DNA of 59,448 nucleotides, filler included, from Jimgerdemannia flammicorona (lineage: Eukaryota), in the NCBI GenBank assembly GCA_003990765.1. It is 3 parts of 3 records of this genome, joined end to end, with 100 filler letters (N's around TTAATTAATTAA, not from the genome) between each part and the next. Parts side by side here need not be neighbours in the genome. Positions count along the whole stretch, not along the records: positions 19,852 to 39,600 come from RBNJ01001859.1; 2 more parts are not named here. The stretch is one strand, 5' to 3'. The position numbers and the translations under genes are program-made. Under the pieces are notes generated by a model. That model searched no databases and was not told where the DNA came from. It saw only the letters and a program-made list of their open reading frames with translations. This document shows positions 1-59,448 of the stretch, piece after piece. Each line of letters starts with the position of its first letter. The first letter of the stretch is position 1.

Positions 1-57
1 TTTTTGTGTTTTTTTTTTTTTTTTTTAAAGTCACTTAGACTTCACTCTATTATATAC
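1..57 (-). mobile_element. Very short 3' tail of LINE-A (poly(A) plus ~30 nt), inserted in LINE-B RT
   Basis: Poly-T at 1-26 is followed by AAAGTCACTTAGACTTC, which matches the LINE-A tail ATAGTCACTTGGACTC at ~3630. LINE-B RT sequence resumes at 58. Confidence 0.6.
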
Positions 58-3000
58 CTGCTGGAGGTCCAGAAAGACATGGCAGCTCCACCCCTTAGCC
101 CAAGTCTTGTACAAAAGCAAGATATAAGAAAAAGATAAGAAGTGAGTTTGGAAGCCACCTTAGCAGTGCCACATTTCTGTCAGGCCACATCGGCTCTTGA
201 TGTAACCTTCCAAGCACTACTCAAAGAGCCCACAAAACATTTTGGTAAGAGTGATAGGGCGAAATCTATCAATTGTCCAAGATTCCTCCTTCTTGGTGAC
301 TGGAGTGATGATGGCACAGTTCTAGTAGTAGAGAGTGAGCTCCCAAACCACACACATCTGGAAGAAGAAGGACAAGACTTTGAATAGACTACAGGGAGCA
401 TCCTTCTTGCCCACCATCACCCAAAGGATCTGACATACAAGGAGTCAGCCCCACAGGTCTTCAAGAGAGGGTAGCTGTGGATAGCTATCTAAACTATAGG
501 TTGGTTGAACCAAAACTATAGCCCAAGAGTACTCACACTGAGGGGAAAGACATCCTCAGAGTCATTGAGGTAGAGGGAAGCATTTAGCTGGCTAAAGATA
601 GTGGTAAAGTGAGCAACTACATTGATGAACATCAAGATAGTAGGGGAGCAAGATTGAAGAGGAGCAGGGGGGGTGGAGTGATATGCTCACTTAAAACCAT
701 AAATAGCATCACAGACTGAAGATGCACTGTGAAGGAGATCCCACTAAGGGAGCAGTACTGCTCTGATTTCTCTTGCATCATATGAGCCAAGAATGTTCTC
801 ACAGACTGACTGTAGACCAGAGGTCAAAAGGGTATCAAGAGAATTCACAAACTGCTGATAATCCTCCACAGAGTAAAAGCTAGTGATATGGTCTTGAATA
901 GAGTAGATGGACTTGACAATGATATCACAAATAATATCTGCTGATTCCCATAGGTGAGCTTGAGTGACCAGATGTGTCAGATATCTTGTAGAGTAATGTC
1001 TGACATCAGCCAAGGCAGCAACCGGCAAGGAGGAGAAGGAAAAGAAAATAGTGAGAAGGGTGGGATAGTTAGTAGCAACAGGGGGAGTAGTGTAAGTGAG
1101 AGATGTGTGGAGGGATACAGTGGCAAATACATGGCCAATATATGTAGATCCAGTTACCAGAGTCAGATAGTTCAATGACCACATCATCAAGGAGGTATTG
1201 ACAACATCCATCCAATTACAAGGACCAAAGTTGATGTCACCAAGGCAGGTACTGAAGCAGGTATTGATGTTACTGATCAGAAGGGCCTAACCTGGAAAGA
1301 GACCAGATACAAGATTATGGAAACCAGTAATAGAAAGAGAGGGGGTGGTGTAAACCGTAACCAATGTCAAGCTCTGGAATATGAACCAGATATAGAAGGG
1401 GTTAGTGGAGGACCTGGAAATAAGGGGGGCGAAATGGTTTGATATGAGGACTATAAGACTACCATTCTGGTAGCTGATGATCCTGTATGATGCTGGAGGG
1501 GAGAATATGTAAAGGAGTGGAGAGGGACATAGCAGGATATGCCACATTTCATATATGAAAAGAACCTCAAGGGTAGGACCAATCAACCAACTGAGCACAT
1601 TGAACTTATCCTGAGTTAGTCTGTATACATTGAGGAACCTGACTCTCATTGCATTAGCGCCAATAGTATGAGAAGCACCTGAAGAGGAAGCTTCAGCTTC
1701 CAAATCCATTATCATCTCCATGGTCATAGCCACTATACCACCTGTCTTTGAGCAGGGCCAGCCAATGGGGGGGCAAGGGAGGGGAGAGTGAGACTGAGTC
1801 CTATGGTCTATGTCTTATAGAAGGTCTGTACATCAGACCTCTTCACAGTAGCTTCGCCAGCCAACTGCTGGACCTGAGCATAGAAGGATTGAAGTACCTG
1901 TGCTTTCATGGCCTCAGAGGTGTTCTTATTACAGTGGAGTATAGGGTCTCAGGCCATTAGTACCAAAAACCCAAGCACCTTTATCTTCTCTTGGAATACT
2001 GTGATATAATCAGAGTAGAGAAGGAATTCAATGGTCAATGTCAAGACATATGATATATTGAGAACCTTTGACAACATCATATAGACATTATACAGGTTTT
2101 TCTGGATTTGCTCAATCTTCAGATGGGCAAATCTGTTGACATAAATATGCTGCAGCCAAGCACCTCTTTCAGTCAGTGACAAATGAGAGATTGGCTTATA
2201 AGTCATATGCAAAAGAGTAGTGGTGATGGCAGCTCTTTCCATCTCGATGTAGGCCTGGGTTCTATCCTTGATAGAAACCTTCTTAGCAGTGGCAGTATAT
2301 GATTTAGGGGAGACAGGTATCAAAGCAGGGGCTGAAGATGGACTAGTGGTACTAGGTCCCACAGGTATAGCCTGGGGCACTGACTTGGGGGCCTTGGCTT
2401 TGCTCTTTTTAGGGGGTGTGGCTTTAGAAGTCAGTGGCACTGCTGTGAGAGTTACCTCCTTTGGCAGCACACCAGACTGCAATGCAGCAGCTTTAGCAGT
2501 CCACTTATCTGCTCACTTCTGGGCCTTTAACTATGTGTTCATGGCAGGATCAGTAGGGGGGGGCCAAGGACTTAGAGGGGGTGGATATGGAAGGAGTAGT
2601 AGGGGTACTATCTGAAGGAGCACCAGATAATAAGGGGGTGGTGGGTGCTGAGCATGCAGCAAGCTGTACCATTAGCTGAGTATTGATCTTTGTCAGTTCT
2701 GCCACTTAAGTCAGCAGATCTGAGAACTGCTTTCTCATTATAGCCATCTCCATAACTAGATCGAGGTCAGTTGAGGGGCCCACACGACTGGCAGTCAGGG
2801 TCATTCCCAAACTAATATTTGGGTGACCATGCTTGTTCTGATTGAGGGGCAGGGGTATGAGAGAGAAGAGCAGATACTAGGCATCATAGTCCGAATTGGA
2901 AGAGATTATGATCTCTTCATCATCTTCTGTATATTGCAGAGAAGATAAATACACTAATATTGGTCTGTATCTCTATATGACCTATACATTACCATATGGC

Positions 3001-3709
3001 TGCCCTTGCAGAAGCCAAGAGAAAAAAGACTGACACTGTGACATTCAGTATAGTAGAGAGAGGCACCGAAGTACAGACAGCCCCTTTCTTCACTATCTTA
3101 CTAGTCATAAGATTTGGTAAGTAATCTTCTGAGTCCCCTTTCCCCTATTATTACCCTCTCTATCTCAGGTTGGTTTGCTGTTCCAACATAGACATAGTAG
3201 GAGGAGAGTAATGGTGTTGAGTTACCCCTTTATTGGTGTCAGATTGGTGTCTTCTCCACTTTTTCATGATTTCTGGTATCTTTGGCTGTATCTAGAGTAC
3301 ATCTGTTTTGGTGCGGCACCTTCTTCCTTTTGCCATTGCCAATATAGTGTTGTCTCAGTATATCTTAGACTATGACCGACCTTGGGCATCAAGTGCTCAG
3401 TATAGATTATCTACAAGTCCTCAGTGCCTATGGTGGGGCCCTCTGGCTTTGGCAAGCTTCTCGGTGAGTATGGTTCTAGCATAGGTGACTGCTTTTCAGG
3501 TGAAGGAGAGATGACTGTCATAGATAGGAGGATGGGCAATAACGGTGAACCAGTAGAGTACCAGGCTAGGGGTGGTTATCAGAGCTGGAGCAGGTGCTAC
3601 TTCAGTTTTTTTTTTTTTTTTTTTTTTTTATAGTCACTTGGACTCTGTTCCTTTATTAATACCCCTCTATCTCATATAAATACAGTGATCCCACCCCCTA
3701 TCTGATCCC

Positions 3710-6700
3710 CCTAGGGGGGCCATCCCCTCCTATTCCTTCCCAATGAAAGACTACTTTGTCTAACACCATCGCCACCCTCCCACCACTCTACTCATAGATC
3801 TTTACCATCAAACTGTGATGCCAACCCCCTTGAGGACTCTAACCCACCCACCATCCAGTCTGCAGATCCCCAAACAGCCCCTCCCACCTTAGTACCTTCT
3901 CTCATAGCCCCAACTACTACCCCTCCTCAAATACAAAAAACCAATATCCTGCCAGTCCCACCCATACTACTAATACCCACCCTACATTGAGCTAACTATC
4001 CCCCACACCACCCACAAGCTGAGATCTCAAGTCCACCCAGTGATCCCCCTCTCCACCCAGCCTCCTCTCCACACCCAGTCTATCACCTATTTCAGCCCAA
4101 AATTCCCCTAAAACCTCACACTCTCCCAGCCAATGTTCTGGCATCTGTACATGACCCTCAGCTCACCCAATATCATAACACTCCTCACAGTCGAATTGTC
4201 CACCCTCGACCAAATGCGCCATATGGAAATTCAGCATGACATTCCTCAACAATATTCTCCACCATACCACCCAGTACTTGGGAGAAAGCTACCTCCATAC
4301 CTCTGCACTCTAAAATCAGATACCTGTCTAGTCCAACTCCTTACTGATCTCTGCCACCTGTCAGCCACTCAGCCAAAGATCCTAGCCAAGTCACTACTGA
4401 TACTCCACTCTCTCCCCAATATCGAACATAGCCAGTGAAGCACCCCCCAGGAGCAGTCTATCTCAATACTACATATTAGGCCCCCACACTGCCTCCCCCT
4501 CATTGCCTTACCAGTGCAGGCCAATTCGGTGTACTCTATCAGCCACTCTCCACCAAAAGCCCTTGAACTGCAGCCTCTGAATTTCATTCAATTCCACCAA
4601 AGAGAGCAGATCGCCAGAGGACCCTCGAGGGGATGTTCGCATCTCTCACACCTTCTGTAGCAGAGGCACCCAACCTCCTCCCTGCAGTTCTACTGCTCTC
4701 TTCAACCACTAAGCTCGCAAGTAGTACAGCCTCTTAGGGAAGTCCACCAGGCCAAGACCTCCTCTGACTACTGGTCTTGCAAGAGTATCCCAACTGACCT
4801 GGGACCTCCTCCCCACCCAAATCCAATCTCTAGCCACCTTCATCAGCTTCTTCACCATCCACGCTGGAAAGTTGAGGTGATATGCCACATACCATAGCTT
4901 GGGGAACTAATATATATTCAGGATTGATACCTGTCTTGCTAGAGAGATATGGCAGCCTCTCCAATCTCAAAGGGCCTCCCCCCAAATATTCACTCTAGTC
5001 TTGCACCATACTCGTGGTAAGACAGAACCATATACAGAGAGGAAGATGCTCAGATACCGCACCACTTTACCAGTAGAAACAATTGTTCTAATGACGTCCC
5101 CACCCACTAACCCATTCCCTAGCACAATTGTCTCACACTTATGCCAGTTGAGCTTCACCTCCAAGTGAGCCTCATACCATTCCACAGTCTCCTGAAGTGC
5201 CTCTACATCTGCCACAGACCCAAGGCCAATTACCATATCATCAGCAAAGGCTCCCATCTTCTACACTATACTATATATAGAGAGCCCTGCCATCTTCCGG
5301 CGAATCCTATCTATCAACGGCTCCAGCAAAAGGGCATAGAGAATAGAGGACAGAGGGTCCCCCTGAGGAACTCCTCTTCCCAAGGGAAATGCCCTCCCAT
5401 GATGACCATTACACATCAGAGCTGCCTGACTACCATCCAGCAGACTCAACATAGAGGCCCTAAATCTTGTGGGTATACCAATTCGGTCTAATACCTTGCC
5501 CAGCCACACCCGCCATATATGGTCGTAGGCCTTCTCCTGGTCTAAAAAGACCAACCTTCCATCCAGTTCTTAGGGAAGTTCACCAGGCCAAGACCTCCTC
5601 TGACTACTGGTCTCGCAAGAGTATCCCAACTGACCTGAGACCTCCTCCCCACCCAAATCCAATCTCTAGCCACCTTTATCAGCTTCTTCACCACCCACGC
5701 TGGAAAGTTGAGGTGATATGCCACATACCACAGCTTGGGGAACTAATATATATTCAGGATTGATACCCATCTTGCTAGAGAGATATGGTGGCCTCTCCAA
5801 TCTCAAAGGGCCTCCCCCCAAATATTCACTCTAGTCTCGCACTACACTCATGGCAAGACAGGACCATATACAGAGAGGAAGATACTCAGATACCACACCA
5901 CCTCACCAGTAGAGACAATTGTTCTAATGATGTCCCCACCCACTAACCCATTCCCTAGCACTATTGTCTCACACTTATACCAGTTGAGCTTCACCTCCGA
6001 GTGAGCCTCATACCATTCCACAGTCTCCTGAAGTGCCTCTACATCTGCCACAGACCCAAGGCCAACCACTATATCATCAGCAAAGCCCCCCACCTTCTAC
6101 ACTATACCATATATAGAGAGCCCTACCACCTTCCGGCGAATCCTATCCATCAACAGCTCCAGTGAATGGGAATAGAGAATAGAGGACAGAGGGTCCCCCT
6201 GAGGAACTCCTCTTCCCAAGGGAAATGCCCTCCCATAGTGACCATTACACATCAGAGCTGCCTGACTACTATCCAGCAGACTCAACATAGAGGCCCTAAA
6301 TCTTATGAGCATACCAATTCGGTCCAATACCTTGCCCAGCCACACCCACCATACACGGTCGTAGGCCTTCTCCTGGTCTGAAAAGACCAACCTTCCATCC
6401 AGTCCACAGGCCCAGGCCCCTTCAATGATACCATGAACCCAGGCAGTCCCATCTCTAATAAGTCTGCCCCCAACAAAGCCCTGCTGCTCCTCTCCCAGTA
6501 CCTGTTGGGCAACTTTCTGCAGCCTTGCAACAATTACCTTAGTCACCATCTTCCTGTCTATATCCAGAAGCATGATCAGTCTCCAGTTCTTTCAGTCTTC
6601 CCTCCTCCTCTTGTCTTTATACAATAAGGCCAACAGCTCTAGATCCTGCTCTCCAACCCACTCACTGCTCTGAAGGACATGATCATAGAGAGCAGTCATC

Positions 6701-8191
6701 TCACTCACTACTCTGGGGACATTTACCATCTTCTTCCAGAAGTCCCATGGCAATCCATTCTCCCCTGGCACTATCCTAAGTTTAGTTGCTGCCAGGATAC
6801 TCTGGATCTCCTCTCCCTGCACCAGTAAGACCAAGTCTCCCAGACCAGCTACTTGTGGTGGCTCTCACTCTTCAAGTGTATCTGCAATCCCTGTCTCATC
6901 AGCACCCTCTTCTCCCTCACTCCGCAAACCCTGCCATCTCTCCTTCAGAACCCCTAAGATTCATTGTGTATCGTGTACCATATCCCCATCATCATCCAGG
7001 ACCCCATCCCATCGATGTCACACCCTCCTAGCTTTGAGAAGTCTTGATAGGTACTGAGTAGGTTGCTCCTCCTCATTAAGCTCGTGCCACTATAGCCTGG
7101 CAGCCATACTCCACATTCAAGCCTCCTCCTCTTCCCTCAATACCTGTTGTAGTTCCACTATCTCCAATTTCGCCCTCCCTATCCTCCAATCCTCTACCTC
7201 AACAATAGTGAGCAAATCTGCCTACTCTATTTGTAGTCTCCTTAGCCTGCTAGAAGTACACCTCATGCACCTCCTCCTCTACCTCTCGGCCTCTCTACCA
7301 GCCCCTCTCCAATAAACCCTCGTAGCCTCTTTCAATCTTATCCAGTGGACAGCCACAGGTAAACCCTCACACCTCCAGACCAAAACTTTTGCCTGAATGT
7401 CCTTCTCCCATAATTCTCACAACCTCTTCTCAGCCAGCAGGAAGGAGTTAAGGCACCAATATCTTGGTCCATCTCTACTTCCCCCAAACTGCCCCTGCTC
7501 CAACAGTCCCCAGTGATCAGACCATGGGCACCACTCCACTTCCAATGTCTTCCTAACATCCGAACCCCAGCACTCCACTGTCAGAATCCATTCAATCCTT
7601 GTGCCCAAGCCATTCATCCAATGTTTGTAAACCCTGGCATCACCCCACCTCGTTCTGCCATATCCCTCATAGAGTTCAATGTCTCTACCTTCTCCCATGC
7701 ATCCAGACCTCCACTTCTACCCCTGGTACTCCTCCCTCCATCAGTTCTGTTCAGACGCTGATCCTGAACCATATTGAAGTCCCCACCGAGAACATCGACC
7801 CATTCCTCCAAGAGAATACCCTCCTCCAGCAGTCCCCTAATCCATGCAGTCCTCTTACCCCTAACTGCAGGGCAGTAGCAAGAGCCCACCTTCACCGATT
7901 CCCACCCTGGTCGATGCCACTCTCCCAGACCAAGTGATCACCCCAGCTCCTGATACCCCCCAAGTCTCCTCAGCCCCTCCTCACCAGAATTGCTATCTTT
8001 CCAAACCAAGCAGTAGCCCTACCCCATTCCCTAGTCCACTCAACCCGATCATCCTTATCCTCACACTGAACATCCTATAGTAAAAAGAGATCAGCCTCCA
8101 ATCCCTTGGGCCAAGTAAAAATGTTCTTATACTGCCCAGAGCCCCTTAACCCTTTTGCATTTAAGGAGAAAATGTTAGTTGTACTGTTCAT
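3710..8191 (-). pseudogene. LINE-A ORF2: AP endonuclease, reverse transcriptase and C-terminal Cys-rich region, with stops and frameshifts
   Basis: APE motifs NIFSLNAKGLRG, GGDFN, RIEWIL, SDH. RT motifs QQGFVGGRLIRD, DQEKAYDRV, GVPQGDPLSS, FADD. The 3' boundary is approximate. Confidence 0.9.
4732..6403 (-). repeat. Internal tandem duplication of the RT core (2 x 836 bp)
   Basis: 4732-5567 and 5568-6403 are near-identical. Both encode DQEKAYD...QGDPLS...FADD. Confidence 0.9.
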
Positions 8192-8204
8192 AAAGAATAA
8201 GGTT

Positions 8205-10188
8205 ATATTATGGCCCCATCCTCTACAAGTCTGCATTCTGCACCTCCTGCACCAAGTCTAAGTTACATTCAGCAGCTAGTTCCCTCTCTCCAGCTTCCCT
8301 TGCTGCCAATACTCTGAGAAGTTCTACCATCACCCCATCTTCATACTCCTCAAAGTCCTCCTAATACTCCAGACAGACCTCCTGCCAGAGCCTCTGGCCA
8401 TGACACTCTGCCCAACAGTATGTCGCCCGCTCACCAGCAACCACCCCCAATTCTGCCTTCCTCACCTTGTCAACCTCATATCCCTTCTCCTCTAGGAAAA
8501 TTGCCAAAATCTCCACCTTCAGCACCTCCACTATTCCATCACTGTACAGAATCCATGCCCAATGCTCCTCAGGCATTGCCCACAGGTCTACTTCCCCCAA
8601 AGCCTCTGCTATAAGATTATCCATCACCTTATGCATCCACAACAAGTTCCCCACCTCCTTCCTTTCTGGAGTTCCTAGCCACCCTGCATCCAACATCATA
8701 GTATCCACTCCAATGCTGACAGCCTCATCCCACTCCTCCTCAGGGACATCCACCAGCTCCTCCTTGCCAACTGCCATCACCTGACCCCCTTGCGCTACAT
8801 CAGGGATCCCAAAGCACACCTGCTAGGCCCCCTGCATCTGTGTATCCTCCATCGTCCCTCTCTTCCCAACTAGGCCCCTCCTGATAAGTGTAGTGGTAGT
8901 GGCATCCAACTCTAGCTCCCACACTTCGAAGATACCATCAGCAAATGGGTTCTTATTCAGCATCTTCTCAGCCTCTGCCTCCTTTGCCTCCATCTCCTCT
9001 CCTCCATTACTAGTCCAGACACTGTCCTTAACGCCTCTGGACTCTCTAGCTCCAACTGACTTCTTCTCTACCCCTCCTGTCATACTGGCCAATAGCTCCC
9101 TCTGTCTCTTGCATCCCTGGGCCCACTCTCACTGCTTCTTATCCATATGGATATACTTCCCATCCACCACCTCCAGATGCATCGACTCCTCATACAGTTT
9201 TCAGGCCTTTGCCCTCCTCTCCACAGCACCACCCAACTCCTCCAGTGCCTCCAACAAGTTCTCTTCCTCCTCTTCACTCTCTTTCAGCCTCAATACCTTG
9301 CAGACAACAGCCCCCCACATCAGCACCAAAGGCCAGTCACTCGTTTTCCCTGTGGCCTCCTTGCCTGCCAGCTGAATTCTGACATTGACATCACCTGTCC
9401 TGATTGTGGTCCTCTCCTACACCTGAAAGCCTATGTGCACCACATCACCGTACTCTACCATCACCTCCTCCACCCTCTTCCTAGTCTCCTCCTTAGTCAC
9501 CATGGATACCCCACTCACCAGAAGCTGCACCACCCTGGAGTCTCACCTCAAGCACATACCATGGGTACCACCACCTCTCAACCCACTACTCCAGTCCTCA
9601 GGGCTTCATCCACTAGGCCCGCTTGCTCAAAACCCACCTCAACCCCCTCCAAGCCCTTCAAGAACTTCACTGAGGCTGCCCCTACCACCTGCTTTGAAAT
9701 CAGCCCCAGAACCATCCTCGCTGTCACTACCAAGCCCTGGAAGCACAAGGTGACCACAAACTCCAAAATCGACTTCTTGAGCAATAGGGCCACTGCCAGT
9801 CCCATTACACCATCCGCCAGGTCCCCCTTCCACATTGAGAACCCCTGCCCCACCTGGCCATCAGCCATTACATCTCTTTTTTTTTCCTGATTCACCATCA
9901 CACCACCATCAGCAGTCCTGCCACTACCCCCAGCAGCTGCTCCACTTCCACCACCTCTCCCTGGTGTAGGCCCAGCTCCCACAGCAGCTCCATCCTTCTG
10001 CTTCCCCTTCCCTCCTGTCTGACTGCTGCGGGATCCCGTTGGCCAATCCCCAGTCCTCAGTATGTCCGCAAAGCTCCTTCCCTGCTGCCCTCCAGCCTCC
10101 CCACCAGTGCCACCTCTACTATCCGAGCTGCCCTGCCCACTTGAGCTGCTGAAAGACCCTATCCCCAATCCATACCCTCTCCCAACAT
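8205..10188 (-). pseudogene. LINE-A ORF1 (gag-like), fragmented
   Basis: A chain of minus-strand ORF fragments (9578-10168, 8823-9092, 8361-8819) lies between the 5' UTR and ORF2. No diagnostic domain recognised. Confidence 0.65.
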
Positions 10189-12618
10189 GCTGCCAGTTTA
10201 AGGCCCCAGATCCACCTGACCTAGTATGTACATTGACTTACTTGCTAGATGATATCTCCTTAATATCTTTCTCCAATAAATGATTTGAAAGTATGTTGTA
10301 AAGTATGTGTAATATGAATTGTAGTAGAGAGAGATACATGGTGCTACTTCAGTCAGACCGTTTGATTGGTACAGTGTGGTTAGGTGGTAGGTATCACTCT
10401 CAGCTTCTTTTGGTAGATTGGTAGGTTGGGCCCCAGTCATCAGGTGGGGTCAGGAGGCCTGAGACTACCCATTTCAGGCATCTTAGCTGTACTCAACTAG
10501 AACTGGGAGCTGAAACAGCAATATGATCGAGGCCTGCAGGCTTGAGTAGTGAAGTATTTGGGGTCTCCTCCTATCTCATATGTAAGTCCTTTACTCACCT
10601 CAACTGGGAGAATCAGGCCCTACCTATCATATTGTACTTTGATGAGAATTTTTCTTTGCCTATTATTCTCTTTGGTGTGGCAAAGGCTAATCTATTTGGC
10701 TTGAGTATAGCATTGTACATATGTTGAGTTCTCAGACATATACTTTCAGTTGTTAGTATTGATTGGGTATCTCCTGGTGGTAGAGAGAGCATAGTGTACA
10801 GAATGAGGTGTAGGCTGCCATAGGTCCTGCTGCTCCTAGTATGGTCAAGCTGCTGAACAATAGCTAGCTTAGATTAATAGGAGGGCAGTGCTTGATGGGT
10901 AGTGGGGGAGGGTTTTGGCCTATATAGTCTAGGTTCTCTTCTAATAAAAATCTGCAGGACATTGAGTCCATTTAAAAAAAAAAAAAAAAAAAAAGAGGCA
11001 CCAAAGCACACAAAGAGGCCGGTGGCATTGCTGTCATTACCGACAATGGAGGAGATGGCTGACAATACTGAAATAGGTGAAGGTATACTTGTTTATTTAG
11101 TGGAAATTGTAAAATGCAGGCTATGTGACCTTTGTTTATGCAATGAAAAAATAATGAAAAAGAGGGGTATTTATACCTGATAGGAGGTTTAGCTAATCAA
11201 AGTGACTGCTTTCTTAATTTGGAATATCTTCAGGCCATAAAGCTAAGTCTAGCCAAAAGGGAAAATAACATAAGTGTTCTAGGGCTAGGCTTTAAGTAAG
11301 AATTTATTTATTGTAGAGTAGATAAGATATATTGGAGCAATAAACAGCAAAGACTCCTAAGATGAGAAAAGAAAAGCAGTTAAGGAAAAGTAGTCCAGCT
11401 TGTCATGAGACAAGGATGGCTTAGCTCGGCTAAGATATAAAAAGCAAAACAAGGCCAGCAAAGTAAACAACTAGCTAAGAAGTATAAGACAAGACCAGAG
11501 AGATGACCACCCTATAGGTGGGCTGGATAAAACCATTTTGTCATAGCTGTAAAGATAATAAATACAGAAAGCAAAAAAGAGAAAACTAATAGAAATATAT
11601 AAATATCTTATACCAACTACAGAAACAATATTAACACCTAAATACCAAATGACTAATATGAGATGTATAACTCAATATACTCTCAATAACAAAGAAACCA
11701 ACTGAGGTAAATGGGAGGAAAGAAAGGAATAAAGAAAATGTGCAATTACTCGATCATCCAAGTATCTTTGTAATCTCAGCCAGACAAAACCCAACTATAA
11801 GATGGCAATCAGAATTTCACATAGTGTCAATAGTATGGTAGGCTATTCCATGAAGAGCTTGAAGAGGGTAGGCATAAAGTTCTTCCCACTATTCATAACT
11901 GATAAACCAATCGAGTTATTCATCATAATTAAAATTATCTTAGAAAGTAGAGTAGGAACTGTCCAGAAGATAGCACTTGAGGAGATGGCCATGATGAAAC
12001 TTATCTCTACAGAGGCAGGGGTGGGGCTGGCCAAAGTAGCCATAATGCCAGGTGAGGGCAGAGTGCATAAGTCTAGTAGAGAAGGAGAGGATACAATTAG
12101 CTCTCCAGAACTGCAAGTGGCCTTTGGGAGTAATATACTGAACGAGCACCTGGAAGGAGAAGTCTCATTCCTGGAGCAGCTAGTCCTGGAGAATTGACTG
12201 GAGGAAGGAGCAGAGCAAGCAGGTCTTATGGACCTGGAGACAGAGGTCTAGTACCAGTCCAGGAAGTCAAGCCAAGAGGCCCAATGCCAGAACTTATCAA
12301 TAATAGAACCTGGGGGACACATGATGAGAGAGCTGATAGGATTGTTGCCAGACTTGCTACACCAATCCAGGTGGGCTTGGAACATGCAGCAGAGGTCTGA
12401 CATATGATGAAGGAAGAAAGAGAGGCTGAGAATCAAACTGCCAAGCAAGGGACAGCTAGAAAATCCAACTACTCAAGCAATGGCCTCATCAAAGACCTGC
12501 TTAGGATGCTTCAATACCTGAAGCCCTATAGTAGTAGCCAGGCAGGAGGCTTATAGAAGAGGAAGGCCATACTCTAGCTGGGGCCTGATGAATGTTTGTA
12601 CTATCACCAGCTTGGGCA

Positions 12619-13402
12619 TTTTTTTTTTTTTTTTTTTTTTTTTTATAGTTCCTTGGACTCTATCCTTTATTAATACACTATTATACCTATCTATCTCATG
12701 TAAATACAATGAGCCCTCCTCCTATTCTATCCCCCTGAGAGGGGCCCCCCCCTCTACCCCAACTCTCTGAAAGGCCACTCTATCTAATACTATCTCCACC
12801 CTCCCCCTTCTCTGTTCACAGATCCTTTCTATCAGACCATGACGTCACCCACCTTGAGGACTCCAATCCACCTATCAACTAGTCAGCAGATCCCACATCA
12901 ACTCCTTCTACCATACCACCTTCTTCTGTAGACCCAACTGCCACCCATCCTCGAACACAAAAAGCCAATGACTAGTCAGTCCCATCCACACTGCTAACAC
13001 CTACCCTACAGTAAGCTAACTATTGTCCATACTACTCACTAGCTAAGATCTCAAGTCCTCCCAGTGGCCTCACACACCTGCTGGTCTTCTCTTTATATCT
13101 AGCCTGTTCCCTACTTCTACCCAAAAATTCTCCAAAACCTCACACTCCCCAGCTAATATTCAGGTATCTGAACAAATCCCACTACTTGCCCTACATTATA
13201 ATACTCCTCACAATCGAAATGGCCATCCTCTATCAGATGCCCAGTACAGAAAGCATTCTCCACCATACCACCCAGAACTTGGAAGGAAGCCACCTCTATA
13301 CCTCAGTACTCTATGACTAAACACCTGCCCAGTCCTATTCCTTACCAATCTCTACCTCCTACCAGCCACTTGGTCAAAGATTCAGGCCAAGACTCTGCTG
13401 AT
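12619..13402 (-). mobile_element. 5'-truncated LINE-A-family copy
   Basis: Poly-T at 12619-12644; homologous to 3630-4400. Degenerate TSD ACCAGCTTGGGCA / ACCAGCTTGACCA. LINE-B reading frame rejoins across the insert. Confidence 0.85.
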
Positions 13403-16181
13403 ACCAGCTTGACCATTGGTGACCAGAGGAGACTGGAAACAGCAGAACTCAAGAGTTTGCTCTGTCTTTGCCACATTCTGTAATACCAGACTGATAAAGT
13501 CAAATCCTTTGTTAGTGTATAGTATGCCCAGATATATATAGGAGGGGGGTCGCAGGCAGGGCTTACCTCCAATCTATACAGTACAGTCAGCAGAGCCAAC
13601 ATAACTGCATTTCTTGGAGTTGAGCTCCATATCATTCACCAAGAGCTAATTCTCACAGAAGTCAATCATCTTCTGCCCTTTTGTAGTAGTACAGGGGTTG
13701 AGGGCAATATTATTAGTAAAGAAGAGTTTGAGAGGGAAGTTGTACTCCTTAAACTGTTTATCAAGGAGGTGGCAAGAGGGTCAATAAAGACATCAAAGAG
13801 CCAGGGAGAGAGGAGAGAGCCTTGTAAGAGACCACACTCAGTAGAGACTGAAGGAATGACGAGGCCATTGACAACCACTTAATAAGAACAGTAATTGAAC
13901 AGGCTTCAAATAATGCTAAGGAGGGCTATATCAGTACCTTGCACCTCAAGTTGGGAATGAATGAGCTTGAGAGAGACTCTGTCATAAGCCTGCTGGAGGT
14001 CAAGAAAGACATGGCAGCCCCACCCCTTATCCCAAGTCTCATATAAAAGCAAGACATGAGAAAGGGATAAGAAGTGAGTTCAGAAGCCATCTTGGCTGTG
14101 TGAGATTTCTGTCAGGCTACTTTGGCTCTAGACATAATCTTCCAAATATCACTTAAAGAGTCAACAAAACATTTTAGTAAGAGTGATGAGACAAAATCCA
14201 TCAATTGTCCAAGATTCCTCCTTCTTGAGAACTGGAGTGATGATGGCAGAGTTCCGGTGGTAAGAAGTGAGTCCCCAAACCATACATATCTAGAAGAAGA
14301 ACTACAAGGCTTTAGATAGACTATAGAGAGCATCTTACTTGCCTGCCATCATCTAAAGGATCCAGATATGTAAGGAGTCAGCCCCACAGACCTTTGAGAG
14401 GGGGTAGCTACAGATAGCCCTCCAAACTACAGATTGGTTAAATCAAGACTATAGCCTAAGAGCACCCACACTAAAAGAGAAGATGTGCTCAGAGTCATCA
14501 AGGCAGAGAGAGGCATTCGGTTAGCTGAAGATAGTAGTGAAGTGAGCAACCATATTATCAAAAACCAAAACAGTAAGAGAGTGAGATTGAAGGAGAGTAG
14601 GGGGGATAGAGTAGTATGCATACTTAAAATTATAAATAGCATCAGAGACCAAGGATGTACTATGAAGAAGATCCTGCCAAGAGAGTAGTACTGCCCTGAT
14701 TACTCTTGTCACATAGGAGCCAAGAATGTCCTTATAGACAGACTGTAGACCAGAGGTCAAAAGAGCATCAAGAGAATCTATGAACTACTGGAAATCTTGC
14801 ACAGAGCAAAAGCCTGCAACATGGTCTCGAATAGAGTAGATAGACCTGATAACAGTATTGCAAACAATATCTGCTGATTCCTGAAGGTAGGCTTGAATGA
14901 CCAGATCAGTCAGGTATTTCACAGAGTAATATCAGATGCCAGCTAAGGCAGCAACTGGTGAGAGGGAGAAGAGAAAGGAGATGGTAAGGTGGGAGGAGTA
15001 GTCAGTAGCAACAGGGGGAGTAGTGTATGTGAGGGACGTATGGAGAGATAGAGTGGCAAACGCGTAATCAATACATGTAGATCCAGCCACTGAGGTCAGG
15101 TGGTTCAATGACTATGTCATCAAGGAGATATCAATGATGTCCATCTGATCTCAAGGACAAGAATTAATATCACTAAGGCAGGCACCAAAGTAGGTATTGA
15201 TGTCACTGATCAGGAGGGCCTTGTCTGAGAAGGGACTAGATACAAGATTATAGAAACCACCAATGGGAAGAGAGAGGGGGGCATAAACCCCAACCAATGC
15301 CAAGCTCTGGAATTTGAGCTGGATATGAAAGTAGTCAGTAGACCTGAAAATGAGGGGGGCAAAATGGTTTGATATGAGAACCATGAGGCCACCATTCTGG
15401 TGACCAATAACTCTGTTTGATGCCAGTGTAAAGGACATGTAAAGGAGTAGAGAGGGACACAGTAGAATGGGCTATATTTTACATATGAAAAGAATGTTGA
15501 GAGCAGGACCAATCAACCAACTGAGTACATTGAACTTGTCCTAAGTTAGTTTATATACATTGAGGAACCTGACTCTTATTGTGGACTGGGTGTATTAGCA
15601 CTAATAGTGTGGGAAGTATCTGAGGAGAAAGTCTTGGCTTCCAAATTTATTGCCATCTCCCCAGTTATGGCCACAGTACCACTTGCCTTTAAAGCAGAGC
15701 CAGCCGACAGGAGGGCAAGAGAGGAGAGAGCAAGGCAGGGTTCTACAGCCCATGCCTTATAGAAGGTCTACACCTTAGGCCTCTTCACAGTGGCTTCATC
15801 AGCCAACTACTAGACCTAGGTATAGAAGAATTGGAGTATCCATACCTTCATAGCCTCTATGGCATTCTTGTTGTGGGGGAGCACAGGGTCTAAGGCCATA
15901 CTGAGAACTCAAGCACCTTCATCTTCTTTGGGAATACCATGATATAATCAGGGTGAAGCAGAAATTTGATAGTTGACACTAAGATATTCAATATGTTAAG
16001 AACTTTTGACAATATTATATAGACATTATACAAGTTCTTCTGGATCTGTCTGATCTTCAGATGGGCAAACCAATTAATATAAATATACTGCAGCTGAGTG
16101 CCTCTTTCAGTTAGTGATAAATAAGAGGTCAGCTTATGAGTCATATATGAAAGAGCAGTGGTAGTAGCAGCTCTTTCTGTC

Positions 16182-17220
16182 ACTGCAGAAGATATGGGAG
16201 AGGCGGACATCACCTAGAGGCATGTCTGGGGATCTTCTTTCATTAGTTGGACTTCAGAACACTGCGCAACTGAGATATAAAGGCTTCTGGTGGGGTATAG
16301 CTGAGGGGGCACACCGCATTGGTATTCACTGACAAGGGGATGAAGGGGAGAGGGCTTGGGGCCCAGCGATGTGGAGATGGGATGGCATTCTTCTGGGAGG
16401 CATGCCTTTACTAGAGTTCGACATTAGTGATGGCATCGAATGCCAAAGGGGACCAGGTCAGGATCTATAGCCTAGTGGTTGGTAAAGAGTTAGAATTGGT
16501 GAGGAGTGGGATTGGCAGGGGGTTTGGACCTGGAGTGCCACAGTGAAAAATTGGATGCCACCGAAGTACTGGATAGTCTGGTGGCGTGTGCTGAGGAGGA
16601 ATATGATACTTAACTTCTGCTCAGGACACCTTGTTGTCAGGGGCTGCTTTGACTGCGAGGAGTGCCATAATGTAGAGCAGGAAGGGGGATTGATACAGAT
16701 GCCAGAACATTGGCTAGGGGATTGTGAGGTGTTGAGAGACTTTTGGCAGAACATTAGGAACCGCTTGGGGGTGAGGTGTAGGGGTGATGATGTACGGGGG
16801 AGGTGGGAGGATCTGAGGGATTGATTGATAGGAGGGGTAGGGGATGAGTGGATTATGTCAGGCTGGGCGTTGGCTATTTGGGTGGGGCTGGCCGGCCACT
16901 GGCTATTTGTATTTGAGGAGGAGAAGCGACCGAGCTTGAGGAGCCGGTTAGCAAGGTGGCAGTTCCTGATAGAGGATACCTTAACAGGCTGGTGGCTTGG
17001 TTGGGGGCTGCAGGGGGGTCAGCGGTACTGCTTGGTGTTGAAAATCTGTGGTCTGAGTGGTGGGAGAGTTGGAGTTGTTGGCGAGAGGGTGGTCTTTATA
17101 TGTGAAGAGGTGGGGTGGGGCCCCCTGATGGGGATTGGTTAATGGGTGGTAATATTGTATAATTATTTATAGACTGGTAATAAAGATGGAGTCCAAGGGA
17201 CTATAAAAAAAAAAAAAAAA
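16182..17220 (+). mobile_element. 5'-truncated LINE-A-related copy (diverged subfamily)
   Basis: Perfect 17-bp TSD TAGCAGCTCTTTCTGTC (16165-16181, 17221-17237). Poly(A) ends at 17220. Encodes the ORF2 C-terminus (FDCEECHNVEQ...EHWLGDCEV). Confidence 0.9.
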
Positions 17221-18342
17221 TAGCAGCTCTTTCTGTCTCAGAGTAGATCTGAGTCCTATTCTTGATAGAAAGCTTCTTGGTAGTAGCAGAATATAATTTG
17301 GTGCAGGCAGAGGCTGAAGCAGGGGATGAAGATGGACTGGCAGTACTGGTTCCTACCAGTATATCTGAGATACAGGTCCAGGGGCCTTAGCTTCACTCTT
17401 TTTAGAGGGTGTGGCTTTGGCAGCTGGGGGCACTACTGTGGAAGTTGCCTCCTTTGGTAGCACACCAGACTGTGATGTAGCATCTTTAGCAGCCCACTTG
17501 TCTGCTTGCTTCTGAGCCTTCAACTGCATATTCATGGCAGGACCAGTAGGAGGGGGGGCTGAGGACTTAGGGAGTGCAGATATGGAAGAGGCAGCAGGGA
17601 TACTCACTGAAAGAGCACCAGATGATGAGGGAGCAGTAGGTACTGAATGTGCAGTAAGCTGTTCCATTAGCTAGATATTGATCTTAGTTAGTTCAGTCAC
17701 TTGGATCAGTAGATCAGAGATCTGCTTCCTCATTATAGCCATCTCCATGACCAGATCAGGGTTGGCTGAGGGACCCACATAACTGGCAGTTGGGGTCATA
17801 CTCAAACTAGTGTTCAGGTGACCATACTTGTTCTGATTGAGAGGTGGGGACATAGAAGAGGAGGGTGGGTACTGTGTATTATAGTCTAAATAGGAAGAGA
17901 TTGCAATCTCTTCATCATCTTTCACATTGTGCAGAGAAGATAAGTATGCCAATATTGGTTATGCATTCTCACATGACCTGCACATCTCTGTAAGGCTACC
18001 CTCACTAAAGCTGAAGAAGAGAATACTGATACTGTGACATTCAGTATAGTAGAGAGAGATGCTAAAGTATACAAAGAGATAGGTAGCATTGCCATCATCA
18101 CTGATGATTGAGGAGGTAGCCAATATTGCTGGAATAGACAAAGTATATTTGTTTGTATTTGTTGTGAAATTGTGAAATGTAGGTCTCATGATCTTTGTTT
18201 TTGTAATAAAAAAAATAATATAGTAAGAATATTTACACCCAATGAGAGACTTAGCTAATCAAAGTGGCTGCTTTCTTAATTGGAAATAGCTTCGGGACAT
18301 AAAGCAAGTCTAGCCAAATGGGAAATCACAGGGTAGCTTGGA

Positions 18343-18490
18343 TTAGGGTTAGGGTTAGGGTGAGTGGCTTGGGTTTGGGTTAGGGTGAGTGGCTTGGGTT
18401 TGGGTTAGGGTGAGTGGCTTGGGTTTGGGTTAGGGTGAGTGGCTTGGGTTTGGGTTATGGTGAGTGGCTTGGGTTTGGGTTAAGGTTAGG
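18343..18490 (+). repeat. Telomere-type repeat tract: (TTAGGG)3 followed by five 25-bp units TGAGTGGCTTGGGTTTGGGTTAGGG
   Basis: Read directly. Units start at 18361, 18386, 18411, 18436 and 18461. Confidence 0.95.
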
Positions 18491-18564
18491 CTTCAAGTAA
18501 GGATTTATTCATTGTAGAGAAGATAAGATATATCAGAGCAATAAATAATAAAGACTTCTAAGAT
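18491..18564 (-). mobile_element. Probable 3' terminal fragment of a third LINE-B copy
   Basis: Matches 11290-11363 and includes the minus-strand AATAAA. Confidence 0.6.
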
Positions 18565-18575
18565 ACATAGTTCTG

Positions 18576-19751
18576 TGCCTCTTTCTCTACTACTTTACCA
18601 GTCATAATGGTTTGATAAGCAATCTTTCAAGTCCTCTTTCCACAATTATTACCTACTCTACCTTGGGTTGGTTTGCTGTACCTATTGCAGGGCAGTGAGA
18701 GGGAGGCAATGGTGATGAGTTATCCCTTTATCAATATTAGATCAGTGTCTTTTCTACTTTTTTATAATTTTTGATATCTTTGGCTATATCTGGAGTATAT
18801 CTATTTTAGTGCAGCGCCTTCTTCCTTTTACTGTTGCTAACAAGGTATTGTCTTAGTATATCTCGGGCTATGTAGAGAGTCGGCCAACCTTGGACATTAA
18901 GTGCTCAGTATAGGTTATATACAAGTCCTCGGTATCTGTGGTTTAGCCCTCTGGCTTTGGCAAGCTTCCTGGCACATATGGTTCTGACATAGGTGACTGC
19001 TTTTTGGGTATTGCCAGGATGGGAGGGGAGATGGCTGTCACAGATAGAAGGATGGGCAATAACAGTGGACCAGTAGGATGCTAGGTTGGAGGAAGTCATT
19101 GAGGCTAGGGCAGGTGCTGCTTCGGTAGTGCCTTTTAATTGGTGTGGTATAGTTAGGTTGCAGGACTCACTCTCAGCTTCTTTTGGCAAGTTGGCTGGTT
19201 AGGCCCCAGTCATCAGGGGGGGTCAGGAGACCTGAGGCTATCCATTTCAGGCATCTTGGCTATGCTCAACTAGAACTGGAAGCTGATATGACAATCTGAT
19301 CAAGGTCTGTAGGCTTGAGTAGTGGAGTATTAGGGGTCTCCTCTCACCTCATATGTAAGTTCTTTACCCACCTTGACTGGGAGAACGAGGCCCTACCCAT
19401 CATGTTGTACTTTGATGAGAGTTTTTCTTTGTCTGTCATTCTCTTTGGGGTGGCAGTGGCTATTCTATTCAGCTTGAGTATGGTCTTATATATATGTTGG
19501 ATTCTCAGGTATATGCTTTCAGTCATTGGTGTATGGTTGGATTTCTCCTAGTAGTAGGGAGAGCATGGTGTGTAGAATGAGTTTTAGGCCAATATAGACC
19601 CTGCTGTACATAGCATAGTTGAGCTGCTGGATAATAGCTAGCCTAGGTTAATGGGGGGGCAGTGCTTGGTGAGTGGTGGGGGAGGGTTTTGGCCTATATA
19701 GTCTAGGTTCCCTTCTAATAAAAATCTGTGAGACATTGAGTCTGTTAAAAA
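18576..19751 (+). mobile_element. SINE-like retroposon copy 2; the contig ends in its A tail
   Basis: Full-length homology to the reverse complement of 51701-52879. Confidence 0.85.
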
Positions 19752-19851
19752 NNNNNNNNNNNNNNNNNNNNNNNNNNNNNNNNNNNNNNNNNNNNTTAAT
19801 TAATTAANNNNNNNNNNNNNNNNNNNNNNNNNNNNNNNNNNNNNNNNNNNN
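19752..19851. other. Artificial contig spacer
   Basis: N44-TTAATTAATTAA-N44, which puts stops in all six frames. Confidence 0.97.
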
Positions 19852-21264
19852 TTCAGCTTGGATTGGCTCATGATAGCCTTGTACTTGTTGTACTGGTCTA
19901 TAATCTGCTTCCCAACATCCTTGTGCTCCAGCAACTTGCTGTTCAATGTTTCAATATCCCATCCTGATAACTTGCCTTTGGAGTTCTGGGTATAAGCCAT
20001 TGAGGAAGGTAGTTGAGGCTAGAGCCAGTTAGACTGCTGGTTGAAGGTTCACCTTGATCACTTGAGCTTGAATCCAATGGTAGAAACTCTTGGGAGTTTC
20101 ATTGGCAGCTTGGCTCATATAGGTCAAAGCCTCCTGTGCTTCTTGTTGGTGCTCAAATCCATTGAACTGGGCATGGAGCCAGGCTTTGTGAATCATGTAC
20201 CTTGCTATATAGTTTCTATCAGGTTGAAGGCCATCATTCAGTTCCTCTGCATGGATTCCTCCTCCAGCTTGCTTGGCTTAATTATACCTCTGTAGGGCTG
20301 GTCCTCTTAGGAGTGACTCTACAATTCTGAGTTTTCTTGCAGCATCCCATTATTTGGTGGCTGCTTGAACTTCAATTTCTCCAAAGAATTCCTCGATGTC
20401 TTCATTGTCTGCACCATAGAACTTCTGAAGGTAGCTCATGTCTGGCTCATCTTCACTATCTGAGTATTGTTCAGGGGTAGGGGATCTGGTGGATCCTCAG
20501 GGTGATGGGAAAGGTGATGGTGCTAGTACTTGATGACCTAGTGGTGCTGGCAGAGGGCAGTATCTTGGTGAGGGTGAGGGTAATCTGGCTCTTCTAATTA
20601 ATGCTGGGGTTGAAGTCCTGGGTAGTAGTGGAGATCTTCTGATTGACTGGTGATAGTGGTGAGGTATGAGTGACTAGGATACTGAAGTTCAAGCAACTGA
20701 TGATGGGAGTGGACTGATATAACTGATAGTGAGTTTGTCTACCCCTTGCTGTTGTGAAGTAGTGAGGTCTTGTTCACCTTGTTGTGGGTTTGTGTCACTG
20801 TCTGGATAATAGTATAGGTTGAATTCATCCCTTTGATGGTCTGATCCCCAATCATTATCTTGCTCTGGTTGATATGGATGGTAGTCCTCTTCTCCTCCTG
20901 ATGTTTCAAAGTATACCTGGTCTAGTAGAGTGACTCAAGTAACAACAGTAGTTATGTACTCACTTCTGTCTGAGTTCTTCCTATGGATAAGGGTCTGATA
21001 CTTCTCAGGGATATCCTCTTCTTCTTCTTGGCCTAAGTCTTGGATCTGAAGGGGCAGTTCTGGTTGTCCTCTGAGTTGTCTCCTTTCTCTTGAAGTCAAA
21101 CCATAATCTGGGTCACTTCTTTCTTCTGATTCGATTTTCTGGCTACTGGAGTTGAATAGGGTCCTGGCTACTGTTCTAACAAGGGTGTGGGCTTTCTTTT
21201 CTGCTGAGGAGGGCTGTTGCTGCCCCTGGTTTGGTTGCTGACTTGGTCCTGCTAAGTTCTCCAC
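19852..21264 (-). pseudogene. gag: Gypsy-A copy 1, gag region (truncated by the contig start)
   Basis: Degenerate reading frame directly downstream of the LTR and PBS. Called by position rather than by a diagnostic motif. Confidence 0.65.
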
Positions 21265-21313
21265 TGTAGATAGCTGGGTTCTTGAGCCAAATGGTCAAGT
21301 CTTTTGAAAACTT

Positions 21314-21330
21314 TCCCAGTTGAGCCCCCA
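21314..21330 (-). promoter_or_regulatory. Primer-binding site, tRNA-Pro type
   Basis: TGGGGGCTCAACTGGGA lies 3 nt after the LTR terminal CA. It resembles the canonical tRNA-Pro PBS TGGGGGCTCGTCCGGGAT. Confidence 0.8.
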
Positions 21331-21333
21331 AAA

Positions 21334-23584
21334 TGTGGCATGCGGTTTGTATCTCTAGTTGCTTCTTATATGGCTCAATGTGTGCCACTGGTGAAGCGCG
21401 CAATGGATAACTGAATGTGTTGGTGATGTTCACAGGTCAATGGTCTTGTGACAGGTCATTTGATTCATGCGGTAATTGATAATAGCAGGAGATTGTTCGA
21501 CAATGGCTCAATTGTTTGATGATGAGATCATATGGTTGTTCAACAATGGTGGCTCAATTGTTTAGTAGATAAGGGTAGCAATTATGCTGGCTAAGTTTCC
21601 TGGCAGCAATTAACTTGGCGGCAAACTTGGCAATGGTCTTGACTTTAAACAGTTCGTAGCGCAGTAGGTTGGGAATCGGTCAACAGCTCACTCGTCCATC
21701 TTGTTTAACTTGAAAGGGCAGGATAACTTGGGTCTTTGGTGGTCGTTCAGGTATCTTGGTGGGTCTTAGGCTGCAGTCTTGTTTGGCTGGGTATCCTTGG
21801 GTTCCTTGGTTTTCCAAGTCTTGAATCTTGAATGGTGGCAGTCAGTGGTCAGGTAACATTTTCTTTCTTTCTGTGGCAAGAGAAATTCTTTAACTCAAAC
21901 CTCGAGTGATCCGTTGCTCTAGTTATTTTGTTCTCTGAATTCTGTTCTCTTGGAGGCAGTGGTTATTTCTCAAAACCAGTTAACTGAGGTTTATTCACTC
22001 TAAGAATATGAGTTATTTATATAAGTTTGCTAGCTATGAGTGCAGCTAAGGTATACTACATTGTGGCAAACATTCGCTATGCTATTGGCTTGCATGATGC
22101 GAGGTGCAGGCTATTGTTTACTATGGATTGGATTGTAGGAGATAGCAATGCTGGATGCGGATGAGCTGATATGAATGCTGATTGTTGCCAGAAACAGTTG
22201 TGGAGGGTGGCAATGCTGAATTCGGACTTGCTGACAAAAATGCTGAAAACGGTTGTACTGGGTAGCAACACTGGATTCAGATGAGCTGACATGATATGAT
22301 AATTGTTGCCAGAAATGGTTGTGGAGGGTAGCAACACTGAAAACGGACTTGCTGACTAAAAGCTGGGTTCTCATGGCTGATGGGCAGTACTCTAGAGGGA
22401 ATAGTACCCTTCATCCATGGTGGGCAAATCTTGCTGGGTTATGATTTCTTCTTCATCATATCTCTCCTCAAAGGGGGGGAGTGCTGGCCAAGAGATGAGG
22501 GGGTAGAAAAGTGGCCAGTCATCTTCAACAACATTTTCCAATCCCTGAACTACTTGAATACAGACAGAGGACTGGTAGACTCTCTGTTGCTCCTCTTCTT
22601 CTTCTGAAGACTTGTCAGTTTCAGTATCAGAGGGGGTTTCTTCAGGGGCAGGGTCTTGGAGTTCTTGGGCCTCCTCTTCAAAGACAGGAACTTCTTGGGC
22701 TTCTTCTTGATTTGGTTCCCAAATGATGAGGTGTGAATTGTGACTGACAGGGTGGTGGGTGGTTGGGGTAGCTCCAATGGGTGCCTCTATAGTGATGGGT
22801 GGTCCTTCAAATATCTCCATAAGACTTATTAGGTGACCTTGATGGTTGTCTTGGAGTGGGGTAGTGTGGGAATCTGGCTGAGTGGGTTCAGTTTGTTGGC
22901 TTCCTACAGCGACATGGTTGCCGCCAATAGAGTTGGCTATTTCAGATTCTATCCAGTCAGCATCTTCGGTTGACAGGCAGGAGAGGCTACCAGCTGTTAC
23001 TCCTTGCAAGTGTGCTATAGCCTAGGGAATATGGTAGAAGATTTGATAGACATAGAGGGCTCTCTTGATTAGCCTGCTGGTGGTTAATATTTTGGCAATG
23101 AGGTCTTCCTGGTTGCCTTCTTGAGTTTCATTATGAAGGCAGTGTCCAATTTTGTAATCATGCCAGAGGGTCATTCGTTCAGTGGTATCTTTGAGCTGTT
23201 GGGTCATTATGTACTGGTAATTGATGAAGTGTCCAAGGTCCTCGGTGTAGAAGTTCAGATATTCAGAGGTGTCTGGGTACCAAATAGCCTTCTTGATAGC
23301 TTCAAGGATTAGAGCCTTTGGGCCAGGCAAGGGGGAAGAGCAGTGGGAGGTCTGGTTGGGGTGGCAGATAGGAGGCATTGTGTGGTGGGTACTTGTTCTT
23401 TGGTGCTGATTCCTGAGGTAGAGTATGGTTCTTTAAATAACGTAGTCTTTCTTTTGGCTCAGATTATCATTGCTCCTTTTGGGGTGATCACCTAATGAGT
23501 CAGGCTGTCTATTCGATTGTCATGCCATTATGTTGTCTGATCTTAGCAGTCACCAGTACTCCATTGTCAATTGCATACATCACA
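21334..23584 (-). repeat. Gypsy-A 5' LTR (2251 bp)
   Basis: TG...CA termini, adjacent PBS, colinear with 34927-37253, flanked by ATATAT. Confidence 0.9.
22392..23378 (-). pseudogene. LTR-encoded ORF of Gypsy-A with one in-frame TGG>TAG stop
   Basis: ORFs 23022-23378 and 22392-23009 are in frame and match the intact ORF at 36060-37046. Confidence 0.85.
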
Positions 23585-23694
23585 ATATATATATATTCAT
23601 ATTTGTGTTTATGAATGTACTTATAAATATTTTTCTCTCACATTCTTTTTTTTATATATATAAGTAAATTATATGATAAGTTTTATTTATTCAC

Positions 23695-24012
23695 AGGATT
23701 CAAATTAGATAATTCAAATTCTATAGAAATATGAATTTGATGATTTGAATCTGATAATTCAAATTCATTAATTCAAATTTAGTAATTTTAATCTGAAGAT
23801 TCAAATCTGATAATTTGAATTCAGTGATTCAAATTCAGTAATTTGAATCACCAGTTTGAAGATTTGGATCAGAGCAGTCACAATTTGAACTAATTCAAAT
23901 TAATTATATAATGAATTCAAACTGATTCTGATCAGTTCAAATTGATTATATGATTAATTTGAATCAGTTTGAATCAAGAATAGTTACAATTTTAACTGGT
24001 TCAAACTGACTT
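23695..24012. repeat. Array of short TTCAAA/TTTGAA palindrome-derived repeats
   Basis: Many ATTCAAA and TTTGAA motifs occur on both strands within about 320 bp. Confidence 0.6.
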
Positions 24013-24165
24013 ATTTGGAGTACTATTTATAGACTCATCTAATAGTTATAAAAATACTGATAATGAGAAAGAGAATAATATTATTCTACTAGTTCTTAAT
24101 TTCAATTTAATCAATATAGACATTAGTTCTCTTTAAGAAGAAATAAATGAAATAAAATTATATAT

Positions 24166-25777
24166 TGTAATGATAATCTCAGAATGATGATATTAGTACA
24201 GAAGATAGTCTTTTCTTATAAGTCACCAGATCAGAGCACAAGAAGATCATATAGCATAACTCACTCAGGCTATAAGATGAGTAATGATGACTAACTGTGA
24301 GTCATTGTGACTATAAGACAGATATGTTGAGGAATATAAAAGAAGAATCAAGAAACCACAGTAGTAGCAGCTCAAATAAAGCTTACAGAAATAGTTCTAA
24401 AGACTTATCACAAACAAAATACCTGCTGCTCACCAAACCTCAAGGTCCAGAAATCACCAAGATCCTTCAGTCCAGGAAAGGATGTTTCAAGACATCAGAA
24501 GAGCTATGAGGACCTGTACAAGAAGGACTCTTAGCCTTAACCTGAGTACTAGTAACCCCTATCATTATATCCTCTACTTCTATAAAATAGAAATAAGAAT
24601 CACTATTGCTACTGAATGCCTCTGGATATGGCAGAAGTATGAAATAAGAAACCTTCTCTACTAGGAATTCCCTCAGGCCAGTCACCAAGAAATACAAGAT
24701 ACTACTCTCATGGATGTATATGAGATAAGGATAGCCAAGAAGATTCATCAGATCTTCAGACATGCACCATGGTTGATCTTCAACTTAGAGTACACTAGAA
24801 TCTCAGACTTCAAGAAACTGTCAGCCTACCATACCAATGCACTAGAGACCATAGTGGCCACAGAAGTCTGGTCCACTATCACCCTCAATAGTGATGAGAT
24901 AGGAGAATTCTGGAATCCTATCCTTGAGGACAATCATGATCAATTCCTATAAGGATTGATCTCAGCATTCCAAGACCCCAGTATCTAGATTAGATCTCTC
25001 CAAGACCACAATTATTCCTTATTTTGTGGAAGAGAATGTTATAAATTGGAGAGCCTGGGATCTCCTTGCTTTCCTCACCACTGAATGAGATGATGTCACC
25101 CACAATGACATCATCAATGATGACATCATCCTATGCAACATATACAAAACACACGAAATGAATATAGTGTTCACAGACCTCATCTCCTTCAAAGACATCT
25201 TGTTCCTGACCTCTAGCCTTGATAATAGTGATGAAGATGAAGCCCTTATGATCCTAAAAATTCTGCTCTGAGTTCTTAGTAATACTGGATTCTACCAGTA
25301 TCCTTTTTCTATATAACTATTATTCTTCTGGCATTCTGATCTTGCATAACTCAGAAATTCTTCTGGTATCCTTTTTCTATACTACCAAAATTCTGCTGAC
25401 ATCCTGAACTTGTGCAACTATTTGTACAGATACTTGAACTTGTACTTACAACTGTAGTTTTCTGTATTCCAGTATTTTGTTTAGTTATTAGAATTTATAT
25501 TTAGCTTTATAACTTGGCAATCATTGAATTATATTTTGTATAAATACCTCTCTTATTTCCTTTGAAATAAAGTCAGTTCTAGTTTACTTACTCTCAATTC
25601 TATACAAGCAATCTAAGAGATAACAAGACAGTTTAAAGATAAGAAGTTTGAGGACTATAAGACCTTGAGAAGGCACTCCAATAAGAACTTACTTATAACA
25701 AACTTATAGTTAGTCTAAGAGATATACATTGAAGAGAATCTGATATATTTGAAGAACTCAGTGACTACTACATGATA
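24166..25777 (+). repeat. Gypsy-B solo LTR with decayed internal ORF (~24419-25271)
   Basis: Homologous to 26185-27757. Termini TGTAA...CATGATA (CA>TA). 4-bp TSD ATAT on both sides. Confidence 0.85.
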
Positions 25778-26426
25778 ATATAAAATGAATAATCTTTGAA
25801 AAAGATATAAATAGCAATTATATAATCTAATAATAATATTACAAATAAGTAGTATACAAATAAAGAGATAAATAAGATATAAAAAATAATACAATAAACT
25901 CTCTAAATATTGATATAATAGTAATATAGTATTACTTAGCCACATTGCTTAACTTAGAGATTTATTTCAAAAGTAAACAGTATTTGCTCTAAATATAAAT
26001 AGTCTGTTTGCTCTAAGTATAAATAATATAGTTATATATATATTTAAATTAATATATATATATACTTAGTCAGAATTTATAAGTTATTACTTAGTAAATA
26101 TAGATAAATACTCTCAGTAATTATATTTAAAATAAATCAGTTTTAGTACAGTTCATATAAGAAAACTATAAGTTCTCTATAAATTGTAATAGTGACCCCA
26201 GAATGATGACATCAGTATAGGAGACAGTCTTTTCTTACAAGCCACCAGATTGGAGTATAAGAAGATCATATAGTATATGAGATAAGTGATGATGACCAAC
26301 TGTGAGTCATTGCAACCACAGTTCAGACATCTTGAGGAATGTAAAAGAAGGATCAAGAAACCACAGTAGCAGCAACCAACAAGACCCACCAATCTCAAAA
26401 TAGCTCAAAGACTTACTATAAACAAA

Positions 26427-27257
26427 ATGCCTACTGCTTACCAAACCTCAAGATCAAGGAACCACCAAGGCATCTCAGTCAAAGAAAGGATGTTTCAAGA
26501 CATCAGAAGAGCCATGAGGACTTGCTCAAGAAGGACTCCTAGTATCAACCTGGGTACTGCTAATCCTTATCATTATATCCTCTACTACTGTGAAATAGAA
26601 ACAAGTATCACCATTGCTACTAAATACCTCCAAATGTAGCAGGAGTATGAAATAGGAAACCTCCTCTGCTAGGAGTTTCCACAGGCCAGCACTCAAGAGC
26701 TACAAGATACCACTTCCATGGAGATATACAAAACAAGGACAGCTAAGAAGATCCATCAGATCTTCAGGCATATACCATAGTCAATCTCCAACTTGGAGTA
26801 TGTTAGAGTCTTAGATTTCAGAGACCTGTCATCCTGCTGTATCAATGCACTAGAAGCCAGAGTGGCTACAGAAGCCCAGTCCACTATCACTCTCAATAGT
26901 GATGAAGTAGAAGACTTCTGGCATCCTATCCTTCAGGACAACCCAGACCAATTCCTACAAGGATTAATCTCAGTATTCCAAGGCCCAAGCATCCAGGTTA
27001 GACCTCCCCAAGACCCCACATTTGTCCTCTATTTTGTGGAAGAGAACCTCATAGATTAGAGAGCCCCCAATTTCCCCACCACTGAATATGATAATGTCAT
27101 CAGCAATGATGTCATCCTGCATGACATATGCGAGATGCACAATATGCATGAAGTATATGAAACATGCAACCTACATGATAATGATGAATTCGTAGATCTC
27201 ATCTCCTTCAGTGATGATGAGGATGAAGCCCCTATGGTCTTGAACATTCTGCTCTAA
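26427..27257 (+). pseudogene. LTR-encoded ORF of Gypsy-B (5' LTR), 276 codons, in-frame stops only
   Basis: ATG to TAA spans 831 nt without a frameshift. Same length in the 3' LTR. Homologous to the Gypsy-A LTR ORF. Confidence 0.85.
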
Positions 27258-27813
27258 GTCTCTTGATGAAACAGAATTGTTCCAGTACTGGTATTTTGAG
27301 GTGACACAGAATTGTTCCAGTACTGGCATTTTGAGGTGATGCAGAATTATTCCAGCATCAGTATTTTGATATGATACTGAATTATACCAGCATTCTGAAC
27401 CTGTATAATCATTAGTGCTGACCCTGGAACTTAGCAGTTTTTCCTGTTCTGGTATTTTATTTTAGTTATTGGAATTTATATTTAGCTTTATATCTTAGCA
27501 ACCATTGAATTATATTTTGTATAAATACCCCTCTTATTTTCTCTGAAATAAAGTCAGTTCTGGTTCACTTACACTCAATTCCATACAAGTAATCTATGAG
27601 ATAACAAGACAGTTTAAAGATAAGAAGTTTGAGGACTATAAGACCTTAGGAAGACACTTCAATAAGAACTTGCTTATAACAAACTTGACTTAGTCTAAGA
27701 GATATATCTTGAAGAGAATCTGGCATATTTGAAGAACTCAGCAACCACTACATAACAACTTAGTACCTATTGGCTGGTAATTCAAGACAAATCCCTCACT
27801 TTCAAGCTGAAAA

Positions 27814-30800
27814 ATGAACAATCTCCACAACAACTACCCTGACTATAAGAGTTACCTCTGCAAGAATTCAAGATAAGATAGAAATGCATCCCCCCACATT
27901 CTATGAATATACTACTGAAGAGTCAATCCTGACCTTCATTGAAGACTTTGAACAATTCACCATCATATGAGCCCTTGGTGTAGATACACAATTGGCCCTT
28001 CTACTAGTCAGCCTCAGAGGACCTGCCAGAGACAAGTTCAATGCAGCCACTATTGCTAATAATGGCACAGTCAAACTTGCCAACATGAAGGCCTTTCTTA
28101 GAACAACATACTATACTGAAGAGATCAAACAAGCTCTTAAGGATCAACTCAATACTATCTGCCAGAGACTTAGTGAAGATTCCAACTCATTCTATATCCA
28201 AATCTGCCACCAGATTGTCTTGGCTAGCTATGATGATGCTCTCAAGGAACAAATAGCAGATTCAACCTTTCTCAAAAGAGTTTACTCTGAAATTGCCCTA
28301 GCAATCTAGTCTACCCCAGCTATACTGATCCTTGATCAGAAAGTGGTCTTTGTATAGAGATATTGGACTGTCAGACACTCTGTCAAACACTCAATGGAGA
28401 AAATAACTGGCATCAAGATAGAACCATCAAAGCCAATCAGTATTATACCCACTACAGTTGTAAGCAGATAACTAACTCCACCTACCCCCAAGATAGCCAA
28501 AGCTGACCCAGTGGAGGAACTTTCCAAGCAGTTCGCCAAGATGACTGCACACCTTGGTAATATTGTTAGAGAAGTCCAAAGCACTAACAAGAGATCAGTG
28601 CAGAGATTTGCAGCTGCTACAGAAGAATACAATATTATATGCTTCAGATGTAGAGAAGAAGACCACTATGCAAAGAATTGTATGACTGAAATGAGATGCA
28701 AGGCCCAACCAAGCAATGCTAGCAGAACCAGAGAACAAACCAATGTAGTAGTCATTAAGTAGATTGGTGACACTGATGATGAAAAATACTATAAGGAGCT
28801 TGAATTCTACCCTACTACTGAAGGTACCAGAACCCAGTCCAAGCCCTATGATAAGAAGAGCAACAGCAAGCCAGTTGGAAGACCAAAGAAGACCCCAGCT
28901 ATCACTATTCAAAGCAAGACTCAACCCAAGGAGATTGATCAAGACATAGAGTTAGATGAAGTTGTACAAGACCAAGATCCATCAGTATAATATCTACAAA
29001 AACCTCAAGAAACAGAAGATCAATACTACTTTTGGACAGCTAGCTGAAGTCCCTGCCTTTAAACAGCAGTTGAGAGTAGGACTTGCAACTACTGCCAAGA
29101 ATCAAGAGTACAAGATTGTAGAAGCTCACAATGCACAGGAAGAATTCGAAAACTCAGATAAAGAATCTGAAGATCAGCGCAAGACATCAGCCTATACCCT
29201 ATGTCAGATCAAAGACTGTATCTTTGATACCATCATTGATACTGGTGCTGGAGGATACCTTATGAGCAAGAAGGCAATTGACTGCCTAGGTTGGGATATT
29301 GAAGAGTCTATCAAAATGGTCTATATTACAGCAGATGGTATATGAGCTATTCTTCTTGGCAAAATCTGAGAAGTCTCCATCAAGATAAGAGGAACTACCA
29401 TCCCAGTAGACATGATTGTTACAAGTGTCACCAACTATGACATCCTCATTGGCAACCAATAGCTTCACAAGGCCAAGGCCATTATTGATCTCAATGCCCA
29501 GAAGATGCAGATCAACTATAGAGGAAGAAAGGTATGAGTCTCTATTAATGTCCATAAAGGAGTTCTATCAGACATGGAGGAAGGAGATGAGGTCTTTATG
29601 CTTGGTGAACAAGAACAAGAGCAAGACATCTAAGCTCACAGATAAGCAGTAGTACAACAAGATCATTGATGGCTATGTCTCTCAAGGAAGATGCCCTCAT
29701 GGTACTAGGATGTACTGCTCTGAACATCTGAATAACTACTGGTTCTATATCAGTAAAGTCAGAAAAATCCACCAATAGAAATATGAGCAAGAAGCCACCA
29801 AAACAAAGAGGAAAGCTGAAGAAGATGACCAGCCCCCAGAACTTCAAGCTGATAGTGATGATGAGGAGGAATAAGAACCAGATATCACTATCAAAGTCAA
29901 GAAGTTCCACCCCAAAGTCAAGATCCCAGAATACAAGACTGAAGGAGCTATAGGAATGGACCTTGCCAGCATTCAAGATGCTACCCTCAAACCACAGATC
30001 ACCACCCTACTTGGTACTGGAATTGGAGTCAAGCTGCTAGAGAACTATGTCGGAATTATCAAGACTAGGAGTAGTCTGGCCAAAAGTGAAATCTCAGTTG
30101 AAGGAGGAGTAATTGACCCTGATTACACTGGTGAGATCTTCCTTATAGTCAGAAATCACAACCCCACTACCCCATTTGAAGTCAAGAAGCATGACAGGAT
30201 TGGCCAGATGCTGATCCACGAAATTAAGAAGCCCAAGATCACTGAAGCCATTGAACTCATCAAGATCAAGAGAGGAGAACAAGGCTTTAGATGTACAGGA
30301 AGAGGAGCCTATACTGCCATCAAGATTACTAAACTTGAGCACAAGAAAGACAAGGATCAGAACAAGTATACATATATCATTGGAGAAACTTTCCTCTAGA
30401 AGAACAACTTCTCAAGATTCTATATCAGAATGAAGGAGTACTTACTACAGACTTCAGGGATATCCACAATAAAGAACCCAAGTACTATCATGAAGTTGAC
30501 ATGGCAATACCAAGCCCATCTACCAGAAGCCAGACCTATATCTCTTATCTACAGAGAATGGCTGTGAGCAGAACTCAAGGAAATGGAAGAAGTCAGAATT
30601 ATCAAGCAAGCTATCAGTCCCTGGACTTTACCCATTGTCCTTGCCCCAAAGAAAGGAAGCAAGCCTGGAGAGTTTGTGCTAAGACTCTACATTAACTACA
30701 GAAAGCTCAATGCCATTATCAAGAAGGATAGGCAGCTCTTGTCAAATATTCAAGAAATCCTTACCACCCTTGGAAGTGAAGCCAAATACTACACAACCTT

Positions 30801-33057
30801 GGATCTATTCTCAGGCTTCCATCAGATTGATCTCACTCAAGATGCCAGTGAGAAATCAGTCTTCATCATACCTGACACCACCTATATCTACCTGTGAATG
30901 CCATTTGGAATATACAATACCCCAGCAAGTTTTCAGCAAATGATGAACAGAGTCTTCAGCAATAAGATTGGAAAATGGCTCTTTGTCTATGTTGATAATG
31001 TGATCATCTTCAGCAACACTGTACAGGAACATGTCAATCACATACAGCTAGCCCTCAAGAAGCTCAAGGAGCATGGCCTTTACATCAAGCCTAAGAAATG
31101 TAAGTTTGCAATCCAGGAAATCACCTATCTAGGACACCTCATCAACCAGACTGGAATCCACACAGACCCTATGAAGATTGAGACTGTTGCAACCTACCTG
31201 AGACCCAGAACAACCACAGAAGTCCATGTCTTCCTTGGACTGGCCAGCTATTACAGAAGATTCATCAAAGGATACATCAATATTGCAGTATCTATCTATG
31301 AGCTACTGAAGAAGGAAACTAAATTCAAATAGACTAAGAAATGCCAAGAAACCTTCAATGAACTCAAGATCAGGTTGACCCAAGTACCTATCCTCAGAAG
31401 ACCAGATTGGAACCTAGAATTCATCTTGTAGACAGATGTGAGTACTATAGGACTTAGAGCAGTCTTAGCTCAGAAGAAAGATGGACATGAATATATCATC
31501 TCCTATATAAGCTGAGGTACCCACAGAGCAGAACAAAACTATAAGTCATGCAAGCTTAAATGCTTAGCAGTAGTTTGGGCAGTAGACAAGTTTCACTACT
31601 ACCTAGCTGGGAAATACTTCACCATTCAAACAGACCATTCTGCTCTTGCCTGGCTATTCCACACTCTGAACCCCAATGGAATATATGCCAGATATATCTA
31701 CAGGCTACAAGAGTATGACTGTACTATTAAGCACTGCTCAGGAAGAACCAATACCAATACTGATGCACTCTCAAGGACACCTCAAAATACCCCCATCAAG
31801 ACTATTTAACATGAATAAGGAGTTATACTATGGATTAATCAGCTATCTTAGACAGCGGAAGATGCCCAACCACCTCAAACTCTGGACAATCACTATCATC
31901 AACCAGACTTGGAAACAGTTTGAACTAGACAATACTATACTCAGAAAAGGAGAAAAGCTAGTAATATCCAAACACAAGAAGTATCAAATAATAAAGGAAG
32001 TACACAAGCAAGGATACTTAGGAGGAACCAACACATACGACAAGGTAAGAAGAACCATATAGTGGTCCAAAATGGAAAAAGACCTGTGCCAATTTGTCAA
32101 AGGATGTGATAAGTGCCAAAAACAGAAACAAGATCAGTAAGACCAGATATCTGAGTCATCAAGAATTGAGCCTATCCCCTTCCACCACATTGCAATGGAT
32201 ATCATTGGGCCACTATCAGTAATACTATCAGGAAACTGCTATATTATAGTTATTGTAACCTCTTTACCAAATAGATAGAAGTAGGAGCATTACAAGAAGC
32301 TAATGCCCTCTCTATAGCTAACTTTCTGCACCGAGAAATCATCTGCCACTATAAGACACCAAAGCAAATCACAACAAACTGTGGCACAGAATTTGTCAAT
32401 AGATTCCATGAGTTAATATATCAGAAATACAAGATTCAGCACATCAAGACTACTATATACCACCCTCAAGAAAATGGACAGACAGAGAGAACCAATAAGA
32501 CCCTTAAGAATATTCTGGTAAAAATCTCAGAGACATATAAGAATTGGGATAATTATCTCTTAACTGCCCTCTCTGTCCTATGAGACATATAGTTACAGAG
32601 TACACACTTTACCCCAAGGGAACTGCTCTTTGGAGAAGAAGATTCTGATGGAACCTCAGCCACAAATCTAGACCTAACTTGGAGACAGATTGATGCAGAA
32701 ATCTGGAGGCTACACCAAATCAGGAAGAAGGCTGAAGATTACATTATCAAGTTACAAGCACTGATAAGGAAGAATGTGAAAAAGAATCACAAGACCCTAG
32801 AACCCATCTGAATCGGAGAAAAGGTCCTACTGTATCAAAATATGGTAGAAGTCTCATGGTTGTGAAAACTGGAGCCCAAATAGGAAGGACCCTTCTATGT
32901 ATAAGATATCAAGGGAACTACCTTCTGGCTTAGAAAAATCTCAAGGACCATACTATCTACCATAGTATACAGGAACAGACTCAAGAAGTATCATAAACCT
33001 ATACAAGAGAAGCAAAATATGATGACTGCTCATGAGGTTCTAGTCCACAAATCATAA
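27814..33057 (+). pseudogene. pol: Gypsy-B gag-pol
   Basis: Zinc knuckle CFRCREEDHYAKNC. Protease IIDTGAG. RT motifs LDLFSGFHQI, MPFG and YVDN (decayed YVDD). RNase H. Integrase with CDKCQ and a GPFY module. Confidence 0.92.
29882..30312 (+). pseudogene. dut: Trimeric dUTPase domain between protease and RT
   Basis: All five motifs are present: AIGMDL, RSSLA, GGVIDPDYTGEI, DRIGQM, RGEQGFRCTG. Confidence 0.95.
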
Positions 33058-33585
33058 CAGCATGTCCTATGACCAATAGACTATCTGTCTGGACCATTCT
33101 CTAAGGGATACAGTACTAGCAACTACTCATCTGTGAGACTTTTGAAGCCAGAGGAGTTTGAACCATCAACTGATTGGTCAAGATCAGAATCAGGCCCTTG
33201 CTCTATATAAAGAGAGTGACCCTTCACCATCATGCCAAAATACATAGGGAAGACACCAGCCCATAAATACCACTTTTCAACCCCTTGCCAGAGGTTATGG
33301 GATCAGCAAATTTTTCAGGACTGGACCAATGAATAAGGATGCTCAAGAAGATCCTTATTTAGGAGAAAGATGTAACAGTGATCTCAGAATGATGACATCA
33401 GCACAGGAGACAGTCTTTCCTTGCAAGCCACCCATATAAGATAAGTGATGATAACCAACTGTGAGTCATTGTGACCACAGTTTAGACATCTTGAGGAATA
33501 TAAAAGAAGAATCAAGAAACTACAGTAGTAGCAACCAATAAGACCCACCAATTCCAAAATAGCTCAAAGACTTACTACAAACAAA

Positions 33586-34416
33586 ATGCCTGCTGCTCGC
33601 CAAACCTCAAGGTCAAGAAACCACTAAGGTATCTCAGTCAAAGAAAGGATGTTTCAAGCCATCAGAAGAGCCATGAGAATCTGCTCAAGAAGGACTCCTA
33701 GTGTCAACCTGAGTACTGCTGACCCTTATCATTATATCCTCTACTGCTGTGAAATGGAAACAAGGATCACTATTGCTACCAAATGCCTCCAAATGTGGTG
33801 GAAGTACGAAATAGGAAACCTCCTCTACTAGGAGTTCCTATAGGTCAGCACTCAAGAGCTACAAGATGCCACTCCTATGGAGATATATGAAACAAGGATA
33901 GCTAAGAAGATCCATTAGATCTTCAGGCATGCACCATGGTCAATCTCCAACTTAGAGTATGTTAGAGTCTCAGATTTCAGAGACCTGTCATCCTACTATA
34001 TCAATGCACTAGAAGCCAGAGTGACTATAGAAGCCCAGTCTACTATCATCCTCAATAGTGATAAAGTAGAAGACTTCTGACATCCTATCCTTCAGGACAA
34101 CCCAGACCAATTCCTGCAAGGATTGATCTCAGTATTCCAAGACCCAAACATCTAGGTTAGACCTCCCTAAGACCTCACATTTGTCCCCTATTTTGTGGAA
34201 GAGAACCTCATAGATTGGAGTGCCCCTGATTTCCCCACCACTGAATGTGATGATGTCATTGGCAATAACATCATCCTGCAAAACATATGTAAGACATGTT
34301 ACATGTATGAAGTATGTGAAACACATGACCTATGTGATGACAATAAATTTGCAGATCTTATCTCCTTCAGTGACAACAAGAATGAAGCCCCTATGGTCTT
34401 GAACATTCTGCTCTAA
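33586..34416 (+). pseudogene. LTR-encoded ORF of Gypsy-B (3' LTR)
   Basis: 831-nt copy of 26427-27257 with a partly different set of stops. Confidence 0.85.
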
Positions 34417-35760
34417 GTCCCTTAGTGATGCAGAATTGTTCCAGTATCAGCATTTTGAGATAATGCAGAATTGTTCCAGTACTGGCATTTTGAGGTGATA
34501 TAGAATTGTTCCAGCACCAATATTTTGATATGATACTGAATTATACCAGCATCCTGAATCTGTACAACCATCAGTGCTGACCCTGGAACTTAGCAGTTTT
34601 TCCTGTCCTGGTATTTTATTTTAGTTATTGGAATTTATATTTAGCTTTATATCTTAGCAACTATTGAATTATATTTTGTATAAATATCTCTCTTATTTCC
34701 TCTGAAATAAAGTCAGTTCTGATTTACTTACACTCAATTCTATATAAGCAATCTAAGAGATAACAAGATAGTTTAAAGATAAGAAGTTTGAGGACTATAA
34801 GAGCTTGGGAAGGCACTCCAATAAGAACTTGCTTATAACAAACTTGACTTAGTCTAAGAGATATATCTTGAAGAGAATCTGGTGTATTTGAAGAACTCAG
34901 TAACTACTATGTGACAATATATATATTGTGGCGTCGGGTTTGTACCTCTAGTTGCTTCAAGCACAGCTCAATGTGTGCCACTGGTGAAGTGCACGATGGA
35001 TAACTGAAGGTGTTGGTGACGTTCGCGGGTCAATGGTCACATGACAGATCGTTCAATTCATGTGGTAATTGATAATAGCAGGAGGTCATTTGATGATGGT
35101 GGCTCAATTGTTTAGTGGATGAGGTCGTTTGATTGTTTAATGGCTCAATATCCAGTGGAAAAGGATGTTTCTGGTGGCGAACTTGAATTTATACAGTGAC
35201 GATGGGCTTGGCTTTAAGCGGTTCGTGGCACAGTAGGTCAGGAAAATGGAGGTTGATGGCTCACTCGTCCGTCTTGATTAACTTGAAAGGTTCCTGGCAG
35301 TCATTTGGGTCTTTGGCAGTGGTCTTGTATCCTTTGGCTGGGTAACTTGGGTTTCTGGGTCTTGAATCTCGAATGGTGGTCATGGTCTTGAATCCTTGGC
35401 TGGGTCTTGGGTCTCAAATGGTGGTCGAATGGTGGTGGTCAGGTAATGTTTTCTTTCCGTGGCAAGAGAAAATTCTTTAACTCAAACTTCTGAGTGATCC
35501 GTTGCTCTAGGTTGTTATTTTGTTCTCAGAATTTATCCGGTCTCTTGGAGGCAGTGAGGTTTCTCAGTAATCCTTTTTACTTTTAAACACAAACTGACTG
35601 AGGCTTTATTCACTCTAAGGATATGGGTTATTTATACAAGTTTGCTAGCTATGGGTGCGGCTAAGGTATACTATGTTGTGGCAAACATTTGCTATGCTAT
35701 TGGCTTGCACGACGCAAGGTGCAGGCTATTGTTTACTATGGATTGGGTTATAGGGGATAG

Positions 35761-36026
35761 CAACGCTGAATTCGGACCTGCTGACAAAATGCTGAAAATG
35801 GTAGTACTGGGTAGCAATGCTGGATTCGGATGAGCTGACATGATATGATGATTGTTGCCAGAAACAGTTGTAGAGGGTGGCAATGCTGAATTCAGACCTG
35901 CTGACAAAATGCTGAAAATGGTGGTACTGGGTAGCAATGCTGGATTCAGATGAGCTGACATGATATGATGATTGTTGCCAGAAATGGTTGTAGAGGGTGG
36001 CAATGCTGAAAACGGACTTGCTGACA
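35761..36026 (-). repeat. 120-bp-period tandem repeats in LTR-A, between the ORF stop and the TATA box
   Basis: Units start at 35761, 35881 and 36001 (CAAYGCTGAA...). Confidence 0.85.
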
Positions 36027-36059
36027 AAAGCTGGGTTCTCATGGCTGATGAGCGGTACT

Positions 36060-37046
36060 CTAGAGGGAATAGTACCCTTTGTCTGCGGCAGGCAAATCTT
36101 GCTGGGTTGTGATTTCTTCTTCATCATATCTCTTCTCAAAGGGGGGGAGCACCGGCCAAGAGATGAGGGGGTAGAAAAGTGGCCAGTCATCTTCAACAAC
36201 ATTTTCCAATCCCTGAACTGCTTGAATGCAGACAGAGGACTGGTAGACTCTCTGTTGCTCCTCTTCTTCTTCTGAAGACTCATCAGTTTCAGTGTCAGAG
36301 GGGGTTTCTTCAGGGGCAGGGTCTTGGAGTTCTTGGGCCTCCTCTTCAAAGACAGGAACTTCTTGGGCTTCTTCTTGATTTGGTTCCCAAATGATGAGGT
36401 GTGAATTGTGGCTGACAAGATGGTGGGTGATTAGGGTAGCTCTAACAGGTGCCTCTATAGTAATGGGCTGTCCTTCAAATATCTCCATAAGACTTATTAG
36501 GTGACCTTGATGGTTGTCTCGGAGTGGGGTAGTGTGGGAACCTGGCTGAGTGGGTTTGGTTTGTTGGCTTCCTATGGCGACGCAGTTGCTGCCAATAGAG
36601 TTGGCTACTTCGGATTCTATCCAGTCAGCATCTTCAGTTGATAGGCGGGAGAGGCTACCAGCTATTACTCCTTGCAAGTGTGCTATAGCCCAGGGAATAT
36701 GGTAGAAGATTTGGTGGACATGGAGGGCTCTTTTGATTAGCCAGCTGGTGGTTAACATTTCGGCAATGAGGTCTTCCTGGTTGCCTTCTTGAGTCTCATT
36801 GTGAAGGTAGTGTCCAATTTCGTAGTCATACCAGAGGGTCATTCGTTCGGTAGTATCTTTGAGCTGTTGGGTCATTATATATCGGTAGTTGATGAAGTGT
36901 CCAAGATCCTTGGTGTAGAAGTTCAAGTGTTCGAAAGTATCTGGGCACCAGATGGCCTTTTTGATAGCTTCAAAGATCAGGGTCTTTGGGCCAGGCAAAG
37001 GGGTAGAGCGGCAGGAGGTCTGGTTGGATTGGCGAATGGGAGGCAT
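36060..37046 (-). CDS. Intact LTR-encoded protein of unknown function (328 aa from MPPIRQ; frame open to 37160) with an acidic C-terminal region
   Basis: Uninterrupted ORF wholly inside the LTR, with homologues in two other LTR families in this window. Confidence 0.8.
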   Translation of the reverse strand: MPPIRQSNQTSCRSTPLPGPKTLIFEAIKKAIWCPDTFEHLNFYTKDLGHFINYRYIMTQQLKDTTERMTLWYDYEIGHYLHNETQEGNQEDLIAEMLTTSWLIKRALHVHQIFYHIPWAIAHLQGVIAGSLSRLSTEDADWIESEVANSIGSNCVAIGSQQTKPTQPGSHTTPLRDNHQGHLISLMEIFEGQPITIEAPVRATLITHHLVSHNSHLIIWEPNQEEAQEVPVFEEEAQELQDPAPEETPSDTETDESSEEEEEQQRVYQSSVCIQAVQGLENVVEDDWPLFYPLISWPVLPPFEKRYDEEEITTQQDLPAADKGYYSL

Positions 37047-37589
37047 TGTGTAGTGGGTACTTGGTTCTTTGGTGCCGATCTCTGAGGCAGAGTATGGTTC
37101 CTTAAATAACGTGGTCTTCATTTTGGCTTGGATCATCTTGTCTTCTTTTGGGGTGATCACCTAATAGGTCAGGCTGTCTATTTGATTGTCACACCATTAT
37201 GTCATCTGATCTTAGCAGTCACCGGTACTCCATTGTCAATTGTGTACGTTACATCTGCCCCTTACAAAATTAGAGCCATCCTCAGCAGTGAAGGTTACAC
37301 AGAGTTGGGTGGTCTTAACTCCAGGGACGAGCAGAATGTTGGCGCATTTGTGAGGACTGGCCATCCTTGTCTAGGGCGAGGGCTCCCATAGTCACGGCTG
37401 GGGGTTCGAACCCATTGGAAATAGTATTACTTGTAATCCAAGGCAATTTCTTAGTAATAATGTCTGTCACGTGGATGGGCTTGAGTCTGGTTCCAACATT
37501 GTTGGCTTTCTTGAGTTCCAAGTGAAATGTCCATCGTATTTCCAATGGAGATGATACAGACAGAGTAAACAGGATTGTTCAAATGCATT

Positions 37590-39600
37590 TTGCTTCTCTT
37601 GAGTAGTAGAGTCTTATGCGGTTGCAGTATATCTTGGTCTTGAGAATAACTCCATCCAAGGTCTTGAGTTGATAAGTATGGTTCAAGAATACTTGGTGTA
37701 TGAGATAGGGGCCTTTCCATTTTGGTTCAAGCTTGGCACTCCAATTTCCTTCTATGATAGTATGGTACACCAGAACCTTTTGTCCAATGAGCAGGGGTTC
37801 GAGGTCGGCTTTGCAGTCATAGTACCTCTTTTGTCATTCTTGTGCCTTGGCGATAAATCCTCGTGCCTGCTGGCATATGTTGTGTAACTGGGTGATCTCT
37901 TCTGTGACTCACTTTGATAGGTCTAGCTGGACTGGTTCAGTAGGATCTTGTGCTTCTTGGCCATACACTAAATAGAAGGGGGTCTGTTGGATAGCAGTTG
38001 CCTTAGAGGTACGGATGCTGAACAGAATTGCTGGTAGATAGATATCTCAGTTTAGTTGATCTCTAGTTCTATTGAGACCTCGCTTGATGGTCTGGTTCAT
38101 TCGTTCAGTGAGTCCATTTGCTTGTGGGTGGTAGGCTGTTGTTGGTCATAGCTTGATCTTGAAGTTGCTCGCAAAGGTCTTCATGGCTTGGTTGATGAAT
38201 TCTCAGCCTTGGTCTGTAATGATTTCCTTGGGCACACCATGGCGGCTGAAAATATCATCATACAGGATCCCAATAATTGTCTGGGCATCGGCAGTCTCAA
38301 TGGCAAAGGCTTCTGGCCATTTTGTCAGGTGGTCTTCGATAGTGAGGATGTAGCATCTTCCTTGGCTGGTTACTGGTAGGGGTCCAATAATGTCTATTCC
38401 CAGTCTTTGAAAGGCTCCAGCTGGTGCTGCGATTGGTATTAATGGTGCTTTGTCAGTAGGCTTTTGTCAGTATCTTTGGCAGGTATCACATTGTTGAATG
38501 TGTATTGAAATTTGTTTTCTCATCTTGGGCCACCAGTATCGCTTCTTGATTCTTACAATTGTGGCGCCAATTCCTCAGTGTGCATTTTGGTCATGATTTG
38601 TTATCAGGATCTTTAATATTTCTTCTTCTCTTGGAACTCAGGTGTACTGCTCTCCTTCTACTCTCTAAAGTTCACCATCACCTTCTTGGAATTTCTTGAA
38701 ATTCCTTTGGATAAACAACTTGTGGGCTGGTTGGATTCCTTTCTTGAAGCTTCTATGGTGCAGACTCCAGGTGAGGGCGAGGCACAATTCTTGGTTCATT
38801 TGGGTGAGTGGGAAGCAGCCTTCTCTTGTAAGGGCTCCTTCCCTTCTTGTTGGTTCCACGGGATTCTTGACAGAGTATCGATGTTGGAATTCTTAGCACC
38901 TTTCTTGTAGACAATAGTGAACTGATATTCTTGCAGAGATATGATCCATCTAGCGAAGATTCCTGAGGGCTCCGGCTTGCTGAACAACCATTGTAGAGCT
39001 TGATGGTCAGTAATGAGGGCGAATCTCTTTCCCAAGAGATAGTGTCGGAAGTGGTCTACAGCCCAAACTACAGCTAGACATTCCAACTTAGTGGCTCCAT
39101 AGTTTGCTTGTATTTCATTTGTGGCCTTGCTAGCATATTCATTAACATGCTCCCTCTTCTGGTCATCTTGCTGAGACAGAATTGATCCAAGTCCTAAGGC
39201 TGAGGCATCAGTTGCCAGGATGAATGGTTTGCCAAAGTCTGGTCACACTAGGACAGGGGCTTCGGTAAGGGCCTTCTTGAGTAGGTCAAATGACTTTTGT
39301 TGTTCTTCTTTCCAATAGAATGATTGGTCCTTCTTGGAGATATCTTGGAGAGGTGCTGCCTTATCTGAAAACCTTGGGATGAATCGTCGATAGTAGGATG
39401 CCAGCATAAGGAAAGATAGGGTCTCCTTTGCTGAGGTTGGGGTTGGGTAGTTCTTGACTTTCTCCACCTTGTGGGGGTCGGCATGTGTTCCTTGAGCTGA
39501 GACAACATATCCCAGATATTCGACTTGATGTTTTCTGAAGAAGCACTTCTTGGCATTGAGTCTGAGTCCTGAATTTCGAATGTTATTGAATACTTCACGG
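37590..39600 (-). pseudogene. pol: Gypsy-A copy 2 pol (end of RT, RNase H, integrase)
   Basis: FLMLASYYRRFI, ATDASALGLG, ECLAVVWAVDHFRHYL, CDTCQ, HPQANGLTER, KWKGPY. Confidence 0.92.
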
Positions 39601-39700
39601 NNNNNNNNNNNNNNNNNNNNNNNNNNNNNNNNNNNNNNNNNNNNTTAATTAATTAANNNNNNNNNNNNNNNNNNNNNNNNNNNNNNNNNNNNNNNNNNNN
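39601..39700. other. Artificial contig spacer
   Basis: Identical N44-TTAATTAATTAA-N44 structure. Confidence 0.97.
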
Positions 39701-40240
39701 TCGAACACCTCAGCCTCCGTAACCTGCTTGTTGGCAAGCGTCTCCGCGATGTGATATTCTACAACGAAATCGTCTGGCGCCGATCTTTCTTCGTCGACGA
39801 GTCCTGGAGTAAGCTGTCCGAGCGCTCGTGGGCTATACGCGAGCAGGATCATTGGTTTCGAGTTGCCAAATCCTCTCGGAGGTGGTGTTCACCTGTCCGC
39901 CGAGTTGTGCTTGACGATACGTGGGTGATGACGGACTCCGCTGAGTTCCTTCTGCGACGATATCTGGCTCTCAGGAACTATCCATCCAAAACCCCAGGTT
40001 TTTGTCCGTGGAGGCCATCTCCGACATTCTAAGTAAGCTGACGAATGAGCGAGCCGCAATCGGAAGCCCGCCCTATCGCTTGACAAAGTCATTTACAGGA
40101 ACGCTGAACGTGACGGGGGAGACGCTCAAGGGGCTAACGGGCGACGCGAGGCACAAAATTGACTTTTACAAACAAATGCGTTCCACCACCCTTCCGAACG
40201 AACCGAGGCCGTGTGCATATTGCAGCGGCGACGATCGGTG
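39701..40240 (+). pseudogene. Possible F-box/LRR-like gene fragment with a frameshift near 39972
   Basis: LRNLLVGKRLRDVIFYNEIVWR resembles an F-box end. VRRVVLDDTWV, then (frame-shifted) ELSIQNPRFLSVEAISDIL, look LRR-like. The region is CpG-rich like the neighbouring genes. Confidence 0.35.
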
Positions 40241-40736
40241 CTTTTTTATTATATTATATTATATTATATTATATTTGTTTGTTTGTTTGTTGGTTTGTTT
40301 TTTTACCATTGCAACGAGCGCTTCACCCCTGCCTGTGTTGCCAATCTGCTTCAGCTGCCAAGGAAATGATGAGAGAGAGGGCTGGCCGCAAGGCTTTGTC
40401 CGTCCAGATCTTTACTCGTGTGCAACAATTGGCCGACCATTACCAGGAGCGGTCCGAGTACCGTGCCCGCTAAATCGTGCTGTGTCTGCTATTATCGCAT
40501 TTACGATAATCTTTTTTATTGCGGAATGACCAAAACTCGTCGATTATCAAGACATCGCACTCACACCATGTGATTTGAGAGTCTCTGTAATGGTCTGACT
40601 ATATATCATAGAGACGCGCCGGAAAATTTCTATGCCAATCAAGAAAACAGGCGCTATGCTGACGTAAGTATACCATCTTGATTTTGGCCGTCAAAGACCA
40701 GTTCGCTTCTTGAACTGTCGCGCCACTGGATTCATC

Positions 40737-43700
40737 ATGACCGCACAAGCAGACGTAGAAACCAAACGAACTCAACTGGCCGAGATTCTCAGCGATCGCG
40801 TCTCCATCATGGAGACTGACGAGCCTGACGAGCCCATTCAAGATCAGGAGACGCCTCAGGATATGTCGCCATTGCAGGAGGGATTCTGTGTCGAATGCAA
40901 GGATCAGGAGGTACGATACTTATCACCTCCCTTCCAGGAGTGTATGCTGCCGTAAATGCACTTGCCTCTGGTCAAGTGTGCCCGGACGTCTTGTGGGTGC
41001 TATGAGAGGTGGTTACGACAAGGTCATGTGGAGCGGGCCGAAACGAGAAATTTAAGGGAGCAGAACATTTGTATATAGAATGCTAAATCTCTATAACATT
41101 TAATGCGGGGTCTCTAATTAGTCCACACTTTTCTGCGAGCAATGCTTGGAGGACTTCTGCGAGGTGTGTCATTCTATGATTCATCGCACGGGCACCCGCA
41201 AAAAGCACACAAGCAAGAGGCTAAAAGACGTGGCTTCGGCGGCGGCGGCTCCGACGACGGTCAATGGCAACGAGGCTGCCAACGCGTCCGTGCCGAACTC
41301 GGCACCAGCATCGGCGAGGGAGACGCCTGAACCAGAAAGTGCGGGAGCGAGCAGCGAGGTTCTTTTTTTATTTTTATTTTTTTAGTGATGGATTGATTTT
41401 CCCTCTTCTTCGAGTAATGTGGATTTCATACTTGGCGGTACATACAGGAATCGGAGAAACCGACAATGGAGGTCGAGCAGCAGGCTAGGAATATTAACGG
41501 GACCACAATTATCAGTAGTGGTGGACAATCATTTGGGGATTGGATGTCCGAAAGGTGAGTCCCAGATATTGATCATCGCCTTTACTTCCTGCAAATATAT
41601 AAACATTTCTCATTTTTAATCAATGAAACGTGCATCAGGGCAAAGTACATCCCCCTAAGATTATCCCTGGAAGAGCGAAAGTACCTACGATTGTAAGATC
41701 ATTTTCTTTACATATCTCAAATTCTCATCATTGTTCAGCAAACCCTCTCCCGAATGCAAATCAATGGTCGACCTTCCCAAAATGCTTTTTTTAGGCTTGA
41801 AGCGGCGATCACTGTCTCCGAGTACACGGACAAGATCGACATAATCTCATACACGAATAAGTCTAAGCGCATCGTGAACCAAATCCGGGACCTATGCGCA
41901 ATCCTGTCGGGTTTGGTGGTCGCGTGCGATTACAAGCTGGGCCAGGAGCTGTTTGCGGAGCGTCAGTTTGCGGAGAACGAGGCGTTCTTTCAAACTGTGT
42001 TCGAGATTGGGAGGAGGTAAGGGATTATAGTTATCATAGAAGAATCGTCACAAGTGTTAGGTGTTGCATTAACTCTAAAGAGTTGAGGTGTTTCCTTGGG
42101 TTATGTAAATTTTTGTAATTGACAATATCAACAAATATGATGCGATTTACAGGCACAAGATTGTGAACCCCGAAAAAATGCGATCGGCCTATGGCAAGCT
42201 AATGTACATGCTCCAAGACTCCGTCATTCCCGAAGTGCAAGACATGCTCTCCTTCAGCTGCGTGCGACCTATCAAGACGGTGTACAGCTTTCTTGAGGAA
42301 TTCGATGGTCTCAGGATATTGCAGGACAATGCGGTTCTCGTGGCAACCAAGGAGATTATCCCGGATGGCAAAACGCGCTATCAGATCCAGACCGAGATCA
42401 AGCAGAAGGAAAATGCGATCGAGCAGTTGAGCCGGAAGTACACCAATCGCATGTTGTCGTCGGAAAGTATCAGGAATTGCTTATATAGTATCGGAGATAA
42501 CCATGCTTATTTGCGAGGAAATCGGTAAGTATCTGAATCCGGGATGGCTGGAGAAATTAGAAGGCAAAACTATACGCGCACATAAACCTTATTCTTGGGG
42601 CAACCATATGAATCCAACTTACTACATACATATCACCCTTTCCTGATCTCCATTATTTCAGCGACCCGTGCGACAAGATGCTCAAATACCTGACCACGTA
42701 CTTCCATCCTAACAAAATCGAGCCCAACTACTCCCTCTCCATCACCTCGGGCCGCGCTGGTCATCGCCTCTCCCACGATCACGAGACACAGTACGCTTAC
42801 GTAAACCAAACCCTGAACCTGTGGCGCGAGATTCTTCATGAGATGTTCATGCTGTGGTCCCTGGCAGATCGAGATCTGCTTGAGACCTCGAACTTGTACC
42901 GATTGAGGGATACAGGACAGGGATTGAATCGTGTGCAGGCGTGTCCGTCGGTGGGGAGGGAGATGCATCGGATCTTGCATCGCGCGCAGCAGAAGGCGAA
43001 GTATTGGGTGGGGTCGAGCGTGATACATTTGGGGGACAGAAATGTACCGAATGCGTTAATGTTCATTGATAAGGTGAGATAAGGGGGTTTTTTTTTTTTT
43101 TTTCCTCTTTTCCCCAACGCAGTTCAACTGGTGACTCAACGGCTGTGAAACTAATCCGCCTATCATATTCCTCTTCACCCAGTACAACCAAGTCTCGCGC
43201 ATCCTAAACCCAACAATTCTTTGCCTAGAGAAGCTTGAGGATTTTGCGAAGAATCCTGGCCTGCAGAGGTACCTTGATGAGACGTTTGGTGGCATAGATA
43301 AATGCAGGAAGGATATTTTGGGTAAGTATTGGTCAATCAGTTATGCGTTCGCAGGATTTACAGTTTAGGACTTGGGGTGGAGTTCATGCATTTCTATTAT
43401 CTGATGTGTAAAATATAACTTGCGTTGTCACTCGACGATAATATGCAGCCGATTTCTTCCGAAGTGCCTTTGACGGATCGGGCGCTGATAATTTCTTCGA
43501 TGCCGGTAGCTGCATCGATGGGAGGTTGACATCAGCTTGGAACTGTAAGTTTTTTATTTTATTTTTATTATTTTTTCCTGAAGTGTATGTCGGCGGAGGA
43601 AACGGGTATAATCAGAGTGAAGCGACAACAAATTCAGCCGTGTGCGCAATGGGTTCATGCTGGCACATGCCATTTATTTGATGGGCACGATATGTTCAAT

Positions 43701-43912
43701 TAACATTATTTCCGCATTATTCGCGACATCAAGGGTGTTCACAAATCGAGAAGAAGCCATACTTCCCTGTGTTCTTGTTGACGGTAAGTTATGGCCCGAC
43801 TTTTTGACAGCCCCAGAAATGAATTGTCAAGCATTAACCCCTACCCCCCTTATCTACTACATAATTTACTTTGCAGGGTTTCGTCGGATTTGATGGGGGT
43901 AGCTGGAACTAG
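40737..43912 (+). CDS. UPF0652 / DUF2009 family protein with N-terminal B-box-like zinc finger; multi-exon
   Basis: GT-AG exons encode CVECKDQ...CEQC.EDFCEVC...HRTG.RKKH, RAKYIPLRL, NPEKMRSAYGKLMYMLQD, WVGSSVIHLGD, FDGSGADNFFDAGSCIDGRLTSAWNWC and GFVGFDG, ending in TAG at 43912. Confidence 0.9.
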
Positions 43913-44245
43913 CAGTCGTCTAGTAACGTACCTCTTAAATGATATTTTGAAGAGGTTGAACAATTATTCGAAAAAAAACCCCCCCAAAAAAAAAAAAAAA
44001 AAAAAAGAAACATTGAAAGACAGTCTTCGGTTCAGTGTGACCTTCTAGAAACGCAGCTCACTCAAAACGTAAATTCTTTTTTCTCTTCCTACTGTTGGAG
44101 AACTGTTTCATTTCTCTGTCTGTTTAACCCAAAAGATAACAAATAGCCGTTATGTTGATTGGAATTTATTTCATGGTGTTGAGTGTTTTCGTTTGGAAGT
44201 AATCCGCGCTCGCTTAGATAGCGAAACTTACACGATCGGCGAGGC

Positions 44246-47200
44246 TTAAATAAACCCTTCCTTGTTGAACCACGCTGCGACATCCTCCCGATCTCTTTCA
44301 ACCCATCGACTGTAGATGCGAGCTGATTCAAGACCTTGATCGAGAGCGCGCTGGTAAGCTTTAGTATTTCTTCTCTTGAGAAAGTTTTCGGCCTCTTGAA
44401 TCCGTTGGTGAGAACCGAGTCCTTCGATCGAGTAATTGAGAAGGGTTCCAAAGATAAATGATTGCTCGCTGTAGCGTGACTCGATGGCGTCGAAGTTAGC
44501 AGTGAGCCATTCCCAAAAAGTAATACGCGAGGTCGAGTTCTTGGAAAGCCTAATTGGTAGGGGTGAATAGGATGGAACAGGTGAGGAACACATCCCTTGG
44601 GTACATCGCCAAGTCAACACTTTAATGAATTTGCAAGCTACTCACGCGGCATAAATGTAACCTGTGTCTTGTCGTCTGACTCTTTTGTCGTCCAAGCTCA
44701 ACTCGATCGTTCTCCTGAAAAGCTCAGGCGTTTGTACCAAGCCCAAGCCGTGCAGAGCAGTCATTTTCTGCTCAGGCGAAAGTGTCGGGTCTTCGTACAA
44801 TTTCAAGATGGCATCATATTCCTCCGAACCATCGCCATCGCTGTTTCTCAAGGCAATACCGTATACGGCTCGCCTAAGGTTCGGATGGAGTACCTCGGCG
44901 TCATCATCACGGACTAATTTCCAGAAACGCCGCTTCGCTTCCGTGACAGTTTCCGGATCACTGCCGATGCCAGCGTTGGTAATGGCAAGGCCGCGGAGCA
45001 AAGTTGTTTGATCATCCTCACCAGGCATCATCTCCCAGCCAAACTTGGCGACCAGAGGACTAAATAAGTGCCGGTGAAGAGCCTTCAAGCCGTCGCGAAC
45101 CTCCATAGGTTGTTCGAACCAAGCAGACGAGATATTCGACAAAATTACGGAAATTTTGGACCATACGCTGAAGATCGGAAGAGTGAATAAGCCAGTCAGT
45201 CAGTAACAATAAGTCATGGCGGAACAACGACAGACTGTAAAGTATGAATAACATACAAATAGTTCTCCTCCTTTTCAAAAGCTCTAAGCAATTCCAAAAG
45301 CCCGCTTGTCTTCTTTTGTCCACTGACGCTAAGACTGGCAGCATCAGAAAGCAACCCAATACGATCGGTAGGATCACTCAGTATGCCATCCTTTCCCTTT
45401 TTGATTTCCTCGGCGAGGGTCTTTAGGATGTCGATTGAATAGTTGACACGATATAAACCAGTTTGACGCGCGTTCAACTTGAAAACACTTGATGAGAGTT
45501 TGAACGTGTTTGTCTTGTCCGTTAACGTCAGCGCGGACGGGGAGGAGGCGATGTTGAGCGGAATCCACCATGTTGTTTCGTCTTCGGATTCAGCAACATC
45601 TCCGGTTGAGAGATAACGTGATTGGCGAACCTCAATGGTTACTTCATCAAGGCTGACAACGTCGACGACTGGATACTACCAAAAAGTCAGAATGATTTCT
45701 CGTTTCGTTAGGAATGCCTATACTACGCTAAAGGCCGAAATACGACAAATGAATTAAAATAACGTATACCCCGACTCTCTTAGTCCATAAATGCATGAAA
45801 ACGCCAACATCAACACCCGCCTCTTCACTCAAAGCATTCCATAAGTCAAGCGTCTTGGCATTTTGGTACTTGTGCCGATGAAGATACCTTCTGATGCCAG
45901 CAAGGAACACATCAACACCCAACCAAGAACTCAACATCCGAATCACGCTTGCGCCTTTGGTATATGATATGGCATCTACAAAGACAATGAGGAACAAGGA
46001 TAAGCAAATCAGGCCACTATTGCTGTCCAATCAATACATGCGACCAAACTCACCAAAAATCTGACGAATTTCCTCAGCTTCGCCAACAGCTACCTCAATC
46101 GGATGAGAGCTTCGAAGGGCATCAAGGGTAAGGGCACGAGGCATATCTTCCGTAACAAAACTATGGAGTTCGCCGAATATATAAAAAAAATTGGATTGAT
46201 TCATACATGCGCAATTCCAATTAGAGATGCCTAAGCCACAGGCCCCTGTGCCCCACAGATAAATTGTAACTTACGAAGTCCAAACATCCAATTCTGGGAA
46301 GAGTTTATCTACAGCGAACCATCCGATCCTGGATGTTCAAAAATGTTTATTTAGAAATCATTTCCACAAAGAAATTTACTTTAGTCATATACTAAACTGT
46401 AAACACAATGAACTTACCAAGTCGCAAAGCCCTCTTTCAGCCAAAGGTCGTCCCACCATTCCATCGTCACGAGATTACCGAACCACTGATGGGCCAATTC
46501 ATGGCAGACGACATAGGCGACGCCCTTCTTTAATTGCAGTGACGAAATTTTCTTGTCGAAGAGAAGCGAGGTGGTGCGGTATGTGATGAGACCCCAGTTT
46601 TCCATGGCGCCTACGTTTTTTTTTTTTTTTTTTAGGTACAGGTGATTGAAAAGTAGTCGTATGGGTCCAGATGGAGCACAGTTGACGTTGGTCGGTAGTC
46701 TCTAAATTATCGCCGAGTCTACTTGTATTGTGGTGCGTCGTTTCACTTACACCGTTACTGAAGAGGCAATGCCATCAACTCACCTATAATGAAATCCGGA
46801 ATTGCCACCATATCCATCTTTGGAAGAGGAAACGGGATACCAAACACATCGGCAAACAAGTCCAGCGCCTTCGTGGCCACGCCTAGAGCAAATCTGCCCT
46901 GCTCCACCTGATTGGGAAGGGCGTACACACGCGTGCGGATGCCGCTCGAAGTGAAAGCCTCGATGTGTTCAAATGGACCGACAATGAATGCCAAAAGCTG
47001 AATTAAAAAGAATATGTACATTAGCCAATCGGATGGAAGCGCATCCCAAAGGTAGTTTTGAGGAAGAACACGATATATAACCGTACATAGGTACTCATAA
47101 TGGGCGTCCTGGCGAATTTCACTTCTCTCAAAGCGCTGTCGTCCTCTGTGTTAATGATGGATTCGTCCGCAATGACGTTCAGATTGGACAAAGCTGCCAT

Positions 47201-48325
47201 GCCCACGGGAGCGATGAGGGTGATATCAAATGTTGCTTTCAAAGCAGGCTGAGGTATTGGTGAGGAGTCAGTAAGGAATCACGGCAAACAAAGTCAAAAT
47301 GCGTGATGGCCAAAAGGGTTCCAAAATAAGCGCACACCTCATCCCAGCAAGGGAACGCTCTGCGGGCGTACGTGGCCTCGAAATGAGTGGTCGCCAAATA
47401 CCTGTCATAAAAATATCATAGATAAATTACGTGCATGTTAGATTAGTTTTGCCATCATGGCATTCCTAATGCACGACACAAAAAAAAAAAAAACGTCGAA
47501 ATACTTGATGTTTCCATCTGCGTCCTTGTAGGAGCTACGATAAAACCCGATCATCTTGTCGTTCAATTTTCCTTTGAACGAGATGTCCAATACTGCGGTC
47601 GACTCAGCCGGAACAGCTTCATCGAAGGTGAGAGTGGCCGTTTCCCGTTTCTCATCGTAGGTGACAGTTGCGAGTTCTCTTATTTAACGATGTACGGATG
47701 CGGTCGGGAAAAAAAGATAATAGTGAATATGGGTAGAACAAACCAAATATCCTTCCCGAAAATATAGATGAACATACTCCGAACCAGTGGACAGAGAAGT
47801 CAACTCGGCGGTGACCAAATTGAGCTCGGCGGCATTGAGCGTGATGGAAGTCGTCTCTTCGTTAATGATCAGGCTGTCGTGTATAAGGTTCATAAAAGCG
47901 GAGCAGCAGATCAAAACATCGTTATATTTCAGCGTTATAACTACATTCAACCGGCAATAACGATGGAATGTATCGCCAAGAAACCACAAAATTCGATGCT
48001 CGCGCAACTCGATCCGCACTTCGGTCAAGCCCAGTCTACAAACTTTGCGTCAGATCCATCCTTTACATTGATTACTCGGACAAATCAACCATGACGACGA
48101 ATACATCCCCTGCCAGCCGAAAACGAAGCCAAGCACCGAGCCCGAATGGTCAGGACAATGTGCTAAGATAGGCAATAAGGGCGCCAGCGGTCTGAAAGCA
48201 ACTTACTGGACAAGAACTCTGCCATCAAAGACGAGGTCCTCTAGGTTGGGCTTGAGGGTGAGTTCATAGCGCTGAGGGACAACGTTGGTGGGAAGGACCT
48301 GGCGGGTGATATTCTCGGCGGACAT
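44246..48325 (-). CDS. M1-family zinc aminopeptidase (Ape2/Aap1, puromycin-sensitive type); multi-exon
   Basis: [35 protein letters not shown] (HEXXH), downstream [21 protein letters not shown], and an ERAP1-like C-terminal domain. Confidence 0.95.
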
Positions 48326-51300
48326 AGCGGTTGGTAGCAGACACGGAATTTCGGGTGGGAATGTGGCTCGGATATCCGCAGTGGAGGTCACGTGTTGTAC
48401 CATTGCTGGTTGCGACAATAAACCTTAAATTTTCTTAATAAGATTCCCTTGACTGTCAAGATTCCATCACCAACCCTTGTTGTCAATTCTCTTTATCAAT
48501 CTTTACTTATATTGTATTATTACTGAGATTTATTCTTTACAAATTTCTTTTATTACTAAAATTATTATTATTAAAATTATAATTATAAAATAAAATCTTT
48601 AATACTAAAAATCCTTAAAACTAAGATTTATTATTTTACTGAGATCTCTCTTTACTGTCTTCTTTTTACTATTTTTATCTTATCCCTTAGGCCATAGATG
48701 AATATAAGTAAATTTGTTTGCAAAAAATTGATAACTTTAATTAGTTATAGTATTATCAAAATAAGTAATATTATAATAGTTTTAGTTTCTTATAGTTCTA
48801 GTAGGCTAAAGTAGCTTAAAGAGATACTTGTAAGTTTAAGTATTCTCAAAGGAATTCTGAGAGAGAATATTTTGAGCTTTATTCAAGTAAAGAACAAAAA
48901 TATTTATATAAGATTTGAAAGAAGATTTAGAAAGATTTTAGAAAAGAAGAGAAAAGCTAAAAAAATAGATTCTTAGCAAAGATAACTAATAGAATTCTGC
49001 AATATTCTAAAAGATTCTATAACTAGCTAAGATAAGATACTTGATACTGAAAAAAGACAAAAATGATCTAGTAATATCTTAGTACTAAGAGAAGATTTCT
49101 AGATATTTGAAAGATACTAGAATATAATAGAATATTTAAAAAAATATATGAAAAAGTACTAAGACTAAAATATAACTGTGAAATTATTACATCTCTCTCT
49201 CTAATATTTTCATTGAGTTCTTAGATTTTATAAGACTAAATATACTTAAACAAAATTTCTCAAATATATATTAGTATATTAGTAAAGACTGATCATTCTT
49301 ATATATATAAGACAGAGAGTCTATTACCAGACTAATTAACTGAGAGAGATTCAAATCCAGCTAGTAGCTTTATTTTAGTAGACTTCTTATTTACTAAATA
49401 TTCTACTAGTTCTGAGATCCTAAAGTAAACTTCTGATATATAAGATACTGGTTATTACTATAGATTATTGATAATTTAAAGAAGTCATTATAGAGATTGA
49501 GTAATATATTTTATCTTGAAGTCTTAAAATAGGTCTTGGGAGTTCTTAAGATTAACCAGCAATTCTCAGGTAGTATCATATTTAGTATAGCTCATCCACT
49601 TGATCAGATATTTAGGATAATAGTAGTGAATTCATTTATTAAAGATTTTCTTGACTTTATATTCAATATAGTTTTTAATAATCATAGAGACAGATAGCTT
49701 AATAATTTGACCAAAGTAAAATAGTGACTGATTCTAGATTTTAAAGAGTAATATATGAAAGGCTGGATGTATCCTCATGGTTTTAGATAGCTTGAGATAG
49801 TAGAAAGATATAGAGACTTATTTGATAATCTCAAAGAGTCCAATATACTTAAGTTGAAATTTGTTTGATAGGTAGTTGACTTGAGATTATATCTTGAGAT
49901 TTTTAGTAAATAGTAGGGCTTAATTACTAATAGTATAGATAATATTATAATATTTCTTATCAGTATACTTAGTTTGATACTGTTGGACTTTCTAGAGGTT
50001 TATAGTAGTAATCTTAAGTAGTTCATTTATTTTGTTTATAAGATTCTTGATAGTAGAAACTTATATTTAACTGCTTTTTTTGAAAGAGACTAAACTTGTA
50101 AAGGTCTCAAGATCTTGACCATAGAATAGCTGAAAGGGAAAATATCAGTAGATAATTAGATAGTATTATTATATGCAAATTCTATATAAGTCAAATAATG
50201 GTCTTAATTATCTTACTTATAAGAAATATAGTTTCTGAATATTTATTTTAGAGTTTTATTCATATACTTGATTTGTCCATCAGTTTGTAGATAGAAGATA
50301 GTAGATATGACCAATTGGATTCCCAGAGTTTTGAAGAGAGTTTGCCAGAAGTGACTAATAAACTTAATATCACAGTTGCTGATAATTACTCATGGTAGAT
50401 CATAGTGATAGAAGATAAACTTGAAGAAGATTCTTGTAATCTCAGATGTAGTAGCATTAGTAGTAGTTGATTCAGTAACTATAGTTTTAGTCAGATAGTT
50501 AACAAATATGATAATAGTTTTAGTACTAGATTGAGTTTATAATAGTTGAGTTATAAAGTCTATTGTAACTTATTCAAATTTCTTAGTTAAAATTAACAGT
50601 AGTTATAGCAAACTAGCTAGTGCTTAATTGATAGACTTATTGCACTAATAGAGATCATAGCTAATAATATAGTTCTTGATTTTCTTAATTATACTTGACC
50701 AATAGTAGTAGTACTAAATATTCTTAATAGTTTTCCCAATTCTAAGGTAATTAGTAAGTAGGAAGTTATAGTATTCTTATAGTATTTTATAGTATAGATT
50801 CTAGTAGTGATAGTATCTTCTTTGTAAGCTTGCTTGATTTGGTTTAGAAATTCTGATACCAAGATAACTTATATAATTATAATAAGATCTGGATATCTGG
50901 ATAAAGTATCTGATACTATAAGTATTTTACCAGACTTATAGATAATTATCAGATTAAAGGTTTGAAGCTTTAGAATCTACTTAACTTGTAGATATGATAA
51001 AGTAGATTAAGTATTGATATACTTGAGATATTGACAGTCAGTAATGATATCAAACTCAATATCTTCTAGATAGTATCACTAGTAGTTTAGTATATATATT
51101 ATTACTAGTAGCTCCTTTTTATAAGTAACTAGCTTTTATTTAGCTGAAACTAACTTGTGAAATTTAAAGGCAATAAGATGATGTCTTTTGTCATTATTTT
51201 ATAACAGAACTTGTAAGAGGATTGCTTTTTAGGATAACCATTATGTAGTTCTGGAAGAGTTTTCTGGAAGTTCTGGATGTTCTGAAAGACCGTTTTCTTA

Positions 51301-51700
51301 TGGTCAAGATCAATTTCATATAGAGTATATCCTCTATGCTTATTGATTTTAAGATTGGGTTGACATCTCAACCAAAGTCCTTTTTTGGACTAGTTCTGAA
51401 TGTTCAGGATTTTCTGTATTTCAGGAAGTTCAAGAAACTAAGACCAGCTTAGTTGAATTAGTGTATCGCTGCAGACAATACTCAATTAAGAAATTTTATA
51501 ACAGGATTAGGAGTGGGACCTAACAGGGAGTAGATTTACTTAAGAGTGGTTTGTGGGTTATTGAATAGGTTTATTTGCTATTCATGATATTACTATACTA
51601 GGAGTAGTTGTATGAAGGGATATTATAGAGGAGTATTTAGGAATATTCTTGTGTATTTGAGTCTAAGATTATGAGGTCTGGGGGAGGGAGTATTTATACT

Positions 51701-52879
51701 TTTTTTTGTTTTATGGACTCATGTCCCACAGATTTTTATTGGAAGGGAACCTAGACTATATAGGCCAAAACCCTCCCCCACCACCCACCAAGCACTGCCC
51801 CCCCATTAACCTAGGCTAGCTATTGTCCAGCAGCTCAACTATGCCAGGCGCAGCAGGGCTGATAAGCCCGCACCTCATTCTGCGCACCATGCTCTCCCTA
51901 CCACCAGGGGAAACCCAACCATATGCCAACGACTGAAAGTGCATGCCTGAGAACCCAACGTATGTACAAGGCCACGCCCGAGCCGAATAGAATAGCCCCT
52001 GCCACCCCAAAGAGAATGACAGGCAAAGAAAAAACCCTCATCAAAGTATAACACGGTGGGTAGGGCCTGGTTCTCCCAGTTGAGGTGAGTAAAGGACTTA
52101 TACGTGAGGCGGGAGGAAACCCCCAATACCCCACTACTCAAGTCTGTGGGCCTCGATCACATTGCCGTATCAGCTCCCGGTTCTAGTTGAGTGCAGCCAA
52201 GACACCTGAAATGGGTAGCCTCGGGCCCCCCGACCCCCTCTGACGACTGGGGCCTCATCCCGCTACCCGCCAAAAGAAGCCGAGAGTGTCACCTACCACC
52301 TAACCACGCCGCACCAATCAAAAGGCCCCACCGAAGCAGCACCTGCCCCAGCCCCAATGACCGCCCCCAGCCTGGCACCCTACTGGTTCACCGTAATCGC
52401 CCTTCCGCCTATCTGTGACGGCCATCTCCCCTCCCATCCTGACAACACCCAAAAAGCAGTCACCTATGCCAGAACCGCGCTCGCTGGGAAGCTCACCAAA
52501 GCCAGAGGGCCCCACCACAGGCACCGAGGACCTGCAGGTAACCTACACTGAGCACTTGACGCCCAAGGTCGGCTGACTCCCTACGTAGCCCGAGACACAC
52601 CGAGACAACTCCTTGTTGGCGACGGCAAAAGGAAGAAGGCGCCGCACCAAAACGGGTACACTCCAGATGCAGCTGAAGGCACCAGAATCTACGAAAAAGT
52701 GGAGGAAGCACTGATCCGACACCGATAAAGGGGCAACTCATCACTATTGCCCTCCTCCCACCATGCCCCTACAGGCACAGCAAACCAACCCAAGGTAGAG
52801 GGGGTAATATTAGGGGAAAGGGGACTTGGAAGGTCGCCTACCAAACCTTGTGACCAGTAAGGTAGCAGAGAAAGGAGCC
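51701..52879 (-). mobile_element. SINE-like retroposon copy 3 (1179 bp, least decayed)
   Basis: Perfect 17-bp TSD GAGGGAGTATTTATACT (51684-51700, 52880-52896), A-rich tail after AATAAA, many CpGs retained. Confidence 0.92.
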
Positions 52880-53083
52880 GAGGGAGTATTTATACTAGTG
52901 AGGGGCTATCTGGACTATGCTAGATATGGATGTAACACTAAGTGCTTTGCTGAGTTGGAATGCAGTCACATAGTACAAGTGTGATCTGATATGTCAAGAG
53001 ATCATCTGACTGTTGAGTCAGTTCACAGTCACATCATACAAGACTAATCTAACTATACTATGACTGCTAGGCTATTTATGGGT

Positions 53084-54180
53084 TTAGACACTATCTGGGT
53101 AGTTCTCGATGATATCACCATCAATAACATCATCTCTGATGAAGTAGTCATCTAGAAAGAGTGGTTCACAGATTACTTCTCCTTGTTCACTGAGGTAGTA
53201 ATATATTGGGACTTTGTCTCTATCTTACAGGATAGCATCATCTATCTCGTAGGCTGATAAGGTGTTGGTGGGCGAAGGATGGGTATATTGTCTTCACTTT
53301 CATTGGATTTGCTATCTGTGTACCTTCTATAGGTTACAGTACTATGAGTTGCAGGATTGTAGTAAGCTGGTGGCTGTGGTTCATGTCACTCATACTCAGG
53401 TGGTGGAGTGGTTGGTTCGATTTCGAGGGTTATCTGAAGGTACAGGTTGTGTTCTCTGGTCTCTTTATTATAGTTGAAGTAATTGGGAGTAAATACGGGT
53501 TGATATTCATACTAGTGGTCATTGTCCCAATAAGTCTTGTATGAAGTTATGAACTGTTGTAAGTTCATCAGCAAGGTTGGCAGAGTGATCAGGGTTGGCA
53601 GAGATCCTTGGCTAGAGGTCATGTTGGTATCAGAGAGATCATTGTCTTCTGCTTTGTCTTTATCGAAGTGGATTATACCGTAGATGTCTTTCATGGCATA
53701 TCTAACTTGGGGTATTTGTAGGATGTGATCATTGGGGTGTGGGAAGGTTCTGTCTGTGGTTTCGACATACTCAAGGTACTTCTGGTTGAGTTCTTATATC
53801 ATGTCATCAATTTGGCCATAGGACAGGGTAGCAATCATTTCACTGGTAGTAACTTGGAGGTGGGGAATAATGGTACTGTACTCATAGAAGAGTTCTCGAT
53901 ATTTGCAGGCAATGAGCTTCTGGTATTGAGACATCTGGGTAATGTCTGTATCATGGTAGTGTTCGACCATGTCTTCCAGGAGGCGGCTGATCTGGTAGTA
54001 GCTTGAGATTTGTCCGATTCAGTGGGCCTTGCTAAGCATATTCAGGGCATTCTATTGGGCTTCCACAAAGTAGAGGGGTGCTAGGCTATGGATATTCATA
54101 AGGGGCAGAGGAGGTGTGGCTCGGTTGACAATGGCATTCCAAATGTCAGTGCAAATATAGATATAGATCTTGGTGGTCAT
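53084..54180 (-). pseudogene. LTR-encoded ORF of family C (stops and one frameshift)
   Basis: Manual translation from the ATG at 54180: IWNAIVNRA...YYQISRLL...IACKYRELFYEYSTIIPHLQVTTSEMIATLS. Confidence 0.65.
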
Positions 54181-54886
54181 GTTTGTGTATTTGGAAGTTG
54201 TGGTTATTGTTTGTTTTGGTTCTCTGATTCAATGTGTCTTGGTGTTCAAGTATATATACATTTGGTCCTGATTGGTAAGATTCTGTTTGTATAAACCTTG
54301 TGTTCTGTGACTTCGTATTGACTCAGCTTTGTGTGCTGTGACTTTGGTTTGACTCAGCTTCATGATCAAGCAGATGATTTCCAGATTTGTTCAGAGGTCG
54401 TGTGAGATTTCAGTGGCTTGTTCAGAGGGTGATATGTAATTTCGGTGGCTTAGAGGTTGTGTGCTTACAGAACTGCTTCAATAGCAAATTTGTCACATCA
54501 GTAATAATAGTAAATTTCAAACTTAGATCTATATTATACAGAACTAGAATATAGGTCAGATAGTTCTTGAGTTCTTAGAAGAAAAGAGATCTCAGATATA
54601 GGATATATAGTGATCAGAGTGAGAGATCTTCCTTATGAGATTAGTCAGTGGCTCAGCAATATCAGAGAAGTTTCTGATAAAGTAATAATAGTAGTTAGCT
54701 AGACCAAGAAAGGACTAAAGTTCTATGAGATTTAATAGAATAGACTATTTTTAAATTATCTTTATCTTATATAGATCTATTTGAATTCTTTATACAGAGA
54801 CAATATGATCAAGATATTTGACTTGTTTTTTGAAGAATTCATATTTCTTGAGCTTTGTATAAAGCTTATATTTTTATAAGATCTCT

Positions 54887-55540
54887 TTTTTTTTTTTTTT
54901 TTGAGTCAAATATATATGCTTTATTGCTATCTCCAAATCATAAGTGCAGTACCTCCATCAGGGGAGCAAGGAGGATACTGTATATATTTCTCATTGAAAA
55001 TAATACTTTCATAATTATGAGGGTTTTGCATTATATTACACCTTTACAAGTCTTCCTCTCTCTCCTGCTCTGACTCGGCATGCACTGATATATAAGAGGC
55101 AGACTGGTCCAGCATTTGCTCAAAGGCCGGGTCCATTGGATATCTGAACCAGACAACCTTGTTCTTGAGGATAAAAGCTATTGGAATACTACTGGCTTTG
55201 GATGGGACAAAGAGAGCATTGTGAGTAGACTATTCCAAGTTAATGGTGATAGTATAGTCCATCTTATCACCCATGTCTTCAATGAAGTTTTCACTGTATT
55301 CTTATTCTGCTCATTTGTCATGCCCATGATTGTCACATCCTTGGTCTTGTATTTGTATGCTACCTGGAATACTCATACAGTATGGTGAGCACCATATTAC
55401 TCAAAACTCTACTATCAATACCTTGTTCTTCCCCTCTTCAATGGGGCTACAATGACAAATTCTTCACCCTTGATGAACTTGAGGCCTTTTAGAGACTGGA
55501 TGATAGTGCTGATCATTTTTCTTTCTTTGCTTAGTTCTTG
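54887..55540 (-). pseudogene. Processed pseudogene (retrocopy) of a TlpA-like thioredoxin/redoxin
   Basis: Poly(A), AATAAA, and a perfect 17-bp TSD ATTTTTATAAGATCTCT (54870-54886, 55541-55557). Decayed reading LKFIKGE...VEF[W]A[TW]C[PPC]..SIP...IMGMTNE...MGDKMDY...IPIAFI...VVWFRYPM. Confidence 0.85.
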
Positions 55541-56674
55541 ATTTTTATAAGATCTCTAGAACTACTTAGATATACTTGAGATATTCTTCTTTAGTTATAT
55601 ATACTAAAGATCAAAATATCATCAAGATATACTAATAAGAAGATAAATAGTTAGTTCTTGAATATATTATTCATGAGTCTAGAATATAGTAGGTGTATTG
55701 ATAAGACTAAATACTAGAACTAGAAATTTATAAAGTCTAAAGAGAGTTATAAATATAGTCTTGGAGATATCTTCTGGCTTAATTCAGATTTAGTGATAAT
55801 CTGATATAAGGTTCAGCTTAGTGAAGTACTTAGTATTCTTAAGAGCATCAAAAATTTGATCAATTAAGAGTAGTAGATATTAATTCTTAACTATAAGCTT
55901 GTTAAGTGCTTAATAGTCTATATATATTTACAGGATACTATTCTTTTTCTTGATAAATAGAACTAGTGAGTCATAGGGAGACTTGCTTAGTTAAATAGCT
56001 CTTCTTATAAGTAACTCTTTTAGTTCCTTCTTGACTACTTTGATCTTAAGAGATAATATATGATATATATATTTCTTGAGTAGTATAGCTTCTAAGATTA
56101 GTTCAATTTCATGATCAACTTCTTGTATAGGAGATAGGCCAGATAGTTTGTCTGGAAAGATATTTTTGAATTCTTCAAATAATAACTTGACACTTTTATT
56201 AATTGATAGTTTCTTATCTTACTTCTTGAAACAGACTATTATAACAAAAGTATATACTGTTTTCTTGAGTACTTTCTTATACTATATTACTGATAGTATT
56301 GCAATCTGGGTTTTATTTATAGGCTTGTCTGTCTTGATAGTGATATTGACTCTTTCTTAAAGTAGAGTATCTTTATTCTTATATTAATCAATATTCAGAT
56401 TATATTTGATAAACCAGAATTTTCTTAAGATTAAATCATGATCTTCTAGTAGTACAACCTCAAGATATACTTGTTCCTAATATTTCTGAATCTTGATGGG
56501 TAGTTTGGCTACAATTGACTCAATAGAATATAGTATACTATTTATAGTTACTATATCATTATTCTTAGGTATAGGCTTAGTGAGAATCTTGAGGTTTTTG
56601 ATGAGATTCTAGTTGATGAAGTTTTCTATAGCTCTATTGTCTATGAGTACTTAAACTTTTTTTTCTTTAACTAT

Positions 56675-59431
56675 TGTCATGTAGTAGTCACTAAGTCCTT
56701 TAAATATACCAGATTCTCTTCAAGATATATCTCTTAGACTAACTCAAGTTTGTTATAAGCAAGTTCTTATTAGAGTACCTTCCCAAGGTCTTATAGTCCT
56801 CAAACCTCTTATCTTTAAACTGTCTTGTTATCTCTTAGATTGCTTGCAAGGAAGTATATATAAGTGAAATCAGAACTTACTTTATTTCAGAGGAAATAAG
56901 AGGGGTATTTATATAAAATATAATTCAATGGTTGCTAAGATATAAAGCTAAATATAAATTCCAATAACTAAAACTACTAAGTTCCAGAGTCGGCACTGAT
57001 GGTTGTACAGATTCAGGATACTGGTATAATTCAGTATCATATCAGAATACTGGTACTGGAATAATTTTGCATCACCTCAGAATACCAGTGCTGGTATTAT
57101 CCAGTGTAACAAAGAACTTAGAGCAGAAAGTTCAGGACTATGGGGGCTTCATCCTCATCATCATCATCACTGAAGGAGATGAGATCCACAAATTTATCAT
57201 TTTTGTATACTTCGATATCATGCAGGATGACATCATCACCAATGACATCATCACCAATGACATCATCACATTTGGCAGTGGGAAAATCGGAAACAAGATC
57301 TGGAGCTCTCCAGTCTATGAGGTTCTCTTCCACAAAATAGAGGACAAATGTGGGGTCTTGGAGAGATCTAACCTGAATACTTGGGCCTTAGAATACTGAG
57401 ATCAACCCTTGCAGAAATTGGTCTGGGTTGTCCTGGAGGATAGGGTGCCAGAAGTCTTCTACTTCATCACTATAGTAGACTGGGCTTCTGTAGCCACTCT
57501 GGCTTCTAGTACATTGATACAGCAGGATGATAGGTCTCTGAAATCTGAGACTCTAACATACTCTAAGTTGGGAATTGATCATGATATATGTCTGAAGATC
57601 TGATAGATCTTCTTAGTTATCCTTGTTTCATATATATCTATGGGAGTGGCATCTTGTAGCTCTTGAGTGCTGGCCTATGGGAACTTCTGGCAGAGGAGAT
57701 TTCCTATTTCATATTTCTGCCACATTTGGAGGCATTCAGTAGCAATGGTGATCCTTGTTCCATTTCATAGCAGTAGAGAATAAAGTGATAGAGGTCTGCA
57801 GTACCTAGATTAATACTAAGAGTCCTTCTTGAGTAGGTCCTCATGGCTCTTCTGATGCCTTGGAATATCCTTTCTTCGACTGAGATACCTTGGTGGTTTC
57901 TTGACCTTGAGGTTTGGCAGGCAGCAGGTATTTCATTTATGGTAAGTCTTTGAGCTATTTTGGAATTGATGGTTCTTGTTGATTGCTGCTACTGCAGTTC
58001 CTTGATCCTTCTTTTATATTCTTCAGGATGCTTGTACTGTGGTCACAATGACTCACAGTTGGTCATCATTGCTCATCTCATATGCCATATGATCTTCTTG
58101 TGTTCCGATCTGATGGCTTGCAAGGAAAGGCTGTCTCCTGTGCTGATGTCATTATTCTGAGGCTACCATTATATCTTCCTCCTGAATAAGGATCTTCCTG
58201 AGCATCCTTATTCATTAGTCCAGTCCTGAAAAATTTGCTGATCCCATAACCTCTGGCAAGGGGTCAAAAAGTGGTGTTTATGGGCTAATATCTTCCCTTT
58301 GTATTTTGGTATGATGGTGAAGGATCACTCTCTTTATATAGAGCAAGGGCCTGATTCTGATCTTGACCAATCAGTTGATAGTTCAAACTCCTCTGACTTC
58401 GAAAGTCTCACAGATGAGTAGTTGCCAGTACCATATCCCTTAGAGAATGGTCCAGACAGATAGCCTGCTGGTCATGGGACATGCTGTTATGATTCGCAGA
58501 CTAGAACCTCATGGGCAATCATCATATTTTGCTTCTCTTGTATAGGTTTGTGGTACTTCTTGAGTCTGTTTCTATGTACTGTAGTAGGCAGTATGGTCCC
58601 TGAGATTTTTCTAAGCCAGAAGGTGGTTCCCTTGATATCTTGCATATAGAAGGGTTCTTCCCATTTGGGCTCCAGTTTTTATGACCATGAGGCTTTTATC
58701 ATATTTTGATACAGTAGAACCTTTTCTCCAATTCAGATGGGTTCTAGAGCCTTGTGATTCTTTTCCACATTCTTCCTTGTCAGTGCTTATGACTTGGTGA
58801 TATAATCTTCAGCCTTCTTCCTGATTTAATATAGTCTCTGGATTTCTGCATCAACCTATCTCCAAGTTAGATCTAGATTCATGGCTGAGGTTTCATTAGA
58901 ATCTTCTTCTCCGAAGAGCAGCTCTCTTGGGATAAAGTGTATGCTCTGTGACTATATGTCTCATAGGACAGAGAGGGCAGTTGGGAGATAGTTATCCCAA
59001 TTCTCATATGTCTCTGAGATCTTCACTAGGATGTTCTTAAGGGTCTTGTTGGTTCTCTCTATCTGTCCATTTTCTTAAGGGTGGTATGCAGTGGTCTTGA
59101 TGTACTGAATCTTATATTTCTGATACATTATCTCATGGAATCCATTGACAAATTCTGTTCCACAGTCTGTTGTGATTTGCTTGGTGTCTTGTAGTGGTAG
59201 ATTATTTCTCAGTACAGGAAGTCAACTATAGAGAGGGCATTGGCTTCTTGTAATGCTCCTGCCTCTATTCATTTGGTGAAGAGGTCTACAATAACTATAA
59301 TATAGCAGTTTTCTGATAGTGTTACTGGTAGTAGTCCAATGATATCTATTGTGATGTGGTGGAAGGGGATAGGCTCAATTCTTGATGAACTGGGTACCTG
59401 GTCTTATTGATCTTGTTTCTGTTTTTGGTAC
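56675..59431 (-). mobile_element. Gypsy-B copy, 3' part: 3' LTR 56675-58173 (decayed ORF ~57118-57931), PPT, integrase
   Basis: Reverse-complement match to 32110-34916. PPT AGGAGGAAGA at 58174-58183. Cut by a poly-T tract at the contig end. Confidence 0.92.
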
Positions 59432-59448
59432 TTTTTTTTTTTTTTTTT

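Follow-up and report, generated by a model that had tools for sequence, protein, structure and literature searches.

TRAS1 and SART1, R1-clade elements of Bombyx and other insects, are LINEs that encode an AP-type endonuclease (APE) and are linked to telomeric repeats in a fixed orientation: TRAS elements use the C-rich strand as sense and SART elements the G-rich strand, and both have a poly(A) tract at their 3′ junctions and reside in long (TTAGG)n arrays. At their 3′ end, the Penelope-like Athena and Coprina elements bear the telomeric repeat in reverse-complement form, an arrangement that points to G-rich 3′ ends as primers. Zepp forms head-to-tail nests through insertion into the tails of older copies, the tail being poly(A). 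According to the available part of one source, telomeric repeats are embedded in Athena, and telomere-associated LINEs outside insects include Zepp (Chlorella), GilM/GilT (Giardia, grouped with CRE) and Tx1-1_ACar (anole), none of which is described in that part with a telomeric repeat replacing poly(A) (PMC10088271). Target-specific APE LINEs belong mainly to the Tx1 and R1 clades, as far as the accessible text of a second source goes (PMC4640811). The fungal telomere-linked LINEs found in the searched literature, namely MoTeR, FoTeR and Cnl1, all rely on a restriction-like endonuclease, to judge from the portions of the papers at hand: they cluster with CRE/SLACS, carry this endonuclease at the C-terminus and have tandem repeats near their 5′ ends (PMC12857005); MoTeR arrays are head-to-tail, with short telomere tracts and variants such as CCCAAA between copies (PMC8381367), and Cnl1 forms subtelomeric arrays (bioRxiv 10.1101/2021.08.11.455996).

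The window analysed here, i.e. the whole stretch of 59,448 nucleotides (filler included) from Jimgerdemannia flammicorona, carries on its minus strand a row of three head-to-tail copies of a non-LTR element, LINE-B. In the sense direction, this row consists of (i) a remnant, 74 nt or longer (18491–18564, in a feature delimited as 18491–18576), the upstream side of which is cut by a second element, element C, and the final 70–74 nt of which are homologous to the 3′ end of the following copy; (ii) a full copy, copy 2 (18342–11290); and (iii) a third copy, copy 1/0, which extends from 11278 to the window start and runs off it. Copy 2 comprises a 5′ part (13403–18342) with the 5′ region, ORF1 and the APE and RT portions of ORF2, whose start lies around 15588, and a 3′ part (11290–12618) with the C-terminal portion of ORF2, the 3′UTR, an AATAAA and the end ...CTTACTTAAAG; residues 755–862 of a related protein, P0011, align to 12613–12308 in this 3′ part, carrying on from 13445. 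All the end and joint positions given for LINE-B in a preliminary description of this DNA were recovered. What it overlooked is the course of the third copy, called copy 1 there: its 5′ terminal part stands (11278–10995, with 11003–11264 matching 18064–18325 at 76%, including 76 nt at 89%), but the copy is not continuous and resumes at 3080–1, past two nested insertions. This downstream part contains the 5′ region, ORF1, the APE and the beginning of the RT, and is 77% identical to copy 2 (44–2239 to 13976–16177; 2226–3062 to 17220–18058). Residues 1–6 of the ORF2 proteins of relatives align to 15588–15585 and 1655–1649 in copies 2 and 1/0, respectively, and ORF1 tails align to 2290–1781 in copy 1/0. 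Both LINE-B copies in the window are dead.

The joints between these copies, of which the window offers two only, are made of telomere-type sequence. At junction A, copy 2 ends on the minus strand in ...AATAAATTCTTACTTAAAG, with G at position 11290; CCTAGCCCTAG (11289–11279), an 11-nt stretch that we read as two degenerate telomeric C-strand units, comes next and leads into the 5′ region of copy 1/0. At junction B, the remnant ends on the minus strand in ...AATAAATCCTTACTTGAAG, with G at position 18491, and a CCCTAA-type tract (18490–18343) separates it from a 5′ region like that of copy 1/0. This tract, previously estimated at about 150 bp, measures 148 bp; it consists of a 25-nt minisatellite (unit composed of CCCTAA, CCCAAA, CCCAAG and CCACTCA; 5.6 copies, 97% matches) and finishes with three perfect CCCTAA units beside the 5′ end of copy 2. 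With at most one mismatch, CCCTAACCCTAA occurs five times in the window, every time within the junction B tract, versus 0.35 occurrences expected, a count reached by none of 100 shuffles, and there are no telomere tracts elsewhere in the window. The junction A 11-mer, by contrast with this tract, gives 22 matches with at most two mismatches versus 19.9 expected, which is chance level, and is therefore informative only through its exact placement where a 3′ end meets a 5′ end, and through the same arrangement in relatives. The two 3′ ends are alike (87% identity over 70 nt, 11363–11294 versus 18564–18495), as are the two 5′ regions (89% over 76 nt, 11264–11189 versus 18325–18251), and no further copy of either end is present in the window. 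Neither poly(A) nor a target-site duplication (TSD) is found at 11290 or 18491. Thus, both joints read as initially proposed, i.e. head-to-tail copies connected by telomere-type units with the C-rich strand as sense: both 3′ ends (2/2) are followed by such units and then by a LINE-B 5′ region, and copy 2 is flanked on both sides by short telomeric-type repeats (148 bp and 11 nt), in C-strand sense in each case. Promoter-like motifs (CCAAT, TATAAATA) are observed downstream of the telomere-like tract.

The elements inserted into this row end differently. The nested insertions dividing copy 1/0 (3081–10994) are element C, in sense orientation on the plus strand (3081–3605 and 10340–10994), and a full-length LINE-A on the minus strand (10339–3606), which divides it. 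LINE-A ends in A24 (3629–3606), has the TSD CTGAAGTAGCACC at 10352–10340 and 3605–3593, and its region contains an RVT_1 domain at 6100–6591 (Pfam, E 3.8e-16); the TSD of element C is about 21 nt long, with 16/21 identical positions (11015–10995 versus 3080–3060). A second copy of element C (18577–19751, plus strand) adjoins the copy 3 remnant and is followed by 100 N (19752–19851). Finally, the RT region of copy 2 is interrupted by a 5′-truncated LINE-A fragment on the minus strand (12619–13402), which resembles the LINE-A 3′ end (3606–4403) at 74% and has the TSD CAAGCTGGT at 13411–13403 and 12614–12606; the A26 run at 12644–12619, overlooked in the preliminary description, was considered as a LINE-B tail and rejected, being part of this fragment with its own TSD. 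Proteins of the relatives align straight across the nested insertion in LINE-B. Since A-runs and TSDs accompany element C and LINE-A as well as the LINE-A fragment, the absence of both in LINE-B is a trait of the family and not a product of decay.

The RT piece at 13405–14400 (minus strand, stops translated as X) matches the RTs of R2 (E 3.8e-6) and L1 ORF2p, as well as 4370 library proteins (E up to 1e-3), with RVT_1 present in 11 of the 12 top matches scanned. For copy 2, Pfam searches with 17 ORF pieces free of stops returned a weak RVT_1 alone (E 0.017), and direct Pfam and PDB sequence searches of the copy 1/0 APE region (747–1814) gave no match; the decay of the copies in the window permits domain calls for the RT only, and their APE regions (15588–14900 and 1655–930) could be delimited only by aligning the relatives to them. 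Among 10 relatives of about 1000 aa, four pass for Exo_endo_phos, and the catalytic-type residues N, E, Y, D, N, D and H of the relatives' APE are invariant. A structure model of a relative's APE (pLDDT 89) has L1 EN, APE1 and TRAS1 EN among its top structural matches, TRAS1 EN at rank 14 (E 3.1e-9). The intact relatives encode an APE and an RT, the model confirming the APE fold, and their ORF2 has a Cys/His motif at the C-terminus. In the ESM Atlas, P0011 matches unnamed RT/endonuclease clusters only; more distant library matches carry Exo_endo_phos_2 and RNase H, a mere hint on R1-clade placement. Altogether, the alignments identify LINE-B as a probable APE-type non-LTR retrotransposon, as first surmised, the RT being recognised in the window and the APE through the relatives. 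Its assignment to fungi is plausible, as the sole two named relatives are both fungal.

To characterise the 3′ ends of these relatives, we considered the 22 loci in which the end of ORF2 lies on the contig and scored the (CCCTAA)2 12-mer, with at most one mismatch, up to 520 nt downstream. The 12-mer is present in the sense orientation in 11/22 loci and in the antisense orientation in none of them, against a background of 18 clusters in 699,424 strand-bases, i.e. 0.013 per 520 nt; since L012 and L014 are one locus, the effective count is 10/21. In 10 of the 11 loci with the repeat, an AATAAA ends −2 to 15 nt ahead of it, and the repeat spans about 1.5–4.5 units. Of the 11 loci in which the 12-mer is absent, some show degenerate forms of it, and two that are AT-rich have A-rich termini. 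L003 has the identical motif at its end, farther downstream, and its contig stops within the repeat. The hallmark is found in all the loci nearest to the LINE-B RT (L001, L010, L003, L012/L014 and L009). Sequence comparisons place LINE-B, as a degraded member, in a clade with ORF1 and an ORF2 composed of an N-terminal APE, an RT and a C-terminal Cys/His motif, the genomic copies of which finish with AATAAA, about 10 nt and 1.5–4.5 CCCTAA units instead of poly(A).

What lies beyond the repeat differs between loci. When the post-repeat tails of 12 loci were compared with all loci, no element 5′ region was matched; L003 offers no sequence past its repeat, and the only other matches were self-repeats and the L012/L014 identity. 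In L012/L014, L020, L033, L016 and the L010 3′ end, ORF2 is followed by the 3′UTR, AATAAA and the repeat, then by no recognised 5′ region; in L020 the repeat adjoins coding-like sequence. L012 was considered as a 5′-truncated copy and rejected, its ORF2 being complete. Head-to-tail structure was detected, among 80 loci, in two close relatives and one distant one only. The two ends of the L002 contig are the same over 123 nt, the contig being a perfect circular permutation, with the joint ...CCTTAAAG, CCTAAATAACCCTAAAGG; L010 opens with AATAAAGCTCGTTAAT, which is its own 3′ end, and continues through CCTAACCCT into the 5′ region, so that the L010 3′ end is seen twice, once preceding a copy and once preceding unrelated sequence. 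In the sister lineage L036/L037, the opposite strand (G-strand) is the sense strand.

These features combine traits of several known systems. LINE-B resembles TRAS1 and SART1 in its APE, its link to telomeric repeats and its fixed orientation, the C-strand being sense as in TRAS and the G-strand being sense in L036/L037 as in SART; in contrast to TRAS and SART, poly(A) is lacking in LINE-B and its relatives, the repeat units number only 1.5–4.5, and the hosts of the clade are fungal or uncultured microbial eukaryotes, not insects. As in Athena and Coprina, the 3′ terminus carries the reverse complement of the telomeric repeat, in the window and in 11/22 relatives, but those elements have no endonuclease and a Penelope-type RT, whereas the LINE-B relatives have a conserved APE and a LINE-type RT. 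Finally, the head-to-tail arrangement with short telomere-type tracts between copies in the window, L002 and L010 recalls MoTeR, FoTeR and Cnl1, as described in the available parts of those reports, whereas the LINE-B relatives have an N-terminal APE and, at the C-terminus, a Cys/His motif as the only one noted.

The reading that we favour, with a probability of roughly 0.6, is that LINE-B belongs to a clade of APE LINEs in which a telomeric C-strand repeat forms the 3′ terminus and priming occurs on TTAGGG-ending DNA, with older copies serving as targets. We infer that the CCCUAA-type 3′ end of the RNA would pair with a DNA 3′ end of TTAGGG type, either exposed by the endonuclease, which would prefer such sites, or already free, and that reverse transcription would begin at this paired end; the C-rich strand would consequently always be sense, and insertion would leave neither poly(A) nor an ordinary TSD. 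Since the 3′ end of each inserted copy would be marked by a short TTAGGG tract, older copies would become preferred targets and head-to-tail rows would accumulate. The row of three copies in the window would later have been invaded by poly(A)-type retroposons and have undergone CpG-transition decay, while one of its joints would have grown into the 25-nt minisatellite. Self-targeting would not be the sole outcome, since the tails of the 12 loci tested match no 5′ region of any locus.

A less likely alternative is that the array is truly telomeric, the copies having been inserted in or added onto a real telomere successively, with telomerase repeats between them, before a rearrangement internalised the array and erosion left 11 and 148 bp of repeat. 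The orientation suits this scenario, the 3′ ends facing away from the 3′ direction of the G-strand; the perfect (CCCTAA)3 beside the copy 2 5′ end looks as if telomerase had extended a new end, and the L003 contig stops within its repeat. MoTeR arrays are similar, with short telomere tracts and CCCAAA/CCCGAA variants between copies, according to the part of the source available (PMC8381367). However, the G-rich strand is the plus strand, so that the telomere is expected to the right, where about 40 kb of sequence (past 100 N) contain ordinary, intron-containing genes, including M1 aminopeptidase ORFs, for which the one named match is Saitoella at 41%; moreover, the window has no other telomere tract, and the relatives have only about 2–4 units, mostly followed by unrecognised sequence. 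A telomeric history is therefore doubtful, and the proposal of a present or former subtelomere is not supported.

The shortness of the relatives' repeats (about 1.5–4.5 units) and the mostly unrecognisable sequence beyond them also leave insertion into or extension of TTAGGG tracts, as first proposed, no more than a possibility, and imply that the repeat may be the element's own 3′ tail. It is unlikely, in our view, that this tail is devoid of any target preference, the row having arisen end to end by RT template jumping in one insertion, or later through tandem duplication or unequal recombination. RT slippage gives many LINE clades a simple-repeat end and the R2 RT jumps between templates, both of which would fit; likewise, the short, variable-length tails of the relatives precede sequence matching no element 5′ region, and the perfect circular permutation of the L002 contig is expected of a young tandem array. 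Yet, the joints in the window are unequal (11 versus 148 bp) and the 5′ starts differ in their first 14–17 nt, which disfavours simple duplication of one unit. In addition, the exact telomeric motif recurs in many divergent hosts, and is on the opposite strand in the sister lineage L036/L037, a pattern that is difficult to account for if the tail has no functional connection with TTAGGG DNA.

It is very improbable that the telomere-like tract lies inside the 5′ UTR, the true ends being near 18564 and 11363 and the copies merely abutting, an alternative already named in the preliminary description: an array by itself cannot fix the boundaries of its unit, and the CCAAT and TATAAATA motifs do lie downstream of the tract, but this placement of the ends is contradicted by the relatives in which ORF2, 3′UTR, AATAAA and repeat precede sequence unmatched by any element 5′ region (L012/L014, L020, L033, L016 and L010), the same L010 3′ end being followed by a copy in one place and by unrelated sequence in the other. 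Endonuclease-independent terminal addition, in which the RNA anneals to a G-overhang with no nick, as in the Athena/Coprina Penelope-like elements or HeT-A, is the least probable of all: C-strand 3′ repeats are indeed a feature of endonuclease-deficient Penelope-like elements, but the relatives' APE is intact, with invariant catalytic-type residues and a confidently predicted fold, the best RT matches are LINE RTs and copies are found at non-terminal sites.

No APE-type fungal LINE ending in CCCTAA repeats is described in the literature searched; Repbase Reports lay outside this search, and an earlier description is possible. Beyond the favoured reading for LINE-B itself, we tentatively raise the possibility of a widespread, essentially undescribed clade of APE LINEs, in fungi and other microbial eukaryotes, in which a telomeric C-strand repeat replaces poly(A) and any TTAGGG-ending DNA 3′ end can prime. 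If so, possible primers would include a nick in the tail of an older copy, an interstitial telomere tract, a break under healing and a natural chromosome end; the outcome would be self-seeding arrays and dispersed interstitial telomeric sequences, and chromosome-end extension would be possible. This would constitute a third independent route to telomere-linked retrotransposition, besides those of TRAS/SART (R1-clade) and MoTeR/Cnl1 (CRE-type), the telomere-linked lifestyle having re-arisen on another enzymatic chassis, with a conserved AATAAA–(CCCTAA)n terminus, in many uncultured hosts. Telomere-linked retrotransposons are the main models for the exchange of functions between selfish reverse transcriptases and chromosome-end maintenance; the clade represented by LINE-B would add to them a source of interstitial telomere sequences and a simple system in which to test primer choice by the 3′ end of a LINE RNA.

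Self-comparison of the window and direct reading of the boundaries were used to work out the nested structure around the non-LTR element LINE-B. The minus strand is the sense strand of all its copies. In sense order, the resulting row has a remnant of copy 3, a 148-bp joint, copy 2, an 11-bp joint and copy 1/0. At the copy 2/copy 1 joint (junction A), the minus strand reads ...AATAAATTCTTACTTAAAG (last base 11290), then CCTAGCCCTAG (11289–11279), then the 5' region; at the copy 3/copy 2 joint (junction B), it reads ...AATAAATCCTTACTTGAAG (last base 18491), then a CCCTAA-type tract (18490–18343), then the 5' region as at junction A. These readings agree exactly with those of the preliminary description, whose claim that the joints lack poly(A) and target-site duplication (TSD) also holds: both are absent at the LINE-B ends, the boundaries having been read directly. 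In a self-search of the window, the 3' ends at the two junctions are 87% identical across 70 nt and the 5' regions that follow are 89% identical across 76 nt; no further copy of either end was found in the whole window. The spacing between AATAAA and the repeat is 13 nt at both junctions. The junction B tract is a 25-nt minisatellite (5.6 copies, 97% matches) that ends with three perfect CCCTAA units. With at most one mismatch, CCCTAACCCTAA occurs five times in the window versus 0.35 expected, all five within this tract, and none of 100 shuffles reached five. The junction A 11-mer taken as a motif is not unusual (22 matches observed versus 19.9 expected in the window), and it is meaningful through its exact position only. 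The minisatellite resembles a reiteration of telomere units joined to the opening ~11 nt at the 5' end of copy 2: by eye, CCAAGCCACTC in the minisatellite and CCAAGCTACCC in copy 2 (18341–18331) are identical at 9 of 11 positions. It parallels the telomere-like variant repeats present at MoTeR 5' ends according to the accessible text of PMC8381367.

Copy 2 (18342–13403 and 12618–11290, minus strand) is split by a 5'-truncated fragment of LINE-A (12619–13402, minus strand), which displays A26 (12644–12619) and a 9–13-nt TSD, and is flanked by the CAAGCTGGT duplication at 13411–13403 and 12614–12606. The ORF2 of relatives continues across this fragment, residues 642–740 of the relative protein P0011 mapping to 13735–13445 and residues 755–862 to 12613–12308. 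Copy 1/0 (minus strand) starts at 11278–10995, the piece previously called copy 1, and resumes at 3080–1; it contains element C (3081–3605 and 10340–10994, plus strand), a 1.17-kb poly(A) retroposon with a ~21-nt TSD (16 matching), itself split by a full-length LINE-A (10339–3606, minus strand; A24; 13-nt TSD CTGAAGTAGCACC). The copy 3 remnant (minus strand) consists of 70–74 homologous nt upstream of junction B and is preceded by an element C copy (18577–19751, plus strand) and a 100-N run. Runs of 100 N lie at 19752–19851 and 39601–39701, the first concealing sequence upstream of the third LINE-B copy. All neighbouring retroposons carry A-runs and TSDs; the missing A-run and TSD at LINE-B ends is a property of the family. 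LINE-A is a distinct non-LTR element with canonical ends, an RVT_1 match (E 3.8e-16 at 6100–6591) and a strongly G-rich sense strand (G 2439 versus C 960). Element C (~1.17 kb), whose third copy (51700–52875, minus strand) has a perfect flanking duplication, GGGAGTATTTATAC, displays an A/T-run at one end and 5' ends that are constant across the three copies; it is probably non-autonomous, SINE-like or derived from a LINE tail.

The LINE-B copies are heavily decayed: copies 0 and 2 show 487 differences, 426 of them transitions, and the CpG observed/expected ratio is 0.07–0.12 in LINE-B pieces and 0.17 in LINE-A versus 1.04 in neighbouring genes (42000–47200). This repeat-confined CpG loss, together with the transitions, fits methylation-driven or RIP-like decay. 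Pfam detected only a weak RVT_1 in the LINE-B ORF pieces, and the putative endonuclease region had no match in Pfam and PDB sequence searches. The reverse transcriptase (RT) stretch (13405–14400, stops as X) matches the RTs of R2 and L1 ORF2p, as well as 4370 proteins in a library search. The best library matches are ~1000 aa long; of 12 scanned, 11 contain RVT_1, and Exo_endo_phos passes in 4 of the 10 long proteins. Residues 1–6 of the relatives' ORF2 map at 15588–15585 (copy 2) and 1655–1649 (copy 0), with the relatives' ORF1 tails mapping immediately upstream of the ORF2 start. In an alignment of 19 N-terminal domains from related loci, N, E, Y, D, N, D and H are unchanged, and the AlphaFold model of this domain (pLDDT 89.1, pTM 0.83) matches the L1 endonuclease first, APE1 next and the TRAS1 endonuclease at rank 14. 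By homology, through the RT matches and the relatives' endonuclease domain, LINE-B is thus an APE-type LINE. The only relatives with names are partial proteins of the fungi Calcarisporiella thermophila and Sporobolomyces ruberrimus.

The right-hand 40 kb of the window holds LTR elements and ordinary genes, including M1-aminopeptidase ORFs. LTR-retrotransposon ORFs and ordinary genes lie at 29875–32062 (plus strand), 38796–39644 (minus strand) and 42109–47150, with RT/RNase H segments in some ORFs; the M1 aminopeptidase pieces are on the minus strand, and conserved ORFs lie at 42109–43082. The neighbourhood of the LINE-B array is therefore gene-bearing. (One LTR-retrotransposon ORF contains, judged by eye, a candidate dUTPase segment.) Because the plus strand is the G-rich strand, a telomere would have been to the right, and a motif search of the whole window found no further telomere tract. 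With genes on the telomere side and no other tract, the suggestion that this is a present subtelomere finds no support; the array may be a former one. Of the rest of the earlier interpretation, the APE-type LINE, the telomere-type joints and the C-strand sense stand in outline, and the targeting of TTAGGG tracts is putative.

A metagenome scan yielded 80 loci, 22 of which have the ORF2 C-terminus on the contig. The (CCCTAA)2 12-mer (at most one mismatch, at most 520 nt after ORF2) is present on the sense strand in 11 of these 22 and on the antisense strand in none, for a background elsewhere across all loci of 18 clusters in 699,424 strand-bases, or 0.013 per 520 nt. Since L012 and L014 are one locus from two records, the independent count is 10/21. 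In all but one of the 11 loci, an AATAAA ends −2 to 15 nt ahead of the repeat. The loci nearest to the LINE-B RT (L001, L010, L003, L012/L014 and L009) display this hallmark; the contigs of the close loci L017 and L007, which do not, stop short of the 3' end. L009 has GAATAAATTCCGTAAAG then (CCTAAC...), closely resembling the window, L003 has a longer 3'UTR before the motif and a contig that ends within the repeat, and L002, L010 and L018 carry degenerate versions. Among the 11 of 22 loci devoid of the 12-mer, L005 and L011 are very AT-rich with A-rich ends, and nothing comparable was found in the available 3' stretch of L019, L021, L025 and L034. Of the results, the comparative one is the most interesting, a terminus of the form AATAAA-(CCCTAA)n that is clade-wide.

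Joints of the same kind occur in relatives. In L002, the two ends of the contig are identical over 123 nt (unit 5460 nt), and the joint reads ...CCTTAAAG, CCTAAATAACCCTAAAGG, then the 5' region. L010 starts with its own 3' end (AATAAAGCTCGTTAAT), followed by CCTAACCCT and its own 5' region; where the L010 copy itself ends, the identical 16-mer is followed by other sequence. These two contexts place the boundary of the element at the repeat, and they contradict the alternative, raised in the preliminary description, of a TTAGGG tract internal to the 5'UTR. L036, a distant relative of the same family as L037, is circularly permuted (identical 90-nt ends, tandem unit ~5267 nt); in both (L036 2842–2856, L037 5255–5272), a G-strand repeat, TTAGGGTTAGG, follows an AATAAA-containing 3' end (AAATAAAATCTTTACATCG), in the orientation opposite to that of LINE-B. 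In 12 of 12 loci tested, the post-repeat tail did not match any element 5' region, which counts against a simple picture of elements always in arrays. In L020 (4176–4317), (CCCTAA)2.7 at the element 3' end is immediately followed by sequence translating as AEEEAAEFLK...KPVVSFIAGLTAPPGRRMG, which resembles succinyl-CoA ligase alpha; possible origins are insertion at a gene, a chimeric retrocopy and a chimeric contig. Directly before the L012 element, which is intact (ORF1 629 aa, ORF2 1135 aa), lie 5.8S rRNA and the ~450 nt that open the LSU rRNA (1676–1826, 2747–3189), the joint being ...AAAG, GTAACCCTAG. A search of the remaining L012 sequence gave no rRNA match, and this flank may represent either a truncated rDNA unit or a chimera formed by template switching. 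Minisatellites flank many relatives (L001 1–240 and 5340–5804, L012/L014 after the repeat, the starts of L008, L009 and L033), and several embed CCTAACCCTAA units, such as the 118-nt repeats of the L001 5' region and the 33-nt repeats with embedded CCCTAA units after the L012/L014 3' repeat, resembling the 25-nt array of the window.

TRAS/SART, which are APE-type and telomere-repeat specific, with two orientations, are nearest to the LINE-B clade by function; they carry poly(A) and are located in long arrays. Nearest by 3' terminus are the endonuclease-deficient Penelope-like elements. By host and array architecture, MoTeR, FoTeR and Cnl1 are nearest; according to the accessible text of PMC12857005, they group with CRE/SLACS and have a restriction-like endonuclease, and Cnl1 arrays are described in the available part of bioRxiv 10.1101/2021.08.11.455996. 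A 2015 paper places target-specific families mainly in the early-branched, Tx1 and R1 groups (PMC4640811, accessible portion). The literature searched, which did not include Repbase Reports and several subscription papers, yielded no account of a fungal APE-type LINE with a CCCTAA-repeat 3' end. The LINE-B sense strand contains C 1355 versus G 838, so that the antisense strand is G-rich, with the polarity of the telomeric G-strand; comparable bias is reported for other telomeric retrotransposons in the part of PMC10088271 available.

The conserved catalytic-type residues of the relatives argue that the clade would use its endonuclease, and speak against pure end addition without endonuclease use, as in Athena. 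In the model that best fits the data, the 3' end of the clade's RNA would be set by AAUAAA plus CCCUAA units, and its pairing with a DNA 3' end that terminates in TTAGGG would prime reverse transcription. Such priming would explain why the C-strand is always sense, why poly(A) and TSD are absent and why the number of units varies. Because every copy would leave a TTAGGG-type tract, the tail of an older copy would be a good target.

Follow-up and report, generated by a model that had tools for sequence, protein, structure and literature searches.

Ty3/Gypsy elements in the genome of Jimgerdemannia flammicorona very probably carry a real, selected gene inside the LTR. The intact copy of this gene is an ORF of 328 codons, and related ORFs were found in the LTRs of other elements in the DNA analysed. 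We propose that a Ty3/Gypsy lineage has an accessory protein gene lying wholly inside its LTR, with its own promoter and a possibly trans-acting product, and we judge this explanation, taken as a whole, to have about an even chance of being correct.

Carrier elements and LTR families

The window, that is, the whole stretch of DNA that was analysed, was 59,448 nt long with filler included and consisted of 3 parts of 3 records of assembly GCA_003990765.1, with 100 N filler letters between parts. Positions 19,852 to 39,600 of the window correspond to RBNJ01001859.1. The LTRs and elements were located as follows.

34927..37253, minus strand: LTR-A copy A2, 3' LTR of a truncated Ty3/Gypsy element, 2327 nt, ends TGT...ACA, direct repeat with 21334-23584, integrase directly upstream
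21334..23584, minus strand: LTR-A copy A1, 5' LTR of another A element; the PBS-like TGGGGGCTCAAC (21319-21330) and a frame resembling gag come after it
37254..37263, minus strand: polypurine tract (PPT) AAGGGGCAGA, abutting the start of the A2 LTR
37264..39644, minus strand: decayed pol of the A element, with integrase (37264-38798), RNase H (38799-39242) and the end of RT (39246-39644), cut by the N gap at 39601
26185..34916, plus strand: complete decayed B element, 5' LTR to ~27757 and 3' LTR from 33371, with zf-CCHC, dUTPase, RT, RNase H and integrase between
24166..25773, plus strand: isolated LTR-B copy B1; its ORF copy, at 24419-25085, is broken
56672..58173, minus strand: LTR-B copy B4, 3' LTR of a second B element, with PPT AGGAGGAAGA and a broken ORF copy at ~57121-57931
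51212..54469, minus strand: solo LTR-C with TG..CA ends and a 5-bp target duplication (AGTTC), sitting in the RNase H of another gypsy element

Two copies of LTR-A, 82% identical to each other, and four copies of LTR-B, about 1.55 kb each, were present in the window. Element A on the minus strand showed the order RT, RNase H, integrase, and element B on the plus strand encoded zf-CCHC, dUTPase, RT, RNase H and integrase (31802-32994), identifying both carriers as Ty3/Gypsy. The pol identities between A and B were 50%, 37%, and 35% for RNase H, RT, and integrase, respectively. The PBS-like site was found 3 nt after the end of A1, and the PPT AGGAGAAAGA preceded the 3' LTR (B3) of the complete B element; no PBS was recognised in B. 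All of LTR-A, LTR-B, and LTR-C had TG..CA ends. The target-site duplication around solo LTR-C was perfect; element B was flanked by TAAAT and ATATA, B1 was likewise flanked by AT repeats without a clean match, and both A elements were truncated. Solo LTR-C contained a nested insertion of 1.18 kb (51701-52878). An initial annotation of this DNA had described LTR-C, which was recovered here with the ends and the duplication given above, but its length without the insertion was about 2.06 kb and not about 1.84 kb. Contigs of two runs, whose library type is unstated, covered positions 19900-39600 in short pieces, 90-99% alike, that were scattered on LTR-A and LTR-B and have no bearing on expression. 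The contigs of the same runs showed very high word depth on some LTR-B pieces and long internal stretches without cover.

The LTR-borne ORF and its copies

The main ORF copies and their positions were as follows.

36060..37046, minus strand: intact LTR-borne ORF, 328 codons plus stop, start 'MPPIR', 208 nt inside LTR-A copy A2
22395..23378, minus strand: ORF copy in A1, without indel relative to A2 and with one internal stop
26427..27254, plus strand: broken ORF copy B2, in the 5' LTR of the complete B element
33586..34413, plus strand: broken ORF copy B3, in the 3' LTR of the complete B element
53090..54180, minus strand: decayed C ORF, same position and orientation, ATG 290 nt into LTR-C, marginal homology to the family

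Together with those in B1 and B4, seven ORF copies were found in the window (two A, four B and one C), and only the one at 36060 was intact. The full open frame around it extended over 36060-37136 (minus) and 358 aa, with homologues beginning at M31 ('MPPIR' = 37046). The ORF copies ran in sense with their elements, A on the minus strand like RT, RNase H and integrase, and B on the plus strand like zf-CCHC, dUTPase, RT and RNase H. The number of copies, the intact frame at 36060 and the sense orientation were all as first annotated. Copies were located in 3' LTRs next to integrase and PPT (A2, B3 and B4), in 5' LTRs, adjoining the PBS-like site and gag in A1 and preceding gag in B2, and in the solo LTR bounded by the AGTTC duplication (C).

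Special protection of the intact A2 ORF was considered as evidence and was dropped as no better than suggestive. The A2 ORF had 0 stops in 328 codons compared with 9 in 409 codons of the neighbouring integrase, at CpG observed/expected ratios of 0.28 and 0.31, respectively. Eight of the nine integrase stops were TGA, probably derived from CGA, and the A2 ORF has only three CGA codons; the probability that all three would survive at the integrase hit rate of 8/12 was ~0.04. About 4 stops were expected for the 91 differences between A1 and A2, and the single intact copy could be open by chance.

Homology among families and relatives in public data

In tblastn searches, the A protein matched the other A copy at 86% identity, with one internal stop, and three of the four LTR-B copies at 24-26% identity over 195-221 aa, with E values of 2.4e-13, 2.0e-11, and 7.8e-10, respectively. 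B4 was missed by tblastn and was matched by the family HMM, which matched all six A and B copies. The spacing from YEIG to HQIF was 36 aa in both A and B, the value given by the initial annotation. The C ORF scored 12.4-13.2 bits against the family profile (E ~0.01 in the six-frame search space of the window). The claim that three LTR families in the window share the protein was partly confirmed: from these alignments, A and B are firm carriers of the ORF, and C is a marginal third. The same annotation had stated that the three LTRs share no obvious DNA similarity. None was found among LTR-A, LTR-B and LTR-C at BLAST level, but short conserved cis blocks were common to A, B and an outside relative.

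Seven family proteins were found at E<=1e-3 among 1.84 billion representatives, and nine by a word-based profile search. Intact relatives in public metagenome data had 25-79% identity and fell into about five subfamilies; these relatives came from gene calls, which report open frames by construction. The intact members were 247-342 aa long and 25-57% identical between subfamilies, with shared invariant columns, and the outside data added about three further subfamilies. A metagenome DNA scan confirmed 2 loci out of 187 pattern matches, and a scan of viral contigs confirmed 0 of 89. The short fragments P0006, P0008, P0009 and P0020-22 from the protein searches probably stand for decayed copies.

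Selection on the ORF

The ORF was under purifying selection between element copies. The ORFs of A1 and A2 differed at 91 of 984 nt and had 0 gapped positions, compared with 57 and 96 in the two LTR segments that follow. Read in the ORF frame, the differences comprised 43 synonymous and 48 non-synonymous ones, while the five other frames gave 18-36 synonymous differences. A context-matched simulation of neutral change gave an expectation of 61.3±3.6 non-synonymous differences, and 48 or fewer were obtained in 0 of 5000 runs, which agrees with the selection that had been suggested from the conservation of the protein. The A1/A2 omega was 0.27 (Nei-Gojobori), a value biased low by an excess of transitions. 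The two LTRs of one B element, which diverged after insertion, served as a neutral control and had a synonymous fraction of 0.28 versus 0.24 and 0.34, with no frame preference. All five between-element B pairs showed a frame preference, with synonymous fractions of 0.32-0.43 versus 0.24-0.29.

These results bear on the view that there is no gene and that the ORFs are chance open frames in repeats. The broken state of six of the seven window copies would agree with chance, but frames of 247-342 codons recur in about five diverged subfamilies with the same invariant columns, the synonymous excess is confined to the ORF frame, and there was not one indel in 984 nt between the A copies. We consider chance frames hardly credible.

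Probable placement in U3 and candidate promoters

The following cis features were identified in A2.

37102..37108, minus strand: TATA1 (TATTTAA), 62 nt upstream of the A2 start codon, candidate ORF promoter
35760..36033, minus strand: tandem repeat (120 nt x 2.3) separating the ORF stop from the core promoter, positioned like an enhancer
35605..35636, minus strand: core TATAAATA-N18-AATAAA, then TCAGT, presumably the genomic promoter plus poly(A) signal, at the U3/R border

The pattern TATAAATA-N(8-25)-AATAAA occurred 7 times in the window against 0.02 expected, and in the six LTRs of A and B, which account for six of the seven occurrences, the pattern lay downstream of the ORF. The core block also aligned with the outside contig L002, and no other non-coding block was as well conserved among A, B and L002 as the second TATA (TGTATAAATA) together with AATAAA and TCAGT. 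Judging from these motifs, the ORF appears to lie in U3, between the 5' end of the LTR and the conserved TATA/AATAAA/TCAGT core, where the initial annotation had placed it. Tandem repeats between the ORF stop and the core promoter were also present in B (35 nt x 3.5).

A TATA-like motif was located 62-87 nt upstream of the ATG in A2, B1, B3, B4, L001, L002 and C (78 nt in C), and was absent from one of the four B copies; such motifs are short and AT-rich. There was no ATG between TATA1 and the start codon in B1, B3, L001, L002 and C. B4 carried an ATG in its leader, which is mutated, and its start position read ATA. Among B, L001 and L002, the leader ending in AAGACTTACCACAAACAAA was conserved. 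In A2, two in-frame ATGs occurred upstream of TATA1, so that a 358-aa product is also possible.

Whether the ORF has its own promoter is, on these motifs, an evenly balanced question. If it has, the TATA box lying 62-87 nt ahead of the first ATG would drive the ORF, and the ORF mRNA would end through the AATAAA of the LTR, just after the second TATA and just before the TCAGT initiator-like motif. Any LTR could produce this transcript, of about 1.3-1.5 kb, and genomic RNA started at the downstream promoter would have no AATAAA in its 5' end. With the gene in U3, between the LTR 5' end and the core promoter, reverse transcription would copy it to both ends, giving two gene copies per full element and one per solo LTR.

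The same U3 gene might instead be expressed as in retroviruses, either by splicing to a subgenomic RNA or by translation from the 3' end of transcripts begun in the LTR, like MMTV sag or HIV nef, in which case the upstream TATA would not be a promoter. The ORF is present in every 3' LTR on the genomic transcript, downstream of pol, and the shortness of the TATA1 motifs and their absence from one B copy also fit this route. However, the distance from TATA to ATG is kept across families whose proteins are 25-55% identical, most families lack an ATG between TATA1 and the start codon, and the leader is conserved in B, L001 and L002; we regard retrovirus-like expression as a possibility well short of probable. 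A promoter of the genomic RNA at the upstream TATA, with the ORF in a very long R or leader as first cistron of the full-length transcript, appears quite improbable. It would account for the conservation of TATA1 with an ATG-free leader, and the sole AATAAA seen downstream of TATA1 is the one after the ORF. Against it, the best-conserved non-coding block has the layout of a U3/R border, and the R region would have to be 1.3-1.5 kb, to our knowledge far longer than any known.

Predicted features of the protein

The protein is predicted to consist of a helical N-domain of about 155 aa followed by a proline-rich, disordered acidic tail. The N-domain was all-alpha in the AF2 model (pLDDT 67.7, pTM 0.62; the other four of the five models 46.7-51.1), and residues 160-328 had pLDDT < 50, predicting disorder. 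The tails of seven of eight members had a pI of 4.1-4.4 and contained 22-32 D+E versus 4-9 K+R; the eighth member was a 214-aa partial protein. The acidic tails initially noted in A and B were thus recovered (pI ~4.1). The N-domain was not basic (pI 5.7-6.6), and no membrane segment was predicted. Conserved blocks included L-x-D-N...F-x-G and, at the end of the tail after the acidic run, a hydrophobic P-(L/V/W)-(I/V/T)-L-N-F. A disordered acidic region with bulky hydrophobic residues, a feature of acidic activators, was present.

No Pfam family was found in 10 of 10 members, the single match being to SPL at chance level (E 0.12-0.13, far under the cut-off), and a search of PDB sequences gave 0 matches at E<=10. 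Foldseek searches of PDB with two models of middling confidence gave best E values of 0.4 and 0.8, and a VIA-wide fold search of PDB gave best Z scores of 4.2 and 4.4, tied with unrelated helical proteins, and 0 of 48,161 chains at Z>=5. No DNA-binding fold was recognised in these PDB fold searches with middling-confidence models, and the BFVD fold search had a best E of 0.3 and 0 matches at E<=0.001; fold nulls with such models do not make the fold new. The kind of match that the initial annotation had named as speaking against it, to a described gag, env or accessory family, was absent from Pfam, and no solved structure matched in these searches. The resemblance to DUF3102/YhcG-N that it had suggested was not upheld by Pfam (E<=10 for the window protein, E<=1 for the 10 members), and two rows of DUF3102 proteins in BFVD were non-significant (E 0.71 and 0.83, TM 0.22-0.36, rmsd 19-30 A).

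The ESM Atlas gave sub-threshold leads only, DUF6532 and DUF6698. DUF6532, from Basidiomycota, reached 0.88-0.89, under the lead threshold of 0.9, and was rejected as a candidate, with no PF20149 match in 10 of 10 members. As the nearest Atlas neighbours are host-type families, the ORF could be viewed as a passenger or captured host gene without a role for the element, or as a host-domesticated gene resembling an LTR. The Pfam searches do not favour this, and the position, orientation and flanking cis motifs of the ORF are kept across LTR families with 35-50% pol identity, which points to long vertical retention with the element. The purifying selection between element copies likewise argues against it, as does, though this is weak evidence, the finding of no longer or fused host-type form among 4417 candidates. 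We consider a captured or domesticated host gene very improbable. Together with the CpG depletion specific to the transposable elements and the dUTPase of a gypsy element, the Basidiomycota neighbours in the Atlas suggest a fungal host, apparently a basidiomycete.

Possible function and a possible cassette in the LTR

Our best guess, held with low confidence, is that the protein would be a trans-acting regulator or adaptor whose acidic tail recruits host factors. The tail could, for example, act through the tandem repeats that separate ORF and promoter to switch on the neighbouring LTR promoter, in the manner of foamy-virus Tas. From its composition, a role as transcriptional activator, one of the two proposed by the initial annotation, is suggested but doubtful, because the N-domain lacks a basic character and the fold searches recognised no DNA-binding fold.

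The protein could also, as the initial annotation had proposed as well, counter host silencing, whether by DNA methylation, heterochromatin or RNAi, with the tail and terminal motif docking a host factor or serving as a decoy for it. The elements are CpG-depleted (observed/expected 0.01-0.3) compared with host genes (~1.0), which indicates that the host targets them, and the properties of the N-domain that weaken the activator idea fit an anti-silencing protein. In addition, the ORF proteins of A and B share 25% identity versus 35-50% for pol, a faster divergence that may be common for proteins facing host factors. However, no evidence ties the protein to a silencing pathway, the Pfam and BFVD searches showed no similarity to known suppressors, and the window copies were silenced and decayed regardless. 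A role against silencing is unlikely in our estimation.

Returning to a gene with its own promoter, each LTR may be a self-contained cassette with upstream TATA, ORF and its own poly(A), encoding a trans-acting factor of an undescribed fold family, and insertions and solo LTRs would seed expressed copies. A single poly(A) signal, located immediately upstream of the point where genomic RNA starts, could then be shared by the short mRNA and the genomic RNA. We offer this cassette reading tentatively, as less than probable.

Comparison with known systems

MMTV sag is a superantigen ORF in the LTR U3 of mouse mammary tumour virus and encodes a type II membrane glycoprotein of a vertebrate retrovirus. 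The gene described here would resemble sag in being a sense ORF of about 320 codons in U3, and hence carried by either LTR as well as by the 3' end of the genomic RNA, and in being an accessory gene dispensable for reverse transcription. Unlike sag, its carrier is a Ty3/Gypsy retrotransposon and its protein is predicted to be helical and acidic, with no membrane segment. The foamy virus genes tas and bet are 3' accessory genes that reach into U3 and have a second promoter, and the transactivator Tas carries an acidic activation domain. An accessory gene in the U3 region with a second promoter, here a candidate, is common to both systems. In foamy virus, the internal promoter is within env and the tas/bet genes fall mostly outside the LTR, whereas the candidate promoter and gene described here are inside it, and an activator role is suggested by composition. 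No relation of the ORF protein to sag or to tas/bet in sequence or fold was found in Pfam and BFVD.

Among LTR retrotransposons, extra ORFs have been described in the internal region, between the LTRs (PMC11963269). According to the same source, the aORFs of plant Ty3/Gypsy elements (Retand TRP28, Grande, RIRE2, Ogre) are lineage-wide and possibly regulatory, with tandem-repeat arrays nearby. Unlike these, with TRP28 taken by its description, the ORF of the present family is in sense, inside the LTR, and repeated in 5', 3' and solo LTRs. In Tor of Oikopleura, an additional promoter downstream of the 5' LTR is described as driving env as a third gene (PMC4402516). Tor is thus also an LTR retroelement with an extra promoter, but the candidate promoter and gene of the present elements are inside the LTR. 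For fungi, Novikova et al. 2010, in an account of fungal chromoviruses, recorded an 'add. ORF' of unstated function in at least one fungal Gypsy element and described basidiomycete elements with dUTPase, like element B (PMC2864245). The text of that article gives no position or sequence for the 'add. ORF', which may or may not belong to the present family or lie in an LTR. A literature search from which subscription journals were mostly absent found no description of fungal LTR retrotransposons with a protein ORF within the LTR.

Implications

Accessory genes that lie within U3 or overlap it are regarded as typical of complex vertebrate retroviruses. If the gene is as proposed, accessory genes borne in the LTR would have evolved separately in LTR retrotransposons, and every LTR, even a solo one, would hold a gene copy. 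Solo LTRs, which are usually taken as regulatory debris, could then code for protein, and coding constraint would shape LTR length and U3 divergence in these families. Should the cassette reading hold, the gene would be a retrotransposon analogue of the accessory genes of complex retroviruses, arisen in fungi. Annotation pipelines for transposable elements that mask LTRs would hide a protein family, which may explain why a mere handful of members was found in databases of billions of proteins. The LTR-borne gene would also be a candidate for how such elements deal with a methylating, mutating host.

Carrier elements of the ORF

The window (59.4 kb) contains nested, decayed LTR retrotransposons and two intron-bearing host genes. 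CpG observed/expected was 0.01-0.3 in all transposon DNA versus about 1.0-1.1 in the host genes, with a sharp boundary around 39701-47150 (host genes and 1.9 kb upstream of them, ~1.0-1.1).

21334-23584, minus strand: LTR-A copy A1, termini TGT...ACA, 82% identical to A2
34927-37253, minus strand: LTR-A copy A2, termini TGT...ACA, 82% identical to A1
26185-34916, plus strand: complete decayed B element, two LTR-B copies with zf-CCHC, dUTPase, RT, RNase H and integrase
29875-30396, plus strand: dUTPase domain of this B element (Pfam E 1.7e-25), between the zinc-knuckle/protease region and RT
41.7-43.1 kb, plus strand: host gene for a DUF2009-type protein, intron-bearing
44.1-47.2 kb, minus strand: host gene for an M1 aminopeptidase, intron-bearing

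A2 is a 3' LTR: RT, RNase H and integrase precede it on the minus strand, and after the integrase a polypurine tract, AAGGGGCAGA, directly abuts its first base. A1 is a 5' LTR, followed 3 nt beyond its end by the primer-binding-site-like TGGGGGCTCAAC and then by a gag-like frame. Both A elements are interrupted by N gaps. Two pairs of 44-nt N runs (19752-19851 and 39601-39700, at the filler between records) lie exactly where the A elements break off, and the assembly probably collapsed these repeats or failed to span them. LTR-B was found in four copies: B2 and B3 bracket the complete element, B4 is the 3' LTR of a second B element at the window end, and B1 stands alone. Each of the two B 3' LTRs has a purine tract before it, AGGAGAAAGA and AGGAGGAAGA. 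Families A and B are plainly distinct, with identities of 50% in RNase H, 37% in RT and 35% in integrase. The position of the dUTPase between protease and RT is known from some basidiomycete gypsy elements, according to PMC2864245. Together with the ESM Atlas neighbours of the ORF protein, it tentatively suggests a basidiomycete-like host.

The ORF and its copies

In A2, the frame 36060-37136 (minus strand) is open over 358 codons. All relatives begin at its Met31 (MPPIR..., 37046), 208 nt into the LTR. The A1 copy showed 86% identity to the A2 protein with one internal stop (tblastn). The A protein matched three B copies by tblastn, with 24-26% identity over 195-221 residues (E 2.4e-13, 2.0e-11 and 7.8e-10), and a profile built from eight family members matched all six A and B copies, B4 included. 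Each B copy has stops, most of which are of C-to-T type, yet the frame is largely kept. The ORF in A2 has no stops in 328 codons and the adjoining integrase (to 38798) has nine in 409 at the same CpG decay; eight of these nine are TGA, and the contrast reaches only P ~0.04 once CGA codon numbers are counted.

The initial annotation had assigned the family to three LTR families. This held for A and B, while LTR-C is only a possible carrier. Its ORF is in sense orientation, with an ATG 290 nt into the LTR, the same relative position as in A and B, and it scored 12.4-13.2 bits against the family profile (E ~0.01, with the window's six-frame fragments as search space).

Selection on the ORF

Between A1 and A2, 91 of 984 ORF positions differed and none was gapped, versus 57 gapped positions in the LTR segment after the ORF and 96 in the last segment. 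In the ORF frame 43 of the 91 differences were synonymous, compared with 18-36 in the other five frames. For a neutral simulation, transitions (CpG and other, counted separately) and transversions were placed randomly on the ORF in their observed numbers in 5000 runs. The simulated non-synonymous changes numbered 61.3±3.6, versus 48 observed, a value reached in none of the runs. The Nei-Gojobori omega was 0.27, an estimate biased low by the 87:4 transition excess. Among the 91 differences, 37 were CpG-context and 50 non-CpG transitions, so the mutational process does not look confined to CpG.

The LTR pair of one B element, which could diverge only after insertion, was used as a control. In this pair the ORF frame was not preferred (synonymous fraction 0.28 versus 0.24 and 0.34), whereas all five between-element B pairs preferred it (0.32-0.43 versus 0.24-0.29). 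Part of the divergence thus arose where the protein mattered.

Relatives outside the window and protein properties

Among 1.84 billion representative proteins, seven matched at E<=1e-3 and five at E<=1e-10; word-based searches gave two matches with a single protein and nine with the profile. The clusters of relatives are tiny (1-6 members) and, where the source gives a name, are called 'hypothetical protein'. Two metagenome contigs with DNA, L001 and L002, carry intact ORFs of 291 and 323 codons. The outside 'intact' proteins are gene-caller output comprising open frames only, which biases this sample with regard to intactness. About five subfamilies can be told apart among the full-length members (A-like; P0004; L001/P0005; L002/P0018; B-like P0007/P0017, the P numbers being outside proteins) with 25-57% identity between them. 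Positions with complete or near-complete conservation include W..YEI, A...HQ.F.H.P..I, V, LS, L.DN, F.G and an I..P block. No fusion to a longer protein was found, which is weak evidence. ESM Atlas neighbours were all from Basidiomycota.

AlphaFold2 with a ten-row alignment predicted helices over residues 20-150 and gave pLDDT <50 for residues 160-328. For the N-terminal 199 residues alone (13 rows), one of five models was all-alpha with pLDDT 67.7 and pTM 0.62; the other four reached 46.7-51.1. The N-part lacks a basic character (pI 5.7-6.6), and the proline-rich tail is acidic (pI 4.1-4.4); following an acidic run, the tail closes with a conserved hydrophobic motif (PLILNF, PWVLNF, PMVLNF or PVTLNF; WPLFYPL in A). 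None of ten members matched a Pfam family, bar a chance SPL match at E 0.12, and no PDB sequence matched. Fold searches gave nothing significant in the PDB (Foldseek, best E 0.4 and 0.8 for two models) or BFVD (best E 0.3), and a VIA-wide search peaked at Z 4.2 and 4.4, with none of 48,161 chains at Z>=5. The likeness to DUF3102 proposed in the initial annotation found no sequence support in Pfam for the ten members; two DUF3102 proteins appeared among the BFVD matches at a non-significant E of 0.7-0.8.

Position in the LTR and predicted expression

A tandem repeat follows the ORF on its 3' side (120 nt x 2.3 in A, 35 nt x 3.5 in B). Beyond it, A and B share a conserved block consisting of TGTATAAATA, 16-18 nt, (A)AATAAA and TCAGT, and the same block lies 3' of the ORF on contig L002. 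Seven matches to TATAAATA-N(8-25)-AATAAA were counted across the window versus 0.02 expected, six of them in the six A/B LTRs. At the U3/R border of retroelements, a TATA box is likewise followed by a poly(A) signal shortly before the transcription start and by an initiator-like motif. The block fits this layout and is a predicted U3/R border, with TCAGT as putative start; so read, it would place the ORF within U3, as proposed in the initial annotation.

The start codon is preceded, at a distance of 62-87 nt, by a TATA-like motif: TATAAAA in B1, B3, B4, L001 and L002, TATTTAA in A2 and TATATAT in C; in B2 it is mutated. B1, B3, L001, L002 and C have no upstream ATG, and B4 has an ATG in a mutated leader and ATA at the start position. 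The leader AAGACTTACCACAAACAAA(A/G)ATGCC is common to B, L001 and L002, though their proteins are only 43-57% identical. The upstream motif and conserved leader suggest that the ORF has its own promoter, and for this arrangement inside U3 we judge the chances evenly balanced. A transcript from the upstream TATA would then read through the core promoter and meet AATAAA >1 kb from its cap, and genomic RNA starting at TCAGT would lack AATAAA at its 5' end. By the motifs, it is a toss-up whether each LTR would be a complete transcription unit. Less probably, the ORF would be expressed in the manner of sag and nef, from a spliced RNA or a 3'-terminal one, and it is improbable that the ORF is the first cistron within a very long R region.

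LTR-C and other repeats

54469-51212, minus strand: solo LTR-C, TG..CA ends, perfect 5-bp duplication AGTTC
5264-6591, minus strand: RT fragment, inside the GC-skewed stretch 4001-10000
4732-5567 and 5568-6403: 836-nt tandem duplication, 94% identical, inside the same stretch

LTR-C interrupts the RNase H of a further, AT-rich gypsy element, with RT/RNase H fragments of that element on both sides, and itself contains a 1.18-kb nested insertion. This GC-rich repeat has three copies with 75-82% identity (51701-52878, minus strand; 18577-19751; and 3080-3606 with 10340-10986). On either side of the copy within LTR-C lies a 17-nt direct repeat, AGTATAAATACTCCCTC, that takes in the LTR's TATA box, and one other copy is split by a 6.7-kb insertion. 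The seventh TATAAATA...AATAAA block belongs to neither LTR-A nor LTR-B and is found at 48878-48908 (minus strand) in the AT-rich 48-51 kb stretch. It may mark an LTR of the element interrupted by LTR-C; the family ORF was not detected there.

In the stretch 4001-10000 the GC content is 0.50-0.52, and the GC skew is extreme, ranging from -0.36 to -0.49. A repeat unit of at least 4 kb is present in two copies, 44-3606 and 13976-19126, 14 kb apart and 72-77% identical. Its three consecutive minus-strand frames (744-2512, ~540 codons) had no Pfam match, and the unit may represent a further unclassified element or an LTR of great length.

Possible function and relation to known systems

The initial annotation was largely right in what it observed, and its central reading, a selected protein family in the U3 of diverged gypsy LTRs, is supported; a conserved, selected gene inside the LTR is very likely. 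A passenger or captured host gene is unlikely, because position, orientation and flanking motifs are fixed across families with 35-50% pol identity. From composition and position, a Tas-like activator of the LTR can be proposed tentatively; the acidic, disordered, hydrophobic-bearing tail and the tandem repeats between gene and core promoter fit this role, but direct DNA binding is made less likely by an N-domain that is not basic. A factor countering host silencing is nearly as likely, though doubtful in itself.

Some vertebrate retroviral ORFs lie within U3 or overlap it (MMTV sag, HIV nef and foamy-virus bet), and foamy viruses use internal promoters for extra genes. An internal promoter for an extra gene is described for Oikopleura Tor elements in PMC4402516. 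In plant Ty3/Gypsy lineages, conserved additional ORFs are found between the LTRs, often in antisense orientation, according to PMC11963269, whereas the ORF here is sense and inside the LTR. The figure legend of a 2010 fungal chromovirus survey (PMC2864245) lists an 'add. ORF' of unknown function, without position. A full-text literature search of incomplete coverage turned up no account of a protein-coding gene within a fungal retrotransposon LTR, which leaves novelty unproven. We rate the ORF as an LTR-borne accessory gene of a known kind that is new for fungal LTR retrotransposons, encoding a protein family without described relatives.
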